From NCBI GenBank assembly GCA_965233585.1, contig CBDDTI010000295.1:32001-96000 (forward strand): 64,000 bases of DNA, written 5' to 3'. Of this stretch, positions 1 to 64,000 are shown piece by piece. Source of the stretch: a bacterium (lineage in GTDB: Bacteria; SAR324; NAC60-12). Position 1 is the stretch's first letter; every line of letters starts with the position of its first letter. The notes under the pieces are model-generated. The model did no database searches, had not been told where the DNA came from, and saw only the letters and a list, made by a program, of their open reading frames with translations. A program made the translations under genes and the position numbers.

Positions 1-2199
1 GCAGCAGAACCATCTTCTGACAACCAACCAAAAAGCAAAGCATTCAAACGTTCTGAAATCACCACTTGGGTCATTACTCCCACAAATCCCCAAACTCCTC
101 AAGACTCTCCTGAGTCTGAATCAGGAGGGGGAAAAGACAAACCACCACAAAAGCCAGACAACCCTGACAATCAACCGCCAAGCACACCGCATATACTGAA
201 CATCAGAGATGTTGGTACAGATTACGTCACCATTGACTGGGCAGACTCTATTGATCCTGATGGCGCAATCACAGGTTACGAAGTCTCTTACAAAGCAGGC
301 AATAATGGATTTTGGACAGGGACAAGCACGACAGACAGCACAACTTACACCTTTAACAACTTACAACCTAACACCGCTTACACCTTCCGAGTCCGTGCCA
401 AAGATGATGACGATGCTTGGGGTGATTACATCAACAGTCCTGAAATCAAAACAAAGGCTTTAGGTAGCTCTTCAGGAGGAGGCGGCGGAGGCGCCAACCC
501 ACCACAACAACCTGCCAAACCCTCCAGTTTGTCTATTTCAAACAGAACCTTAACTTTTGCCACTCAATCAGGCAACAGCTATCAATGTAGCAAAGATGGA
601 GGTACAAATGTCAGTGATTGCAGCAGTCCCTTTCCTTTTGGCAACAATGCCATTGCATCAGGCAAACTCTGTGTGCGAGTGAAGGCATCAGGCAATGCTC
701 CTGCATCAGACTGGAGTTGTTACAATCAAGCCATTGCTGCAGCTAACCAAGCACCAAGCAAGCCCAGCACGATTCAAACCAGCAATGTTGGAGCAGACAG
801 CATCACGGTGTCATGGACTGCTGCCACAGATTCAGATGGGAGCATTGCAGGCTATCAAGTCTCTTACAAAGAAGGGAGCAACGGCTGGACAGGAGAACAA
901 ACCACCACCCAAACCACTTACACTTTCAGCAGTTTGCAATCTAACACCAGCTACACTTTCCGAGTGCGTGCCAAGGATGATGACGATGCTTGGAGTGGAT
1001 ACAAAGAAAGTAACCGTTTTGGTTTTAATCTCAAATTTAAAGCGATTTCTAAATCTGGATTGGCAAAATCAGAACCTTCTTTTGCAATAAACGAAGAAGG
1101 GTATTTATTTTCTTGGGGCAATAATAATAAAGGTCAGTTAGGGTTAGGTGATACAGATAAGAGAACTAGACCGACACGTGTGGGTAACAAAACATATCAA
1201 ACTGTTTCTTCTGGAAGCTTTATGGCTTTGGCAATAGATACGAAAGGGCATTTGTTTTCTTGGGGAGAAAATATAGCAGGATCGTTAGGATTAGGTGGCG
1301 AAAGCATTACTTACAAAACAAACAGATTCGGTGAGCAATATGTAACTCAACCTTATCAAATAGGAAGTAGAAAATATCGTCTAATAGAAGCAGCTGGAAT
1401 AAGTTCCTTTGCAATTTCAACAAGTGGTGGATTTTATTCTTGGGGCTATAATGGCACTCTGGGACACCTTGCACTGAGTGATAATAGTAGTGATAATCAT
1501 TATGGAACTCAAACAGGATGTCTATTGAATGGGATTAATTCTAAATCAGACAGCAATCATAAATACTATTTAGATCAACCTCACCTAAGAAACCCTAGTA
1601 AAACAGGAAATCTCACTGCTATATCTGCAAGCATAACAGGTTCTCACGTATTAGCTATAAGCAGCAATGGCACTATTTCTTGGGGATTTGGCTGGTTTGG
1701 CTTACTTGAAGATTCTACTACATCAGTACTGTCTAGCGATCAAGAGGGACGTCCTTGTGTTGGTTATCACATCAGCGTCGGTAATACAAAGTATCAAAAT
1801 GTTGCAGCAGCTAAATGGGTATCTTTTGGAATTGATAGTCAGGGTCATCTTTATAGTTGGGGAAGACCTGGTGCCAGACTTGGTAGGTCTGTTCCCAGTT
1901 CTCAGATAATTATGTTGCCATTTAACAAAAATAGTAAGTTAGCCTCTACAAAAAGAGGTCGGATAGGAAATAGAAAATACAAAACGATAACAGCGTACTA
2001 CGAAAGTGCTTTTGCTTTAGATGAAAATGGTCATTTGTTTGCTTGGGGAGGCTTTAATGGCAAAAGTACACCAACACAACTGGGTAATGAAAAATACAAA
2101 AAAATTAGCAACGGATTAGGCATTGATGAAAACGGCTTCCTTTGGCAATGGAACAAGGAATATCCTACTCCTAAACCAGTGAGACTTGTGCAATATTGA
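1..2199 (+). CDS. 5'-truncated surface protein: Pro/Ser-rich linker, two FN3 domains and a C-terminal RCC1/BLIP-II-like beta-propeller
   Basis: Frame 1 is open from base 1 (AAEPSSDNQPKSK...) into the 529..2199 ORF. Both FN3 domains end in YTFRVRAKDDDDAW. Repeated AIDxxGHLFSWGxNxxGxLG motifs are RCC1-type. Confidence 0.8.
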   Translation, partial: AAEPSSDNQPKSKAFKRSEITTWVITPTNPQTPQDSPESESGGGKDKPPQKPDNPDNQPPSTPHILNIRDVGTDYVTIDWADSIDPDGAITGYEVSYKAGNNGFWTGTSTTDSTTYTFNNLQPNTAYTFRVRAKDDDDAWGDYINSPEIKTKALGSSSGGGGGGANPPQQPAKPSSLSISNRTLTFATQSGNSYQCSKDGGTNVSDCSSPFPFGNNAIASGKLCVRVKASGNAPASDWSCYNQAIAAANQAPSKPSTIQTSNVGADSITVSWTAATDSDGSIAGYQVSYKEGSNGWTGEQTTTQTTYTFSSLQSNTSYTFRVRAKDDDDAWSGYKESNRFGFNLKFKAISKSGLAKSEPSFAINEEGYLFSWGNNNKGQLGLGDTDKRTRPTRVGNKTYQTVSSGSFMALAIDTKGHLFSWGENIAGSLGLGGESITYKTNRFGEQYVTQPYQIGSRKYRLIEAAGISSFAISTSGGFYSWGYNGTLGHLALSDNSSDNHYGTQTGCLLNGINSKSDSNHKYYLDQPHLRNPSKTGNLTAISASITGSHVLAISSNGTISWGFGWFGLLEDSTTSVLSSDQEGRPCVGYHISVGNTKYQNVAAAKWVSFGIDSQGHLYSWGRPGARLGRSVPSSQIIMLPFNKNSKLASTKRGRIGNRKYKTITAYYESAFALDENGHLFAWGGFNGKSTPTQLGNEKYKKISNGLGIDENGFLWQWNKEYPTPKPVRLVQY

Positions 2200-2304
2200 T
2201 AAAACCTCACAGTCAATGGCATTTGCATCATTCAAAAAACTCCCATGCGTGTTCCCATTTTTAAGTAGAAAAATCTCTGACCCTGTGTTCATTCATTTGC
2301 AATG

Positions 2305-2798
2305 GATTCCTCATCAAGCACAGAATGACAACTATTGTCATTCGGAGCGAAAGAACGTCACCCCCTGTGAAAACAGGGGCAGGAATCCAGTCACGTTAGG
2401 AATCTGTGCTTGGTTTGGTGATAGATTCCGCATCAAGTTCAGAATGACAAAGAACGTCTTCACCTTGAAAACCGTCATTGCGGGCTTGATACGCAATCTT
2501 CTTTGTCTTGCGTGTCTTGGTCATCTGTGGGCTTGCCCCGCAATCTCTTTTTTCCTAACTACCCCCGTCATTGCTCACCTTGACCCGCAATCTCTCTTTT
2601 TTCTTTGCTTTCCTCTTCCCAATAACTCCATTTTTTGAGATTCCGCATCAAGTGCGGAATGACTGAGAATATCTTCATTTTTCCTAACTACCCCCGTCAT
2701 TGCTCACCTTGACCCGCAATCTCATTCTTCTTAAAACACAGGACAAACACTCGGGTTTGTCTCTACGCTGTCATCTGTGGGCTTGACCCGCAATCTCT
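2305..2798. repeat. Cluster of about 9 short palindromic repeats (GTCATTGCGGGCTTGACCCGCAATC-like, both orientations; REP/RPE/dRS3-like)
   Basis: Forward copies at about 2472, 2520, 2563, 2692 and 2770. Reverse copies GATTCC(G/T)CATCAAG...GAATGAC at about 2305, 2423 and 2637. A related GTCACCCCCTG-TGAAAA-CAGGGG hairpin lies at about 2357. Confidence 0.8.
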
Positions 2799-2915
2799 CT
2801 TTTTTCCCAGACTACTCCGTCAGGCTTTGTTTTTTCGTTATGGCTCGCCTTCAACTCTGATAGAAGCGATCCCCAAAGATACGATGCTTTAAAAAGGGAG
2901 AACTTCCTAAAATGA

Positions 2916-2943
2916 TTGACAACTTGGGGGCAGTCGTTATACT
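2916..2943 (+). promoter_or_regulatory. sigma70-type promoter for gltA
   Basis: TTGACA-N16-TATACT upstream of an AAGGAG RBS and the ATG at 3003. Confidence 0.6.
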
Positions 2944-3002
2944 CTTTTGCTTTTCAAGAATGATGGTTTATTGAGCAGTATTATTTAGAATAAAGGAGTC
3001 TT

Positions 3003-4292
3003 ATGTCTAAGCAAGCAACACTTCAGCTGCCGTCTGGCAAGTCTATTGAACTTCCTGTTGTGGAAGGAACAGAGTCGGATCGTGCTGTGGATATTAGTCG
3101 GTTACGTGCCAGCACGGGATTTACAACTTTTGACCCGGGCTTTGGCAACACAGCAGGTTTTAAGAGTGAAATCACCTATTTAGATGGTGAGAAAGGAATT
3201 TTACGTTACCGCGGAATCCCCATTCAACAACTTGCAGAAAATGCAGATTTTTTGGAGGTATCGTATCTTTTGCTTTATGGAAGTTTGCCCTCAAAAGCGA
3301 CTTTGCAAGAGTTTTCAAGTCAGATAGAAAAAAGTAATTTTTTGCCTGAAGACATTTATAACTTTGTTCAAAATTCTCCCAGTGCGGCACACCCTGTTGC
3401 CAACTTAGCTTCTGCGACGGTCTCTCTTTCTGCTCATTATGCCAAAGTTTCAGGAGAGGCAGCAGTTGAAAAATTTGGGTCAAATGTAATTCAGATGCTT
3501 GCAAAAATCCGTGTGCTTGCTGCATACGCTTATCGTAAATCTGTGGGGCAACCTTTGCTACCACCTGAAGAAGGGCAGTCATATTGTGGGAATTTTTTAA
3601 AAATGATGTTTGCGGCGCCGGGACAGGATTATCAAGTGCAACCTGTTGTTGAAAAAGCCTTGAATCTTCTGCTGATTTTGCACGCAGACCATGAACAGAA
3701 TTGCAGTACTTCTACTGTACGGACAGTGGGTAGTGGCATGGCTAATTTTTATGCTTCTATTGCGGCGGGAATCTTGGCACTTTGGGGACCTTTGCATGGT
3801 GGAGCAAATCAGCAGGTGATTGAGATGTTGCAGCGCATTCGTGAAGAAGGGGGAGACATCAAACGTTTTATAGAGATGGCTAAGGACAAAAGCAATCCGT
3901 TTCGTTTGATGGGTTTTGGGCATCGTGTTTACAAAAATTACGACCCACGTGCTGCCATTGTCAAAAAATCATGCGACTCTGTGCTAGAGCAACTGGGGGT
4001 CAATGATCCTTTGCTAGATATTGCCAAAGAGTTGGAACATGTGGCTCTGAATGATTCTTATTTTCAAGACCGCAAACTCTATCCCAATGTTGACTTTTAT
4101 AGTGGTGTGATTTACCGAGCGGTTGGCATTCCAACCAATATGCTGACAGTCATGTTTGCACTGGGAAGGCTACCGGGTTGGGCGGCTCAATGGTATGAAT
4201 TAATGAATGACCCCGAAAAAAGAATCATCAGACCCCGACAAATCTATACTGGGGAGCAGGAACGTGGGTATGTTGCTGATGACCTGCGTTGA
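3003..4292 (+). CDS. gltA: Citrate synthase
   Basis: ILHADHEQNCST, WGPLHGGAN, GFGHRVYKNYDPRA and YPNVDFYSG motifs. Confidence 0.97.
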   Translation: MSKQATLQLPSGKSIELPVVEGTESDRAVDISRLRASTGFTTFDPGFGNTAGFKSEITYLDGEKGILRYRGIPIQQLAENADFLEVSYLLLYGSLPSKATLQEFSSQIEKSNFLPEDIYNFVQNSPSAAHPVANLASATVSLSAHYAKVSGEAAVEKFGSNVIQMLAKIRVLAAYAYRKSVGQPLLPPEEGQSYCGNFLKMMFAAPGQDYQVQPVVEKALNLLLILHADHEQNCSTSTVRTVGSGMANFYASIAAGILALWGPLHGGANQQVIEMLQRIREEGGDIKRFIEMAKDKSNPFRLMGFGHRVYKNYDPRAAIVKKSCDSVLEQLGVNDPLLDIAKELEHVALNDSYFQDRKLYPNVDFYSGVIYRAVGIPTNMLTVMFALGRLPGWAAQWYELMNDPEKRIIRPRQIYTGEQERGYVADDLR

Positions 4293-4352
4293 TTCCTTAC
4301 AACCTTAATCAAAGGCAATTTAAGAGACCATGCTGTCACATTGCTTGCAAAC

Positions 4353-5123
4353 ATGAATTTAGAACACTACATCAAGAAACGTCAAGAACACAAGTCAACG
4401 TTGCTGATGACTCATTTGGTGGTTGGGTATCCTTCGCTTGAGGCGAACTATCAGATGTTGGAGGCGATGGAACAAGCAGGGGTTGACCTTGTTGAGCTTC
4501 AAATGCCTTTTAGTGAACCGATTGCTGATGGTCCTTTATTTGTGCATGCCAATCAACAAGCATTGGAACAAGGGGTAACGTTCCAAAAGTATCTGCAATT
4601 TGCCAAAGAAGTGACGCAGAAATATCGCTTTCCTGCACTGATGATGGGCTACCTCAACACAGCTTTTCAACAGGGGTACCATCAATTTTGCAAACAGTTG
4701 CAAGACGTTGGTTTGGCAGGATTTATCCTTGCTGACCTGCCTGTTGAAGAAGGAGCAGAGTTGTTCCAATCTTGTGCAGAATTTGAGCTTTCTCCTATTT
4801 TGATTTGCACACCAACCAATACAACTGCTCGCCTGCAAGAGATTGTTCAACAAGCCAAAGGATTCCTTTATTGTGTGGCAAGAAAAGGAGTGACAGGTCA
4901 AAAAACAGACCTTGATGAGGAGACATTTTTGCTTTTGGAACGTTGCCGAGAAAGGTCATCTATTCCTCTGGGATTGGGGTTTGGCATTTCTTCTTCAGAA
5001 CAAGTGAAGGCATTGCAGGGCAAAGCAGATTTGCTGATTGTTGGTTCTGCGTTGTTGCGTGCTTGGCAAGAAGGAGGTTTACATCAATATCAAAAACAAC
5101 TTCAAAAACTTTCTGTGAAATGA
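4353..5123 (+). CDS. trpA: Tryptophan synthase alpha subunit (no adjacent trpB)
   Basis: VELQMPFSEPIADGP, ARKGVTG, GFGIS and IVGSAL motifs. ATG 4353 preferred over TTG 4341. Confidence 0.9.
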   Translation: MNLEHYIKKRQEHKSTLLMTHLVVGYPSLEANYQMLEAMEQAGVDLVELQMPFSEPIADGPLFVHANQQALEQGVTFQKYLQFAKEVTQKYRFPALMMGYLNTAFQQGYHQFCKQLQDVGLAGFILADLPVEEGAELFQSCAEFELSPILICTPTNTTARLQEIVQQAKGFLYCVARKGVTGQKTDLDEETFLLLERCRERSSIPLGLGFGISSSEQVKALQGKADLLIVGSALLRAWQEGGLHQYQKQLQKLSVK

Positions 5124-5186
5124 GGCTTTCAAGGAGTTTTGAAGGGTCATAAGTTTCTTAAAATCAACCTAAACAAGATTGAAACC

Positions 5187-5780
5187 ATGCGTTCTATTTT
5201 CCTTATTTTCGTTGCTTTGTTTGCTTATTCTCATTCGCTTTTTGCTGTGGATATTCTGACCCCTGGTGAGATTCGGAATCAACTGCTTTCTCGGGATAAA
5301 ACGTCCAAAGTGCCATCATTTGAGGGTCGGATCACCCGCATCACAGATTCTGAAAGCGTTTGGGTGCATATCAGCTCAAAACCACTCTTTAGCAAATGGA
5401 CTTACAAGTTGTCCCGTGCCTCGCTTGATGTAGATCGTCAAGAAATCAAAGTCTGGCTTGACTATGTTTCGCCTGCTCGTTCTATCAGTCGTGGCAAAAA
5501 ATACAATGATTGGTTTAAGAAAAAAGTGGCTTATGAGATGGCACAGAAGTTTCAAAATCAAAAGGTTCGTGTACAATACAGAATCATCTCACATGCTTAC
5601 CGCATGAAAGGCATGGTTTGGAGTTCAGAAGAATCTGTCAATTTGTGGCTTGTGGAGAATGGTTGGTCGTTCTATCTATTGCCCCAAGACTCTAAACAGA
5701 GGCGATTTCACAATGAGTTGGTCACTGCAGAACAAAAAGCCCAGAGAGCAAAAGTAGGACTTTGGAAAGGAGCAGAATAA
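5187..5780 (+). CDS. Secreted thermonuclease (SNase)-fold protein, catalytic motifs divergent
   Basis: Signal peptide MRSIFLIFVALFAYSHSLFA. C-terminal VNLWLVENGWS...AEQKAQRAKVGLW is typical of the SNase family. Confidence 0.7.
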   Translation: MRSIFLIFVALFAYSHSLFAVDILTPGEIRNQLLSRDKTSKVPSFEGRITRITDSESVWVHISSKPLFSKWTYKLSRASLDVDRQEIKVWLDYVSPARSISRGKKYNDWFKKKVAYEMAQKFQNQKVRVQYRIISHAYRMKGMVWSSEESVNLWLVENGWSFYLLPQDSKQRRFHNELVTAEQKAQRAKVGLWKGAE

Positions 5781-5785
5781 ACTTG

Positions 5786-6478
5786 ATGCTTGAACAGAAA
5801 CAGCTTGATGAGGCGTTCCAAAAACTTTCTCAAGACGTTGCTTCTTATTCCAAACGTTTTCATTCGCAAGAAGTCAAGGTGATTGCAGTCAGCAAGACAA
5901 TGCCTGCTTCTATGGTCAACATGGCAGTTAAGGCAGGTTTTAGACGATTTGGAGAAAATAGAGTACAAGAGGCGTTGGAAAAAATACCACAGGTTCAAGG
6001 AAACGATTTGGAGTGGCATTTGATTGGTTCATTGCAAACCAACAAAGCAAGGTTTTGTCCTCAACACTTCCAATGGCTTCATTCTTTGGATTCCATCAAA
6101 CTTGCAAAGCGACTGAATCAACACTTTGCAGATGCTAACCAGACTCTCAACGTCTTAATTCAAGTCAATGTTTCTCAAGAAGACTCTAAACATGGACTTG
6201 ATTCGTGGGAAGAGGTTTTGCAATTATCAGAATTTTTACAAGAATGCCCTGCCTTAAAACTAAAAGGTTTAATGGGGATTGCAGGATTACATGATGACGA
6301 AAAAGGAGTGAGACAATCCTTTTCAAAACTTTATCAATGGCAAAATCAGTTGCAAAGTGTGGTCTCATCATGCACAGAGCTTTCTATGGGCATGAGCCAT
6401 GATTATCTTTGGGCATTGGAAGAAGGAGCGACCATGGTACGCATTGGGTCAGCCATTTTTGGCAGACGTTCCCCATGA
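5786..6478 (+). CDS. yggS: YggS-family pyridoxal phosphate homeostasis protein
   Basis: IAVSKT, FGENRVQE, WHLIGSLQTNK, LSMGMS and VRIGSAIFG motifs. Confidence 0.95.
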   Translation: MLEQKQLDEAFQKLSQDVASYSKRFHSQEVKVIAVSKTMPASMVNMAVKAGFRRFGENRVQEALEKIPQVQGNDLEWHLIGSLQTNKARFCPQHFQWLHSLDSIKLAKRLNQHFADANQTLNVLIQVNVSQEDSKHGLDSWEEVLQLSEFLQECPALKLKGLMGIAGLHDDEKGVRQSFSKLYQWQNQLQSVVSSCTELSMGMSHDYLWALEEGATMVRIGSAIFGRRSP

Positions 6479-7215
6479 AAATCGGAATCCTTGGGTTTAG
6501 ATCATTTGTTCAATCTCTTTTGCAGGATTCACCAGCTGAACTTGAAGTCTGGATTTATCCAGAACATCAACAAGCCCATGAGATGACATTGCCCCCAAAT
6601 TGGCATGTTGAATACTCGCTAGAACATTTGTTCCAAGAAGTCAATTTGATTTTTATTGATCTTTCATGGAATGAATTTTCCTTGCTTGCAAACCAAATCC
6701 GCACCCTCATTGCAGACCGACACGTTTTGGTCTCTTTGAACAAGGGTTTTTCATTGAAAAAACTTGACCAGCTACTGAATGAACGCAAACAAATCTTGAT
6801 GACGAAAAGCCCCCTTGCCAACTTGTCTCAATGTCCTGTGGTTCTTTTGTTTGGGGACTCTGTGGAATCCCAAGAAAAGGGAGCATTGATGCAACTTTTC
6901 CCCAAAACAACAGAAAGCCAGACAGAAGAAGAATTTCAAATTTTGCGTGGCATTGTGGAACAAGCTCCTTTTTTGGTTGCCACAGTTTTAGATGCGTTGT
7001 GCGATGGGGCGTGGGTCAATGGGGTTTCAAGGCAACAGGCTTTCCAGTTGGCATGGCAAAGCGTTCAAGGTTTTCTGGGCAGCACTTCACAACCGTTCCC
7101 TCTTCAAAAGATGATGAATCAGCACAGGCTTTCTTCTTCTTGTACTTTAACTTTAGAAAAACATAATTTCCGCTATGCAATCATTGATGCACTTCAACAG
7201 GTCAAACAGCCATGA
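6475..7215 (+). CDS. Divergent pyrroline-5-carboxylate reductase (ProC)-like protein
   Basis: MKIGILG start, LDALCDGAWVNGVSRQQA dimerisation-domain-like segment and LEKHNFRYAIIDAL C-terminus. Sits in the canonical yggS-proC-yggT position with ATGA overlaps. Confidence 0.6.
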   Translation: MKIGILGFRSFVQSLLQDSPAELEVWIYPEHQQAHEMTLPPNWHVEYSLEHLFQEVNLIFIDLSWNEFSLLANQIRTLIADRHVLVSLNKGFSLKKLDQLLNERKQILMTKSPLANLSQCPVVLLFGDSVESQEKGALMQLFPKTTESQTEEEFQILRGIVEQAPFLVATVLDALCDGAWVNGVSRQQAFQLAWQSVQGFLGSTSQPFPLQKMMNQHRLSSSCTLTLEKHNFRYAIIDALQQVKQP

Positions 7216-7472
7216 CTTTACATGACTTGACCTACTTTTTAATTGAGGCACTTAATATCTATTCCTATCTACTTATCTTGAGAGTGTTGATGTCATGGAT
7301 TCCTGTTGATCCGTCTTCGTGGTTAGTGCAAACTTTAATCAAGATAACAGAGGTTGTCCTTGCTCCGTTAAGACGTTCCATTCCTCCTGTTTATGGGATA
7401 GATTTATCAACGATGGCAGCACTTTTAGGTATCTACTTAATCAAATATCTCCTACTGAGGTCTCTTGCTTAA
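7212..7472 (+). CDS. yggT: YggT-family membrane protein
   Basis: IYSYLLILRVLMSWI...ITEVVLAPLRRSIPPVYGIDLS pattern. Confidence 0.9.
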   Translation: MTLHDLTYFLIEALNIYSYLLILRVLMSWIPVDPSSWLVQTLIKITEVVLAPLRRSIPPVYGIDLSTMAALLGIYLIKYLLLRSLA

Positions 7473-8502
7473 AAAATTGACACTCATCGTACTTTGGAAA
7501 GTGTGGTTAAGTTCTGCCTATGCAGGTTCTGTCATTGTGATTGCTGATGTGCTAAACGTCAGAAGTGAACCTAAAGGCAGGAGGATTGCCAGAGTTTTAG
7601 AGGGGCAACAATTTCAGATGTTCCAGACTCAGCAAGGGTGGGGTCAGATTCTTTTTAGAAAAGGAGAAAAAGGGTGGATTCATCTGGATTATGTCAAGCC
7701 ATTTATTCCCAACTCGCCATCTATTCTCTTAGACCAATTTTGTCAGCAAATCAATCGTGAATTTTCAAAGTTGGCACAGAAAGAAACCCAATGCCTTGCA
7801 GAAGATTGGACGGCAACACACTATTCAGCACAGGGCAGACCACTCCTTTACACAGTGCTAGGGACAGAAGGGCAAGTCTCCTTATTGTTGTGTAGTGTGC
7901 ATTCTGATGAAAACACGACTTATCATTGTTTCCGTCTAAGGCAATGGCTCAAAGAGAGAGAAGACCTGATTAAAAGACGCTTGGTGATCATGCCCTTGGT
8001 CAATCCTGATGGTTATTTTCACTCCCCTAAAACCCGTCAAAACGGGAGAGGGGTTGACCTCAATCGGAATTTACCGACGGCTCGCTGGGTTCAATTAGCT
8101 TACAAAACTTGGAGAAAGAAAGGTTCATCAAAAAGACGTTACCCGGGAAGACGCTCAAACTCCGAGCCTGAAAATCAGTTTTTGATTGATTTAATCCAGA
8201 AGTATCAGCCTGATCGGATTATTTCATTGCATTCTCCCCTACATTTTATTGACCTAGATTACTCATCAAACAATCGTTCTGTCTTGAAAAAAGCCAAATT
8301 GCTGGCATGGACATTTTCAAAAGATAGTCATTTTAAATTTCTTGATTACAGAACCTTTCCGGGGAGCCTTGGACGCTATGCGTCAGAATGGGAGATTCCT
8401 GTTTACACTGTGGAGTTACCCTCTGCCACTTCTAAAAATCAGCAAGGCTACTTCCAGCAAATCCACCAAAGTATGCTAAAACTGCTCAATGATTCTTTGT
8501 GA
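7465..8502 (+). CDS. Secreted SH3b + M14 zinc carboxypeptidase (MpaA-like murein peptide amidase)
   Basis: LNVRSEP...GWIHLDYV SH3b domain. HSDE, NPDG, RQNGRGVDLNRN, ISLHS and TVELP M14 motifs. Confidence 0.85.
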   Translation: MLKKLTLIVLWKVWLSSAYAGSVIVIADVLNVRSEPKGRRIARVLEGQQFQMFQTQQGWGQILFRKGEKGWIHLDYVKPFIPNSPSILLDQFCQQINREFSKLAQKETQCLAEDWTATHYSAQGRPLLYTVLGTEGQVSLLLCSVHSDENTTYHCFRLRQWLKEREDLIKRRLVIMPLVNPDGYFHSPKTRQNGRGVDLNRNLPTARWVQLAYKTWRKKGSSKRRYPGRRSNSEPENQFLIDLIQKYQPDRIISLHSPLHFIDLDYSSNNRSVLKKAKLLAWTFSKDSHFKFLDYRTFPGSLGRYASEWEIPVYTVELPSATSKNQQGYFQQIHQSMLKLLNDSL

Positions 8503-9857
8503 TGAACACCCCGCTTTGCAAAATGTCATGGCTTTTTAAAATTTGCTTTGTTTTCCTGAATGCCTTCCTTTTAGTGCTGTATGGCGATTCCATCTTCAAT
8601 TCGTTAGACAGAATTTCAAAAAAAGGCAATTTAAAGGTCATTCTTCAAGAAGAAGAGCCTTTTTTCTATCAGGAATTAGGCATGCAAAAAGGGATTCATT
8701 ATGACCTTGCTAGATTGTTCGCTCAAGAGCTTGGTGTGGTGGTGGAGTTTGTCAGAATCAAAAAAATCAATGAAGTGTCTCATCTGCTGAAAACGGGTCA
8801 AGCAGACATGGCATTGGTTGGCAGAATCACAAAATCATCTCAAGAAAGACTGTTTTCTAGGCCCTATCTCTACACAAGTCAAATGGTTGCCTGCCGACGT
8901 GGTGGCGACATTCCTAAAAGAGAGACTGCCCCTGAACAAATTCAGCTGACCATTCCTAGCAGGTCTTATGCACAAGAAGATGCTACCCCAGCTCTCTGGA
9001 GTGTGACAGATGCCTCACCCTATGAGCTTTTTGAACAACTTTCATCTAAAAAATCTGGTTGTTTATTGGTCAATGAGACAGATTTTTTAACATTCAGAAG
9101 ATACTTTCCACAAATCAAAGAAGTTCAAATGCTACCCAAAAAACAAGGCATTTCAGCAGAGTTTCCTCAGCATGCAAAGGTTTTGAAAGACAAATTTGAT
9201 CAATGGTTGGTGTTAAATGCTCAATGGGTTCAGTCATTAGAAAAAACTTATTACGATAGATTCCATGAGCTGACTTATTCTGATTTAATCATTTTTCACT
9301 ACCGAGTGACCAATCGTTTGCCAAAATTCTTAAAATATTTCAAGGAAGCAGGAAGACGTCATCAATTACCCTGGCAGCTTTTGGCAGCGCAGGCTTATCA
9401 AGAGTCTCATTGGAATCCTAGGTCTAGGAGTAAAACAGGTGTGAGAGGGATGATGATGCTTACAAAACCCGTTGCTAAAGAGTTGAATGTGAATCGTTTA
9501 GACCCTGTTCAAAGTATTTTTGGAGGCACACGGTACCTGAAACAACTGATTGCACGAGTCCCTTCAAATGTCTCTGAACAAGACAAAATGTGGTTTGCCC
9601 TTGCCGCTTACAATGTGGGAATGGGACACGTACGAGATGCACAAAAGTTGACAGAAAGCAAGCAACAAGACCCTGGGGACTGGCAAACCGTGAGAGCTAT
9701 TTTGCCCAAGTTAGCCTTGAGAAAATATTACAAAAAACTCAGATATGGCTACGCCAGAGGATATGAAGCCGTCCATTATGTCAGACGTATTCGCGAGTTT
9801 TATGCCATTATTTTACGATTCCCCAATACTCAAACGCTTTCTCTCCAACGTCTGTAA
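8499..9857 (+). CDS. mltF: Membrane-bound lytic murein transglycosylase MltF
   Basis: N-terminal substrate-binding-like domain. AYQESHW, GVRGMMMLT, ALAAYNVG and YGYARGYEAVHYV motifs. Confidence 0.9.
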   Translation: MMNTPLCKMSWLFKICFVFLNAFLLVLYGDSIFNSLDRISKKGNLKVILQEEEPFFYQELGMQKGIHYDLARLFAQELGVVVEFVRIKKINEVSHLLKTGQADMALVGRITKSSQERLFSRPYLYTSQMVACRRGGDIPKRETAPEQIQLTIPSRSYAQEDATPALWSVTDASPYELFEQLSSKKSGCLLVNETDFLTFRRYFPQIKEVQMLPKKQGISAEFPQHAKVLKDKFDQWLVLNAQWVQSLEKTYYDRFHELTYSDLIIFHYRVTNRLPKFLKYFKEAGRRHQLPWQLLAAQAYQESHWNPRSRSKTGVRGMMMLTKPVAKELNVNRLDPVQSIFGGTRYLKQLIARVPSNVSEQDKMWFALAAYNVGMGHVRDAQKLTESKQQDPGDWQTVRAILPKLALRKYYKKLRYGYARGYEAVHYVRRIREFYAIILRFPNTQTLSLQRL

Positions 9858-10090
9858 CATCATTCACTTCAAAAAATTCCAATAAGCCTGTTTAGCAATT
9901 CATCTTTTTATGTTAGAATCTATTTTCTTCTCCATCACCTTTAACCTCAAGTTTTTGGTCTGATGACTTCAAATTTAAAGAAAATAGACTTCTTTTTTAA
10001 AAAAGAGTTTTGTTTTGAAATAAAAAACTTGCATCATTGATACAAAATCGGTTATAAATAAAGTCTTTACTTTTTGAATCAGTAACACCT

Positions 10091-11137
10091 ATGGACATTC
10101 ACTCTAAAAAAAATCAACCCCTTCATTCAAAGGATATTGACGAACTGCTTCTGAATATCCAAAAAAATCTTTTCAAGTCTCCTAAAAACAACAAAATTGG
10201 CATCATCGCTATTGTTGTTTTAGTGTTGTTGGCTTGGTTGAGTTCAGGTTTTTTTATTGTTGAACCACCAGAACAAGCCGTTGTCAAACGTTTTGGAAAA
10301 TTTCATCGCATTGAAGGACCAGGTCCACATTTGGCGTTCCCAGTTCCGATAGAAAGTGTCATTGTTGAAAATGTGCGTCAGGTTCGCCGTTTAGAGATAG
10401 GCTTTCGCACGATTGACCCAGGTCCCCCCGCACGTTACCGTCCCGTTCCAAAGGAATCACTGATTTTGACAGGTGATGAAAATATTTTAGATGTCCAATT
10501 CACCGTTCAATATCGTATCCAAGAGCTGGATAATTATCTGTTCCAGTTGACCAATCCTCAGCAAACCGTGCGTGCAACTGCAGAGGCTTCTATGCGTGAA
10601 ATCATTGGACGCACCACCGTTGATGACGCTCTCACAACAGGAAAAGCTCCGATTGAAACAGCAGTCAAGGATTTGATGCAAAACTTGTTGAATATTTACG
10701 AATCGGGGATACGAGTAGACCTTGTCAAGCTCCAAGATGTTCACCCTCCTGAAGAAGTGAAAGAAGCGTTTAAAGATGTCGCCAGTGCCAAAGAAGACCG
10801 TGAGAAGTTGATTAACCAAGCTCATGGTTTTCGTAATAACCTTTTGCCAAAGTCCAGAGGAGAGGCGGCAGAAAATCTCAACAAAGCCCATGCCTACGCA
10901 AAACAAGTTGTCTTGGAAGCCTTAGGACAAGCCAGACGTTTTGAGCTGATTTATGACAAATATAGGCAGGCTAAAGAGATTACAAAAGACAGGATTCGTA
11001 TTGAAACGATGGAAAAAATTCTTCCCAATGCTCAAAAAATTATTGCAGATCCTCAACTTGGCAAAAACTTTTTGCCATTTCTACCGATTCAACAGCAATT
11101 AGCAGACCAGACTAAAAAGACAGCTCAAGGAGAGTAA
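10091..11137 (+). CDS. hflK: FtsH protease modulator HflK
   Basis: SPFH domain with LTGDENI, DVHPPEEVKEAFKDV and PKSRGEA; N-terminal transmembrane segment. Confidence 0.92.
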   Translation: MDIHSKKNQPLHSKDIDELLLNIQKNLFKSPKNNKIGIIAIVVLVLLAWLSSGFFIVEPPEQAVVKRFGKFHRIEGPGPHLAFPVPIESVIVENVRQVRRLEIGFRTIDPGPPARYRPVPKESLILTGDENILDVQFTVQYRIQELDNYLFQLTNPQQTVRATAEASMREIIGRTTVDDALTTGKAPIETAVKDLMQNLLNIYESGIRVDLVKLQDVHPPEEVKEAFKDVASAKEDREKLINQAHGFRNNLLPKSRGEAAENLNKAHAYAKQVVLEALGQARRFELIYDKYRQAKEITKDRIRIETMEKILPNAQKIIADPQLGKNFLPFLPIQQQLADQTKKTAQGE

Positions 11138-11147
11138 AAATTTAAAG

Positions 11148-11480
11148 ATGACCTTGAATTATGCGATTCAAAACAAATGTTGCGTCGTTACAGTTCAGGG
11201 GAACATTGCGGGTGAGTATGCGGCTCGGTTTCAAAGGGAGATGTTGCAGATACTCATGCAACAGAAGGGTTACACTTTGATATTGGATTTTTCTAATGTC
11301 AAAAAAATTGATGCGACAGCCTTAGGTTTTTTGCTGTTTTGCATCAAAAAGCTAGAAGCACAGGCACAGAAGATCTCAATATGCGGGGTCAATCTTAAGA
11401 ATCAGAGACTGCTCGCCATGTCTGGGCTTGAACAGCTTTTGAAAACCTTTCCTTCAGTACAACAAGCGATGGCACAGTAA
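11148..11480 (+). CDS. STAS-domain (anti-sigma antagonist-like) protein
   Basis: LILDFSNVKKIDATALG and LLAMSGL pattern, 110 aa. Confidence 0.8.
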   Translation: MTLNYAIQNKCCVVTVQGNIAGEYAARFQREMLQILMQQKGYTLILDFSNVKKIDATALGFLLFCIKKLEAQAQKISICGVNLKNQRLLAMSGLEQLLKTFPSVQQAMAQ

Positions 11481-11502
11481 CACTATCTAATGATTTTTTA
11501 AT

Positions 11503-12864
11503 ATGAAAACTCTATCATTCCTCGTTCTCTCATTCTTTCTTTTCACCTTCTCACAGTCCTTTGCTCAAGATGACTTGACGTCGTTCCTTCAGGAGTCTCT
11601 GAAGGAATCTAAGATGCGAGCCAAATTGATTGAAATCCTTCGCCCTGCTGTTGTACAAATTAGTGTAGATAAGGAGGGAGAATTAAGCGAATTGAGGGAG
11701 CGATTCAATTTACGTATTCCTCCTCGGTCTGGGGTGGGGTCTGGGTCTATCATCTCCCAAGATGGCTACATTCTTACGAACAATCATGTCATTGAAGAAG
11801 CATCATCGGTGAGCGTGCAGCTGGCAGATGGTCGTGAATTTGAAGCAGAGATTATCGGTAGCGATCCGCTCTCTGATATTGCAGTGATTAAAATTGACGC
11901 AGAAGATTTGCCTACGATTGGGTTTGGTGATTCAGATTATCTTCAAATTGGCGAGACCGTGATTGCGATAGGCAACCCGTTTGGTCTTTCTTTAACCGTG
12001 ACAATGGGCATTGTCAGTGCAAAAGGTAGAGATGTGGGCGTTGCAGATTATGAAGATTTTATTCAAACTGACGCAGCAATCAATCCGGGAAGCAGTGGCG
12101 GACCTTTGATTAATCTGGAAGGCAAGTTAGTAGGCGTCAACACTGCTATTTTTTCAAGAAATGGGGGCTATCAGGGAATTGGATTAGCTGTCCCAATCAA
12201 CATGGCAAGTCGCATTGCCGATGATTTGATCAAACATGGCAAGGTCAAGAGAGGTTGGTTAGGCGTCAGTATTCAAGACATAGATAGAGAACTTGCAGAA
12301 AAATGGGATTTGGAAACCCATGAAGGTTCTTTGGTGACAGAAGTTCTTCCAGACTCTCCTGCTGAAGAAGCAGGTTTGCAAAGGCGTGACTTCATTATGA
12401 CAGTCAACGGCAAGAAAATACGCAATAGCAACCAACTCCGTAATGTTGTCGCAAGTATAGAACCCGAAACAGAAACCACCTTTGAAATTATTCGCGATGG
12501 TCAAAAAATATCGGTGGACATCTTCTTAGAAACCCGCCCACAACGAGTTGCCCTTCAAAGATCTACTCCAAAAAAGACGTCTCCGATTGGTGTCACTGTT
12601 CGCAAAATGGACGCTGATGCTTCCTCAAGGCTGGGTTATGACCCTCCTATCACGAAAGGAGTCTTGATTACTGATGTAGAAATGGGGTCTCCTGCTTATC
12701 GTGCAGGGCTACTTTCAGGCTACGTGATTTTGGAAGTAGAAAACACAGAGGTCAATTCAGTGAGTCAGTTTGAACGTTTGATTGAGGAAGGAGATTTGAA
12801 AAAAGGAATTGTAATACTGACTGCCACACCAAATGGAAGTCGGTTTGTTGTGTTGCACAGATAA
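11503..12864 (+). CDS. Do-family (DegP/DegQ/HtrA) serine protease with two PDZ domains
   Basis: GSGSII, TNNHV, DIAVIK and QTDAAINPGSSGGPL motifs; signal peptide. Confidence 0.93.
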   Translation: MKTLSFLVLSFFLFTFSQSFAQDDLTSFLQESLKESKMRAKLIEILRPAVVQISVDKEGELSELRERFNLRIPPRSGVGSGSIISQDGYILTNNHVIEEASSVSVQLADGREFEAEIIGSDPLSDIAVIKIDAEDLPTIGFGDSDYLQIGETVIAIGNPFGLSLTVTMGIVSAKGRDVGVADYEDFIQTDAAINPGSSGGPLINLEGKLVGVNTAIFSRNGGYQGIGLAVPINMASRIADDLIKHGKVKRGWLGVSIQDIDRELAEKWDLETHEGSLVTEVLPDSPAEEAGLQRRDFIMTVNGKKIRNSNQLRNVVASIEPETETTFEIIRDGQKISVDIFLETRPQRVALQRSTPKKTSPIGVTVRKMDADASSRLGYDPPITKGVLITDVEMGSPAYRAGLLSGYVILEVENTEVNSVSQFERLIEEGDLKKGIVILTATPNGSRFVVLHR

Positions 12865-12866
12865 AA

Positions 12867-13784
12867 CTATTCCTTAGGTCCCATCTCATTGCTAGATGGG
12901 AGATCTTTCATTCTTCTGTCTTTGCCCCCAAGATATACAAAATAGCACATCTCTTTGAGTCTTGAGTACACTCTTTTGCCAACTCGTTCTGTCAGGAGAT
13001 CATTGATTAAATAGGTTTCATCAGGTTTTTCTTTGGTTCTGATTCGTTCTTGCATAGTGGTTTCTTTGCTTTCTGTGTAGTTGGAAGTAATCATCACAGG
13101 TTTATGGCTGTTGTAACGTTCGGAAATCAGCAAATCCAAAACGCCCAGCTCCCATGCAGTGTTGCGTCCTTTTCCTAGATCATCAATAATCAACATCTGT
13201 GTTTCCAAATGAGGTTGTATGACCTCACTTTCAGAAATTCCTTGTGAGTAGCCTGAACGTAGCTCAAAAAGCAGTTGTGTAAACTCTTGAAAAATGCAAG
13301 AAATGCCATACTTGACAGTGCAGAGAGACGCCACTGCTGCCATGAGGTGTGTTTTTCCAGTACCAGTCGGACCAAGTAATGCAACACCAAGATAAGCAAT
13401 TTTGCTTTGTAAGTCCTTATCAGAAGGATTTTGAAGAGTTTTGTGATAGTTTCTAAGATTCAAATCAAGATAATTGACGGTGTCTGCATTGTTGCTATCT
13501 TTTTCGTAGTTAGAAAGACTGGCTAGTGCAAACTTTTTAGGCATTCTCATTTGATTATAGAGGTTGATGCGATGGTTGAGTTCACGGCATACTTGACATG
13601 GGTTAGCAAAATCACGTCCCAAAGAATCTCTGTAAAAAGTAAAACCCATGCCTTTGCAATCTTGACATTGTCCAACACAAGAACATGCTTTGGCTTGTGC
13701 ATATTTTGCTGATGAATCAACATAAATCTCTACTCCTGTATAATCACAATGTTGGCAATATGTTGGGGACACTGAAGCTGACAT
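12867..13784 (-). CDS. DnaC/IstB-like AAA+ ATPase with Cys-rich N-terminus
   Basis: Walker A GPTGTGKT, Walker B LIIDDLG, ITSN and SRL...GKDRR. N-terminal CQHC, CSC, CQDC and CQVC. Confidence 0.85.
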   Translation of the reverse strand: MSASVSPTYCQHCDYTGVEIYVDSSAKYAQAKACSCVGQCQDCKGMGFTFYRDSLGRDFANPCQVCRELNHRINLYNQMRMPKKFALASLSNYEKDSNNADTVNYLDLNLRNYHKTLQNPSDKDLQSKIAYLGVALLGPTGTGKTHLMAAVASLCTVKYGISCIFQEFTQLLFELRSGYSQGISESEVIQPHLETQMLIIDDLGKGRNTAWELGVLDLLISERYNSHKPVMITSNYTESKETTMQERIRTKEKPDETYLINDLLTERVGKRVYSRLKEMCYFVYLGGKDRRMKDLPSSNEMGPKE

Positions 13785-13809
13785 ACTCTGTTTTTGAAAA
13801 ATAAAAAGA

Positions 13810-14838
13810 ATGTTAAAAAATGATTTGCTTTTACGCACACTCCAAGCAAAGCCTGTTGAAAGGACTCCTGTTTGGTTGATGCGTCAAGCAGGTAGAACTG
13901 ACCCACTTTATCAGCAAATCAGGCAAAAAGACGGACGTCCACTAGATGAACTCTTTTGTGATGTAGAACTTTCAACAACCATTTCTCTTTTACCTGAACG
14001 AATGGGAGTTGATGCAATCATCATGTTTCAGGATATTCTGACGCCACTCAAAAGTCTAGGAATCCCTTTTTATTTTAGACCTGCACCACAATTTGATGAA
14101 CCGCTGACCGATATTTCTCAAATCAAAAAATTTAAAAAAATCAATTCACAGCAAGATTTTTATACAGTTGGTCAATTAATTCAATCGGTCAAGACTCAGC
14201 TGAACGGGAGGCTTCCTGTTTTGGGCTTTGCAGGTGCGCCTGCAACTGTTGCTTTATTTTTGATGGCGGGTCAAAGTCCTAGCTCCAACTTACCCAAGTT
14301 ATTAGAATTTGCCTCGCAACGTCAATCTTTTTTCCAAGAACTCCTTGACCGCCTAACTGAAATGACGGTGGAGTATCTTCAATCTCAAATCCAAAACGGA
14401 ATTGATGCCTTCCAACTCTTTGAATCTTTTGCAGAATCCTTTTCAGACAAGTTTTACGAAACGTTTGCACTGCCAACGCATCAAAAAATTTTTGAGGCAC
14501 TTCCCCAAACAACACCATCAATTTTGTTTGCGAAGGAATGGAAAAGGCTGGATCACCTGTTGGCAAGTGGTGCAAAAGTTTTAAGCATTGGAACGAGTCT
14601 TGACTTGCAAGAATGTTATCAAAACATACCTGACGACACCATTTTACAAGGCAATGTTGACAATGTCTTGCTAAAAGATGCAACGACCCAAGAGGTTTGC
14701 CAAGCTGTCACAAATTGTCTTCAACAAGGAAGAAAAGGTCGGCATATTCTCAATTTGAATCATGGACTGCTGCCTGACACCCCATTTGAGAATGTTTTAC
14801 AAGTGATTGAAACAACAAGACAATTTCAAAATCCATGA
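13810..14838 (+). CDS. hemE: Uroporphyrinogen decarboxylase
   Basis: PVWLMRQAGR, DAIIMFQDIL, LQGNVD and HILNLNHG motifs. Confidence 0.93.
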   Translation: MLKNDLLLRTLQAKPVERTPVWLMRQAGRTDPLYQQIRQKDGRPLDELFCDVELSTTISLLPERMGVDAIIMFQDILTPLKSLGIPFYFRPAPQFDEPLTDISQIKKFKKINSQQDFYTVGQLIQSVKTQLNGRLPVLGFAGAPATVALFLMAGQSPSSNLPKLLEFASQRQSFFQELLDRLTEMTVEYLQSQIQNGIDAFQLFESFAESFSDKFYETFALPTHQKIFEALPQTTPSILFAKEWKRLDHLLASGAKVLSIGTSLDLQECYQNIPDDTILQGNVDNVLLKDATTQEVCQAVTNCLQQGRKGRHILNLNHGLLPDTPFENVLQVIETTRQFQNP

Positions 14839-15800
14839 GTTTTGAACACATTCAAGGACAAGAACAAGCAATCGGCTTTCTTAAAAGCCTTGTACAAACT
14901 GGCAATATTCCCTCTGCCTTGCTTTTTTGTGGCATGCCTCATGTTGGTAAAGCAACGACTGCCAAAGCTCTGGTACAAGCCCTCAACTGCCAAAATTCTG
15001 AAAACAAACCTTGCTTGACTTGTGAGCATTGTCGTCAAATTGCAGATGACTCTTTTCCAGATTTTATGGAAGTTGCTCCTGATGGAAAATTCATTAAAAT
15101 TGCACAAATTCAAAAAGCGATTCAATGGATTCAATTTAGACCTGACCCTAACATCACAAAAACTTTGGTCATTGACCAAGCAGAAGCAATGAATTTAGAG
15201 TCTGTCAATGCGTTCTTGAAAACACTGGAAGAACCCCCTCCCAACACACTTTGTCTTTTGCTTGCATCTCAAAGAAGTGCTTTGCCTGAGACTATTCTTT
15301 CTCGTTGTCAAACAGTCCGATTTAAGCCTTTGTCTAAAAACACGATTCAATGCCTTCTGCAACAGGCTGGGGCATCGCAGGAAGAAAGTCAGTTTGCTTC
15401 ACAATTTGCAATGGGTTCATTGAATCAACATTGGGTTTCCAATCAAAATGAGTTGAAAGAATTGCGTCACTTTTTATTGGAGTTGTTAACCCAAAACTCT
15501 TTGGAGTCTTTCACAGCTTTATTCCAAAATTCAGACAAATGGGGTGCAAAAGATGGAGTCTGGTCTGATGTCTTAGACCTTGTGGAATCTATCTTGCGTG
15601 ACCTGCTATGGCTTATTCAAACGCAAGACACAGCAGGACTCCTTCATATAGATTGTTTGGAAGAGTTAGCCAAATGCCATTTTTCACAAGAACGTTTGTT
15701 GGAGCTTTATGAGGCTTTGCAGTGGACAAGGAGTAACATCAAAAGTGGGGCGAATGTCCCCTTAGCACTAGATTCATTTTGGATTCAATTAGGAACATGA
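14835..15800 (+). CDS. holB: DNA polymerase III subunit delta'
   Basis: GMPHVGK, zinc finger CxxxxxxPCxxCxxC, NAFLKTLEEPP and TILSRC. Confidence 0.92.
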   Translation: MSFEHIQGQEQAIGFLKSLVQTGNIPSALLFCGMPHVGKATTAKALVQALNCQNSENKPCLTCEHCRQIADDSFPDFMEVAPDGKFIKIAQIQKAIQWIQFRPDPNITKTLVIDQAEAMNLESVNAFLKTLEEPPPNTLCLLLASQRSALPETILSRCQTVRFKPLSKNTIQCLLQQAGASQEESQFASQFAMGSLNQHWVSNQNELKELRHFLLELLTQNSLESFTALFQNSDKWGAKDGVWSDVLDLVESILRDLLWLIQTQDTAGLLHIDCLEELAKCHFSQERLLELYEALQWTRSNIKSGANVPLALDSFWIQLGT

Positions 15801-16381
15801 TGAGACGTTTCATCATTACATCATCTTTTTGTTTGCTTGTTGCCTTGCTTGTCCCCGATTTTGTGTTGGCTCAAGAAGAAGAAACACAAGCCCCTGCTGA
15901 AAATAGCTTGCCTTTGCCTGACGTTTCCCCAGAACAGAGAGCAAAAGATGAGTTTGCTGTCTTACCGACTCCTTTTGAAGTTGAGACTGCCAAAAAGCAA
16001 GTCAAAGACATGTTTAAAACTCTTTTGAGACTCTGGCAAGAGGAAAGGTATTTTGAGATGTATCAGATGGGATATGTCTCCTCTCAAAACACGGTGGAAG
16101 AACAAGAGTTTGCAACACGCATGGTGAAGCTGGATTACTTACCTGTCTTTCCTGAAGACGAGCCAACGCTTGAGTTGAAGTTTCGCTACCGTTCGTTAAT
16201 TTACGTCACAACCCGCTTACAGTTCAAACATAAGACCAACAACACCATCAAATTCATCAAACCTCACCAATTTTTGCTGATGTATGAAAACGGAGCATGG
16301 CGAGTGGATTTGATCCAGATTCTCCGTTCACCCTTTTATTCTGCCTTTCCTGCAGAACCTGTGCAGGAGTCCAAATCTTAG
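15797..16381 (+). CDS. Hypothetical secreted protein
   Basis: Signal peptide ending VLA-QEE; ATGA-coupled to holB. Confidence 0.7.
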   Translation: MMRRFIITSSFCLLVALLVPDFVLAQEEETQAPAENSLPLPDVSPEQRAKDEFAVLPTPFEVETAKKQVKDMFKTLLRLWQEERYFEMYQMGYVSSQNTVEEQEFATRMVKLDYLPVFPEDEPTLELKFRYRSLIYVTTRLQFKHKTNNTIKFIKPHQFLLMYENGAWRVDLIQILRSPFYSAFPAEPVQESKS

Positions 16382-16388
16382 AGTCATC

Positions 16389-17489
16389 ATGCCTGAATCT
16401 ATCCTTATTGTTGACGATCAAGAAAACAATCGTTTGGTCATTGAAGATGCCTTGCGAAAAAGAAATCTTGACTTCTCCCATGCCTCTAGTGGTGAAGAAG
16501 CATTAAACATGCTCAATGCTCAAACACCTGACGTGATCTTGATGGACCAAATGATGCCCGGTTTAAGTGGCATTCAAACCATTGGACAAATTAAGCAACA
16601 AGAAAGGCTGATGGATATACCCATTTTGATGATCACAGCCCGTGATGACACGGCAACACTCAAAAAAGCATTTGATGCAGGGGCATCAGATTACATTGTC
16701 AAACCCATAGAACCTGTTACACTCAATGCCCGAGTCAGTGCGGCATTGAAAACAAAATTTGCACTGGAACAAGAAAAGACATTGACCAAAGAATTGGAAA
16801 GTCAAAAGCGTGAGCTTTCCAAATTTGTGCATGTCGTCAGCCATGATCTGAAGTCTCCCGCCGCCAGCGCTGCCAGTTTGTTTAACTTCTTCCTGTTCCG
16901 TATCAAAACAGACTATCCTGACCTAGTCAACAATCCAGACTATCAAGAAATTTTGCAACGGATACCAAGCTCATTGCAGCGCATGTTAGATTTTGTTGAT
17001 GTGACTTTGGAATATGCCACAGCAGGCAAAACAGTTGGCAAACTCGTACCAACGCCAATGCAAGACATTGTCAATGAAGTACTACAAGACCTTGCAGATG
17101 CTCTCAACCAACCATTGATTTCTATTGAGATACAAGATGATTTTCCTGAAGTTTTGTGTGATTCTTTGAAAATCAAGCAAGTCTGGCAGAATTTACTTGC
17201 AAATGCGGTCAAATACCGTGTGAAAGACCGAATGACTCATTTGCATTTAGGTTGGAAAGAAAGCGGGACAGGCTATGCGTTTTGTGTGCAAGATAATGGT
17301 GTTGGCATTCCAGAAGATGCCAGAGAAAGCATTTTTGAACCCTTTGTCAGACTAGATAATTCACAAGAAGGTTCAGGAGTAGGGCTTGCCACCGTGCAAC
17401 AAATTATCGTTGCTCATCAAGGTCAAATTTCTGTTGACCCAAATTACACACAAGGCACAAGAATTTGGTTTACACTGGCTCGGTTGTAG
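16389..17489 (+). CDS. Cytoplasmic hybrid response regulator / histidine kinase
   Basis: Receiver domain (VDD, LMDQMMP, YIVKP), H-box SHDLKSP, N-box NLLANAVKY, DNGVGI and GSGVGL. Confidence 0.92.
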   Translation: MPESILIVDDQENNRLVIEDALRKRNLDFSHASSGEEALNMLNAQTPDVILMDQMMPGLSGIQTIGQIKQQERLMDIPILMITARDDTATLKKAFDAGASDYIVKPIEPVTLNARVSAALKTKFALEQEKTLTKELESQKRELSKFVHVVSHDLKSPAASAASLFNFFLFRIKTDYPDLVNNPDYQEILQRIPSSLQRMLDFVDVTLEYATAGKTVGKLVPTPMQDIVNEVLQDLADALNQPLISIEIQDDFPEVLCDSLKIKQVWQNLLANAVKYRVKDRMTHLHLGWKESGTGYAFCVQDNGVGIPEDARESIFEPFVRLDNSQEGSGVGLATVQQIIVAHQGQISVDPNYTQGTRIWFTLARL

Positions 17490-17533
17490 TTGTCTTAATT
17501 CTTTTCATTCATCACAAAATCTAAACTCATCTT

Positions 17534-18307
17534 ATGAGACCACTTCAGAAAATTATAGAGTCTTCTAAGGTTCAGAAAGTCATCATTGCTCTCATCGTCA
17601 TCAATGCCATCATTCTTGGAATTGAAACGATTGAGATGCCCGAAAATTTATACACATTTTTTGTTTGGATAGATCATTTGATTCTGGCAGTTTTTGTTCT
17701 GGAGATTGTTGCTAAACTACTGGTGTATCGCTTTGCATTCTTTAAAAATTTTTGGAATCTTTTTGATTTAGCGATTGTGTCCATTTCACTTGTTCCTTCA
17801 GCTGGAGCATTATCGGTCTTACGTGCATTGCGTGTGTTGAGAGTCTTGCGTCTGATTTCTACGGTATCCAGCTTGAGACGCGTGATTGAGGCACTCATTC
17901 GTTCTATACCAGGTCTAGGCTCTGTCACAATTATCATGGGCTTGATCTTTTATGTGTTTGCTGTCATTGGAACAAACCTATATCAAGATGATTTTCCCCA
18001 ATGGTTTGGCAGTTTAGGCAAGACGATGTACAGCCTGTTCCAAATTATGACACTAGAAAGCTGGTCAATGGGCATTGTGAGACCTGTGATGGAAAAATTC
18101 CCGATGGCTTGGTTTTTCTTTATTCCCTACATTCTTATCACCACTTTCACCATTGTCAATTTGTTCATTGCCATCATTGTCAGCTCTATGCAAGAACATA
18201 CAACAGAAGAAGATGCACAGCAAAAAATTGACCTAGAAAAACGACTTGACACAATGGAAAAACGGATTTTAGAAGAATTACAAAAATCTTTGAACTTGAA
18301 AAAATAG
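17534..18307 (+). CDS. Bacterial voltage-gated sodium channel (BacNav family)
   Basis: S4 segment RALRVLRVLRLI, selectivity filter FQIMTLESWSMG, WNLFD and a C-terminal coiled coil. Confidence 0.93.
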   Translation: MRPLQKIIESSKVQKVIIALIVINAIILGIETIEMPENLYTFFVWIDHLILAVFVLEIVAKLLVYRFAFFKNFWNLFDLAIVSISLVPSAGALSVLRALRVLRVLRLISTVSSLRRVIEALIRSIPGLGSVTIIMGLIFYVFAVIGTNLYQDDFPQWFGSLGKTMYSLFQIMTLESWSMGIVRPVMEKFPMAWFFFIPYILITTFTIVNLFIAIIVSSMQEHTTEEDAQQKIDLEKRLDTMEKRILEELQKSLNLKK

Positions 18308-18625
18308 TGTCATTCCAACAGGTGCAGAAAAATTAGACAAAGTTCTTGTTTCAGGTTAGTCTTGCTGGGTTTCATAACACCTGTGAATGATGACTTAAAC
18401 AATCACATCACACAGAATCACTGGCTTACAAAAAACTCTTTTTTGAGAAATTCCAGAATTTTGTCTTTTAGATAGAAGTTTGTTAGGCTGTGTGAATGAA
18501 AACTTTTTTACCGCTTACTTCATTTTTAGCTTGATGGATTTAACAAATGGCATCACATACCCTCATTGACTCCTGACAACAACACATGCAGAAAACTTTG
18601 GTTTTTTCTTTTTTAGGAATTTGTT

Positions 18626-18805
18626 ATGAGAGACGTTTTTTTACAACAAATGAACGCATGCCTTGCTGGAATTGGAGGAGGTTTTGCGTATCTGCTAAGC
18701 AATCAAAGAGAGTTTACAGTGGAAGTCATAGCGGGAATGGCTTGTCTAACCATAAGCTATGTACTGCTATACTTCAAAATTCAAAACATAAAGGAGGACA
18801 AATGA
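18626..18805 (+). CDS. Small (59 aa) predicted two-helix membrane protein, not in the ORF track
   Basis: Hand translation MRDVFLQQMNACLAGIGGGFAYLLSNQREFTVEVIAGMACLTISYVLLYFKIQNIKEDK. AGGA upstream; the stop overlaps the next ATG (ATGA). Confidence 0.6.
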   Translation: MRDVFLQQMNACLAGIGGGFAYLLSNQREFTVEVIAGMACLTISYVLLYFKIQNIKEDK

Positions 18806-18891
18806 CAGGATATTTTATGCTAGGATTGATCATCATATTTTCATCAATCTGTATTCACAATGCAATCAAAAACGGAAAGAAAAAAGACTAA
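18802..18891 (+). CDS. Small (29 aa) single-helix membrane protein
   Basis: MTGYFMLGLIIIFSSICIHNAIKNGKKKD, with a strong AAGGAGG RBS at 18791 and a basic tail. Confidence 0.6.
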   Translation: MTGYFMLGLIIIFSSICIHNAIKNGKKKD

Positions 18892-19064
18892 GTCTTAGGA
18901 TTATCTGACTTGGTTTTTTTAATCTTCCTAAATCAACAGCATGAAACAAATCATCTAATTGATCAGGTATCAGATCATACGCATGTCTTTGTCCAATCTG
19001 ATAATCAGTCAAATGAAGTTGACATCATTTAAATAAATCGGTTATCTTTGTTGATTTTTACAAA

Positions 19065-19925
19065 ATGTCTCACTTGACTCCCATAGACTATACTACCCCA
19101 GATGCCAGTCAACGATTTGTAGAGTCGTTGTATCATACTGGTTTTGGTGTTTTGAAAAACCACCCACTTTGTATTGATGAAGTCCAGTTGATTTATCAGC
19201 AATGGCATACGTTTTTCCAAAGTGATGAAAAGGAACGTTACCAATATAACCCTGAAAAGATGGACGGCTTCTTCTCAACTCAAATTTCTGAAACAGCCAA
19301 AGGACACAAGACAAGAGACATCAAAGAGTATTATCACTACTATCCTTGGGGCAGGTGTCCTCCACAGCTTAAAGACATCACACATCGTTATTATGAATCT
19401 ACCAAACTTTTTGCTCAAAAATTACTTGGTTGGATAGAGGAACATTCACCAAAAGAGGTGAGGGAAAGGTATAGTATTCCACTTTCACAAATGCACTCTG
19501 ACAATACTTTACTGAGAATCTTGCACTACCCCCCCCTGCCAGAAGAAAGAAAACCAGATGCTTTGCGTGCTGCTGCCCATGAAGACATCAATCTCATTAC
19601 CATTTTGCCAGCATCAAATGAGCCGGGTTTGCAAGTCAAAACCAAAGATGGTGAGTGGCTGCCAATCCCTTGCGATTTTGGAAACTTGATTGTAAACATT
19701 GGAGACATGTTACAAGAAGCATCAGGGCGATACTTCCCTTCTACTTCGCACCGTGTCATCAATCCTGAGGGTATGGACAAACGCAAGTCTCGTATTTCAT
19801 TGCCACTTTTTTTGCATCCAAATAGTGATGTAGTCTTGTCTGACCAGTACACTGCAGGCAGTTATTTGGAAGAAAGGCTCAAAGAATTGGGAGTCAAGGC
19901 ATCAAGTGCTGGTCAAGATAGTTGA
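19065..19925 (+). CDS. 2-oxoglutarate/Fe(II) dioxygenase, isopenicillin N synthase-like family
   Basis: LRILHYPP, HxD motif AHEDIN, NIGDMLQ, distal His in STSHRV and RxS motif RIS. Confidence 0.9.
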   Translation: MSHLTPIDYTTPDASQRFVESLYHTGFGVLKNHPLCIDEVQLIYQQWHTFFQSDEKERYQYNPEKMDGFFSTQISETAKGHKTRDIKEYYHYYPWGRCPPQLKDITHRYYESTKLFAQKLLGWIEEHSPKEVRERYSIPLSQMHSDNTLLRILHYPPLPEERKPDALRAAAHEDINLITILPASNEPGLQVKTKDGEWLPIPCDFGNLIVNIGDMLQEASGRYFPSTSHRVINPEGMDKRKSRISLPLFLHPNSDVVLSDQYTAGSYLEERLKELGVKASSAGQDS

Positions 19926-19943
19926 TAAAATTGATAAAATTGA

Positions 19944-19973
19944 TTGACAAAGATGACTTTGCCAATCTATAAT
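19944..19973 (+). promoter_or_regulatory. Consensus sigma70 promoter for the BMP gene
   Basis: TTGACA-N18-TATAAT, preceded by TTGATAAAA direct repeats. Confidence 0.7.
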
Positions 19974-20020
19974 CCATCACTCTTTATTTATTGTTAACCT
20001 TATTTCTAAACAGGTATCAA

Positions 20021-21025
20021 ATGAAATTGATTAAGCATATTGTGAAGCTCTCGCTCATCGGGGGCTTGGTTGGGTCTGTCGCTTCTGCTGAGGAATTCAA
20101 ACCGGCAGTCATTTATGACGTAAGTGGCAAGCATGATAAATCTTTTGGCGAGGCTGCCTATAACGGGGCAGAAAGATTCAAAAAGGACACCGGAATCAAA
20201 TACAAAGACTTTGAACCGAGTAAACCAATCCAGATTCAACAAACAATGGAACGTTTTGCCAAGAGGAAATATAGCCCCATTGTGGGCGTTGGCTTTATCC
20301 TTGGACCAATCATGGAAGGAGTGGCAAAAAAGTATCCAGATGTTTCTTTTACCGTGATTGATGCAGTGGTTGATTTGCCTAACGTGCAGTCTGTTCTTTA
20401 CAAGGAACACGAAGGGTCGTTTTTGGTTGGAATGTTAGCCGCGATGAAGTCCAAGACAGGGGTTGTAGGTTTTGTTGGAGGTATGGACATTCCAACTATT
20501 AAGAGGTTTGGTTGTGGATACGAACAAGGAGCCAAGCATGTCAATTCTAACATGCAAGTGATCCATAACATGACAGGTACAGACCATACGGCTTGGAGTA
20601 ATCCGACTCGTGCAGGGGAGTTAGCAAGGGCACAGTTTCAGAAGGGTGCAGATGTCATTTTTGCTGCTGCTGGGGGGTCTGGCTTGGGTGTCTATCAGGC
20701 GGCTAAAGAAGCTGGCAAATATGCAATCGGCGTGGATAGCAACCAAAATTATCTACATCCCGGGACGATGCTGACTTCTATGGTCAAAAGGGTAGACGTT
20801 GGTGTTTACAATTCTTTTAATGATTCCCATCAAGGCAAGTTTCAAGCGGGGGTTGTCACACTCGGTTTGAAAGAAGATGGGGTCGGTTGGGCATATGATC
20901 AATACAACAAAGACTTGATTACAGCTGAAATGAAAGCAAGCGTAGAACAAGCCAGAAAGGACATTATCAGTGGCAAAGTCAAGGTGGTTGACTACATTGC
21001 CAATAACAACAAATGCACCTATTGA
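20021..21025 (+). CDS. BMP/PnrA-family nucleoside ABC transporter substrate-binding protein
   Basis: DKSF, EHEGSFLVG, GADVIFAAAGGSG, AIGVDSNQ and TSMVKRVD motifs; cleavable signal peptide. Confidence 0.92.
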   Translation: MKLIKHIVKLSLIGGLVGSVASAEEFKPAVIYDVSGKHDKSFGEAAYNGAERFKKDTGIKYKDFEPSKPIQIQQTMERFAKRKYSPIVGVGFILGPIMEGVAKKYPDVSFTVIDAVVDLPNVQSVLYKEHEGSFLVGMLAAMKSKTGVVGFVGGMDIPTIKRFGCGYEQGAKHVNSNMQVIHNMTGTDHTAWSNPTRAGELARAQFQKGADVIFAAAGGSGLGVYQAAKEAGKYAIGVDSNQNYLHPGTMLTSMVKRVDVGVYNSFNDSHQGKFQAGVVTLGLKEDGVGWAYDQYNKDLITAEMKASVEQARKDIISGKVKVVDYIANNNKCTY

Positions 21026-21044
21026 CTTGACCCAAGCCTGTGTC

Positions 21045-21073
21045 TTCTCAAAAGTCTCTTGGGATTTTGAGAA
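21045..21073 (+). terminator. Intercistronic hairpin after the BMP gene
   Basis: TTCTCAAAA / TTTTGAGAA inverted repeat. Confidence 0.45.
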
Positions 21074-21218
21074 AGGTTTAGTGTATCAATCTTTTTTTTC
21101 AGAGGCAGCAAATTAACATCATGCTGTCTTTGGAAATCCACCGAAGCGTCAAATGTTGCAGTGGCAACTCATTAAGCTCTGCAACTATCTACAACCATAA
21201 AAACATGTTGAACAAGCC

Positions 21219-22088
21219 ATGAATCAAAAACAACTACAAGAGAGTTTTCAAAACTTCCATCATGCTGGTTACTGCGTGATAGAAGATGTAGTACCTCAGC
21301 AAGAGTGTCAAAGACTTCAAAAAGAAATAGGTTTGATTGTTGACGGATTTGACACTGATGAAATGGTCTCTGTTTTTAGTGGCAGCGACAAGAAAAAGAG
21401 GAGTGACCAATATTTTCTGACATCAGGAGATACCATTCGTTGCTTTTTTGAAGAAAAGGCATTTGGCAGCGATGGTCAAATGCTGAAAGCCAGAAAAGAA
21501 TGTATCAACAAAGTCGGACATGCGTTGCATGATTTGAACCCTCAATTTGAGTCGTTCTCTTATTCTCACACCATCTCTGAGATTGTGGAACATCTGCCCT
21601 TGAAAGTCCCTCAGATTATCCAGTCCATGTATATTTTCAAACAACCGCGTATTGGTGGGGAGGTTCGCTGCCATCAAGATAGCACCTACTTTCTGACTGA
21701 CCCTTTAAGTGTTGTTGGTTTATGGTTTGCGTTGGAAGATGCTACGTTAGAAAATGGTTGTTTATGGGCAATCCCTGGAGGGCATCACCAGCCTTTGAAA
21801 GAAATCTTTAAAAGAACAGAGGACAATTTGAGTGGATACCATGAAGAACTTGACAGTTCAAGCTGGGACACAGAACAAGCGATTCCTTTGGAAGTGCCTC
21901 AAGGGAGCTTAATCGTCTTGCATGGGCAACTGCCACACTTTAGCAAAGACAATCTTTCTGCAAAAAGTCGTCATGCCTACACGCTCCATTTGGTAGATGG
22001 CTCTGCTCATTATCACGAAACTAATTGGTTGCAACGTCCCAACATCCCTATCCGAGATTTTAAAACGGTTGCCAACTCTCTCACTTAA
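21219..22088 (+). CDS. Phytanoyl-CoA dioxygenase (PhyH) family protein, PHYHD1-like
   Basis: INKVGHALHD, QSMYIFKQPRIGGEVRCHQDST, LEDATLENGCLW and HFSKDNLSAKSRHAYTLH. Confidence 0.9.
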   Translation: MNQKQLQESFQNFHHAGYCVIEDVVPQQECQRLQKEIGLIVDGFDTDEMVSVFSGSDKKKRSDQYFLTSGDTIRCFFEEKAFGSDGQMLKARKECINKVGHALHDLNPQFESFSYSHTISEIVEHLPLKVPQIIQSMYIFKQPRIGGEVRCHQDSTYFLTDPLSVVGLWFALEDATLENGCLWAIPGGHHQPLKEIFKRTEDNLSGYHEELDSSSWDTEQAIPLEVPQGSLIVLHGQLPHFSKDNLSAKSRHAYTLHLVDGSAHYHETNWLQRPNIPIRDFKTVANSLT

Positions 22089-22185
22089 TTTGCTCAGATT
22101 TGTTGAGTCCTGTCTAAAAATGACGGAGTCAATTTTTTGAGTTTAAACTACCAATCTACAAATTCCCATTCATTGCTAAAAAGCT

Positions 22186-23739
22186 ATGTCTTCGTCTCTT
22201 GCGATTGAACTGGTTGACGTCTGTAAAACATTCGGTCAGGTGGCTGCTAACAGGAAGGTTCACCTTCAAGTTGAACAAGGGACAATTCACGGCATCATTG
22301 GAGAAAATGGTGCGGGCAAATCTACTTTGATGAATATCCTATATGGCTTTTATCAAGCAGATGGTGGACAAATCAGAGTTCATGGAAGGGAAGTCACCAT
22401 GACAAGCCCCAAAGATGCTATTGAAATTGGGATTGGAATGGTGCATCAACATTTCATGTTGGTAGAGAATTTGACTGTTTTGGAAAATATCATACTTGGT
22501 ACAGAACAAAGCGTTTTGATTCGTCAAAACTTCAAACAAGCAAGACAGGTTCTTGATGAAATTGAGAAGCAATATGGTCTGTCTGTAGATTTAGAAACAA
22601 AGGTAGAAAATCTGTCTGTTGGCGCTCAACAACAAGTAGAAATCCTCAAAACACTTTACCGACAATCTAAAATACTCATTTTAGATGAACCCACTGCGGT
22701 TTTGACACCACAAGAAAGTGAAAAACTTTTTAAAATACTAGAAGCCCTCGCCAAAGGTGACGTGACTGTCATTCTCATCACGCATAAACTCAAAGAAATT
22801 ATGGCAATCACAAATCACGTCACAGTGATGCGTGCGGGTGAAGTCGTGATGAACTCCCCTACTTCTTCAACCAATATAGAAGATCTGGCAACTGTTATGA
22901 TTGGTCGCAAACCCCATACAGAACGTCAGCATAAGCAAAATATTGCCAAAACACTTAAATTCCACGTAGAGGGTCTTTCTTATTCAGACAAAAGGGGTGT
23001 TCAACTCCTGAAAAACATCAATTTAAAAGTCCATACAGGTGAAATTGTAGGAATTGCAGGAGTTTCTGGTAATGGTCAAAGCGAGCTTTTGGAGGTTTTG
23101 ACAGGAATGACCCCTTTTGGAAGTGGGTCATTGACACTGCATCACCAAGACGGTTCTACTACTACCATCACGCCACAGCAACCGATGACTCCCAAGCTGA
23201 TGAGGCAACTCAAAGTGGCACACCTTCCAGAAGACAGACTGAAAACAGCCATCATTAAAGACTTTTGGGCAACTGAAAATGCCATCTTAGGCTATCAGGA
23301 CAACAAAATTTACAATCAAGGTTTATTGATGAATCAAGCCAGTATCTTGGAGGACACCAAAAACAAAATGCAAAATTTTGATGTGCGACCTAGTAATCCT
23401 TGTTTATTGATGAAACATTTTTCTGGTGGCAATCAGCAAAAATTAGTCATTGCCAGAGAATTGTCAGCAAAGCCTGATGTCATCATCATTGGACAGCCCA
23501 CAAGAGGGGTGGATATTGGAGCGATTGAGTTCATTCACGACCAAATGATTCAGATGCGTAACAGTGGCGTTGCTATCATTCTTGTCTCTGTGGAACTAGA
23601 TGAAATCAAGGCACTTTCAGACAGAATTGTCGTGATGTGTCAAGGAGAAATCACAGGTGAAGTCTCTGCCCAAGATGCAGATGAGCAAACTCTTGGGTTG
23701 ATGATGGCAAACGCACTCAAAAGAAAAGAAACAGCATGA
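22186..23739 (+). CDS. Nucleoside/sugar ABC transporter ATP-binding protein (double ATPase)
   Basis: GENGAGKST, LDEPT, SGGNQQK and QPTRGVDIG. Confidence 0.95.
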   Translation: MSSSLAIELVDVCKTFGQVAANRKVHLQVEQGTIHGIIGENGAGKSTLMNILYGFYQADGGQIRVHGREVTMTSPKDAIEIGIGMVHQHFMLVENLTVLENIILGTEQSVLIRQNFKQARQVLDEIEKQYGLSVDLETKVENLSVGAQQQVEILKTLYRQSKILILDEPTAVLTPQESEKLFKILEALAKGDVTVILITHKLKEIMAITNHVTVMRAGEVVMNSPTSSTNIEDLATVMIGRKPHTERQHKQNIAKTLKFHVEGLSYSDKRGVQLLKNINLKVHTGEIVGIAGVSGNGQSELLEVLTGMTPFGSGSLTLHHQDGSTTTITPQQPMTPKLMRQLKVAHLPEDRLKTAIIKDFWATENAILGYQDNKIYNQGLLMNQASILEDTKNKMQNFDVRPSNPCLLMKHFSGGNQQKLVIARELSAKPDVIIIGQPTRGVDIGAIEFIHDQMIQMRNSGVAIILVSVELDEIKALSDRIVVMCQGEITGEVSAQDADEQTLGLMMANALKRKETA

Positions 23740-24848
23740 GCAGCGCCAAGAAAGTCACGCCTCTACCTTCTTACATAGATTACTTTGTCTTACCTCTCAT
23801 TAGCATCGCACTATCCTTCTTTTTTGCAGGGTTGGTCATTCATCTTGTCATTGGCGAAGACCCGATGGAGGCTTTTGGCTATATGTTTACTGGTGTCTTT
23901 GGTTATAGTGAAGGGATTGGATACACGCTTTATTACACCACTAATTTTATTTTTGCAGGATTGGCATTTTGTGTCGCATTTAAAGCATCAATGATCAACA
24001 TCGGTGCTGAAGGACAAGGTTATATTGCTTCTTTAGGAGCATCGGCTGTGATTTTATCAATAGACCAGACTTTGCCTAGTTTGATAGTGATTTTGCTCGG
24101 TATGACTAGTGCTGTGGCATTTGGGGCATTTTGGGCATTTGTACCCGGATACCTTAAAGCAACCAGAAGCTCCCACGAAGTCATCACAACCATCATGTTC
24201 AATTTCATTGCCAATGCTTTGGTGCTTTATGTCATTGTCAATTTTCTAATTCCTGAGGGTTCAGAAAGCACTGTCAGCAGAAAATTTGAACCTGATGTGT
24301 GGCTTGTGGACATGCAAACTATCTTGAGCTGGTTTGGTTTTGAAACTGACAAAACACCTGCAAACCTCAGCTTTTTCATGGCACTACTTGTTGCATTTTT
24401 ACTCTGGATTTATGTTTACAAGACACGATTTGGTTTTGCGATTCGTACGGTGGGGCAAAGTGAAAATGTTGCCAATTATGCAGGGTTAGACACCAAACGT
24501 GTCCAAGTGACTGCCATGTGTATCAGTGGCGGACTAGCAGGAATGATGGCAATCAATGCAGTCATGGGCAGTCAACACCATATGATGTTAGAAATTGTTG
24601 CAGGTGAGGGATTTGTTGGGATTGCAGTGGCATTGATTGGTCGCAATCACCCTTTGGGAATTATCCTATCGGCACTGCTCTTCGGTTTTTTGTATCAAGG
24701 CGGGACAGAAATGTCTTTTGAATTGAGCAATATCTCCAAAGAAATGGTCATCGCCATTCAGGGAATGATTGTGTTTTTTGTGGGAGCTTTGCCATTAGCA
24801 TTTAAAGCACCAATAACCAAAATTTATCATCGCTATTTGACACGCTAA
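23736..24848 (+). CDS. Nucleoside ABC transporter permease
   Basis: NIGAEGQ, HEVITTIMFN and GIAVALIGRNHP; polytopic membrane protein. Confidence 0.92.
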   Translation: MSSAKKVTPLPSYIDYFVLPLISIALSFFFAGLVIHLVIGEDPMEAFGYMFTGVFGYSEGIGYTLYYTTNFIFAGLAFCVAFKASMINIGAEGQGYIASLGASAVILSIDQTLPSLIVILLGMTSAVAFGAFWAFVPGYLKATRSSHEVITTIMFNFIANALVLYVIVNFLIPEGSESTVSRKFEPDVWLVDMQTILSWFGFETDKTPANLSFFMALLVAFLLWIYVYKTRFGFAIRTVGQSENVANYAGLDTKRVQVTAMCISGGLAGMMAINAVMGSQHHMMLEIVAGEGFVGIAVALIGRNHPLGIILSALLFGFLYQGGTEMSFELSNISKEMVIAIQGMIVFFVGALPLAFKAPITKIYHRYLTR

Positions 24849-24868
24849 CCGCCAGCCAAGCTATCTAA

Positions 24869-25846
24869 ATGTTTGAATTATACACAGCATTTTTGCAAAC
24901 CATTGATGCAACATTCAGGCTGTCAACGCCCCTAATTTTGGCATCTATGGCTGGGTTATTGTGTGAACGTTCTGGAATCATCAACATTGGTTTGGAAGGC
25001 AAAATGCTGGGGTCTGCTTTCGCTGCGGCAGCTGTTGCCAGTTTAACTGGAAGTGTCTGGCTTGGCATGTTGTCTGCGATGACGCTGGGAGTCATCTTGG
25101 CATTATTGCATGGACTGGCTTGCATCACTTACAGAGGAGACCAAATTATCTCTGGGGTTGCTATCAATATGCTGATGAGTGGCTTCACTGTTTTGATGAG
25201 TCTTGCCATCTTTTCAACATCTGGTACGACCCCCCAACTTTCAGGAGAAGCTCGCTTTAACCCAATCGGACTTCCATTTGCAGAAGTTTTTGGTAAGATT
25301 CCCGTCCTTGGTCCTATCTACCAAGAAGTCATTTCTGGGCATACCTTCCCAGTTTATGCGGCTTTTCTTTCGGTTGGCGTAGTCGCTTGGGTACTGTATC
25401 GGACGACGTTCGGACTGCACTTACGAGCTGTTGGAGAAAATGCCCAAGCCGTAGAAACTGCTGGAATTTCTGTGTACAAAACAAGATATATGGCATTGGT
25501 GGGGTGTGGCATTTTATGTGGTATTTCAGGGAGCTATTTATCTACTGCACAAAATGCTCAATTTTTAAGAGAAATGAGTGCAGGGCAGGGATACATGGCT
25601 CTGGCTGCTCTCATCTTTGGAAAGTGGCGCCCCAGAACGACACTATTCGGTTGCTTACTCTTTGGGTTTTTAGATGCCCTCTCAGTGCGTTTACAAGGCA
25701 CGTCTTTGCCCTACATGGGCGAAATCCCAGTACAGCTTATCCAAGTACTGCCCTACTTGCTCACCGTCGTTTTATTAGCAGGATTCATTGGCAATGCCAT
25801 TGCTCCTAAAAACATTGGACAGCCCTACGAAAAACAGGCGATTTAA
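24869..25846 (+). CDS. Nucleoside ABC transporter permease
   Basis: ERSGIINIGLEG, LRAVGEN, ALAALIFGKW and LPYLLT. Confidence 0.92.
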   Translation: MFELYTAFLQTIDATFRLSTPLILASMAGLLCERSGIINIGLEGKMLGSAFAAAAVASLTGSVWLGMLSAMTLGVILALLHGLACITYRGDQIISGVAINMLMSGFTVLMSLAIFSTSGTTPQLSGEARFNPIGLPFAEVFGKIPVLGPIYQEVISGHTFPVYAAFLSVGVVAWVLYRTTFGLHLRAVGENAQAVETAGISVYKTRYMALVGCGILCGISGSYLSTAQNAQFLREMSAGQGYMALAALIFGKWRPRTTLFGCLLFGFLDALSVRLQGTSLPYMGEIPVQLIQVLPYLLTVVLLAGFIGNAIAPKNIGQPYEKQAI

Positions 25847-25896
25847 AGTTAGGAGAGAGGAACGTTTGGAGGAAAATTTGAAAAGGGAAAAAAGGG

Positions 25897-25922
25897 AATG
25901 GCAACGATTGAACATTGCCATT
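25897..25922. terminator. Probable terminator hairpin between convergent genes
   Basis: AATGGCAA-N10-TTGCCATT followed by a T-rich tract. Confidence 0.55.
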
Positions 25923-25945
25923 TTGTTTGAAAGTCTTGAAGTCTT

Positions 25946-27424
25946 TTAACGTTTCATATTGACCATCGTGTCAATCATTTCATCAGACACAGTCACCGTC
26001 TTCGCATTCGCTTGGAAGGCACGTTGTGTCTCAACCATCGCTACAAATTCCTTAGCAAGGTCAACGTTGGATTCTTCAAGAGTTTGATTACGTGTAACAC
26101 CAAAGCCACCCACACTCGGATTGCCTTTTGAGATACGACCTGCCGCCAGGGAACGTTCAAACAGGTTATCTCCCGCTTTGGTCATTTTTTCTGGATTGTC
26201 AAAAGCCGTGAGCGAAAGCATGCCCATCGGTCTTCGGTGTCCGCTGTCAAATAATCCTTGAATGATGCCATCAGAGGTGACAGAAATGCTTTCTAATGTT
26301 CCGCTGGGGTGTCCATCTGCTTTGATTGCAAGAACTTTGGAAGCTGAGGCAAATTGTGTTACGCCTTCAAGACCCGTTCTTTCGTCAAGTGGGTCATCAG
26401 GGTTTGAGCCTTTTCCAAGATTAACCCCAATAATTTGTGGAGCATCTCCGCCAAAATCTACAACAACTTGTGGAAATCCCGTTTCAGGGTTCACAGGAGC
26501 AGGTTGTAAGATGGGAGGACCTGAAGTAATCGGTTGCCCCGTGGCAGGATCCACTCCCGAAGTTTGTGCCACAAACTGACCTCCTGTTGTTTGAAGCAAA
26601 CGACCATCATCATCAAATTGCAAAAATCCTCCACCGACAGCAATTTTTTGACCGGGACGCTGTCCCAAATCACCACCATCAAAAGTCATATACCATTCCC
26701 ATTGATTCTTGACTCCGGGGGTGGTTTGTCCTGTGGCAGGGTCTGTTTGGGGTGGCACATCAGGTCGTCTTCTGAAGACAACATTTGCGGTGTGTTCTGC
26801 CCCAAGGTCGTCAAACACTGTGACACTTGATGCAAAGTTGTACATGTGGCTTTTGACATTGGTTGGGTCAAATGGAGTGTCGCGAATAGGAGAGTTAGAA
26901 TCTAGGTTTGCCACAGCGGTCACACCACTACCAAACGAGCCATCGCCTGTGCGTTGAGGCGGATCCACCACTCCTAACACTTGCAATTTGTGGGGTAATC
27001 CAACAGCTTCATCTGTCTGGGGGTCTACATCCTGCACCTGAACAAAAAGCCCTCTGTCAGTGGTCAGCATGCCATTTTCATCAAATGTAAAATTTCCTGC
27101 TCGTGTGTAAAATTCCTTGCCAAAGCGGTCTTGCACTGTAAAAAACCCTTTGCCATTGATGGCAAGGTCTGTTTGCTTGTCAGTCATTTTAAATGACCCT
27201 TGTTTAAAACTGGCATTGACGCTGGAGATTCCAACACCTTTGCCAAGTTTTGTAGGACCAATGCCTTGTGAAAAGTCTGATGATAGAATGTCTTCAAAGT
27301 CCACACGGCTCCCCTTGTAACCGACAGTGTTGACATTTGCAATATTACTACCAACAACAGTCATGGTACGACCCATCGTACTCACACCGCTTGCTCCTGC
27401 TCCTAATGCTCCAAGTAATGCCAT
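25946..27424 (-). CDS. flgE: Flagellar hook protein
   Basis: NIANVNTVGYKG, DLAINGKGFF, YTRAGNF and LEESNVDLAKEFVAMVETQRAFQANAK. Confidence 0.93.
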   Translation of the reverse strand: MALLGALGAGASGVSTMGRTMTVVGSNIANVNTVGYKGSRVDFEDILSSDFSQGIGPTKLGKGVGISSVNASFKQGSFKMTDKQTDLAINGKGFFTVQDRFGKEFYTRAGNFTFDENGMLTTDRGLFVQVQDVDPQTDEAVGLPHKLQVLGVVDPPQRTGDGSFGSGVTAVANLDSNSPIRDTPFDPTNVKSHMYNFASSVTVFDDLGAEHTANVVFRRRPDVPPQTDPATGQTTPGVKNQWEWYMTFDGGDLGQRPGQKIAVGGGFLQFDDDGRLLQTTGGQFVAQTSGVDPATGQPITSGPPILQPAPVNPETGFPQVVVDFGGDAPQIIGVNLGKGSNPDDPLDERTGLEGVTQFASASKVLAIKADGHPSGTLESISVTSDGIIQGLFDSGHRRPMGMLSLTAFDNPEKMTKAGDNLFERSLAAGRISKGNPSVGGFGVTRNQTLEESNVDLAKEFVAMVETQRAFQANAKTVTVSDEMIDTMVNMKR

Positions 27425-27459
27425 AGTTTTTTCCTTATTTAAATGTTAATCATCATTCG

Positions 27460-27486
27460 TTGAGTCTATTGGTTTCATAGACTCAA
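27460..27486. other. Perfect 10-bp inverted repeat in the flgD-flgE intergenic region
   Basis: TTGAGTCTAT-N7-ATAGACTCAA. Confidence 0.6.
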
Positions 27487-27563
27487 ATACATATTTTTTG
27501 AAACCTGTATCAAGTGAGAGAGACAGAAAGTTTTGCCTCCATCTCCCATTGGATCATTAAAGT

Positions 27564-28370
27564 TTATTCATTCGTTTTGATTGAAGGTGCTTGAGCATTT
27601 TGCACAGGCACCATCGGCTTAGGTTCTAACTCCGTTTTGATTGGGAAAGGAGTTGCCTGAGAAAATCGCTTGCTAGTTTGATGATCCAACCCTTGAATTT
27701 GAGAAAGAGGAAAACGTTCCCCTGCAATTTCAACCATAGGTTTTCCATTGTCAAAATAGATAGAAGACACACGACCTTGTTTATATTGCTGCGCTTCAAT
27801 CGTTTCGCCTGTGCTAGTTTTGGCATTGATAGAATAACGATAAGTACCAGCAGAAGCGAGGTCTCCTGAGTCATCACGTCCGTCCCAAGTGAAAGAATGT
27901 GTTCCTTTTTGTTGCACTCCTAAGTCTAGGACACGAATCACTTCGCCTTGATCATTAGCCACTTGCACCCTGACAGAGTCTGCCTCTGCATCAAGCGAAT
28001 ACACGCCCTCTGCGCTTTGCCCCTGTTCTATGTTAAGAAAGCTGGAACTCACACGGACGTCTTTGTCCAAAAAGGAATAGGCAGAAGAGGTCACAGAGTC
28101 TCCTTGAATGGCAAGGAGATGATCCATTTTGCGATTCATACCCTGCAACTGCTCCACTGTTCCCATTGAGGTCATTTGTTGCATCATCTTGTTGGAATCC
28201 ATTGGGTCAAGGGGGTCTTGATGAGCCAACTGGGTCATCATCAAATTTAAAAAATCCTGCTTGCCAAGTTCTTTTTGATTCCTTGAAGCACCCTCTGCCC
28301 CATGAGTCTTAGCAGACTGCTGACGAAGGGAAGAGCTTGCTTGATTCACTGCTTGATTCACTGTTGCCAT
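27564..28370 (-). CDS. flgD: Flagellar hook capping protein
   Basis: LGKQDFLNLMMTQLAHQDPLDPMD and the FlgD Ig-like domain FTWDGRDDSG. Confidence 0.93.
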   Translation of the reverse strand: MATVNQAVNQASSSLRQQSAKTHGAEGASRNQKELGKQDFLNLMMTQLAHQDPLDPMDSNKMMQQMTSMGTVEQLQGMNRKMDHLLAIQGDSVTSSAYSFLDKDVRVSSSFLNIEQGQSAEGVYSLDAEADSVRVQVANDQGEVIRVLDLGVQQKGTHSFTWDGRDDSGDLASAGTYRYSINAKTSTGETIEAQQYKQGRVSSIYFDNGKPMVEIAGERFPLSQIQGLDHQTSKRFSQATPFPIKTELEPKPMVPVQNAQAPSIKTNE

Positions 28371-28380
28371 TTGATCTGTC

Positions 28381-29703
28381 CTATACGTAAAGGTTAAGTC
28401 CTGAGGCACTCACTGCCCTTTGATACACTTGAGAAGGTTTGGGTTCTACAACACCAGAAGACGCTCCATGATTGCTCCCGTAGTTTTCACGAAACCCTCC
28501 TTGTTCTGCTTGTTGTCCATCACGTTGAAATGGATTTTGTTCCACGTCTACCGCTAGCTGAAGTTGCTGAAATTCCATATCTTCACGTTTCATTAACATT
28601 TCACGCAAAGAGGCAAGGTCTGATTCAATCATCTGCTTGGCTTCTACTGAGCCAACTAGCATCTCAACTGACAAATTCTCACCTTCTTGGCTTAACTTCA
28701 TACGCATTGAGCCAAGATGCTTTGGGTGGAGTTCAAGAATCAGTTCTTTGACCTCGTTGTCTTCCTTCCGAAATTGAATTTGCGAGGCAATTTTTTCAAG
28801 ATTCATTCGTTGTTCTGTACTTTTGGTTTCTTGTACTTTGGTTGCTTTTTCTGAATCTTGAGTGAATAAATCTTGGGGAGTGTCAATGGAGATGTTGCCA
28901 TCTGACGTCATCTCTTGGGAGTCTGTCAAAATCTCTTGAAGTTGCTCTTCCTGTTGAGCAATAGAATAAGCTGGCGAAAGGGGAGTTTGTGATGAGGTTG
29001 TTTGTTGTTGATTAAATAGTCCAAGTGCCGCTGCAGTAGAAGTTGTTTTGACTTGGGTCTCTGTGGGGGCAAAAACACGTCCCTCTTCAAGAGAAACACC
29101 TTCTCTAGCTAAGATTTCACTTTCTGTCAAGATATTTTGACGGAAGTCTTTCAACAATGATGAATCGTGTTCTATTGACTGTTCATCTAAGACACCAATT
29201 TGTCTGGCGTAAGCATGTTCAAGGTGGTTTTCAATGGTGACTTTATGGTGAGCAGATTGTTGTCCTGTTTCGTTAAAAATGGGGGTCTTTTCACTCATGG
29301 ATAGAGGAAGCTCTGCATTGGTCAACTCTCCCATGCTTTCAAGTGAGCCATTTTGCAAAGGACTCGCTCCTAAATTGGCTTTTGACGCATCAGTTTCAAC
29401 ACGCCATCTTAGCATCTGGTCCACTTGTTCTTGAATTTGTTCTGCCTCAAAAGTCATGGAATGGACATTTGAACTCATAGGACTTGCCACTGCCAGCAGA
29501 CTGGCTTGTTCCATCTGTTCTGCTTGTTGCTCAAGCAAAGAAGGGTCAAGCTCAGTTTCATTCAAAACTCCCTCTATATCAAACGCATTGACGAGACCTT
29601 GCTCTTTAAAGGCTTGAGAAAATTTGCTTGAGCTTTCTGAATTGGGAGTTTTTTGGGGGATGTGGGATTGTTGAAAAGATGTGGGTTGTGATCCAATTTG
29701 CAT
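28381..29703 (-). CDS. fliK: Flagellar hook-length control protein
   Basis: Low-complexity N-terminus, C-terminal LELHPKHLGSMRM (FliK-C) and position upstream of flgD. Confidence 0.85.
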   Translation of the reverse strand: MQIGSQPTSFQQSHIPQKTPNSESSSKFSQAFKEQGLVNAFDIEGVLNETELDPSLLEQQAEQMEQASLLAVASPMSSNVHSMTFEAEQIQEQVDQMLRWRVETDASKANLGASPLQNGSLESMGELTNAELPLSMSEKTPIFNETGQQSAHHKVTIENHLEHAYARQIGVLDEQSIEHDSSLLKDFRQNILTESEILAREGVSLEEGRVFAPTETQVKTTSTAAALGLFNQQQTTSSQTPLSPAYSIAQQEEQLQEILTDSQEMTSDGNISIDTPQDLFTQDSEKATKVQETKSTEQRMNLEKIASQIQFRKEDNEVKELILELHPKHLGSMRMKLSQEGENLSVEMLVGSVEAKQMIESDLASLREMLMKREDMEFQQLQLAVDVEQNPFQRDGQQAEQGGFRENYGSNHGASSGVVEPKPSQVYQRAVSASGLNLYV

Positions 29704-29726
29704 GGCAGCCTTTTCTAAAAATTGAT

Positions 29727-30308
29727 TTACTGTTTACTGGCAATCATTCCAATCAACTTGGCAGATTGCGCCCCGTCCATTTGGGAAAGAATGGCAGCAG
29801 ATGTTTTTTCTTTCATTTTGATTAAGATTTTGACAGCCACTTCAGGCTCCAATGCTGCAAGCGATTGAGCCGCCCTGCCAACTTCCATACGTTCGTAAAA
29901 CGCAATGGTCTTGTTAAACTGCTCATTATCAATGACTTTTTTGCGTTCAATGTCTTCTTGAATAGATTGCTGTAATTTCTCAAGTTGTTGAATTTGCCGC
30001 TTGATGTCATTTTCCAGAGACTTCAGTTGCTGTTCTCTTCTATTGAGTGCAATTTCCTTGGCATCTAACTTTTTTTCTTTCTCGAGCAATTTGGTCAAGA
30101 CTTGCTTCTCACTTTCTGTAAACTTACGAGGCTTCTTGACTTGAGTCTTTTCTTCATCTTTTGGAGAGCAAAAGTCCAAATTCCCTTTTTTACAAAGGTC
30201 TTTCACAAAATCTGGAACATCTACTGCCAAAATAAGACTTGGAAAAGCAATAAACATACCCAAACAGATTGTTTTTTTGACAAAGTGTTTCAACCTCTTC
30301 ATGCCCAC
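29727..30308 (-). CDS. MotE/FlbB-like flagellar protein (MgtE_N-like C-terminus)
   Basis: N-terminal hydrophobic segment, coiled coil, FYERM...AAQSL...MKEKTSAAILSQMD; lies between fliJ and fliK. Confidence 0.75.
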   Translation of the reverse strand: MGMKRLKHFVKKTICLGMFIAFPSLILAVDVPDFVKDLCKKGNLDFCSPKDEEKTQVKKPRKFTESEKQVLTKLLEKEKKLDAKEIALNRREQQLKSLENDIKRQIQQLEKLQQSIQEDIERKKVIDNEQFNKTIAFYERMEVGRAAQSLAALEPEVAVKILIKMKEKTSAAILSQMDGAQSAKLIGMIASKQ

Positions 30309-30384
30309 CTCTGTTTTGATAGTTTCATTGTCAAGTCATTTTTTTGTAAAAACTTCATATCTGCTTCGTGTCTTTTGAAAGGAT

Positions 30385-30831
30385 TCAGACTTGATGGTTT
30401 TGTTTCAACACATGATTTTGTGCAATTTCATCCATTTGTGAACGTTCTAATTGTTCCTGCTTCTTGCGGGCTAAGAGTTCCCTTTTTTCTTTAATGATTT
30501 CTAAAGCTCGTCTTTTTTGACCTGCTTGAGCCACTTCTGAACGTTTGCTTTCCACAAGTTGATTTTGTTCTTGTAGCCTTTGCTGAAGCAAGTTGATTTG
30601 ATACAGTAACCTCTTTTTAAAAGCATTATGTTCTTGTAACACTTGCACCGAAAGAATGCCTGTTTTCAGGCTGTCTGCTTGGAGGTCGCTTTGTGCAATA
30701 GATTGCTGTGCTTGTGCAATTTGGACTTCAAGATTTTTGGCAACTTGAAGCTGTTGGGCATATTCCTTTTGTTTCAGCTTCTCAAGTCGTTTACGAACAT
30801 CTAATGCAGTTTGTAGGCGAAATCTTTCCAT
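30385..30831 (-). CDS. fliJ: Flagellar export protein FliJ
   Basis: FRLQTALDVR N-terminus, coiled coil, ERSQMDEIA C-terminus, 148 aa. Confidence 0.85.
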   Translation of the reverse strand: MERFRLQTALDVRKRLEKLKQKEYAQQLQVAKNLEVQIAQAQQSIAQSDLQADSLKTGILSVQVLQEHNAFKKRLLYQINLLQQRLQEQNQLVESKRSEVAQAGQKRRALEIIKEKRELLARKKQEQLERSQMDEIAQNHVLKQNHQV

Positions 30832-30924
30832 CTTGTCTTCTGCTATACAAATAAAATGCCATTTGAAAGATTTTGATTTTGGAGTAAGCTATTTGGCTTG
30901 GACCAATCTGCAACCTTGACATTG

Positions 30925-32913
30925 ATGAGCTTTTTGAACCAAGACCTTCAACCCCCTTTTTATTGTTTGTTTTATCGTGAAAGTCAGCTGACTTTAGGCT
31001 GGGTTGAATCCCAACAAAACACGAAAGTTGAACTTTGGACAGCACACTCCTCCAAGTCTTCACTCCTCAAACTTAACAGACTTGAATTGTTTTGGAAGCC
31101 TCCCAACATGAAGACTGAACGTCAAGAAGCCGTTGCAAGCCTTAAAGCACTCCATGAAAACCTTTTGCACCTTGCTCAAAGTTGTCCGATTGAGGAACTT
31201 TATGAGTTGAGTGAGGCAAATGTAGAGTATTCATTGGAAGATTTGGTGACTGTGGTCTTTGCCTCGTCTGACCAAATTCACGAGGCTGTCTCGCTCTTTT
31301 TGGCTCTGGAACAAGACCGACGCTTTTTCAAACGAAAACACAAAAATTACATTGCACGCACGTCTGAAGAAATTGCTCTCATAGACAAACAGCAGGAAGC
31401 CTTGTTGAAAGAACAACAATTTGCACAACAGACAAAAGATTGGATTCAAGAATTAGAAGATGGCATTTGGACTCAAAAGACGGCTTCTGAGGAACAAAAG
31501 TTGTGGTTGAGGCAAATTTTGCATTTGTTGGTTCATGGGAAAAATGCTCCGCATTGGTCAAGATTTGCCAATGTGCTTGCTCTCAAACAAGTCTCTCGTG
31601 GTGAACCAGATGAATTGTTTTTGCTAAAAATTCTGCAACAGGCAGATTGCAAACCTTCATTTGGCAGGCTGACTTTGTTGCGTGCAGGGGTCAAGTATGA
31701 CTTCCCCAAAGCATTGGAAGAAGAAGCTCTTGCTATCACAAATGCCCCTTTTACGACACCACAAGCACCCATGAAGGCATTCACGATTGACGGGGTCAAA
31801 ACCAAAGATTATGACGATGCGATTTCAGTCATTGAATATGGCGATTCTCAAATCAAGTTAGCTGTGCATATTGCTGACTTATCCTCTCTTGGCAAAGAAT
31901 CGTCATTGTTCCAAGAGTGTTTGAAACGCGTGTCTTCCGTTTACACAATCAAGCAAAACTTTCCCATGCTTCCTGAGGTGCTTTCAGAAGATTATTATTC
32001 ATTGCGTGCGGGACAAGTCAGGCAGGTCGTCAGTTTTTATTTTGACATCTTGCATGACGGACGCACCACCTTGCAAGGTATCAAACAACAAGCCATTGAC
32101 ATTGAAACAAACTACACTTATGAGGAAGCCGATGAGTTGATTGAGACACAAGAGACTTTTTGGGGAACGTTTTCAAGGTATTTGGAGGCAGTACGATTAC
32201 TTCGTTTGGAAGAAGGGGCTTTGGACTTTCCACATCAAGAAGTAGAAATCAAAACACAAGATGCAATCCAAATCACTCTGGTAGATCGCAATACTGCTGC
32301 TAATCGTTTAATAGAAGAACTTGCTGTTTTGGTCAACCAGACATCAGGAGCCTTTTTTTGTCAAAATCAAATCCCTGCTTTGTACCGCACTCAAACCTAT
32401 GACATTTTGCAAGAACCCCCGGAAGGTGAGCCATTCAAACGAAGCGATGTCAGACTAGCAAGCACTCAAACCTCCACAATCCCCGCAGCTCATCAAGCAC
32501 TGGGTTGTTTAAATTACGTCCAAAACACCTCTCCTATTAGAAGATTTTCTGACCTCGTCATGCAATCGCAAATGACACACTTTCTACAACATCAAACCCC
32601 TTTATTTGATGAAGACACTTTGATTGGCTACATGCCACAAATTGACACACGTCAACGTGCTTACAACTCTGCCACAAAAGACCTAGAAACCCACTGGAAG
32701 TTTAAATACCTCAAACAACACGAAGGAGAAACCTTTACAGGACGCATTCAAAGAAGCCTGTCTTATGGACGTGTAGAAATCTTGCTAGATGCCATTCTTC
32801 TCACCTTTGCACATTCCAAAATTGACGCACCTCATCAACTCCCCTTACTCTTCAAAATCCAAACAGTTGACTTAGAACACCGCACAGCCTCTGTCTTTCT
32901 TCAATCACTTTAA
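30925..32913 (+). CDS. RNB-domain exoribonuclease (RNase II family)
   Basis: TIDGVKTKDYDDAIS, VHIAD and TSPIRRFSDL motifs. Confidence 0.88.
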   Translation: MSFLNQDLQPPFYCLFYRESQLTLGWVESQQNTKVELWTAHSSKSSLLKLNRLELFWKPPNMKTERQEAVASLKALHENLLHLAQSCPIEELYELSEANVEYSLEDLVTVVFASSDQIHEAVSLFLALEQDRRFFKRKHKNYIARTSEEIALIDKQQEALLKEQQFAQQTKDWIQELEDGIWTQKTASEEQKLWLRQILHLLVHGKNAPHWSRFANVLALKQVSRGEPDELFLLKILQQADCKPSFGRLTLLRAGVKYDFPKALEEEALAITNAPFTTPQAPMKAFTIDGVKTKDYDDAISVIEYGDSQIKLAVHIADLSSLGKESSLFQECLKRVSSVYTIKQNFPMLPEVLSEDYYSLRAGQVRQVVSFYFDILHDGRTTLQGIKQQAIDIETNYTYEEADELIETQETFWGTFSRYLEAVRLLRLEEGALDFPHQEVEIKTQDAIQITLVDRNTAANRLIEELAVLVNQTSGAFFCQNQIPALYRTQTYDILQEPPEGEPFKRSDVRLASTQTSTIPAAHQALGCLNYVQNTSPIRRFSDLVMQSQMTHFLQHQTPLFDEDTLIGYMPQIDTRQRAYNSATKDLETHWKFKYLKQHEGETFTGRIQRSLSYGRVEILLDAILLTFAHSKIDAPHQLPLLFKIQTVDLEHRTASVFLQSL

Positions 32914-33041
32914 AAAAGAACTGACCAGATTGTCCTAAATTTCATAATCAGAAGGGAGAATTTGGGAAGCAAAGAAGGAACCTTGCCTTTGAAAGAAGTT
33001 GAAAGAAAGAGAACTAAATCGGCTTATAAAGGAAAAGAACT

Positions 33042-33114
33042 CTAGCTTTTTTGCAAAAGCTAGGTTTGAGATTTAGAATTGAGGAATCCCTAGCCTTCTT
33101 TGCAAAAGGCTAGG
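33042..33114 (-). terminator. Twin GCAA-loop hairpins after FN3 gene copy 1
   Basis: Gene-strand CCTAGCCTTTT-GCAA-AGAAGGCTAGG and CTAGCTTTT-GCAA-AAAAGCTAG, followed by a pyrimidine tract. Confidence 0.7.
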
Positions 33115-33126
33115 AAAAGGGGAAGA

Positions 33127-35283
33127 TTAGAAACTGACCCAAGAAGAACACCCATTTGCGTTACAAGCTTTGACTTTATAACTTTTGGTCACTGACCTAA
33201 ATGAGGTCTGTGTCGTAGTCCCACCTCCTCCTCTATCACTTGTCATATAGTAAGTAGCACCTGAGACAGATGACCAGCTATGAGAATACCCACCAGAAAT
33301 GCGTACCCTTCTAGCATTTCTTGGAGGAAAGGGATAACTAGGAGTCATAATAGAAGCAGTGTTAGACCAAGAGCAACTACCACTAGAATTACAAGTTTGG
33401 ACTCGGTAATAGTATCCTGTATTGATACTTAAACTAGATGAGGTATCTGTGAAATTTGGCGTGGTCGGTATCCCAACCTTTGTATCAGAATCTGTCACAG
33501 TGCTACCAGTATCTCTGTAAACGTGATACTTAGATGCACCAGAAACTCCAGACCATGAAATCCTCACTCTTCCTTTATTAGAACCACTGGAAAGAATAGA
33601 CAAACTAATGCTGACAGGAGAAGGTGCAGTCTTAATAGAGGCAACGTTAGACCAAGAACAACTACCGCTAGAATTACAAGTTTGGATTCGAAAATGGTAG
33701 GTTGTGTTGGCAGTCAATTCAGCACTCACTATGAATCCCACTGTGGTAAATATCCCAATTTTCGTACCAGGAGGGTTGCTGGTATCGCCGTAAATGTGAT
33801 ATTTAGACGCACCTGAAACTGCAGACCATGTCCCCTGAATCTTCCCTTTGTAAGTCCCTGAAGTGACAATAGACATGCTGAGGCTGACAGCAGAAGGTGG
33901 AGACTTAATAGATTTTGCAACAGATTTTGCAGAACAGCCTGCCGCATTACAAGCATCTATTTTGTAGTAGTATGTTGTGTTAACGCTAGCAGTGGTGTCT
34001 GTATAGTCTGGTGTGTTCTCTGTACTGATTTTAGAGAATCCACTGCTTGCACTGGTGCTTCTGTAAACAGTGTAGCTTGTCGCTCCAGTCACGCTATCCC
34101 AGTTTATTCTGATCTTTCCTGCACTACTATCATCAGCACCAAGTATGGAAACGCTCTTGATTGTGGGAGTGTTAGGCTTGGACACTGCCCCCGGTAGATT
34201 CACACCAGCAGAAGCAACAGAAAGAGATGAGCAACCTGCAACATTGCATGCCTTCACTTTGTAGTAATAAGTTGAGCCTCTGGTTGCCGTATCTGTGTAA
34301 GTCGTGCCTGAATTGACTGTCGCTACTTTGGAGCTAAATGCACCACCACTGCTTGTGTCACTGTACACCTCATAACTTGTTGCTCCAGACAATCCACTCC
34401 AAGACACCGTGATTGTCGTCGCAGAGGCTTTTGCTGCTGTCGGCTTGCTAGGTGCATTGGGCTTGGACACTGCCCCCGGTAAATTGACACCAGCAGAAAC
34501 AACGGAAAAAGATGAACACCCTGACGCATTGCATGCCTTCACTTTGTAGTAATAAGTTGCCCCTCTGGGTGCTGTATCTGTGTAAGTCGTGCCTGAATTG
34601 ACTGTCGCTACTTTGGAGCTAAATGAACCACCGCTGTTGGTGTCACTGTACACTTCATAGCTGGTTGCTCCAGACACTGCAATCCAAGACACTGTGATTG
34701 TTGTTGCAGAGGCTTTCACTGCTGTCGGTTGAGATGGACTGCTAGGTGCAGAACCAGATGGCGAACTCGGAGACGAAGGAGGTCCAGATGGAGAATCAGA
34801 CGGAGAGCTGGAAGGGGAACGTGGAGAACTGGCAGGAACAACCTTGAAGTCTTCACTAAATTTAGCACCTAGCACCCTGCCTGACACTTTGCCTGTTCCC
34901 ATTTTTAAACCCTTGACCTGTACTTTCTTCTCAAAATCTGACTTCTTGTCTAAAATCAAAATCAAAGATCCTGTCTCTGCTTCAGAGTCTAATTTGCCAT
35001 CTTCCTTGTAAACTTTGATAGAAATCAGGTCTTTGTTATATTGAACTTTTAACTTTTTGCCTTGATAAAGAGAGCCAATATTTGTGCAACTGATCTTTGC
35101 CTCTTTCACAACGTCTTTTTGCAACGTCCCTTTTGCACTCAAATCACATTGAGGCTTTTCTGAACTCTGTGCGTCGTCTTCACTGCTTTCTCCTGCTGGA
35201 GGTTGACAAGCCACGAACACAAACATCAACAACCCAAACGAAAGTTTCCATAACTTCCACGATTTTTTGACTTTTCCAAACAT
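33127..35283 (-). CDS. FN3-repeat lipoprotein, array copy 1 (718 aa)
   Basis: Lipobox-like FVAC (Cys26), Ser/Pro linker, FN3 repeats with YYYKVKACNxxGCS; GGAG RBS before ATG 35283. Confidence 0.88.
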   Translation of the reverse strand: MFGKVKKSWKLWKLSFGLLMFVFVACQPPAGESSEDDAQSSEKPQCDLSAKGTLQKDVVKEAKISCTNIGSLYQGKKLKVQYNKDLISIKVYKEDGKLDSEAETGSLILILDKKSDFEKKVQVKGLKMGTGKVSGRVLGAKFSEDFKVVPASSPRSPSSSPSDSPSGPPSSPSSPSGSAPSSPSQPTAVKASATTITVSWIAVSGATSYEVYSDTNSGGSFSSKVATVNSGTTYTDTAPRGATYYYKVKACNASGCSSFSVVSAGVNLPGAVSKPNAPSKPTAAKASATTITVSWSGLSGATSYEVYSDTSSGGAFSSKVATVNSGTTYTDTATRGSTYYYKVKACNVAGCSSLSVASAGVNLPGAVSKPNTPTIKSVSILGADDSSAGKIRINWDSVTGATSYTVYRSTSASSGFSKISTENTPDYTDTTASVNTTYYYKIDACNAAGCSAKSVAKSIKSPPSAVSLSMSIVTSGTYKGKIQGTWSAVSGASKYHIYGDTSNPPGTKIGIFTTVGFIVSAELTANTTYHFRIQTCNSSGSCSWSNVASIKTAPSPVSISLSILSSGSNKGRVRISWSGVSGASKYHVYRDTGSTVTDSDTKVGIPTTPNFTDTSSSLSINTGYYYRVQTCNSSGSCSWSNTASIMTPSYPFPPRNARRVRISGGYSHSWSSVSGATYYMTSDRGGGGTTTQTSFRSVTKSYKVKACNANGCSSWVSF

Positions 35284-35325
35284 CTCTTTTCTCCCGCATC
35301 TTGGGCTAGGCAATAAAAGGGAATT

Positions 35326-35355
35326 ATTCTACCCAAGACTCACAGGAAATGTCAA
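35326..35355 (-). promoter_or_regulatory. Duplicated sigma70 promoter of copy 1
   Basis: TTGACA-N18-TAGAAT on the minus strand, conserved in front of four array genes. Confidence 0.7.
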
Positions 35356-35489
35356 TGAAAATTTTGATCAGGGTTGATGTGTCTCAACTCATGTTTTGAA
35401 TCAGGCAGCAACTTGAGCCTTCCTTTGCCAAAGGAGTGTGTTTGAGAATGTGGTACGAAGCAAGACAACAATGAGAGTGAGAAGAAAAG

Positions 35490-35565
35490 AACCCAGCTTT
35501 TTTGCAAAAGCTAGGTTTGAGATTTAGAATTGAGGAATCCCTAGCTTTCTTTGCAAAAGGCTAGG
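35490..35565 (-). terminator. Twin GCAA-loop hairpins after copy 2
   Basis: AACCTAGCTTTT-GCAA-AAAAGCTGGGTT then CTTTTCTTCT on the gene strand, plus a second hairpin nearer the stop. Confidence 0.7.
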
Positions 35566-35575
35566 AAGGGAGAGA

Positions 35576-38023
35576 TTAGAAATTGACCCAAGCAGAACAC
35601 CCATTGGAATTGCATGCCCTGACTGATGTGTATGTTCTAGGTGAGAAAAGTGCAACAGTGCCATGATTTATAATAGAACCGTCAGACTTAAGGAGCTGGT
35701 ATGAAGCCGATGAAACAGGTCCCCATCTGTAATAATCTCCTGACTTTTTAGCAAATCCTGGAGCAGAAGGATAATTAGGAGTCGTAATAGAGGGAGTGTT
35801 AGACCATGAACAATTACTAGAATTACAAGTTTGAACTCGGTAATAATATTTTGTATTACCACTTGCAGACGTATCTGTGACGTTCGGTGAGGTCTCTGTT
35901 GAAACCTTTGTATCAGAATCTGTCACAGTGCGACTGGTGTCTCTATAAATGTGATATTTAGACGCACCTGAAACTCCAGACCAAGTCACCCTCACTCTCC
36001 CTTTATCGGCACCGCTAGAAAGAGTGGACAAACTAATGCTGACAGGTGAAGGAGGAGTCGTAATAGAGGCAGTGTCAGACCAAGAGCAACTGCCACCACT
36101 ATTACAGACTTTCATTCGGTAATAGTATTTTTGATTTGAGGATGATGTTCCATCTGTTCTTTTTCTTGAACTCGCACGAGGAATATTAGGATAAGTGGCA
36201 ATTTTTGTATCAGAGTCTGTCACATCACTACTGGTGTCCCTATAGACGTGATATTGACGTCCCTGTGCGGCCAAAGACCATGAAAATACTACTTTCCCTT
36301 TATGGGAACCATCATCTCTGATGCTCAAAGTGAGGGGAGCTGGCTTTGGAGGTGCAGACTTAATAGACTTGACAGCAGAATCTGCAGAACAGCCTGCCGT
36401 ATTACAAGCATTTATTTTGTAGTAGTATGTTGTGTTAACGCCAGCAGTGGTGTCTGTCATGCCTGACGTGGTCTCTGTGCTGATTTTAGAGAATCCACTG
36501 CTTGCACTGGTGCTTCTGTAAACATTGTAGCTGGTCGCTCCAGTGATGCTATCCCAGTCTATTCTGACCTTTCCTGCACTACTATCATCGGCACCAAGTA
36601 TGGAAACGTTGATTGTAGGGACACTGGGTTTGGACACTGCCCCCGGCAGATTGACACCAGCAGAAGCAACAGAAAGGGATGAACAACCTGAAGCATTGCA
36701 TGCCTTCACTTTGTAGTAATAAGTTGACCCTCTGGGTGCTGTATCTGTGTAAGATGTACCTGAATTGACTGTTGCCACTTTGGAGCTAAATGAACCACCA
36801 TCGCTTGTGTCACTGTACACCTCATAACTTGTTGCTCCAGACACTCCACTCCAAGACACCGTGATTGTTGTTGCAGAGGCTTTCACTGCTGCCGGCTTGC
36901 TAGGTGCATTGGGCTTGGACACTGCACCCGGATTGACACCAGCAGAAGCAACAGAAAGAGATGAGCAACCTGCCGCATTGCATGCCTTCACTTTGTAGTA
37001 ATAAGTTGACCCTCTGGGTGCTGTATCTGTGTAAGATGTACCTGAATTGACCGTTCCTACTTTGGAGCTAAATGCACCACCACCGCTTGTGTCACGATGC
37101 ACTTCATAACTGGTTGCTCCAGTTTTTGCACTCCAAGACACTGTGATTGTTGTTGCAGAGGCTTTCACTGCTGTCGGCTTGCTAGGTGCATTGGGCTTGG
37201 ACACTGCACCCGGTAAATTGACACCAGCAGAAACCACGGAAAAAGATGAACAACCTGAGGCATTGCATGCCTTCACTTTGTAGTAATAAGTTGCCCCTCT
37301 GGGTGCTGTATCTGTGTAAGTTGTGCCTGAATTGACCGTTGCTACTTTGGAACTGAATGACCCAATACTGCTGGTATCGCTGTACACTTCATAACTGGTT
37401 GCTCCAGACACCCCATTCCAAGACACTGTAATTGTTGTCGCAGAGGCTTTCACTGCTGTCGGTTGAGATGGACTGCTAGGTGCAGAACCAGATGGCGAAT
37501 CAGACGGAGAACTCGGATACGAAGGAGAGCCAGAAGGAGAATCAGACGGAGAACTTGGTGAACTCAAACTAGCAGGAACAACCTTGATTTCTGCACTAAA
37601 TCTGGCACTTAATACTTTGCCTGACACCTTGCTTGATCCCAGTTTTAATCCCTTGACCTGTACTTTCTTTTCAAAATCTGACTTCTTGTCTAAAATCAAA
37701 ATCAAAGACCCTGTCTCTGCTGCAGAATCTACCTTGCCATCTTCCTTGTAAACTTTGATAGAAACCAAGCCTTTATTATACTGGACTTTTAACTTCTTGC
37801 CTTGATAAAAGGAGCCGATGTTTGTGCAAATGATCTTTGCCTCTTTCACAACATCTTTTTGCAACGTTCCTTTTGCACTCAAATCACATTTGGGCTTTTC
37901 TGAACTCTGTGTGTCGTCTTCACTGCTTTCTTCTGCTGGAGGTTGACAAGCAACAAAGACAAACATCAACAATCCAAACGGAAGTTTCCATAACTTCCAC
38001 GATTTCTTTGCTTCTCCAAACAT
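35576..38023 (-). CDS. FN3-repeat lipoprotein, array copy 2 (815 aa; three proximal repeats)
   Basis: Same architecture as copy 1 with one extra ATTITVSW-type FN3 repeat. Confidence 0.88.
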   Translation of the reverse strand: MFGEAKKSWKLWKLPFGLLMFVFVACQPPAEESSEDDTQSSEKPKCDLSAKGTLQKDVVKEAKIICTNIGSFYQGKKLKVQYNKGLVSIKVYKEDGKVDSAAETGSLILILDKKSDFEKKVQVKGLKLGSSKVSGKVLSARFSAEIKVVPASLSSPSSPSDSPSGSPSYPSSPSDSPSGSAPSSPSQPTAVKASATTITVSWNGVSGATSYEVYSDTSSIGSFSSKVATVNSGTTYTDTAPRGATYYYKVKACNASGCSSFSVVSAGVNLPGAVSKPNAPSKPTAVKASATTITVSWSAKTGATSYEVHRDTSGGGAFSSKVGTVNSGTSYTDTAPRGSTYYYKVKACNAAGCSSLSVASAGVNPGAVSKPNAPSKPAAVKASATTITVSWSGVSGATSYEVYSDTSDGGSFSSKVATVNSGTSYTDTAPRGSTYYYKVKACNASGCSSLSVASAGVNLPGAVSKPSVPTINVSILGADDSSAGKVRIDWDSITGATSYNVYRSTSASSGFSKISTETTSGMTDTTAGVNTTYYYKINACNTAGCSADSAVKSIKSAPPKPAPLTLSIRDDGSHKGKVVFSWSLAAQGRQYHVYRDTSSDVTDSDTKIATYPNIPRASSRKRTDGTSSSNQKYYYRMKVCNSGGSCSWSDTASITTPPSPVSISLSTLSSGADKGRVRVTWSGVSGASKYHIYRDTSRTVTDSDTKVSTETSPNVTDTSASGNTKYYYRVQTCNSSNCSWSNTPSITTPNYPSAPGFAKKSGDYYRWGPVSSASYQLLKSDGSIINHGTVALFSPRTYTSVRACNSNGCSAWVNF

Positions 38024-38066
38024 CTCTTTTCTCCTGTATCTTGGGCTCAGACAATAAAAGGGCTCT

Positions 38067-38096
38067 ATTCTAACCAAGACTCACAGAGAACGTCAA
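38067..38096 (-). promoter_or_regulatory. Duplicated sigma70 promoter of copy 2
   Basis: TTGACG-N18-TAGAAT. Confidence 0.65.
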
Positions 38097-38203
38097 TGAA
38101 AATTTTGATATAGAGTTGATGCAATTCAATCCATGTTGTGAATCAAGCGGTTACTTTAGCTTTCCTTTGCCAAAGGGGACAACAATGAGAGTAAGAAGAA
38201 AAG

Positions 38204-38278
38204 AACCCAGCTTTTTTGCAAAAGCTAGGTTTTGGATTTTGGAATTGAGAACTCCCAGCCCTTTTGCAAAAGGCTAGG
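38204..38278 (-). terminator. Twin GCAA-loop hairpins after copy 3
   Basis: Same paired inverted repeats as at 35490. Confidence 0.7.
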
Positions 38279-38295
38279 AAAGGGAGAAAAGTGAC

Positions 38296-40464
38296 CTAAA
38301 AATAAGACCAAGACGAACACCCATTGGAATTGCATGCCTTGACTCTATCGTATTTTGTACTTGAAGAAAATGAGGTAACTGACTTATTCGCACTTCTCCC
38401 ATAATAGTCCACCACATAGTAAGTAGCTCCTGAAACAGATGACCAACTGTAAGAAAAGCTAGCCCAACTAGCAGTCCTGCTAGCATTTTTTGGAGCAGAT
38501 GGAGCTGGAGGTTTGGGAGTTGTAATAGAAGGAGTATTAGACCAAGAACAACTACCACCAGAATTGCAAGTTTGAACTCGGTAATAATATTTTGTATTTG
38601 CACTTGCAGACGTATCTGTGACGTTCGGTGTGGTCTCTGTTGAAACCTTTGTATCAGAGTCTGTCACAGTGCTACTGGTGTCTCTGTAAATATGATACTT
38701 AGATGCACCAGAAACTCCAGACCATGAAACCCTCACTTTTCCTTTATTGCTACCACTGGAAAGAGTAGACAAACTAATGCTGACAGCAGAAGGTGGAGTT
38801 TTAATAGAAGGAGCATTAGACCATGAACAACTGCCACTAGAATTACAAGTTTGGACTCGGTAATAGTAGGTTGTGTTGGCATTATTCAAAGAAGAAGTAT
38901 CTGTGACGTTCGGTGTGGTCTCTGTTGAGATCTTTCTATCAGAATCTGTCACAGTGCTACCGGTGTCTCTATAAATGTGATATTTAGATGCACCTGAGAC
39001 TGCAGACCAAGTTACCCTCACTTGTCCACTGTCAAGAATAGACAAACTGATGCTGACAGCAGAAGGTGGAGACTTAATAGATTTCGCTGCAGATTTTGCA
39101 GAACAACCTGCCGCATTACAAGCATCTATTTTGTAGTAATAGGTTGTATTGGGGGTGGCAGAGGTGTCTGTTTTGTCTGGTGAGTTCTCTGTGCTAATTT
39201 TAGAGAATCCACTGTTTGCATTGGTGCTTCTGTAAACATTGTAGCTGGTCGCTCCAGTCATACTATCCCAGTCTATTCTGACTTTTCCTGCATCACCACT
39301 ACTAGCACCGAATATAAAAACCCTTTTGATTGTAGGAGTAGGAAACGCACTTGGTAAATTGACACCATCAGAAACCACGGAAAGAGATGAACAACCTGCA
39401 ACGTTACATGCCTTCACTTTGTAGTAATAAGTTGCCCCTCTGGTTGCTGTGTCTGTGTGAGTTGTGCCTGAATTGACCGTTCCTACTTTGGAGCTAAATG
39501 AACCACCACTGCTTGTGTCCCGATACACTTCATAAGTAGTCGCCCCAGTTTCCCCACTCCAAGACACCGTGATTGTTGTTGCAGAGGCTTTTGCTGCTGT
39601 CGGCTTGCTAGGTGCATTGGGTTTGGACACTGCCCCCGGTAAATTGACACCAGCAGAAGCAACAGAAAGAGATGAACAACCTGACGCATTGCATGCCTTC
39701 ACTTTGTAGTAATAAGTTGCCCCTCTGGGTGCTGTATCTGTGTAAGATGTGCCTGAATTGACCGTTCCTACTTTGGAGCTAAAGGAACCACCACCGCTTG
39801 TGTCCCGATACACTTCATAACTTGTTGCTCCAGTTTTTGCACTCCAAGACACTGTGATTGTTGTTGCAGAGGCTTTCGCAGCAGTCGGTTGAGATGGACT
39901 GCTAGGTGCAGAACCAGATGGAGAATCAGACGGAGAACTCGGAGACGAAGGAGAGCCAGATGGAGAATCAGACGGAGAACTGGAAGGGGAACGTGGAGAA
40001 GATGGCAGACTAGCAGGAATAACCTTGAAATCTTCACTAAATTTAGCACTTAGCACCCTACCTGACACTTTGCCTGAACCTAATTTTAATCCCTTGACCT
40101 GTACTTTCTTTTCAAAATCTGACTTCTTGTCTAAAATCAAAATCAAAGAACCCTTCTCTGCCTCAGAATCTAATTTGCCATCTTCCTTGTAAACTTTGAT
40201 AGAAATCAGGTCTTTGTTATACTGGACTTTTAACTTCTTGCCTTGATAAAGAGAGCCGATGTTTGTGCAACTGATCTTTGCCTCTTTCACAACATCTTTT
40301 TGCAACGTTCCTTTTGCACTCAAATCACATTGAGGCTTTTCTGAACTCTGTGCGTCGTCTTCACTGCTTTCTCCTGCTGGAGGTTGACAAGCCACGAACA
40401 CAAACATCAACAATCCAAACGGAAGTTTCCATAACTTCCACGATTTCTTTGCTTCTCCAAACAT
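38296..40464 (-). CDS. FN3-repeat lipoprotein, array copy 3 (722 aa)
   Basis: FVAC lipobox, longest Ser/Pro linker, FN3 repeats, C-terminus RVKACNSNGCSSWSYF. Confidence 0.88.
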   Translation of the reverse strand: MFGEAKKSWKLWKLPFGLLMFVFVACQPPAGESSEDDAQSSEKPQCDLSAKGTLQKDVVKEAKISCTNIGSLYQGKKLKVQYNKDLISIKVYKEDGKLDSEAEKGSLILILDKKSDFEKKVQVKGLKLGSGKVSGRVLSAKFSEDFKVIPASLPSSPRSPSSSPSDSPSGSPSSPSSPSDSPSGSAPSSPSQPTAAKASATTITVSWSAKTGATSYEVYRDTSGGGSFSSKVGTVNSGTSYTDTAPRGATYYYKVKACNASGCSSLSVASAGVNLPGAVSKPNAPSKPTAAKASATTITVSWSGETGATTYEVYRDTSSGGSFSSKVGTVNSGTTHTDTATRGATYYYKVKACNVAGCSSLSVVSDGVNLPSAFPTPTIKRVFIFGASSGDAGKVRIDWDSMTGATSYNVYRSTNANSGFSKISTENSPDKTDTSATPNTTYYYKIDACNAAGCSAKSAAKSIKSPPSAVSISLSILDSGQVRVTWSAVSGASKYHIYRDTGSTVTDSDRKISTETTPNVTDTSSLNNANTTYYYRVQTCNSSGSCSWSNAPSIKTPPSAVSISLSTLSSGSNKGKVRVSWSGVSGASKYHIYRDTSSTVTDSDTKVSTETTPNVTDTSASANTKYYYRVQTCNSGGSCSWSNTPSITTPKPPAPSAPKNASRTASWASFSYSWSSVSGATYYVVDYYGRSANKSVTSFSSSTKYDRVKACNSNGCSSWSYF

Positions 40465-40507
40465 CTCTTTTCTCCTGTATTTTGGGTCTAGGCAATAAAA
40501 TGGGTCT

Positions 40508-40537
40508 ATTCTACCCAAGACTCACAGAGAATGTCAA
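40508..40537 (-). promoter_or_regulatory. Duplicated sigma70 promoter of copy 3
   Basis: TTGACA-N18-TAGAAT. Confidence 0.7.
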
Positions 40538-40671
40538 TGAAAATTTTGATACAAAGTTGATGTGTCTCAACCCATGTTGTGAATTAAGCAGTGACTTGAA
40601 CCTTCCTTTGCCAAAGAAGTGTATTGAGAATGTCATACAAAGTAGGGACAACAACGAAGTGAGAAGAAAAG

Positions 40672-40747
40672 AACCCAGCCTTTTTGCAAAAGCTAGGCTT
40701 GGGATTTTAGAATTGAGAACCCCCTAGCCTTCTTGCAAAAGGCTAGG
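40672..40747 (-). terminator. Twin GCAA-loop hairpins after copy 4
   Basis: Same paired inverted repeats. Confidence 0.7.
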
Positions 40748-40759
40748 AAAAGGGAGAGA

Positions 40760-40807
40760 TTAGAAAATAGTCCAATCAGAACCCCCAATGGCATTGCATG
40801 CCCTGAG
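40760..40807 (-). pseudogene. Stranded C-terminal remnant of copy 4
   Basis: Translates to LRACNAIGGSDWTIF-stop, matching the other copies' C-termini, but lies out of frame after the copy 4 stop. Confidence 0.8.
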
Positions 40808-40811
40808 TTTA

Positions 40812-42416
40812 TTATGGAGTCCTAACAGAGACAGTATTAGACCAAGAGCAACTTCCGCTAGAATTACAAGTTTGAACTCGGTAATAGTATATTGTATTTC
40901 TATTTAATCTGGCTCTGTCTACGACGTTGGGTGTGGTCTCTGTTGAAACCTTTGTATCAGAATCTGTCACGGTGCTACTGGTGTCTCTATAAATGTGATA
41001 TTTAGATGCACCTGAGACTGCAGACCAAGTGATCTTCGGTCTTGAGTTATACAAATTCACAAAATGCATAGATCCGCTGATGCTGGCAGCAGAAGGTGGA
41101 GATTTAATAGATTTCGCTGCAGATTTTGCAGAACAGCCTCCCGCGTTACAAGCATCTATTTTGTAGTAATAGGTTGTATTGGCGGAGGCAGTGGTGTCTG
41201 TCTTGTCTGGTGAGTTCTCTGTGCTAATTTTAGAGAATCCACTGTTTGCATTGGTGCTTCTGTAAACATTGTAGCTTGTCGCTCCAGTCACGCTATCCCA
41301 GTCTATTCTGACTTTTCCTGCATCACCACCACTAGCACCGAGTATGAAAACCCTTTTGATTGCTGGGGTTGGAGGAGGCATTGCAACACCAGTAGAAGCA
41401 ACAGAAAGAGATGAACAACCTGCTGCGTTGCATGCCTTCACTTTGTAGTAATAAGTTGCCCCGCCGGGTGCTGTATCTGTGTGAGTTGTGCCTGAATTGA
41501 CCGTTCCTACTTTGGAGCTAAAGGAACCACCACTGCTTGTGTCCCGATACACTTCATAAGTTGTTGCCCCAGTTGCTGCACTCCAAGATACCGTGATTGT
41601 CGTTGCAGAGGCTTTCACCGCTGTCGGCTTGCTAGGTGCATTGGGTTTGGACACTGCCCCCGGTAAATTCACACCAGCAGAAACCACGGAAAGAGATGAA
41701 CAACCTGCCGCATTGCATGCCTTCACTTTGTAGTAATAAGTTGCCCCTCTGGGTGCTGTATCTGTGTAAGTCGTGCCTGAATTGACCGTTCCTACTTTGG
41801 AGCTAAAGGAACCACCACCGCTTGTGTCCCGATACACTTCATAACTGGTTGCTCCAGACACTGCACTCCAAGACACTGTGATTGTTGTCGCAGAAGCTTT
41901 CACTGCTGTCGGTTGAGATGGACTACTAGGTGCAGAACCAGATGGCGAATCAGACGGAGAACTGGCAGGAACAACCTTGAAGTCTTCACTAAATCTGGCG
42001 CTTAACACCCTGCCTGACACCTTGCCTGTTCCCATTTTTAAACCCTTAACCTGTACCTTCTTTTCAAAATCTGACTTCTTGTCTAAAATCAAAATCAAAG
42101 ATCCCGTCTCTGCTTCAGAGTCTAATTTGCCATCTTTCTTATAGGCTTTGATAGAAATCAGGTCTTTGTTATACTGGACTTTTAACTTCTTACCTTGATA
42201 AAGAGAGCCGATATTTGTGCAACTGATCTTTGCCTCTTTCACAACATCTTTTTGCAACGTCCCCTTTGCACTCAAATCACATTGAGGCTTTTCTGAACTC
42301 TGTGTGTCGTCTTCACTGCTTTCTTCTGCTGGCGGTCGGCAAGCCACAAATACAGACATTACCAACACAAACGAAAGTTTCCACAACTTCCACGATTTTT
42401 TGACTTCTCCAAACAT
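40812..42416 (-). CDS. FN3-repeat lipoprotein, array copy 4 (534 aa; C-terminally truncated)
   Basis: Same N-terminus and stalk; only one distal FN3 and no tip domain. Confidence 0.85.
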   Translation of the reverse strand: MFGEVKKSWKLWKLSFVLVMSVFVACRPPAEESSEDDTQSSEKPQCDLSAKGTLQKDVVKEAKISCTNIGSLYQGKKLKVQYNKDLISIKAYKKDGKLDSEAETGSLILILDKKSDFEKKVQVKGLKMGTGKVSGRVLSARFSEDFKVVPASSPSDSPSGSAPSSPSQPTAVKASATTITVSWSAVSGATSYEVYRDTSGGGSFSSKVGTVNSGTTYTDTAPRGATYYYKVKACNAAGCSSLSVVSAGVNLPGAVSKPNAPSKPTAVKASATTITVSWSAATGATTYEVYRDTSSGGSFSSKVGTVNSGTTHTDTAPGGATYYYKVKACNAAGCSSLSVASTGVAMPPPTPAIKRVFILGASGGDAGKVRIDWDSVTGATSYNVYRSTNANSGFSKISTENSPDKTDTTASANTTYYYKIDACNAGGCSAKSAAKSIKSPPSAASISGSMHFVNLYNSRPKITWSAVSGASKYHIYRDTSSTVTDSDTKVSTETTPNVVDRARLNRNTIYYYRVQTCNSSGSCSWSNTVSVRTP

Positions 42417-42458
42417 TGCTTCTCTCCTGTAATTGAGTTTAAAAAATAAAATGGGTCT

Positions 42459-42488
42459 ATTCTACCCAAAACTCACAGAGAATGTCAA
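42459..42488 (-). promoter_or_regulatory. Duplicated sigma70 promoter of copy 4
   Basis: TTGACA-N18-TAGAAT; the IS1 begins 11 bp upstream of the -35 box. Confidence 0.65.
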
Positions 42489-42499
42489 GAAAAATTTTG

Positions 42500-43259
42500 G
42501 GCATTGTTAAGTAATAAGTGATAGCTGATTATTCCGTTTTGCCATGAACAAAAGAACAGAATATTGTAATGCTTTAAGAGACTTGCTGTAACATTTGGTT
42601 TTCCTTCTCATTCTTGCCAAGAAATGTCTCAAGAGAGAATTATACCCTTCTATCGTGTATGTTTCTGCCTTGGAACATGTATGAATTTCTTTGGGAATGA
42701 CTTGTTTGTAAGCCTTGCAGTGATCAGTCATCACCTGAAGAGGTTTTGTTTCCTTGACCTTGTCCCATAAATGCCTACAGGCTTTTGAGTCTCTGTTTCC
42801 AAGCACATAATTGATAAATTGCTTCCCACGTCTATCAACAGCAATCCAGAGCCAGCAGTAGTTTTTTTTGACTGGATGTAGGTGTGCATTTCATCAATTT
42901 CCATAATTTCAATGTCTGTGTCCTTTCTTAATGCCTTGAGCTGTTCGCCAAAACTACAGACCCAATTATAAACTGAAACATGAGAACAATTCAGCAAACG
43001 ACCGATTGACCTGAAACCAAGACCCTCCAAATACAACTCTAATGCTCTTCTTTTGATCTGTGGTGAGATTTGACCACGATAGGACTTGGTATATTGATAG
43101 TTGCAGGCATTGCAACGCCTCCTCGGTTTACCATATAAAAAACCATTCTTAACCGTCTTCTCACTTTCACATCTAGGACACAACTTCATTGCTACACCAT
43201 GACTATCAATTCAATTAAATGAAATTAATATCGCATATCACTTATAGTTTAACAATACC
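42500..43259 (-). mobile_element. IS1-family insertion sequence (760 bp)
   Basis: Terminal inverted repeats GGCATTGTTAAGTAATAAGTGATA / GGTATTGTTAAACTATAAGTGATA (20/24). 8-bp target duplication AAATTTTG at 42492-42499 and 43260-43267. insA/insB-type ORFs inside. Confidence 0.95.
42507..43189 (-). CDS. IS1 transposase InsAB via -1 programmed frameshift
   Basis: InsA zinc finger CPRC...CNAC plus HTH. A8C slippery run at 42861-42869. The -1 frame reads KNYCWLWIAVDR...MTDH...IEGYN, completing the DDE triad with EIDEM. Confidence 0.9.
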
Positions 43260-43389
43260 AAATTTTGATATAGAGTTGATGATTCAATCCATGTTGTGCA
43301 TCAAGCGGTTACTTTAGCTTTCCTTTGCCAAAGAGGTGTATTGAGAATGTCATACAAATTGGGGACAACAATGAGAGTAAGAAGAAAAG

Positions 43390-43507
43390 AACCCAACTTT
43401 TTTGCAAAGCTAGGTTTGAGATTTGGACAGCTTTTTTGTAAAAGCTAGAAAAGCTAGGTTTGAGATTTGGAATTGAAAAACCCTAGCCCTTTTGCAAAAG
43501 GCTAGGG
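43390..43507 (-). terminator. Hairpin set after copy 5, with a partial internal duplication
   Basis: Same hairpins; AAGCTAGGTTTGAGATTTGG occurs twice. Confidence 0.65.
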
Positions 43508-43517
43508 AAGGGAGAGA

Positions 43518-45638
43518 TTAGAAAAACGTCCAATCAGAACAACCTGCCAAGTTACATGATCTGACAAAGGCATATGAGTTGGTAGATATAATCTTGGTGG
43601 ATGTGGTACGTCTTATTGAAAAGTCACGAGTGTCCATCAACTGATAGTAAGAAGCCCCTGAGACTGCAGACCAAGAATAGGTATTTCCCCTATGCTTAGC
43701 ATTGGTTGGCTTAGCTGGAGCAGTAGAAAGCAGTGTAATAGATTCAGTGCTAGACCACGAACAAACACCACCAGAATTACAAGTTTGGACTCGGTAGTAG
43801 TAGGTTTTATCCGTACTGACAGAAGTATCTGTGACGTTTGGTGTGGTCTCGGTTGAAACCTTGTGGTCTGATCCACCTACACGGCTATCGGTATCTCTGT
43901 AAATGTGATATTTAGACGCACCTGAAACCCCAGACCAAGTCACCCTCACTTTTCCTGCATTAGGACCACTGTCAAGAATAGACAAACTGATGCTGACAGG
44001 TGGAGGTCCAGTTTTAACAGAAGCCGTGTTAGACCATGAACAACTACCGCTAGAATTACAAGTTTGGATTCGGTAATAGTGGGTTGTATTGGGACTTGGG
44101 TCATCTAGGGTGTCTGGTGAGGTCACAGTTGAAACCTTTCTATCAGAGTCTGTTACAGTGCTGGTGGTGTCTGTATAAATGTGATATTTAGATGCACCTG
44201 AAACCCTAGACCATGTCACAAATACATTTCCATTGACAAAAAGAGACAAACTGATGCTGGCAGGAGAAGGTGGAGACTTAATAGATTTTGCAACAGATTG
44301 ATCAGAACACCCTGCTGCATTACAAGCATCTATCTTGTAGTAATAGGTTGTGTTAGGGGAGGCAGTGGTGTCTGTCTTGTCTGGTGTGTTCTCTGTGCCA
44401 ATTTTAAAGAATCCAAAGCTTGCACGGGTGCTTCTATAAACATTGTAGCTGGTCGCTCCAGTCACGCTATCCCAGTCTATTCTGATCTTTCCTGCACTAG
44501 CATCATCAGCACCAAGTATGAAAACGCTCTTGATTGCTGGGATTGGAGGGGGCAGTGCAACACTAGCAGAAACAACAGAAAGAGATGAGCAACCTGCCAC
44601 ATTGCATGCCTTCACTTTGTAGTAGTAAGTCACCCCGCCGGGTACTGTATCTGTGTAAGCCGTTCCTGAATTGACCGTTCCTACTTTGGAACTAAATGAA
44701 CCACCGCTACTTGTGTCACGATACACTTCATAGCTTGTTGCTCCAGACGCTGCACTCCAAGACACCGTGGTTGCCGTCGCTGAGGCTTTCACCGCTGTCA
44801 GCTTGCTAGGTGCATTGGGTTTTGACAACGCCCCCGACAAATTCACGCCAGCAGAAATAACAGAAAGAGATGAACAACCTGCCGCATTGCATGCCTTCAC
44901 TTTGTAGTAATAAGTTGCCCCTCTAGGTGCTGTATCTGTGTAAGTCGTGCCTGAATTGACTGTCGCTACTTTGGAACTAAATAAACCACCGCTACTTGTG
45001 TCGCTATACACCTCATAACTGGTTGCTCCAGAAACTGCACTCCAAGACACCGTGATTGTTGTTGCAGAGGCTTTCGCTGCTGTCGGTTGAGATGGACTGC
45101 TAGGTGCAGAACCAGATGGCGAATCAGACGGAGAACTTGGTGATGAAGGTGAGCCAGACGGAGAACTTGGAGATGATGGCAGGCTAGCAGGAACAACCTT
45201 GAAGTCTGCATTAAATCTAGCACTCAATACTTTACCTGTCACCTTGCCTGAACCCAGTTTTAAACCCTTGACTTGGACTTTCTTCTCAAAATCTGACTTC
45301 TTATCTAAAATCAAAATCAAAGACCCTGTCTCTGCCTCAGAATCTACTTTGCCATCTTCCTTGTAAACTTTGATAGAAATCAGGTCTTTTTTGTACTGAA
45401 CTTTTAGCTTCTTACCCTGATAAAGGGAATTGATGTTGGAACAACTAATCTTTGCCTCTTTCGCAACATCTTTTTGCAACGTCCCTTCCGCACTAAAGTT
45501 ACATTGGGGCTTCTCTGAACTCTGTGTGCTTTCTTCGCTACTTTCTTCTGCTGGCGGTTGACAAGCCACAAACACAGACATCACTAATCCAAACGAAAGT
45601 TTCCATAATTTCGGAGACTTCTTTACTTCTTCAAACAT
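43518..45638 (-). CDS. FN3-repeat lipoprotein, array copy 5 (706 aa; first in transcription order)
   Basis: FVAC lipobox, AAGGAGG RBS, FN3 repeats, C-terminus VRSCNLAGCSDWTFF. Confidence 0.88.
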   Translation of the reverse strand: MFEEVKKSPKLWKLSFGLVMSVFVACQPPAEESSEESTQSSEKPQCNFSAEGTLQKDVAKEAKISCSNINSLYQGKKLKVQYKKDLISIKVYKEDGKVDSEAETGSLILILDKKSDFEKKVQVKGLKLGSGKVTGKVLSARFNADFKVVPASLPSSPSSPSGSPSSPSSPSDSPSGSAPSSPSQPTAAKASATTITVSWSAVSGATSYEVYSDTSSGGLFSSKVATVNSGTTYTDTAPRGATYYYKVKACNAAGCSSLSVISAGVNLSGALSKPNAPSKLTAVKASATATTVSWSAASGATSYEVYRDTSSGGSFSSKVGTVNSGTAYTDTVPGGVTYYYKVKACNVAGCSSLSVVSASVALPPPIPAIKSVFILGADDASAGKIRIDWDSVTGATSYNVYRSTRASFGFFKIGTENTPDKTDTTASPNTTYYYKIDACNAAGCSDQSVAKSIKSPPSPASISLSLFVNGNVFVTWSRVSGASKYHIYTDTTSTVTDSDRKVSTVTSPDTLDDPSPNTTHYYRIQTCNSSGSCSWSNTASVKTGPPPVSISLSILDSGPNAGKVRVTWSGVSGASKYHIYRDTDSRVGGSDHKVSTETTPNVTDTSVSTDKTYYYRVQTCNSGGVCSWSSTESITLLSTAPAKPTNAKHRGNTYSWSAVSGASYYQLMDTRDFSIRRTTSTKIISTNSYAFVRSCNLAGCSDWTFF

Positions 45639-45830
45639 GACTTCCTCCTTACTTCTAATTTAATGAACAAAAAATAAATAAAAAATGAAATTACATTTTA
45701 CATGGTTTTTAGGACGGTTCAAATAAAAAATAATTTTTTATTGTTTTTACAAAAAATTCTTCTGCAGGAAGAGACTTCAGACGATTCATCAAAGTCTTGT
45801 ATGATGACAAGTCTCAAAGGCAGACTTGAA

Positions 45831-48377
45831 TCAAATCAACCAATTTTCGCCAATTCCGATTTCTATTTTTAAGGGAACTTCTAAGAAGATGACATGTTCC
45901 ATGTCTTGTTGAATCAAGGCACAAAGCTCCTGTTGTTCTTCTTTTGGAACATCAAACACTAGCTCATCATGTACAGACAACACCATTTGGGATTGCATCT
46001 TTTTTTGTTGCAAATGGCGGTCAATGTTGACCATCGCCAGTTTGATGATTTCAGCAGCAGAGCCTTGAATGGGGGTGTTGATTGCCGCACCTTCAGCCGC
46101 ACTTTTAGCAAGTCCTTCTCCTTGAATGGCAGGCAAATAACGTCTTCTTCCCATCAAGGTCTGAGCATAGTTTTCTTTGCGGGCAAAGTTTAAAAGCTCT
46201 TCTTGCAAAATGTGAATGCAAGCATATTTTTCAAAAAACTTAGCAATGAAGTCTTTTGCTTGGTCTTTGGAGGTATTGGAGACGTTTGAGAGTTTGTCAG
46301 CCCCCATGCGATAAATGAGACCAAAGTTGACTTCTTTGGCTTTTGACCTCATCTGCCTTGTGACGCCCTCTAATGGAACATTGAAAATGGTTGAGGCTGT
46401 GATGGCATGAATGTCCTCATCGTTACGAAATGCTTGCAAAAACGTTGGGTCTTTGGAAAAGTGAGCGGCAACTCTTAATTCAATTTGACTGTAATCTGCC
46501 TTGATTAAAAGATGGTCTTTGGAAGAAGGTATAAAAAATTGTCTGATCCTTCGCCCATGTTCTGTGCGGATTGGAATATTTTGCAAATTAGGGTGGTCAG
46601 AGGCTAAGCGTCCTGTGGCAGTGGCAGTTTGCTTGAATGAGGAATGAATCCGACCTGTCTGGCTGGCAAACTTTGGCAGTGGCAAGACGTAAGTGTTTTG
46701 AAGTTTAGACAACTCACGGTATTTCAAGAGTAATTGAGGCAGTTCCAGTTGTTGCATTTTGGCAAGGGTTTCTTCATCAGTTGACATGCCATTGCCTGTT
46801 TTAATTTTTTTAGGCTTAATTTGACACTTTTTGTGAAGTTCCAGCTTGTCATAAAGAATTTTCTGCAACTCAACAATAGAATTGATGTTAAAAATCTCTC
46901 CTGATGCTTGGTAGATTTTGGCTGTCAGTGTGTCAAGTTCTGTTGCAAGCTCTTTGGCATATTCTTGACAGGATTCTTGATTGAAACAAACCCCAACTTG
47001 CTCCATTTTTGACAGCACACGGACAAGAGGAAACTCCAAAGTCTCATACAAATCCACTGCACCAATCACTTGGAAACGTTCTTTGAAAAAAGGCGCAAGT
47101 TGCCAAAGCTGTTGAATGTATTGATGCCCAGCATGCTCCACTTTAGGGAGGTCATTTGTCTGTGAGGTGAGATGAGCTACCAGCTGCACGTCAAACAAGT
47201 CAACCTGTTGCCAGTCTATCTCAAAATGCTGTAAGCCACGATAAAGCTCTTTGGCATCTTTGACAATAACCTGACGAGAACCATCAAAGCATCGTCCAAA
47301 AAACGACACTAATTGCTCTTTGGAAAAATCCTTAAACCCAATGTCGCACACTTGATTTGATTGGTAGCAAACCGAAACACCTGACACCGCATCTGAATCA
47401 GTACAATAGTTGAGACTGATTGCAAAATTTTTGACGACTTGTAGTAATTCATCAAGCTGTTTGAGAGTTTCAACAGCAATCACCTCTGTTTGTTCAGAAA
47501 CAACAGGTTTGGTTTTTTTCAGTGAGAATTGTTTCAACAAAGAGGGGAACTCTAACTCCTCTAAAATTCCAATCAATTCGTCATTGCCTTCTAGGAGTGT
47601 TGGGTCAAACTGCATGGCGTCCCAGTCAAAATCAATAGGGACATCACGTCTGATGGTGGCTAATTTCTGTGAAAGCCAAGCATTGTCTTGGGAGCGGATT
47701 AAATTCTCTTGAACCCTTTTCTGTCGGATTGCACTGATGTTGTCATAAATACCTTGCATTGAACCATACTCTGCCAGCAGCTTTTTTGCAGTTTTTTCAC
47801 CAATGCCTGCTACACCGGGAATGTTATCGGAGCTATCACCTATCAAACCAAGTGCATCAGGAACGTATTGAGGGCTACAACCAAATTTTTCAAAAACTGC
47901 CTCTTGGTCTAGCAAATCACCTGCTGAATTGAGAATGCGGGTAGTGTCAGAAACAAGTTGCAAGTAGTCTTTGTCATTGGTCAAGATGATGGTTTCCATT
48001 GTTTTTTGTTCTGCAAGGCTTGAAAGTGAGCCGATGATGTCATCAGCTTCCCAGCCGATTTGAGTCCAATAGGGAATGTCTAGGCTTTTTGCAAAACGTT
48101 TCAAGTATGGGAATTGGGCAATCAAATCTTCAGGAGTCTGCTGACGTGTCGCCTTGTATTGCGGGAAGATTTCATGCCTAAAAGTAGGTTCTGGCAAATC
48201 TGATGCCAGTGCAAAGTAGTCTGGTTTTTCTTTTTTAAGTAGGGTTAAGATTTGTTTAAAAAATCCATGCAAGGCACTGACGTTCATGCCTTTAGAATTG
48301 ATCAAAGGTCGGTGAATCAAGGCAAAATGATGACGATAGAGCAGTGCCATGCAATCTACTGCAAACAAACGTCTCAT
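45831..48377 (-). CDS. polA: DNA polymerase I (3'-5' exonuclease domain short and apparently degenerate)
   Basis: 5' nuclease EADD and GDSSDNIPGV; polymerase TATGRL, ADYSQIELR, RSKAKEVNFGLIY and VHDE. Confidence 0.95.
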   Translation of the reverse strand: MRRLFAVDCMALLYRHHFALIHRPLINSKGMNVSALHGFFKQILTLLKKEKPDYFALASDLPEPTFRHEIFPQYKATRQQTPEDLIAQFPYLKRFAKSLDIPYWTQIGWEADDIIGSLSSLAEQKTMETIILTNDKDYLQLVSDTTRILNSAGDLLDQEAVFEKFGCSPQYVPDALGLIGDSSDNIPGVAGIGEKTAKKLLAEYGSMQGIYDNISAIRQKRVQENLIRSQDNAWLSQKLATIRRDVPIDFDWDAMQFDPTLLEGNDELIGILEELEFPSLLKQFSLKKTKPVVSEQTEVIAVETLKQLDELLQVVKNFAISLNYCTDSDAVSGVSVCYQSNQVCDIGFKDFSKEQLVSFFGRCFDGSRQVIVKDAKELYRGLQHFEIDWQQVDLFDVQLVAHLTSQTNDLPKVEHAGHQYIQQLWQLAPFFKERFQVIGAVDLYETLEFPLVRVLSKMEQVGVCFNQESCQEYAKELATELDTLTAKIYQASGEIFNINSIVELQKILYDKLELHKKCQIKPKKIKTGNGMSTDEETLAKMQQLELPQLLLKYRELSKLQNTYVLPLPKFASQTGRIHSSFKQTATATGRLASDHPNLQNIPIRTEHGRRIRQFFIPSSKDHLLIKADYSQIELRVAAHFSKDPTFLQAFRNDEDIHAITASTIFNVPLEGVTRQMRSKAKEVNFGLIYRMGADKLSNVSNTSKDQAKDFIAKFFEKYACIHILQEELLNFARKENYAQTLMGRRRYLPAIQGEGLAKSAAEGAAINTPIQGSAAEIIKLAMVNIDRHLQQKKMQSQMVLSVHDELVFDVPKEEQQELCALIQQDMEHVIFLEVPLKIEIGIGENWLI

Positions 48378-49207
48378 GCCCCAACCTCAAGGTAAGACTT
48401 AAGAAAAACCAAAATCGTCTGGCTAAACTTAGGACCGCGTCTGAAGAAGAATTGTTGAGCTTGGGAATACTCCAACATCTCTGCTTTTCCTTGCAAAATG
48501 AGTTCTCCGTTGGAATCACGTTGCGGCTTGGTCTTTTTGCCACTGACAAAAATGACAGCCTCAAAGTCAATCGCTTCAATGTCAATGATGAGTCTTGATG
48601 CAGCTAGGGTCAAAGGAAGGTGAAAGGCACGTTCTACAAAATGGAATCCCACAAACTCTGCAACAGCCTGAATGTCACTTTCAGACATGTTCACAGCATA
48701 AGTCATCATGTCTTGGCGGAATTGCTCAAACAATGGTCCTTTTCTCTTGAGGTATTTTAAAGGGATTGATTGTGTTTCAGAATATTTGACAACCATGTCC
48801 TGGAACAAATCAAAGAAGCTCCGACCACCCAAAACGGGTTCATACTGCAAAAATTGTGAGATAAAATCATTGACAATGGCACGTCCTCTTTTCAACCTCT
48901 GTAAACTTTCAACACGAACGGTGAGACGGTCTAGTTCTGCCAGCAATGCTTTGTTTTGTTCTTCAAGAGACTGCCGAGCCACGTCACCGCTTTCTATCAG
49001 CTGTTGAAGCTTTGTTACTTCAATATTGTCTGGTTCAGAAGTTTCAGGTTCAGAGTTGAAAGCAGGTTGCTGTTTGGAAATTTGGACTTCAAGGGCTTGA
49101 ATTTGACGTTGCTTCCACTGGGAATAAAGCCAATACGAGCCAAAAGCAAAAGTGACCAGTAAAATCAGCAGGAGTGAGACCCAACGAAAAGTGGTAGAAT
49201 CAGACAT
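48374..49207 (-). CDS. Hypothetical membrane-anchored coiled-coil protein
   Basis: N-terminal transmembrane helix then coiled coil; overlaps the argG stop and the polA start. Confidence 0.7.
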   Translation of the reverse strand: MSDSTTFRWVSLLLILLVTFAFGSYWLYSQWKQRQIQALEVQISKQQPAFNSEPETSEPDNIEVTKLQQLIESGDVARQSLEEQNKALLAELDRLTVRVESLQRLKRGRAIVNDFISQFLQYEPVLGGRSFFDLFQDMVVKYSETQSIPLKYLKRKGPLFEQFRQDMMTYAVNMSESDIQAVAEFVGFHFVERAFHLPLTLAASRLIIDIEAIDFEAVIFVSGKKTKPQRDSNGELILQGKAEMLEYSQAQQFFFRRGPKFSQTILVFLKSYLEVGA

Positions 49208-50430
49208 CAGCTTTGGTGACGGTTTCGGACGTGATGAATCGTGCGGAGTGGCAAAGCATTTAAGCGAATGAATCCATCAGCATCTTGCGGACAATAATTG
49301 CCCTCATCTGCTTCCATCGTTGCAATGTCTTCATCATACAAGCTATTTGGAGATTGACGACCTGTGACGTAACACCCCCCACGATAAAGCTCAAGACGCA
49401 CTGTACCTGACACTTGCTTTTGAGTCTCTTTGACCATTGACAACAAAACTTCCATTTCAGGCGAGAACCAAAAACCATCGTAAACTAATTTTGCAAAACG
49501 AGGCATCAAGGTATCTTTCAAATTGATTACACCACGGTCTAAGGTAATAGATTCCATGGCACGATGAGCTACATGTAAAATAGTGCCTCCGGGCGTTTCG
49601 TAAACTCCACGTGATTTCATTCCAACAAAACGAGACTCTACCAAATCCATTCTGCCCACACCATGCCGACCACCTAAATCATTCAAACGATGTAATAATT
49701 GAGCAGGTGACAGAGGTTCTCCATTGACTTTAACAGGCACACCTTCTTGAAAATCAATCAGAAGCTCTTCACGTTCATCAGGAGCGTCCCAAGCAGATTG
49801 AGTCAGCTCAAACATGTTTTGTTGTGGTGCAGTCCAGGGGTCTTCTAACATGCCTGATTCAAAGCTGATGTGCATCAAATTTTCATCAGAACTCCAAGGG
49901 CGTTCAAGTGATGCCTGAATTTTTAAATCATGCCGTTCAGCATATTCAATCAATTCTTTTCTGCCGGGATATTTTTGATAAAAGTCTGGAATTTTCCAAG
50001 GTGCAACAACTTTGATCTGTGGTTGCAGTGCGTAATAGCTTAACTCAAAGCGGACTTGATCGTTGCCCTTGCCTGTTGCTCCATGACCTACAAAGGTTGC
50101 CCCTTCCTGCTGTGCAACTTCAATCTGTTTTTTAGCAATCAAAGGACGAGCCAAAGACGTTCCCAGCAAATAGCAACCCTCATACATGGCATTCCACTGA
50201 ATAGCAGGAAAGACGTAGTCTTTGACAAACTCTTCTTCTGCCTTTTCAACCATGACCTTTGAAGCCCCTGCACGTTTTCCACGCCTTGAAATCTCCTCTA
50301 AATCGTCAATTTTCTGTCCCAAATCCACACATACGGCAATCACTTCATAACCTTGCGAAGCCAGCCAATGTGTCAGAACTGAGGTGTCTAAACCGCCTGA
50401 ATAGGCTAATGCTAATTTCCCTTGACTCAT
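49207..50430 (-). CDS. argG: Argininosuccinate synthase
   Basis: LAYSGGLDTS, LGTSLARP, HGATGKGNDQVRF and KSRGVYETPG; start MSQGK after GGAG. Confidence 0.96.
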   Translation of the reverse strand: MSQGKLALAYSGGLDTSVLTHWLASQGYEVIAVCVDLGQKIDDLEEISRRGKRAGASKVMVEKAEEEFVKDYVFPAIQWNAMYEGCYLLGTSLARPLIAKKQIEVAQQEGATFVGHGATGKGNDQVRFELSYYALQPQIKVVAPWKIPDFYQKYPGRKELIEYAERHDLKIQASLERPWSSDENLMHISFESGMLEDPWTAPQQNMFELTQSAWDAPDEREELLIDFQEGVPVKVNGEPLSPAQLLHRLNDLGGRHGVGRMDLVESRFVGMKSRGVYETPGGTILHVAHRAMESITLDRGVINLKDTLMPRFAKLVYDGFWFSPEMEVLLSMVKETQKQVSGTVRLELYRGGCYVTGRQSPNSLYDEDIATMEADEGNYCPQDADGFIRLNALPLRTIHHVRNRHQS

Positions 50431-50591
50431 GTTTTCTTCTCCAAATTTTTGATAAAAATCAACCAGTCTATCACTCTTGCAAGAGTTTGAATATAGGATT
50501 TCAAACTCCAAATGCACTTCAGTCAAACAAACTTCCAAAAGACTCTATCTTCGGTTTTGAGTTTTGAAAAAAGATTTTTTCCATGAATGAC

Positions 50592-50620
50592 TTGTCTTTT
50601 AAAAAAATAAGTGCCATACT
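50592..50620 (+). promoter_or_regulatory. Candidate rpoB promoter
   Basis: TTGTCT-N17-CATACT with a TG extended -10. Confidence 0.45.
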
Positions 50621-50790
50621 AGAGGGTTTTGGTTTCTATGGCAAATTTCTGTGCTGCTCCCCTTTTTTTCAAAATTTTTGAGTCTTCCTTTGGTCTTCAT
50701 CAATTCTCTGACATGTTCTGAATTTGGGGAGGTCTCCCTTGCCAGCAAAGAAAGCCTCTTTTTTTAACTTTATGTTTAGGATTAGATAGT

Positions 50791-53700
50791 ATGAGCGTGA
50801 GCTTTAAGAATAGACATCGTTTCCGCAATTCATTTGGAAATATCTCTACTTCTCTGGAGATGCCCCATTTGCTGAATCTTCAAACTGAATCGTATCAACA
50901 ATTTTTACAACCTGACGTTCCCCCCACAGAAAGGAAAAGACAAGGTCTTGAGCAGGTCTTTCAAAGCATTTTTCCAATCAAAGACGTCAGTGAGACATGT
51001 ATCTTGGATTATCGTCACTACACCTTGGGTAAGCCTAAATACCATGCCAAGCAGTCTCGCACCAGAAGCGTCAGCTATTCTGCTCCTTTACGTGTGACTT
51101 TAAGACTTATCACGATGGACAAGAACAATGCAGGAGTGATTCAAGACATCAAAGAACAAGAGCTTTATTTTGGAGACATTCCCTTGATGACAGACACAGG
51201 GTCGTTCATTATCAATGGAACAGAACGTGTGATTGTAAGCCAAATGCACAAGAGTCCAGGAATCTTCTTTGCCCAAGAAAAATTACAGGCAGGTTCTACA
51301 AAACTTGCTTACACTGCAAGGATTATCCCCCAAAGAGGTTCTTGGATTGACTTCCAATACGATTCTAAGGAAATTTTTGCACGCATTGACCGACGACGTA
51401 AATTTCCTGCCACTGTTCTTCTACGTGCTATGGGGTATGAAGAACCAGAATTGTTAAGGAGATTTTATGAGATAGATGAGATTTTTTTGCAAGACGCTCA
51501 TGGTCTCCCTAAAGAAGAGCAAAAATTTTTTAAAAAATTAAACCCAAAAACCCTACTGGGTCAACGAGCCTCTGCAGACATTACGTCACCAGATGGTTCA
51601 ACTGTCTATGTCCGAGAAGGTCGCAAGATTACAAATAAGGCATTGTCTCAAATGCAAAGTAATCAACTTGAAAGGGTGCCAGCGCAGTATAATGACATCA
51701 TCAACCTCTATACGCTCAGAGACATTTTTGACACGGAAGGCAAAGTGATTGTCAAAGGAAATACGCAAATTGGTGAAGAAGGACTTGAGAATCTGCTTGA
51801 GGCAGAAGTCAAAACAATAGAGGTGCTGTACATCAACCCCAAAATAGGTCCTGCCATGAGGGACACTCTTGCCTCTGATAAAATTGGCAGTATTGATATT
51901 GCTTTGCTGGATTTATACAAGAAGCTCAAACCCGGAGACCTTCCCACCATTGAAGCCTCTAAAAAACATTTAGAGACCCTGTTCTTTGACGACAGTCGCT
52001 ACAATCTTTCACGCGTCGGTCGTATGAAACTGAATGACAAACTTGGTCTTAAGTACGATTTAAGTGACACTGTTTTGCACCATGATGATATTTTTGCAAC
52101 ACTTCATTATCTGATGTCTCTGAATGATTCAGGCATCATTGATGACATTGACCATTTAGGCAATAGGCGTGTGAGAAGTGTGGGGGAATTGCTGGAAAAT
52201 CAATGCCGTATCGGACTGGCTCAAATGCAACGCACTGTCAAAGAAAGAATGAGTTTGCAAGAAAATGAAATCATGCTTTCAAACCTCATCAATGGCAAGC
52301 CACTGTCTGCAGCGTTACACGACTTTTTTAGTGGAAGTCAACTTTCTCAATTCATGGACCAAACCAACCCTCTTTCTGAAATCACTCACAAAAGACGATT
52401 GAGTGCTTTGGGTCCGGGTGGTTTAACACGGGAGAGAGCAGGTTTTGATGTGCGAGATGTGCATGCTTCACACTATGGTCGGATTTGCCCCATTGAAACC
52501 CCAGAAGGACCAAACATTGGATTGATTGCATCACTTGCCACTTACGCACGAGTCAATCCATTAGGATTTATTGAGACTCCATATCGCAAAGTGATAGAAG
52601 GCACAATTTCTGATGAAAGTCCAGAATATTTGACTGCCACACAAGAAGACCAACACTTTACTGCACAAGCCAACGCCCCGATTGACGAAGAAAGAAATCT
52701 GGTCAATCAGATGGTTTCTTCCAGAAAAGCAGGGAGCTATTCCATGATTCCCAAAAATCAAGTTGAATACATTGACACCGTTCCTTGTCAATTAGTTTCT
52801 GTGGCAGCATCATTGATTCCTTTTTTAGAACATGATGATGCTAACCGTGCTTTGATGGGGTCAAACATGCAGAGACAAGGTGTTCCGTTAGTCAGGACAG
52901 AAGCTCCTCTTGTTGGAACAGGAATTGAGTATAAAGTTGCAACAGACTCAGGCTCTTGTGTTGTTGCCAAACGTGCAGGTGTTGTGGAAAGTGTGGATTC
53001 TTCCCGTGTTGTTGTTCGTGTGGATTTTGACAAAAAAAGTAGAGATGAAAGTTACGAATTTTCAGACCTTGTTGACATTTATTATCTCACCAAGTTTGCA
53101 CGTTCTAACCAAAACACATGTATCAATCAACGTCCCATTATCAAACAAGGTGATTATGTCAAAGTAGGTGATGTCATTGCTGATGGACAGAGTTCAGAAC
53201 AAGGCGAGCTAGCATTGGGGCAAAATGTCTTGATTGCCTTTATGCCGTGGAATGGATTCAATTTTGAAGACTCCATCATGGTCTCCGAACGCCTGGTGCA
53301 TGAAGACTACTACACTTCTGTTCATATTGAAGTCCACGATGCCGATGCAAGGGATACCAAACTTGGCAGAGAAGAGATCACTTGCGATATTCCAAATGTT
53401 TCTGAAGAAGCAACAAAAAACCTTGATGAAAGTGGAATCGTCAGGATTGGTAGCTACGTCAAAGGGGGGGACATTCTTGTTGGTAAGGTTACCCCTAAGG
53501 GTGAGGCACAACCAACACCTGAAGAAAAATTACTTCGTGCTATTTTTGGCGATAAAGCAGGAGACGTTAGAGATACTTCTGTCAGACTACCCAGAAGTGC
53601 AGAAGGGGTCGTTACCGACGTCGTTGTCTTTAACCGTGAAGGTGTGGAAAGAGACCAACGTTCTAAAGAAATTGAACAAGAACAGTTGCGTCAGTATAAG

Positions 53701-54960
53701 CAAGATTATCACGATGAGTTGAAAATCATTCACCGTAACTTGTTGGAAGTCACTAAGTTTTTAATCGGTTGCAAACTTCAACAGGACATAGTTTCAGAAT
53801 ATGAAGAAACTCTTGCATCACAAGGAGACAAAATCACCCAAGAGCTTTTAGAAAGCATTGTCTTTGCTAAAGAGAATCAAGACAATTCATCAATGACAGC
53901 ATGGGAGTCTGTTCAAATTAAAAATGAGGAGTCAAACGAAAAACTTCAGGTCATTTTGGAAAGTCTCACGTCACAACGAGCATTATTGAAAAATGTGTTT
54001 GAGGATAAGTGTGAAAAAGTGGCAAAAGGTGATGACTTAAAGCCCGGTGTCATTCGCACCATCAAGGTTTATGTGGCAACAAAACGCAAACTATCGGTTG
54101 GCGATAAGATGGCAGGAAGGCATGGAAACAAAGGGGTTGTTTCAAAAATCCAACTACTTGCCAATATGCCTTATATGGAAGACGGAACTCCTATTGATAT
54201 TGTCTTAAATCCTTTGGGTGTGCCATCTCGTATGAATGTCGGGCAGGTGCTTGAAACTCATTTAGGCTGGGCTGCCAGAGAATTGGGACAGCAACTTCAA
54301 AAATTCGTTCAAGACAATCACCCCGTCAACCAAATCAAAAAGTTTATGAAAGATATTTATAGCTCCCCTCAAATGGACGACTATTTAAAACAGATGTCAG
54401 ACCAAGACTTTGTGGAGTTTGCCAAAAAATATTTCAAAGGTGTTCACATGGCAACTCCTGTTTTTGACGGAGCGCATGAAGAAGATATTCACAGGATGCT
54501 AGACCTTGCAGGTCTGCCCCGTTCAGGACAGACCAGACTTTATGATGGGCTGACAGGTGAACCTTTTGACCAGAAGGTTACGGTGGGCTGTGCCTACATT
54601 CTCAAACTCCATCATTTAGTTGATGAAAAAATTCATGCACGTTCTATCGGTCCCTATTCTCTTATCACCCAACAACCTCTTGGGGGTAAGGCTCAATTTG
54701 GGGGACAACGATTTGGTGAGATGGAGGTTTGGGCATTGGAAGCGTACGGTGCGGCTCACACACTCAAAGAGCTTTTGACAGTCAAATCTGATGATGTGCA
54801 AGGACGTAATAAAACCTATGAGGCGATTGTCAAAGGTCGGCATCACGTAGAGACAGGACTACCTGAAGCCTTTAAGGTTTTGAGCAGTGAGCTTAAAAGT
54901 TTAAGTCTCAATGTGGAATTGATAGATGAAGAAGAAATGGAACCCAGTCTTGAAGACTAA
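50791..54960 (+). CDS. rpoB: RNA polymerase beta subunit
   Basis: [38 protein letters not shown] and GGQRFGEME. Confidence 0.99.
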
Positions 54961-55003
54961 GGTTTTTCAAAAATAATAACACTCAAAAGCAAATAGGAAG
55001 CCT

Positions 55004-58000
55004 GTGGATACGAATCTTTTTGAACAAGAACATGCTACAAAAAGCAAGGCGTTACAGATCAAAGTTGCAACAACTGATGACGTCTTGTCTTGGTCTCATG
55101 GTGAAATCAAAACTTCTGAAACAATCAATTATCGTACATTAAAGCCTGAACGAGATGGGTTGTTTTGTGCAAAAATCTTTGGTCCTACACAAGACTATGA
55201 ATGTAATTGTGGCAAATACAAACGTATGAAACACAGAGGCATCACCTGTGAGAAGTGCGGAGTAGAAGTGATTTCATCAAAAGTCAGACGAGAACGTATG
55301 GGACACATCAAGTTGGCAAGCCCTGTGTCTCATATCTGGTTTTTAAAAGGAGTTCCAAGCCGTATTGGAACACTCTTGGATATGACTATGCGTGATTTAG
55401 AGGAGATTCTTTACTTCAAAGCCTACATTGTGGTCAACCCAGGAAGCTCTCCCTTCAAGGAACGAGAGATTGTTGATGAGTCAAAATACTATGAATTTTC
55501 AGAGCAATATCCTGATTTAGAATTGGGAATTGGTGCAGAGGCAATCCAAGTCTTACTGAAAAATTTAGACATTGATGAGTTACATGAATATCTCAGCATG
55601 GATTTGGCAGAAGCCTCATCAGAAGTTAGAAGAAAGCGAATTGTGAAACGTCTGAACATTGTCACTTATCTCAAAGAGTCCAATTCTGCCCCAGAGGCGA
55701 TGATTTTAGAAGTCTTGCCTGTCTTACCCCCAGAGTTAAGACCACTTGTTCCACTAGAAGGTGGACGCTTTGCCACCAGTGACTTGAACGATTTATACAG
55801 ACGGGTCATTCATCGCAACAATCGCCTCAAGAGGCTCAAAGACCTCCGCGCTCCCATCATCATTGTTAAAAATGAGCAACGTATGTTACAAGAAGCTGTT
55901 GATGCTCTTTTAGACAATGGAAGACGAGGCTACCCCATCTTAGGCTCAAACAAACGTCCCCTTAAATCGTTGAGCGATATGCTCAAGGGTAAGCAAGGAA
56001 GGTTCAGGCAGAATCTGCTTGGAAAACGTGTGGACTATTCAGGCAGGACTGTTATCGTTGTTGGTCCTGATATGAAGTTGCATCAATGCGGACTACCTAA
56101 AAAAATGGCTCTTGAACTCTTCAAACCATTCATCTATCACAGACTCATTGACAATGACAAAGTCACCAGCATCAAGCAAGCCAAACAACTTTTGGAAAAT
56201 AATGCCCCCGAAGTTTGGGATATTTTAGAAAAAGTCATCATTGACCACCCTATTTTGTTGAACCGCGCACCAACACTACATAGGCTGGGAATCCAAGCAT
56301 TTGAACCTGTTTTGATTGAAGGCAAGGCAATCCAACTGCATCCGCTAGTCTGCACTGCCTTTAATGCCGACTTTGACGGAGACCAAATGGCAGTGCATGT
56401 TCCACTTTCCATTGAAGCACAACTTGAGGCAAAAATCCTCATCATGTCCACAAACAACCTCTTGTCCCCTGCCAATGGCAAGCCGCTTATGTCTCCAAGT
56501 CAAGATATTGTTTTGGGAATGTACTGGATCACCACCGAGCAAGATGATTTAATCGGTCATGGAAAATGCTTTGCCAATTTTGACCAAGTGTCTGCTGCAT
56601 ACGATCATCAAAAAGTAGAGCTTCATACCAAAATCAAGGTGCGAATGGATGGTCAACTCACAGAAACCACTGTTGGTAGAATCTTACTTTTTCAAATCAT
56701 TCCACCAGAAATTCCTTTCAGCTTAGTCAATCGTCAGCTGAACAAAAAACGTCTGGGCAATTTGATTGATATGGTTTATCGGCAAGTGGGAAGTGTCCGA
56801 ACAGTCAAACTGCTTGACGACATTAAAGCTCTTGGATACCGCTATGCAACGACTGCTGGTTTTTCTATCAGTATGGCAGATATGGTCTCGCCTCCCACAA
56901 AAGCGGAGCTTCTCAAGGCGGCTCAAGAAGAAGTAAACAAGGTCAATATTGAGTATCACAACGGTATCATCACAGATGGGGAACGTTACAATCAGGTCAT
57001 TGACGTTTGGGCACGTGTTACAGATAAAGTGGCAGAGGAAATGACCAAAGCCATTCAAAAACCAACTATGGAAGATGGGAAGAGAGTGTTCAATTCTATC
57101 TACATGATGGCAGATTCTGGTGCAAGAGGAAGTCAGCAGCAAATGAAACAGCTTGCAGGAATGCGTGGATTGATGGCAAAGCCATCAGGAGAGATCATTG
57201 AAACCCCCATCACTGCAAACTTTCGTGAAGGGTTGAATGTCTTGCAATACTTCATCTCTACACATGGTGCAAGGAAGGGACTGGCTGACACAGCCCTCAA
57301 GACTGCAAATTCTGGTTACTTGACCAGAAGGCTGGTGGATATTGCCCAAGACTGTGTCATTCTTGAACATGATTGCGGCACACTTGATGGAATTGAAATG
57401 ACTGCCTTGATTGAAGCAGGAGAAATTGTAGAAACTCTGGGTGAACGCATTTTGGGCAGAATCTCACAAGAAGACATTCCAGACCCTGATAACTCTGGTA
57501 GTTATATCATTCGCACAAGCGAAGAGATTACAGAAACGGTTGTTGAACAAATTGAAAAAGCTGGGGTTGAGAGAATCAATATCCGTTCTGCCTTAACTTG
57601 TATCAACGATCATGGTATTTGTCAGCTCTGCTACGGTCGTGATTTGTCACATGGGAGGATTATTAACTTAGGTGAAGCCGTTGGTGTGATTGCCGCACAA
57701 AGTATTGGTGAACCTGGCACACAATTAACCATGAGAACCTTCCACATTGGAGGTGCTGCAAGTCGTCTGGCAGAGCAAAACACTTGGGAGCCACGATTTA
57801 GCGGAATCTTAAAATTTGAAAACCTTAAAGAAGTTCGTAACAAAGACAACCAATACGTCGTCTCTGGAAGAAGAGGCTCTGCTTTGATTGTTGATGAACA
57901 GGGAAGGGAGAAAGACCGTCATCCTCTACCCATTGGAGCTGTCTTGCTCAAAGAAGAAGGAGTTCATATTTCACAAGGTGAACGAGTGGCAGAGTGGGAC

Positions 58001-59095
58001 CCGTTCTCTATTCCAATCCTCACAGACATTTCAGGATTTGTGAAATTTAAAGACATTGATGAAAATGAGACAATCAAGGAACAAGTAGATGAAGCCACAG
58101 GTTTAGCAAGGCAAGTCATTCAAGAATCGGCTAACCCTGAAAAACGACCTCATATTCTGATTCGTGATGACTCCGGAAAAGTTTTAAAAAATCAAAATGA
58201 TGCACCTGCAAAGTTTTCTCTTCCAACTAAAGCAGAGTTAGTCGTTGTTGATGGTCAAGAAGTCCATGCAGGGTCTATTCTTGCAAAAATTCCACGAGAA
58301 CTTGCCAAAAACAAAGACATCACAGGGGGTCTCCCACGTGTTGCAGAATTGTTTGAGGCTCGTGTTCCCAAAGACCATGCCATTATCAGTGAAATTGACG
58401 GAGAGGTTGTTTTTGGGAAAGACATTAAGAAAAAACAACGCATTCTGATTAAGCCAGAAGATGAAAAGGGAGAATCCAAAGAATATCTCATCCCACTTGG
58501 AAGGCATATTACAGTGCAAGAAGGTGAATATGTTCGTGCTGGTGAGCCTTTGATTGATGGGTCTCCTAACCCCCATGACATTCTTGCCGTCAAAGGAGCG
58601 AAAGAATTGCAAAAATATCTTGTGGACGAGGTGCAAGAAGTCTATCGTCTGCAAGGAGTGGACATTAATGACAAACACATTGAAGTCATTGTGCGTCAAA
58701 TGTTAAAGCAGGTTTCTATTCAATCTCCGGGTGAGTCTCCTTTGTTGATTGGACAAGTGATTTCAAGAGTCCAATTTAATCAGATGAATCGTGAATTGAG
58801 AGAACAGGGTAAAGAACAAGCAGTGTCTAAACCGATTTTGTTAGGAATTACCAAAGCCTCGCTAAGCACTGATTCCTTCATTTCTGCCGCATCCTTTCAA
58901 GAGACAACCAAAATTTTGACCGATGCTGCGTTGGGGGGTAAATACGACACGTTTAGAGGACTCAAAGAAAATGTCATACTTGGTCGTCTGATTCCTGCAG
59001 GGACAGGATTCCAGCAATTCCAAGATGTGCAGTATCATTTGAAAGAAAAAAAGGACGCTGTTCCTCAGACACAACTTGAGAAGGCAGAAGTATGA
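55004..59095 (+). CDS. rpoC: RNA polymerase beta' subunit
   Basis: NADFDGD active site, zinc finger and [13 protein letters not shown]. Confidence 0.99.
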
Positions 59096-59526
59096 CAAAT
59101 TTGGGTTCAGATGCGTTTTGCTTTGAACAAAAATTTGATGTCCGTGATAGTGAGATTGATATGTTTGGTGTGGTCAACAATAGTGTCTATCTCATCTATC
59201 TACAACATACGAGGCACAGCTTTTTCAAGAGTCTGGGAATTGATTTGTCAGAGTTGGGAAACAGATCTTGGAACCCTGTTGTCACGAGGATTGACGTCAG
59301 GTATAAGAAGCCACTAACAAGTGGAGATTCCTTTGTGGTCAAGTTGGCTGTTGTTCAAATCAAACGGGTCAGGTTTCAATTCTTGCAAAAAATTTTTCTG
59401 CAAAATGCCTCTTCATCAGCTGAAGTTTTAGAAGCATTTATTGAAGGCACTGTCATTTCTCCAGAAGGGAGACCTGCTTTGCCCGAAAAGTTTCAAAAGT
59501 TAAGAGATTACATGATTCAAAAATAG
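59092..59526 (+). CDS. Acyl-CoA thioesterase (4HBT/YbgC hot-dog family)
   Basis: VRDSEIDMFGVVNNSVY...R and YKKPL motifs. Confidence 0.88.
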   Translation: MTNLGSDAFCFEQKFDVRDSEIDMFGVVNNSVYLIYLQHTRHSFFKSLGIDLSELGNRSWNPVVTRIDVRYKKPLTSGDSFVVKLAVVQIKRVRFQFLQKIFLQNASSSAEVLEAFIEGTVISPEGRPALPEKFQKLRDYMIQK

Positions 59527-59543
59527 TTTGAATTAAAAAAGCG

Positions 59544-61448
59544 ATGTCTCGTCAATTTTTTATTACAACTCCCATTTACTACGTCAACAGTTGCCCCCAT
59601 ATTGGGCATGCCTATACGACTGTGATTGCAGATATTTTTGCTCGCTACCACAAACTTTTTGGTCAAGACGTTTTTCTATTGACAGGCACAGATGAGCATG
59701 GGCAAAAAGTAGAAGAATCTGCAAAAAAAGCCAATACTTCTCCCCAAAAATTTGTTGATGCTGTTTCAAAAGAGTTTCAAGATTTATGGGGGTCTTTGGG
59801 GATTGAATATGATCAGTTTATCCGCACTACAGAAGACTTTCATAAAAAGAGAGTGCAAGACGTCCTAGCACAACTTTATGAAGCTGGAGAGATTTTTTTC
59901 AAAGAATATGAGGGGTTGTATTGTGTAGGGTGTGAACGTTTTTTAGATGCAGAAGAGTTGCAAGATGGGCTTTGTTCAGACCATCTTGTAGCACCTCAAG
60001 TGCATCGGGAAGAAAACTACTTTTTCCGTATGAGTGCCTATCAAGATTGGTTGATAGAAACTATTCAACACAACCCCCAATGGATTTACCCTGAACAATA
60101 CAAAAATGAAGTCTTAGGTTTTTTGAGAAGTCCATTGCAGGATTTATGTATCTCCAGACCAAAGTCCCGTGTTTCTTGGGGAATTGAGCTACCTTTTGAC
60201 TCTCAATTTGTGACTTATGTTTGGTTTGATGCTCTTCTCAACTATCCTAACGCCCTTGGAAGTCCTGATGATGAACGTTTCCAAAAATTTTGGAAGGAAG
60301 CACATCATATCATTGGCAAAGACATTCTGAAAACGCATGCGATTTATTGGCCTTGCATGCTCAAAGCATCAGGATTCCCTATTTTCAAAAAATTAGTGGT
60401 GCATGGGCATTGGAATTGTTCAGGTTTGAAAATGAGCAAATCTTTAGGCAATGTCATTGACCCTTTGCAAATGCAAGCTCTGGTTGGGAGAGATGGATTG
60501 CGATTTTTTCTTGCAAGGGACATGTCTTTCGGCAATGATGCTGTCTTCACTGAAGATTTATTGAGAAGCCGCTATAACGCAGACCTTGCAAATAATATTG
60601 GAAATTTAGTCAGCCGTGTTGTCAAACTTTCACAAAAATATTTTAAAAAATGCACTCCCATTCAGGGGGAAATTGGCACGTTAGAAAAACGTCTTGCTGA
60701 TGATTTAAAAAAACAAGTGGTTCTAGTTCAAAGGCAGATTGACGATTTCAAATTGCATCAAGCAATAGAATCTATCACCGAAATGGGTGTTGCTATCAAT
60801 AAATATTTAGATGAAACTAAGCCTTGGAAACTTGCTAAAACTCCTGAATGCCATGAACAACTTGGAACTGTACTTTATACAGCACTTGATGGCATTCGTC
60901 TTGTTGCCAATCTCCTTTCACCTGTGATGCCACAAAAAGCGGCTGATCTTTTGGACTTACTTGGTGTTCAAACGGCAAATCGAGAGCAACTGACTTTAGG
61001 ATTGTTGCAAGAAAACTTCACATTAAAAGAGATTCCAAATCTTTTTCCAAGACTACCAAATCAAGAAACGGCACAAGAACCACCTACTCAAGAAGATCTT
61101 CAAAAGACAGACAAAACAGACCCAGAAATTACAGTTGAAGATTTTGAACGTGTTGTGCTACAGGTAGGGCAGATTATTGACTGTCAAGTTGTGCCAAAAG
61201 CAAACCGTCTTTTACATTCCACAGTAGATTTAGGAGAGCCTCACACCCGTTCCATTGTTTCAGGCATTGCAGAATACTACAAACCTGAAGAACTCATTGG
61301 GAAGTTAGTCGTGGTTGTCAGTAATTTAAAATCTGTCAAACTACGTGGTGTTTTGTCTCAAGGTATGTTACTATGTGCCATCTCTGACCGTGGAACAATT
61401 TTAATAGAGCCTCCTCCTCATTCAGAAATAGGCTCAAAAATCCAGTAG
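59544..61448 (+). CDS. metG: Methionine--tRNA ligase with C-terminal tRNA-binding domain
   Basis: PHIGH, GTDEHG, YVWFDAL, KMSKS and C-terminal OB fold (IVSGIA...SQGM). Confidence 0.97.
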   Translation: MSRQFFITTPIYYVNSCPHIGHAYTTVIADIFARYHKLFGQDVFLLTGTDEHGQKVEESAKKANTSPQKFVDAVSKEFQDLWGSLGIEYDQFIRTTEDFHKKRVQDVLAQLYEAGEIFFKEYEGLYCVGCERFLDAEELQDGLCSDHLVAPQVHREENYFFRMSAYQDWLIETIQHNPQWIYPEQYKNEVLGFLRSPLQDLCISRPKSRVSWGIELPFDSQFVTYVWFDALLNYPNALGSPDDERFQKFWKEAHHIIGKDILKTHAIYWPCMLKASGFPIFKKLVVHGHWNCSGLKMSKSLGNVIDPLQMQALVGRDGLRFFLARDMSFGNDAVFTEDLLRSRYNADLANNIGNLVSRVVKLSQKYFKKCTPIQGEIGTLEKRLADDLKKQVVLVQRQIDDFKLHQAIESITEMGVAINKYLDETKPWKLAKTPECHEQLGTVLYTALDGIRLVANLLSPVMPQKAADLLDLLGVQTANREQLTLGLLQENFTLKEIPNLFPRLPNQETAQEPPTQEDLQKTDKTDPEITVEDFERVVLQVGQIIDCQVVPKANRLLHSTVDLGEPHTRSIVSGIAEYYKPEELIGKLVVVVSNLKSVKLRGVLSQGMLLCAISDRGTILIEPPPHSEIGSKIQ

Positions 61449-61454
61449 ATTGCC

Positions 61455-62414
61455 ATGATGACCAGTGTTGCTGTCTTTTCACCTTATCAAGATCTTTTTC
61501 AACAGATCAATCAAGGATTGCCTTATCTTGTAGAATCCATAGATTTTGAGAAAGATTCTTTTGAACAAATCCACTATGACTTAACCATATTGGACATAGA
61601 GTTGTTGGATCAAAAGCTTTACCCTAATTTTATGGAAAGATGGAGTCATCTTTTCAAAGAAAAACCCCTGCTTTTGGTGACCAGTGCTGTCCCTCAAGTA
61701 AAACACATAGAGATTGATAACGTTTATGATTTCTTGTTCAAGCCTTTTAGCGACATTGAGTTAAATTTGAGAGTCAAGAGGATTTTAAACCCTGAATCTT
61801 TTCAAAGGCTTTCGCAGGAATACACAAAATCCCGAGAACAAAATAAACAACTAGAGGAGACAAACATCTTCTTGAGACAATTAGTTGTCACTGATTCTTT
61901 GACGGGGGTTTCCAATCGACGTTATTTGCTGGAACGTCTGGAAGAAGAATTTTTAGAAGCCCAACGACGGAAGAGACATATTAGCATGCTGATGATTGAC
62001 ATTGACTTTTTTAAAGATGTCAACGACAAGTATGGTCATCAGTGCGGGGATTATGTGTTAGCGGAATTTGCTGGTATCTTAAGAAAGAACGTAAGACGAA
62101 GGGAAGTTGTAGCACGTTATGGAGGCGAGGAATTTGCGATCGCTTTGTTTGACACAGACCTTTCCTCTGCTATGTTGATTGCAGAACGTGTGCATCGGGA
62201 CGTACGTAGCAAATTATTTGACTATCAAGAAAGAACTTTACAAATCACTTGTAGTTTAGGGGTGTCGTCTTATCCCCAAATTTGTCCTGAACCTGATTGG
62301 AATCAACTTTTGCGTGCGGCTGATGCTGCACTTTATCGTGCAAAAAATACAGGTAGAGACAAAATTTGCTTGCCACCTGATTCTGCTCTCACCCCCACAG
62401 AATCAAAGGATTAA
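61455..62414 (+). CDS. Diguanylate cyclase with a degenerate receiver-like N-terminus
   Basis: TDSLTG, DIDFFKDVND and RYGGEEF; the I-site position reads RRRE instead of RxxD. Confidence 0.9.
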   Translation: MMTSVAVFSPYQDLFQQINQGLPYLVESIDFEKDSFEQIHYDLTILDIELLDQKLYPNFMERWSHLFKEKPLLLVTSAVPQVKHIEIDNVYDFLFKPFSDIELNLRVKRILNPESFQRLSQEYTKSREQNKQLEETNIFLRQLVVTDSLTGVSNRRYLLERLEEEFLEAQRRKRHISMLMIDIDFFKDVNDKYGHQCGDYVLAEFAGILRKNVRRREVVARYGGEEFAIALFDTDLSSAMLIAERVHRDVRSKLFDYQERTLQITCSLGVSSYPQICPEPDWNQLLRAADAALYRAKNTGRDKICLPPDSALTPTESKD

Positions 62415-62449
62415 CAACCATCCATCTTAACCAACACAAACTGATTGGA

Positions 62450-64000
62450 ATGCGATTGATTCTATTTTGCATCATCTCAAACCTTGTGTTGACCGCATGT
62501 ATTACCAAAATTGTTCCCCGTGTCTCAATTCACGAGTTTGATGACCGTCCCAGCCTTTTAAAAAATCCTCCCTCTCCTCTTGTTTCTGAATTGTTTGTCA
62601 GACTGCAACTTGACTACATTGAGGTCAATCGGCTGAAACCCGATGCCATGCTTATTTCCGCATTTCATCAACTTGACAATGCTGTTCCAGAGATTAACAT
62701 TCAGCTCAAGCAAGGATTGGAAGATGCCAAGTCGCCCATTCTTGCCATTCAAACCTCTGTGCAAGATTACCAAATCCCTGTGTCTGATTTGTCCGATCTG
62801 TCTGATTTAAATCTGACCCTTCAACAAACACTCAATCTTTTAAAAAAAGACTTGCCTCAATCAAAATGGGTCAAGGCAGAACAAGCCATCGTCAAGGGAA
62901 TCCTTGCAACACTTGACCCGCATTCTAGTGCAATCTTCACTGCTCAATACCAAAATTTTCAAGAACGTGTGCAAGGACAGTTTGGAGGAATTGGTGTTGT
63001 AGTCCAACATGATGCCAAAAAAGGCTTAAAAATTTTGCAAGTCATTCGTAACTCTCCTGCATACACTTCAGGTTTAAAATCTGGTGAATGGATTACAGAA
63101 ATTGATGATGAATCAGTCAAGTCAATGGACCGGACTTCTGCAAAATCACAGTTGCAGGGACTCATTGGGACTCCTGTCAAACTTAAAATTCTCAAAGCTG
63201 ACCAAAGTAAATATCATGTCAACTTGCCACGAGCTATCATTCATGCACCTAGTGTTGAAGTAGAAAGGATTCAATCTAAAATCCTTTTGATTCAAATTAA
63301 AGTGTTTCAGCAGAACACTGTCGCTCAGTTGTACGATGCACTAAGTCAAACCGAAGGCATTGAAGGCATCATTCTTGACATACGAGACAATCTTGGAGGA
63401 TTGCTGCAGCAAGCGGCATTGACTGCAAATTTTTTTCTACCTCCAAACAAAAAAATCACCTCCACCGAAGGCACTTTGGAACAGGCTTTTGTCTCTCAAT
63501 GGATTTTGAAAGACCAGAGATTGAATACAATCCCTCTTGCTATCCTTATTAATCGTGTCAGTGCATCTGGTTCAGAAATTGTTGCTTCTGCATTAAAAGA
63601 ACGCCCCAATACAGTCTTGCTTGGTGAACGAACCTTTGGCAAAGGTTCTGTCCAACATCTCCAAGCAGTTGGAGACATACACGGGTTGAAGCTCACTGTC
63701 GCCAAATATTTGACTCCAAATGGGGACTCTATTCAAGCGGTTGGGGAAGTTCCACACATCAAAATTCTCCCAATCTATTGGGATCAAACATATCAAAAAT
63801 TCTTGGTCAAAAGCTATCCCCCCAGAGAAGAAAATTTAGCAAGGGTGTTTAAATGGGGTGAACCTACCACTTCTGCTGACTTTGAGTTACAATATCTTCA
63901 AGCCTTTGGTTCTAACCAAAGTTTAACAAAAATATTTAATTTTTTACCCTCATACGATCCTCAAATGCCAGAAGATTTTGTGAAAGACTTTGCAGTCAAA
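62450..64000 (+). CDS. 3'-truncated S41 (CtpA/Prc-type) carboxyl-terminal protease, predicted lipoprotein
   Basis: Not in the ORF track because it runs off the window. Hand translation gives MRLILFCIISNLVLTAC (lipobox), LDPHS, GQFGGIG (PDZ entry), ILDIRDNLGG, SASGSE and TFGKGSVQ. Confidence 0.88.
   Translation, partial: MRLILFCIISNLVLTACITKIVPRVSIHEFDDRPSLLKNPPSPLVSELFVRLQLDYIEVNRLKPDAMLISAFHQLDNAVPEINIQLKQGLEDAKSPILAIQTSVQDYQIPVSDLSDLSDLNLTLQQTLNLLKKDLPQSKWVKAEQAIVKGILATLDPHSSAIFTAQYQNFQERVQGQFGGIGVVVQHDAKKGLKILQVIRNSPAYTSGLKSGEWITEIDDESVKSMDRTSAKSQLQGLIGTPVKLKILKADQSKYHVNLPRAIIHAPSVEVERIQSKILLIQIKVFQQNTVAQLYDALSQTEGIEGIILDIRDNLGGLLQQAALTANFFLPPNKKITSTEGTLEQAFVSQWILKDQRLNTIPLAILINRVSASGSEIVASALKERPNTVLLGERTFGKGSVQHLQAVGDIHGLKLTVAKYLTPNGDSIQAVGEVPHIKILPIYWDQTYQKFLVKSYPPREENLARVFKWGEPTTSADFELQYLQAFGSNQSLTKIFNFLPSYDPQMPEDFVKDFAVK

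Follow-up and report, generated by a model that had tools for sequence, protein, structure and literature searches.

A tandem array of five FN3 lipoprotein genes with a shared base domain and two fast-evolving modules

The Lig proteins of Leptospira (LigA/LigB) are lipoproteins with a long row of beta-sandwich modules, and their paralogues are almost exactly alike upstream and in the proximal modules, but unlike distally. SusE/SusF-type surface glycan-binding lipoproteins of Bacteroidota have a lipidated N-terminal cysteine and an Ig-like proximal domain that holds the beta-sandwich binding modules at the distal end away from the membrane; their paralogues diverge fast. Lipoprotein multigene families with programmed variation are found in Borrelia (Vlp/Vsp, vls) and Mycoplasma (Vsa/Vlp). 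They have a conserved signal or 5' region, distal regions that vary, recombination among the copies, and defining switches: silent cassettes that feed a single expression site, promoters that invert, or phase switching at simple repeats. The mosaic adhesive trimer (MAT) fibres of Bdellovibrio have an invariable N-terminal cell-proximal domain, the partner of which was not identified, and their paralogues carry exchangeable C-terminal tips, for which "tip swapping" has been proposed (PMC10769870).

Here we analyze a window (the whole stretch of 64,000 nucleotides) with five minus-strand paralogues, g1 to g5, flanked by an RNase II/R-family gene and polA. A preliminary description had noted this arrangement, which is borne out, and had read it as a repertoire of surface binding proteins under diversifying selection. 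Its observations are confirmed in part, and its interpretation is partly supported.

The array and its transcription units

The tandem gene array is real (Table 1). The RNase II/R-family gene is convergent with g1, and polA, which shares the strand of g5, lies upstream of it. A sixth paralogue is located on the same contig, about 150 kb away. The modules follow the order A1, A2 (three A modules in g2), B, C1, C2 and tip, with four to seven FN3 modules per array protein. The A/B/C/tip layout that had been claimed holds for the four long genes, but not for g4, which has a single C module and lacks a tip.

Table 1. Positions of genes, modules and putative signals in the window
Feature	Position	Strand	Details
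RNase II/R-family exoribonuclease gene	30898..32913	+	TIGR02063, E 6.3e-46, under the curated cut-off
Terminator-like hairpin past g1	33042..33063	-	
g1, FN3 lipoprotein	33127..35283	-	718 aa; C1 33628-33900, C2 33340-33627, tip 33130-33339
Promoter-like site, g1	35326-35355		same site as g4
Related hairpin, g2	35490-35517		
g2, FN3 lipoprotein	35576..38023	-	815 aa; three type-A 36626-37471, C1 36056-36352, tip 35579-35776
Promoter-like site, g2	38067-38096		same site as g4, 10/12
Related hairpin, g3	38204-38231		
g3, FN3 lipoprotein	38296..40464	-	722 aa; base 40018-40389, linker 39898-40017, A1 39622-39897, A2 39343-39621, B 39070-39342, C1 38797-39069, C2 38515-38796, tip 38299-38514
Promoter-like site, g3	40508-40537		same site as g4
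Related hairpin, g4	40672-40699		
Out-of-frame tip C-terminus remnant past g4 stop	40760..40810	-	KLRACNAIGGSDWTIF*
g4, truncated FN3 lipoprotein	40812..42416	-	534 aa; base, 16-aa linker, A1, A2, B, C1; without C2 and tip
Promoter-like site, g4	42459..42488	-	TTGACA-18-TAGAAT (11/12)
IS1-family insertion sequence	42497..43262	-	766 bp; NF033558, E 6.5e-27 and 2.4e-19; transposase ORFs 42731-43189, 42507-42806
Related hairpins, g5	43481-43507, 43390-43416		
g5, FN3 lipoprotein	43518..45638	-	706 aa; signal 45564-45638, base 45192-45563, linker 45096-45191, A1 44820-45095, A2 44547-44819, B 44274-44546, C1 44010-44273, C2 43728-44009, tip 43521-43727
polA (DNA polymerase I)	45831..48377	-	NF004397, 860 bits, over the cut-off

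Might repeat mis-assembly have inflated fewer genes to an array? No contig in the runs examined bridges the array to fix the copy order (pieces of 340-886 nt), and the assembly consists of 747 contigs. However, exact matches (0 differences) to the sequences unique to each copy, from tips, C1 and intergenic regions, are present in Logan contigs of runs X1, X2 and X4 with a flank-like depth of about 5-15, copies differ in 6-16% of nucleotides even in the base domain, and the array sits inside a 256-kb contig. We find an assembly artefact hardly credible. A second study (run X5) likewise yields the g1 tip (886 nt, 0 differences), and the presence of the same allele there argues against very fast turnover.

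All five genes start with MF[GE][EK][VA]KKS, preceded by an AGGAG-type Shine-Dalgarno, and encode VFVAC with Cys26; the lipoprotein signals noted earlier are thus present in the whole array, and also in 32 of the 33 ORFs with the base domain. The promoter-like sites of g1-g4 are embedded in a conserved leader. Judging from the sequence, the intact copies appear to be complete, separate transcription units, each with promoter-like site, Shine-Dalgarno, signal peptide and terminator-like hairpin.

The topology favoured by quartet-informative sites switches from one part of the gene to another (p = 0.0018, 2e-6 and 0.0015), a mosaic ancestry that points to recombination among copies. Such mosaicism would also be expected if the array were a programmed antigenic or phase variation system, with a single copy active at any time and new surface variants arising by cassette recombination or on/off switches, and a short contig in X1 and X4 in which g3 sequence runs into g5 (39963 to 45187, depth 4-5) would agree with this. 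But the promoter-like site is common to g1-g4, and no copy lacks a Shine-Dalgarno, a start codon or a full signal peptide. We found no silent or promoterless cassettes in the array, no simple repeats or homopolymers of at least 8 outside the insertion sequence, and no inverted repeats flanking a promoter, which together speak against a programmed variation system. Synonymous divergence of 0.26-0.79 between base domains suggests that the exchanges are old and not ongoing, and the g3-g5 joint, which lies between paralogous stretches and has a side of only 30 letters with 22 letters between, may be an assembly chimera. The analogy to antigenic variation that had been drawn therefore fails in its defining features, as every copy is a complete transcription unit and no switches were found, and we consider programmed variation highly improbable.

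g4 is a decayed copy, a deletion/frameshift derivative, because the shifted frame straight after its stop codon encodes a remnant of the tip C-terminus. An IS1-family element, absent from the preliminary description, separates the g5 terminators from the g4 promoter. It has 27-nt terminal inverted repeats, 33 matches in the genome (at least 700 bp, at least 98.2% identity), and a depth of 109-157 versus about 6 in adjoining bins.

The base domain and its relatives

The N-terminal, or base, domain has 124 aa and 84-96% protein identity between array copies. The earlier figure of about 120 aa holds, but "near-identical" was overstated in view of the synonymous divergence. The domain has no Pfam or PDB sequence match, and no named family covers it, in line with the earlier remark that the array was not recognised as a named family. 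About 35 copies are present in the genome (33 ORFs by a custom profile, 35 matches by profile A1), and the heads of 12 scanned members are Kelch in 2, RCC1 in 4, FN3 in 1 and without Pfam match in 5. The domain was found in none of 87 other genomes of the phylum, which offer no allele set for comparison. On this evidence the base domain, found almost nowhere else, is a larger finding than the array itself. It probably serves as a common handle in a superfamily of lipoproteins, about 35 in number and specific to this lineage, in which other members carry Kelch or RCC1 propellers, or an uncharacterised domain, on the same base.

Two cysteines are invariant in all 32 aligned copies. The predicted structure of the g3 base is all-beta (pLDDT 80.9), and its best structural matches are cohesin modules (2w1n_A, Z 10.3, rmsd 3.0, 111 residues; 2vo8_A, Z 9.7). 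The base might thus be a cohesin-like docking module that plugs the lipoproteins into a cell-surface partner, in the manner of a cellulosome-type scaffold, with the array supplying alternative subunits of a multi-protein surface complex, and it is the one part kept across the otherwise different lipoproteins. However, complement/alpha-2-macroglobulin MG, PAD and transglutaminase domains (Z 9.0-9.6) are tied with cohesin within 1 Z unit, Foldseek ranks C3c and SbsC first, Pfam Cohesin matches only 1/32 members (E 0.094), and a search of this genome (92.5% complete) for Dockerin_1 gave no match, although control genomes were positive. A cohesin role of the modelled domain is improbable.

The FN3 rod and its fast modules

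A Ser/Pro linker, as claimed, follows the base (16-40 aa). Pfam fn3 exceeds its cut-off in all five array proteins, which supports the proposed rod-like multi-FN3 build, and the described Cys pair in the FN3 modules is recovered by the pattern C[ND]xxG(x)CS, with six occurrences per long gene (g1, g2, g3 and g5) and four in g4. The ending CNxxGCSxWxxF-COOH occurs in 4 of 13,840 ORFs genome-wide, only in the four intact array genes. ChitinaseA_N and GH85_C, both FN3-like linkers, are among the Pfam side matches of the array proteins.

From the base through A1, A2, B, C1 and C2 to the tip, mean protein identity is 88, 91, 85, 79, 56, 78 and 41%, and the fraction of invariant columns is 0.73, 0.82, 0.73, 0.63, 0.30, 0.62 and 0.26. 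The steady fall in identity from anchor to tip that had been described is not seen. Instead, C1 (strongly diverged in g2) and the tip are hypervariable, and the C2 module that separates them is conserved. In the same order, tree length per codon is 0.97, 0.89, 1.28, 1.20, 4.32, 1.72 and 5.26, so that C1 and tip evolve at 4-5 times the base rate (4.3 and 5.3 versus 0.9-1.3), as expected from the claim of fast-evolving distal parts.

Maximum-likelihood omega is 0.19, 0.21, 0.30, 0.58, 0.51, 0.25 and 0.70. Divergence is uneven and omega climbs from base to tip, as diversifying selection would have it, but the mean exceeds 1 in none of the seven segments, and relaxed constraint accounts for the values equally well. 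B, C1 and C2 have omega below 1 (test against omega = 1: C1 p = 2.7e-4, C2 p = 1e-10), and the tip alone cannot be told from neutral evolution (p = 0.125), in a data set of four tips and 66 codons that has no power for site tests. The two least saturated tip pairs involving g2 give pairwise omega of 1.16 and 1.05, with uncertain tip alignments and synonymous divergence near saturation in g5 pairs (dS 1.27-1.42). C1 and tip also exceed the other segments 2-3 times in synonymous divergence, so the "constant base" partly reflects homogenisation by recombination, not selection alone.

The C2+tip model of g3 (pLDDT 92.1) matches a tandem FN3 pair (3f7q_A, Z 12.4, 158 residues) and a single FN3 (3mpc_B, Z 12.6, rmsd 1.8, 88 residues). 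The tips are short FN3 modules of 66-72 aa (pLDDT 88-96), and such scaffolds do not support the idea of distinct receptor-binding domains. The invariant tip columns (17/66) are the Trp/Tyr/Cys-Asn-Gly-Cys-Ser-Trp-Phe framework positions, and variation sits in the A-B and C'-E-F regions, whereas the FG turn is invariant. In engineered FN3 domains the FG turn is most often the binding loop, so this pattern counts against a binding repertoire.

It is possible, if rather unlikely, that the proteins are structural envelope components with no ligand repertoire, their FN3 rods serving as spacers or coat (periplasm-spanning, capsule- or S-layer-like) and C1 and tip drifting under weak constraint. The omega values, nowhere above 0.70, would suit this, and g4 has kept promoter and frame despite losing C2 and tip, suggesting that the tip may be dispensable. 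FN3 modules are also common as linkers in bacterial enzymes, as with the side matches above, and a foreign relative, P0014, has an FN3 spacer between base and Kelch head. On the other hand, 4/5 tips still have an open frame and a complete set of framework residues in spite of a tree length of about 5 substitutions per codon, indels are limited to loops, and a conserved C2 amid two fast modules is hard to reconcile with relaxation by distance from the anchor.

A model for the array and comparison with known systems

On balance, we favor a tandem lipoprotein family, likely of envelope binding proteins with different specificities, without programmed switching. A whole transcription unit (promoter, leader, gene and terminator) would have been duplicated, and later reshaped by recombination between copies, local fast divergence and decay of one copy. 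The precursor would be cut after VFVA and lipidated on Cys26, which an acidic tether would connect to a beta-sandwich base with probable disulfides. Beyond the linker, six or seven FN3 modules would form a rod, the CNxxGCS cysteine pair presumably stapling the FG turn. C1 and the terminal mini-FN3 would present paralogue-specific surfaces; in both, the scaffold residues persist and almost every other position varies, as does the length of some loops. Cell-envelope binding proteins of differing specificities are the most likely identity of the array products, which are probably outward-facing and expressed from separate promoters. The fast evolution of two rod modules fits such a set, but is no proof of it. 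In diderm bacteria a lipoprotein stays on the periplasmic side unless it is exported, which counts against surface exposure.

The array resembles the Borrelia and Mycoplasma families in its conserved 5' parts, its variable distal parts and its recombination among copies, but the switches that define those families were sought in the array and not found. The array proteins resemble SusE/SusF, from another phylum, in their predicted layout and in the fast divergence of paralogues, and g5 has a marginal Pfam SusE match (E 0.0089, under the cut-off). There are no SusC/SusD neighbours or polysaccharide-utilisation locus around the array, no carbohydrate-binding module is recognised in its proteins, and the acidic stretch of the Bacteroidota export signal is nearer the cysteine. 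The F-G turn of FN3 also takes the ACNxxGCS form in 8 more ORFs of this genome and in unrelated metagenomic proteins, e.g. P0130 and P0116 (a lipoprotein with four Cys-pair FN3 modules), but these other proteins have neither the base domain nor the mini-FN3 C-terminus.

The MAT fibres follow the same logic as the base family with its Kelch, RCC1, FN3 or uncharacterised heads, and we found no relation in sequence or fold. MAT fibres are trimeric beta-helix/beta-prism structures, some with an S74 protease, and neither lipoproteins nor FN3 rods; their genes are dispersed, and surface location and glycan binding have been demonstrated, whereas exposure and binding of the array proteins are inferred. 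The Lig proteins differ in having Big_2 instead of FN3 modules, two or three genes instead of a tandem array of five, and no equivalent of the base domain or the Cys-stapled FG turn. Host-protein binding is experimentally established for Lig, while the array is known from sequence and models. As in Lig, the array copies have promoter, leader, base and A modules in common, and differ in their distal modules.

Layout of the locus and reality of the copies

The preliminary description of this DNA reported five same-strand paralogues between an RNase II gene and polA. This is what the assembly (12.0 Mb, 747 contigs, 92.5% complete, 2.1% contamination, GC 39.8%) contains, with all five FN3 lipoprotein genes, g1 to g5, on the minus strand.

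Coordinates of the array, its flanks and related features of the genome (window positions, unless one of the contigs C295, C746 or C747 is named)
Feature	Position	Strand	Size	Remark
RNase II/R-family gene	30898-32913	+		flank of array
g1	33127-35283	-	718 aa	array gene
g2	35576-38023	-	815 aa	array gene
g3	38296-40464	-	722 aa	array gene
g4	40812-42416	-	534 aa	array gene
IS1-family element	42497-43262		766 bp	27-nt inverted repeats; between g5 terminators and g4 promoter
g5	43518-45638	-	706 aa	array gene
polA	45831-48377	-		other flank; followed in transcription order by g5, g4, g3, g2, g1
g6	C295:226308-228224		619 aa from its ATG	base, linker, A1 and A2 in common with array
Family tandem cluster	C747:432654-442033			five genes
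Family tandem cluster	C747:983640-993907			four genes
Family tandem cluster	C746:321968-329472			three genes

All five array proteins start with MF[GE][EK][VA]KKS, 7-8 nt downstream of an AGGAG-type Shine-Dalgarno sequence; longer TTG-started ORFs from a mechanical listing were rejected as read-through upstream into a conserved leader. Substrates of signal peptidase II have a positive n-region, a hydrophobic h-region and a lipobox that ends in Cys within about 35 residues, with the pattern [LVIMFASTG]2-[LVIFYSTAGCQ]-[AGS]-C according to the PROSITE rule. In each of g1 to g5, three or four Lys and a 12-residue hydrophobic stretch precede VFVAC with Cys26, so the lipobox claimed earlier is present in 5/5 genes, and by pattern the products fit predicted signal peptidase II lipoproteins. 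The signal region is followed by an acidic stretch (PPAEESSEDD-like), a base of 124 aa in which two Cys are invariant, 16-40 aa of Ser/Pro linker, and FN3 modules arranged as A1, A2 (g2 has three A modules), B, C1, C2 and tip. Pfam fn3 (PF00041) scores 47.5-60.9 bits in the five genes, above the cut-off of 25 in each; further Pfam rows (ChitinaseA_N, GH85_C, Ig_J_second) are FN3-like side matches. Beyond A2, g6 has unrelated FN3 modules (45-51% nucleotide identity) and no tip.

Whether the copies are real was judged from sequencing runs that contain the organism's sequence: of the sampled words, 69-71% occur in each of four runs (X1-X4) and 29% in X5, which comes from another study. No run recorded as RNA was among those listed. 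Population sequence was taken from Logan contigs, in which rare variants are dropped. The contigs of X1, X2 and X4 cover 30/30 bins and match the unique parts of the copies (33065-33409, 35516-35855, 35897-36509, 38203-38596, 40451-40959 and 43366-43995) with 0 differences; an assembly artefact is therefore extremely improbable. As X1-X4 may be the source of the assembly, only X5 is independent. At depth 2 it matches 33044-33929 exactly, a stretch with the g1 tip, C2 and part of C1, and it leaves 7/30 bins uncovered. None of the Logan contigs of the runs bridges two copies, so the evidence for copy order and number is the 256-kb contig itself. In X1 and X4, 39963 and 45187 are joined by one short contig with a 30-letter side, likely a graph chimera between paralogous base regions. 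An X5 contig of depth 2 at 37470-37841, on the border of g2 linker and base, shows 32 letter differences and 12 gap positions, and may represent either a variant in linker length or a mis-placed paralogue.

Flagellar genes adjoin the locus (28381-30831, minus strand), with a FliJ match just under the cut-off (E 1.4e-12) and a weak match to an FlbB-like collar protein far under it (E 5e-8). RNase II orthologues occur in 25/25 genomes. At the locus, seven relatives were examined (36-43% identity), and their 16-kb stretches contain no polA, FliJ, FlbB-like gene or array gene; the locus is therefore not comparable across relatives.

Expression signals, exchange between copies and two fast modules

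Shine-Dalgarno sequence, ATG and full signal peptide are present in 5/5 array genes. The genes g1-g4 and g6 have a leader in common in which TTGACA-18-TAGAAT lies about 50 nt ahead of the start codon; counted as consensus matches only, the promoter-like score is 11/12 in g1, g3 and g4 and 10/12 in g2. Behind all five genes lie related GC-rich hairpins with T-rich tails, terminator-like by consensus only. The shared leader and hairpins indicate that the duplicated unit is the whole gene with its signals. We found no promoterless or truncated silent cassettes with a single expression site among the array copies, no simple-sequence repeats of at least four units in the array region, and no inverted repeats bracketing a promoter there; the only homopolymer of at least 8 nt lies inside the IS. 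Tandem repeats in the region are the A modules themselves (period 282-285) and a weak 12-nt periodicity of the linker. By the defining tests for such systems, the array is thus not a variable lipoprotein system of the cassette or switch type.

One feature of variation loci, segmental recombination between copies, is present here, as topology support shifts along the gene. The nearest neighbour changes from the base, where g1 pairs with g3 (94% nucleotide identity), to B, where g3 pairs with g4 (93.4%) and g1 with g2 (88.5%), and to C2, where g2 pairs with g3 (88.5%). Quartet-informative sites are heterogeneous between segments in 3/3 quartets tried (p = 0.0018, 2e-6 and 0.0015); B, for example, backs g1g2|g3g4 by 23:1:2, and the base splits 1:6:5. 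C1 and tip also exceed the other segments 2-3 times in dS, so the "constant base" owes its constancy partly to exchange among copies, from which C1 and the tip are exempt, and not to stronger purifying selection alone. With a base dS of 0.26-0.79 these exchanges are not recent, and their age does not suggest ongoing switching. Programmed variation would explain the recombination between copies, but we consider it very improbable, given that silent cassettes, simple-sequence repeats and invertible promoter segments were not found and that the exchanges are old.

Conservation and rates of the segments of the five array genes (dN/dS and dS by Nei-Gojobori, pooled over gene pairs; omega and tree length per codon by maximum likelihood under GY+F3X4)
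Segment	Mean protein identity	Invariant columns	dN/dS	dS	ML omega	Tree length
base	88%	0.73	0.13	0.45	0.19	0.97
linker					0.18	2.10
A1	91%	0.82	0.16	0.30	0.21	0.89
A2	85%	0.73	0.23	0.38	0.30	1.28
B	79%	0.63	0.43	0.30	0.58	1.20
C1	56%	0.30	0.43	0.88	0.51	4.32
C2	78%	0.62	0.31	0.51	0.25	1.72
tip	41%	0.26	0.65	0.99	0.70	5.26

Identity had been described as falling from anchor to tip. The segment values contradict this gradient, because a conserved C2 stands between C1 and the tip, and they therefore delimit two hypervariable modules parted by a conserved one. The segments differ in rate and the tip omega is 0.70; the pattern named beforehand as speaking against diversification, uniform divergence with low dN/dS at the tips, is therefore not what the genes display. 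Neutral evolution (omega = 1) is rejected for B (p = 0.017), C1 (2.7e-4) and C2 (1e-10), and not for the tip (p = 0.125). Pairwise tip omega is 1.16 for g3-g2, 1.05 for g2-g1, 0.55 for g3-g1 and 0.46-0.62 for the pairs with g5, whose dS is near saturation; the estimates keep the invariant columns, as dropping them to raise omega would be circular. The diversifying selection originally proposed is thus not refuted, C1 and tip being fast and the tip compatible with neutrality, but positive selection is not demonstrated either. The main rival to a binding function is that the proteins are structural or act as spacers and that their weakly constrained modules drift; it appears to us rather unlikely, though it is to be taken seriously.

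A tip was thought to be present in every copy, which is true of g1, g2, g3 and g5, but g4 lacks both C2 and tip. The next frame right behind its stop codon reads KLRACNAIGGSDWTIF*, the last 16 tip codons with the second Cys changed to Gly, so that g4 is a deletion or frameshift derivative of a once tip-bearing gene.

The structure of C2 and tip was modeled jointly from the four-sequence alignment, with a mean pLDDT of 92.1 (88-96 in the tip, where seven strands are predicted). Residues 1-166 match solved tandem FN3 pairs at Z 11-12.4 over about 155 residues, with a high rmsd that stems from domain orientation (top match 3f7q_A, Z 12.4, 158 residues; many more at Z 11), and residues 1-93 match single FN3 domains at Z 12.6 and rmsd 1.8. 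In this model the tip is predicted to be a short FN3 domain. Its 17 invariant columns out of 66 form the FN3 framework (the strand B Trp, the strand C Tyr and Val-x-x-Cys-Asn-x-x-Gly-Cys-Ser-x-Trp-x-x-Phe) and the remaining positions change, a pattern that fits a conserved scaffold bearing free or selected surfaces. In C1, changes and indels fall in the A-B region and from strand C' to strand F; strand C does not vary, nor does the F-G hairpin with its Cys pair. The C1 of g2 (36056-36352) has 52.7-58.0% nucleotide identity to its counterparts and dS 1.0-1.8, next to a C2 module with 88.5% identity to that of g3; either module replacement or local hyperdivergence would account for it.

The ending CNxxGCSxWxxF-COOH is confined to the four intact array genes among the 13,840 ORFs of the genome. 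A search with C1-C2-tip gave 1241 matches from 7989 scored candidates; relatives among the best 120, which were listed, are the genome's own g3, g2 and g5, followed only by generic FN3 proteins at no more than 39% identity, and g1 is absent from these 120. FN3 modules with a Cys pair also occur outside the base-domain family, in the database proteins P0116 and P0130.

The base domain, its family and the IS1 element

The profile of the five bases finds 33 base-domain ORFs in the genome, and a profile of 32 bases finds 35 matches. A lipobox is present in 32/33 ORFs, the sole miss being an N-terminally cut ORF. Most members continue from the lipidated Cys with C-x-P-P-A-E-E-x-E-E, and two further Cys are invariant. 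The stretch behind the lipidated Cys (the first 12 columns of the 32-base alignment, e.g. 40354-40389, minus strand) is conserved although members are about 30% identical elsewhere; judging by sequence, it may act in sorting or as a tether. Among 12 members scanned, one is g6 (FN3), two carry Kelch propellers, four carry RCC1 propellers, and five have no Pfam match in about 250 C-terminal residues. The gene at C746:612836 combines the base with one Cys-pair FN3. Heads in the three further tandem clusters are Kelch or RCC1 propellers or the domain of about 250 aa without Pfam match, and no shared partner gene is obvious beside the clusters. Small ORFs of two kinds are found repeatedly between the lipoprotein genes of separate clusters, one at C747:436084-436566 and C746:324004-324366, the other at C747:990811-991374 and C746:324949-325512, which suggests small mobile or accessory modules that travel with the family.

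The base is modeled as an all-beta sandwich (pLDDT 80.9). Its best structural matches are cohesins (2w1n_A, Z 10.3, rmsd 3.0, 111 residues; 2vo8_A, Z 9.7), from which one could propose that the base docks in a cohesin-like way. We regard this as improbable, because the cohesin rows are within one Z of complement/alpha-2-macroglobulin MG, PAD and transglutaminase sandwiches, because Pfam Cohesin (PF00963) matches 1/32 bases at E 0.094, and because dockerin (PF00404) has 0 matches in the 92.5% complete genome, the control matching in 2/14 genomes. Foldseek places C3c and the S-layer protein SbsC first. No Pfam family matches more than 4/32 bases (best E 0.0075), and no PDB sequence matches the base profile below E 0.13. 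The ESM Atlas gave best values of 0.81 for the base and 0.78 for the ~250-aa head domain, below lead level; the families named there were Ig-like, with Big_5 at 0.78 for the head domain. The Slam/SlipAM profile (PF04575) had no match, but also matched 0/14 control genomes and is therefore uninformative.

Outside this genome the base is rare. In a search of 1.84 billion representative proteins, its profile matched 36 at E <=0.001 and 17 at E <=1e-10. Of 19 matches examined, 11 are the genome's own, as judged by eye, and eight are singletons on ENA metagenome contigs of 8-40 kb; these eight are lipoproteins with RCC1, the ~250-aa domain, or FN3 and Kelch (P0014). Long multi-stretch matches are limited to the last third of the profile, as would be expected of Ig-like repeats. 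A single-protein search did not find the base in 40 relatives (24 of the same family, 16 of the same order), the 32-base profile matched 0/87 other genomes of the phylum, and a JGI metagenome scan returned 309 pattern matches with no relative among them. Searches of the SAR324 literature, in the parts that were accessible, turned up no such lipoprotein family.

The element between g5 and g4 has the features of the IS1 family, i.e. a two-frame transposase, a length of about 770 bp, terminal inverted repeats and multiple copies. NF033558 matches its two transposase ORFs at positions 1-114 and 132-199 of 199; the gene being split, neither match reaches the 100-bit cut-off. The genome contains 33 matches of 700 bp or longer, all at least 98.2% identical, and depth over the element is 109-157 in three runs versus about 6 in neighbouring bins: it is a young, multi-copy element. 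Copies include C295:228325-229088, C746:321108-321885 and C295:100757-101521; one copy lies 101 bp behind g6 and one 83 bp before another base-domain gene. An association with the family (a copy within 1.5 kb of 6/33 base-domain genes versus 2.0 expected, permutation P 0.04) was judged too weak, because genes in clusters do not count independently. Every base-domain gene and every IS copy is on one of five contigs of more than 100 kb (C295, C729, C745, C746 and C747; 2.92 Mb), and the other 742 contigs (9.09 Mb) have none of either. These have the same GC (39.7%) and do not duplicate the large ones (23 kb aligned at >=90%). The restriction may be an assembly effect of repeats or reflect a heterogeneous bin, so that copy numbers are lower bounds or the 12-Mb size is doubtful.

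A modular family among known surface systems

Together, our data lead us to lean towards envelope binding proteins in a birth-and-death family, whose C1 and terminal mini-FN3 bear paralogue-specific faces and whose genes have separate promoters. Each protein would form a lipid-anchored rod of base, flexible linker and six or seven FN3 modules. An FN3 module is about 3.5 nm long. The FN3 part would thus span at least 20 nm, as long as a typical periplasm is wide, which favours an outward-facing protein. The paired Cys need an oxidising compartment, either the periplasm or the outside.

Taken alone, the array is ordinary paralogue evolution of a modular surface-type protein, and the part that deserves follow-up is the lineage-restricted base domain on some 35 differently headed lipoproteins. 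A bolder and distinctly speculative proposal, which we think will probably not hold, is that the base and its conserved acidic tether are a lineage-invented display handle that takes lipoproteins to the cell surface or docks them there. With interchangeable heads (Kelch, RCC1, the ~250-aa domain, FN3 rods), it would serve some 35 recognition proteins for prey, host or particle surfaces, and the FN3 array would be the subfamily in which diversity arises from shuffling of modules among the tandem copies and from rapid change in two of the modules. Should the proteins be surface-exposed, they would offer an entry point to the ecology (attachment targets) of a lineage known only from metagenomes, as well as a natural example of FN3 scaffolds with diversity on faces other than the FG loop. 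Should they be periplasmic or structural, what is left is an ordinary lineage-specific paralogue expansion.

Several bacteria recognise hosts or prey by means of multigene families of modular surface proteins whose base is constant and whose distal parts vary. As far as the accessible parts of the sources go, the closest layouts are those of the Leptospira Lig proteins, in which the upstream region and proximal modules are shared and the distal modules unique (PMC7821625), and of the Bdellovibrio MAT fibres, with an invariable cell-proximal N-terminal domain and swapped tips (PMC10769870). The likeness is one of outline. The array family belongs to neither, as it has FN3 modules versus Big_2 in Lig and a beta-helix in MAT, and its base is a different, unannotated domain. 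With cassette- and switch-based variable lipoprotein systems the array has recombination between copies in common, but not their defining switches. The same constant-base logic is thus built here from different parts, in an uncultured bacterium with a very large genome. Distinguished by a handle that lacks a sequence match in Pfam and PDB, the array is a variant of the modular constant-base surface-type families.
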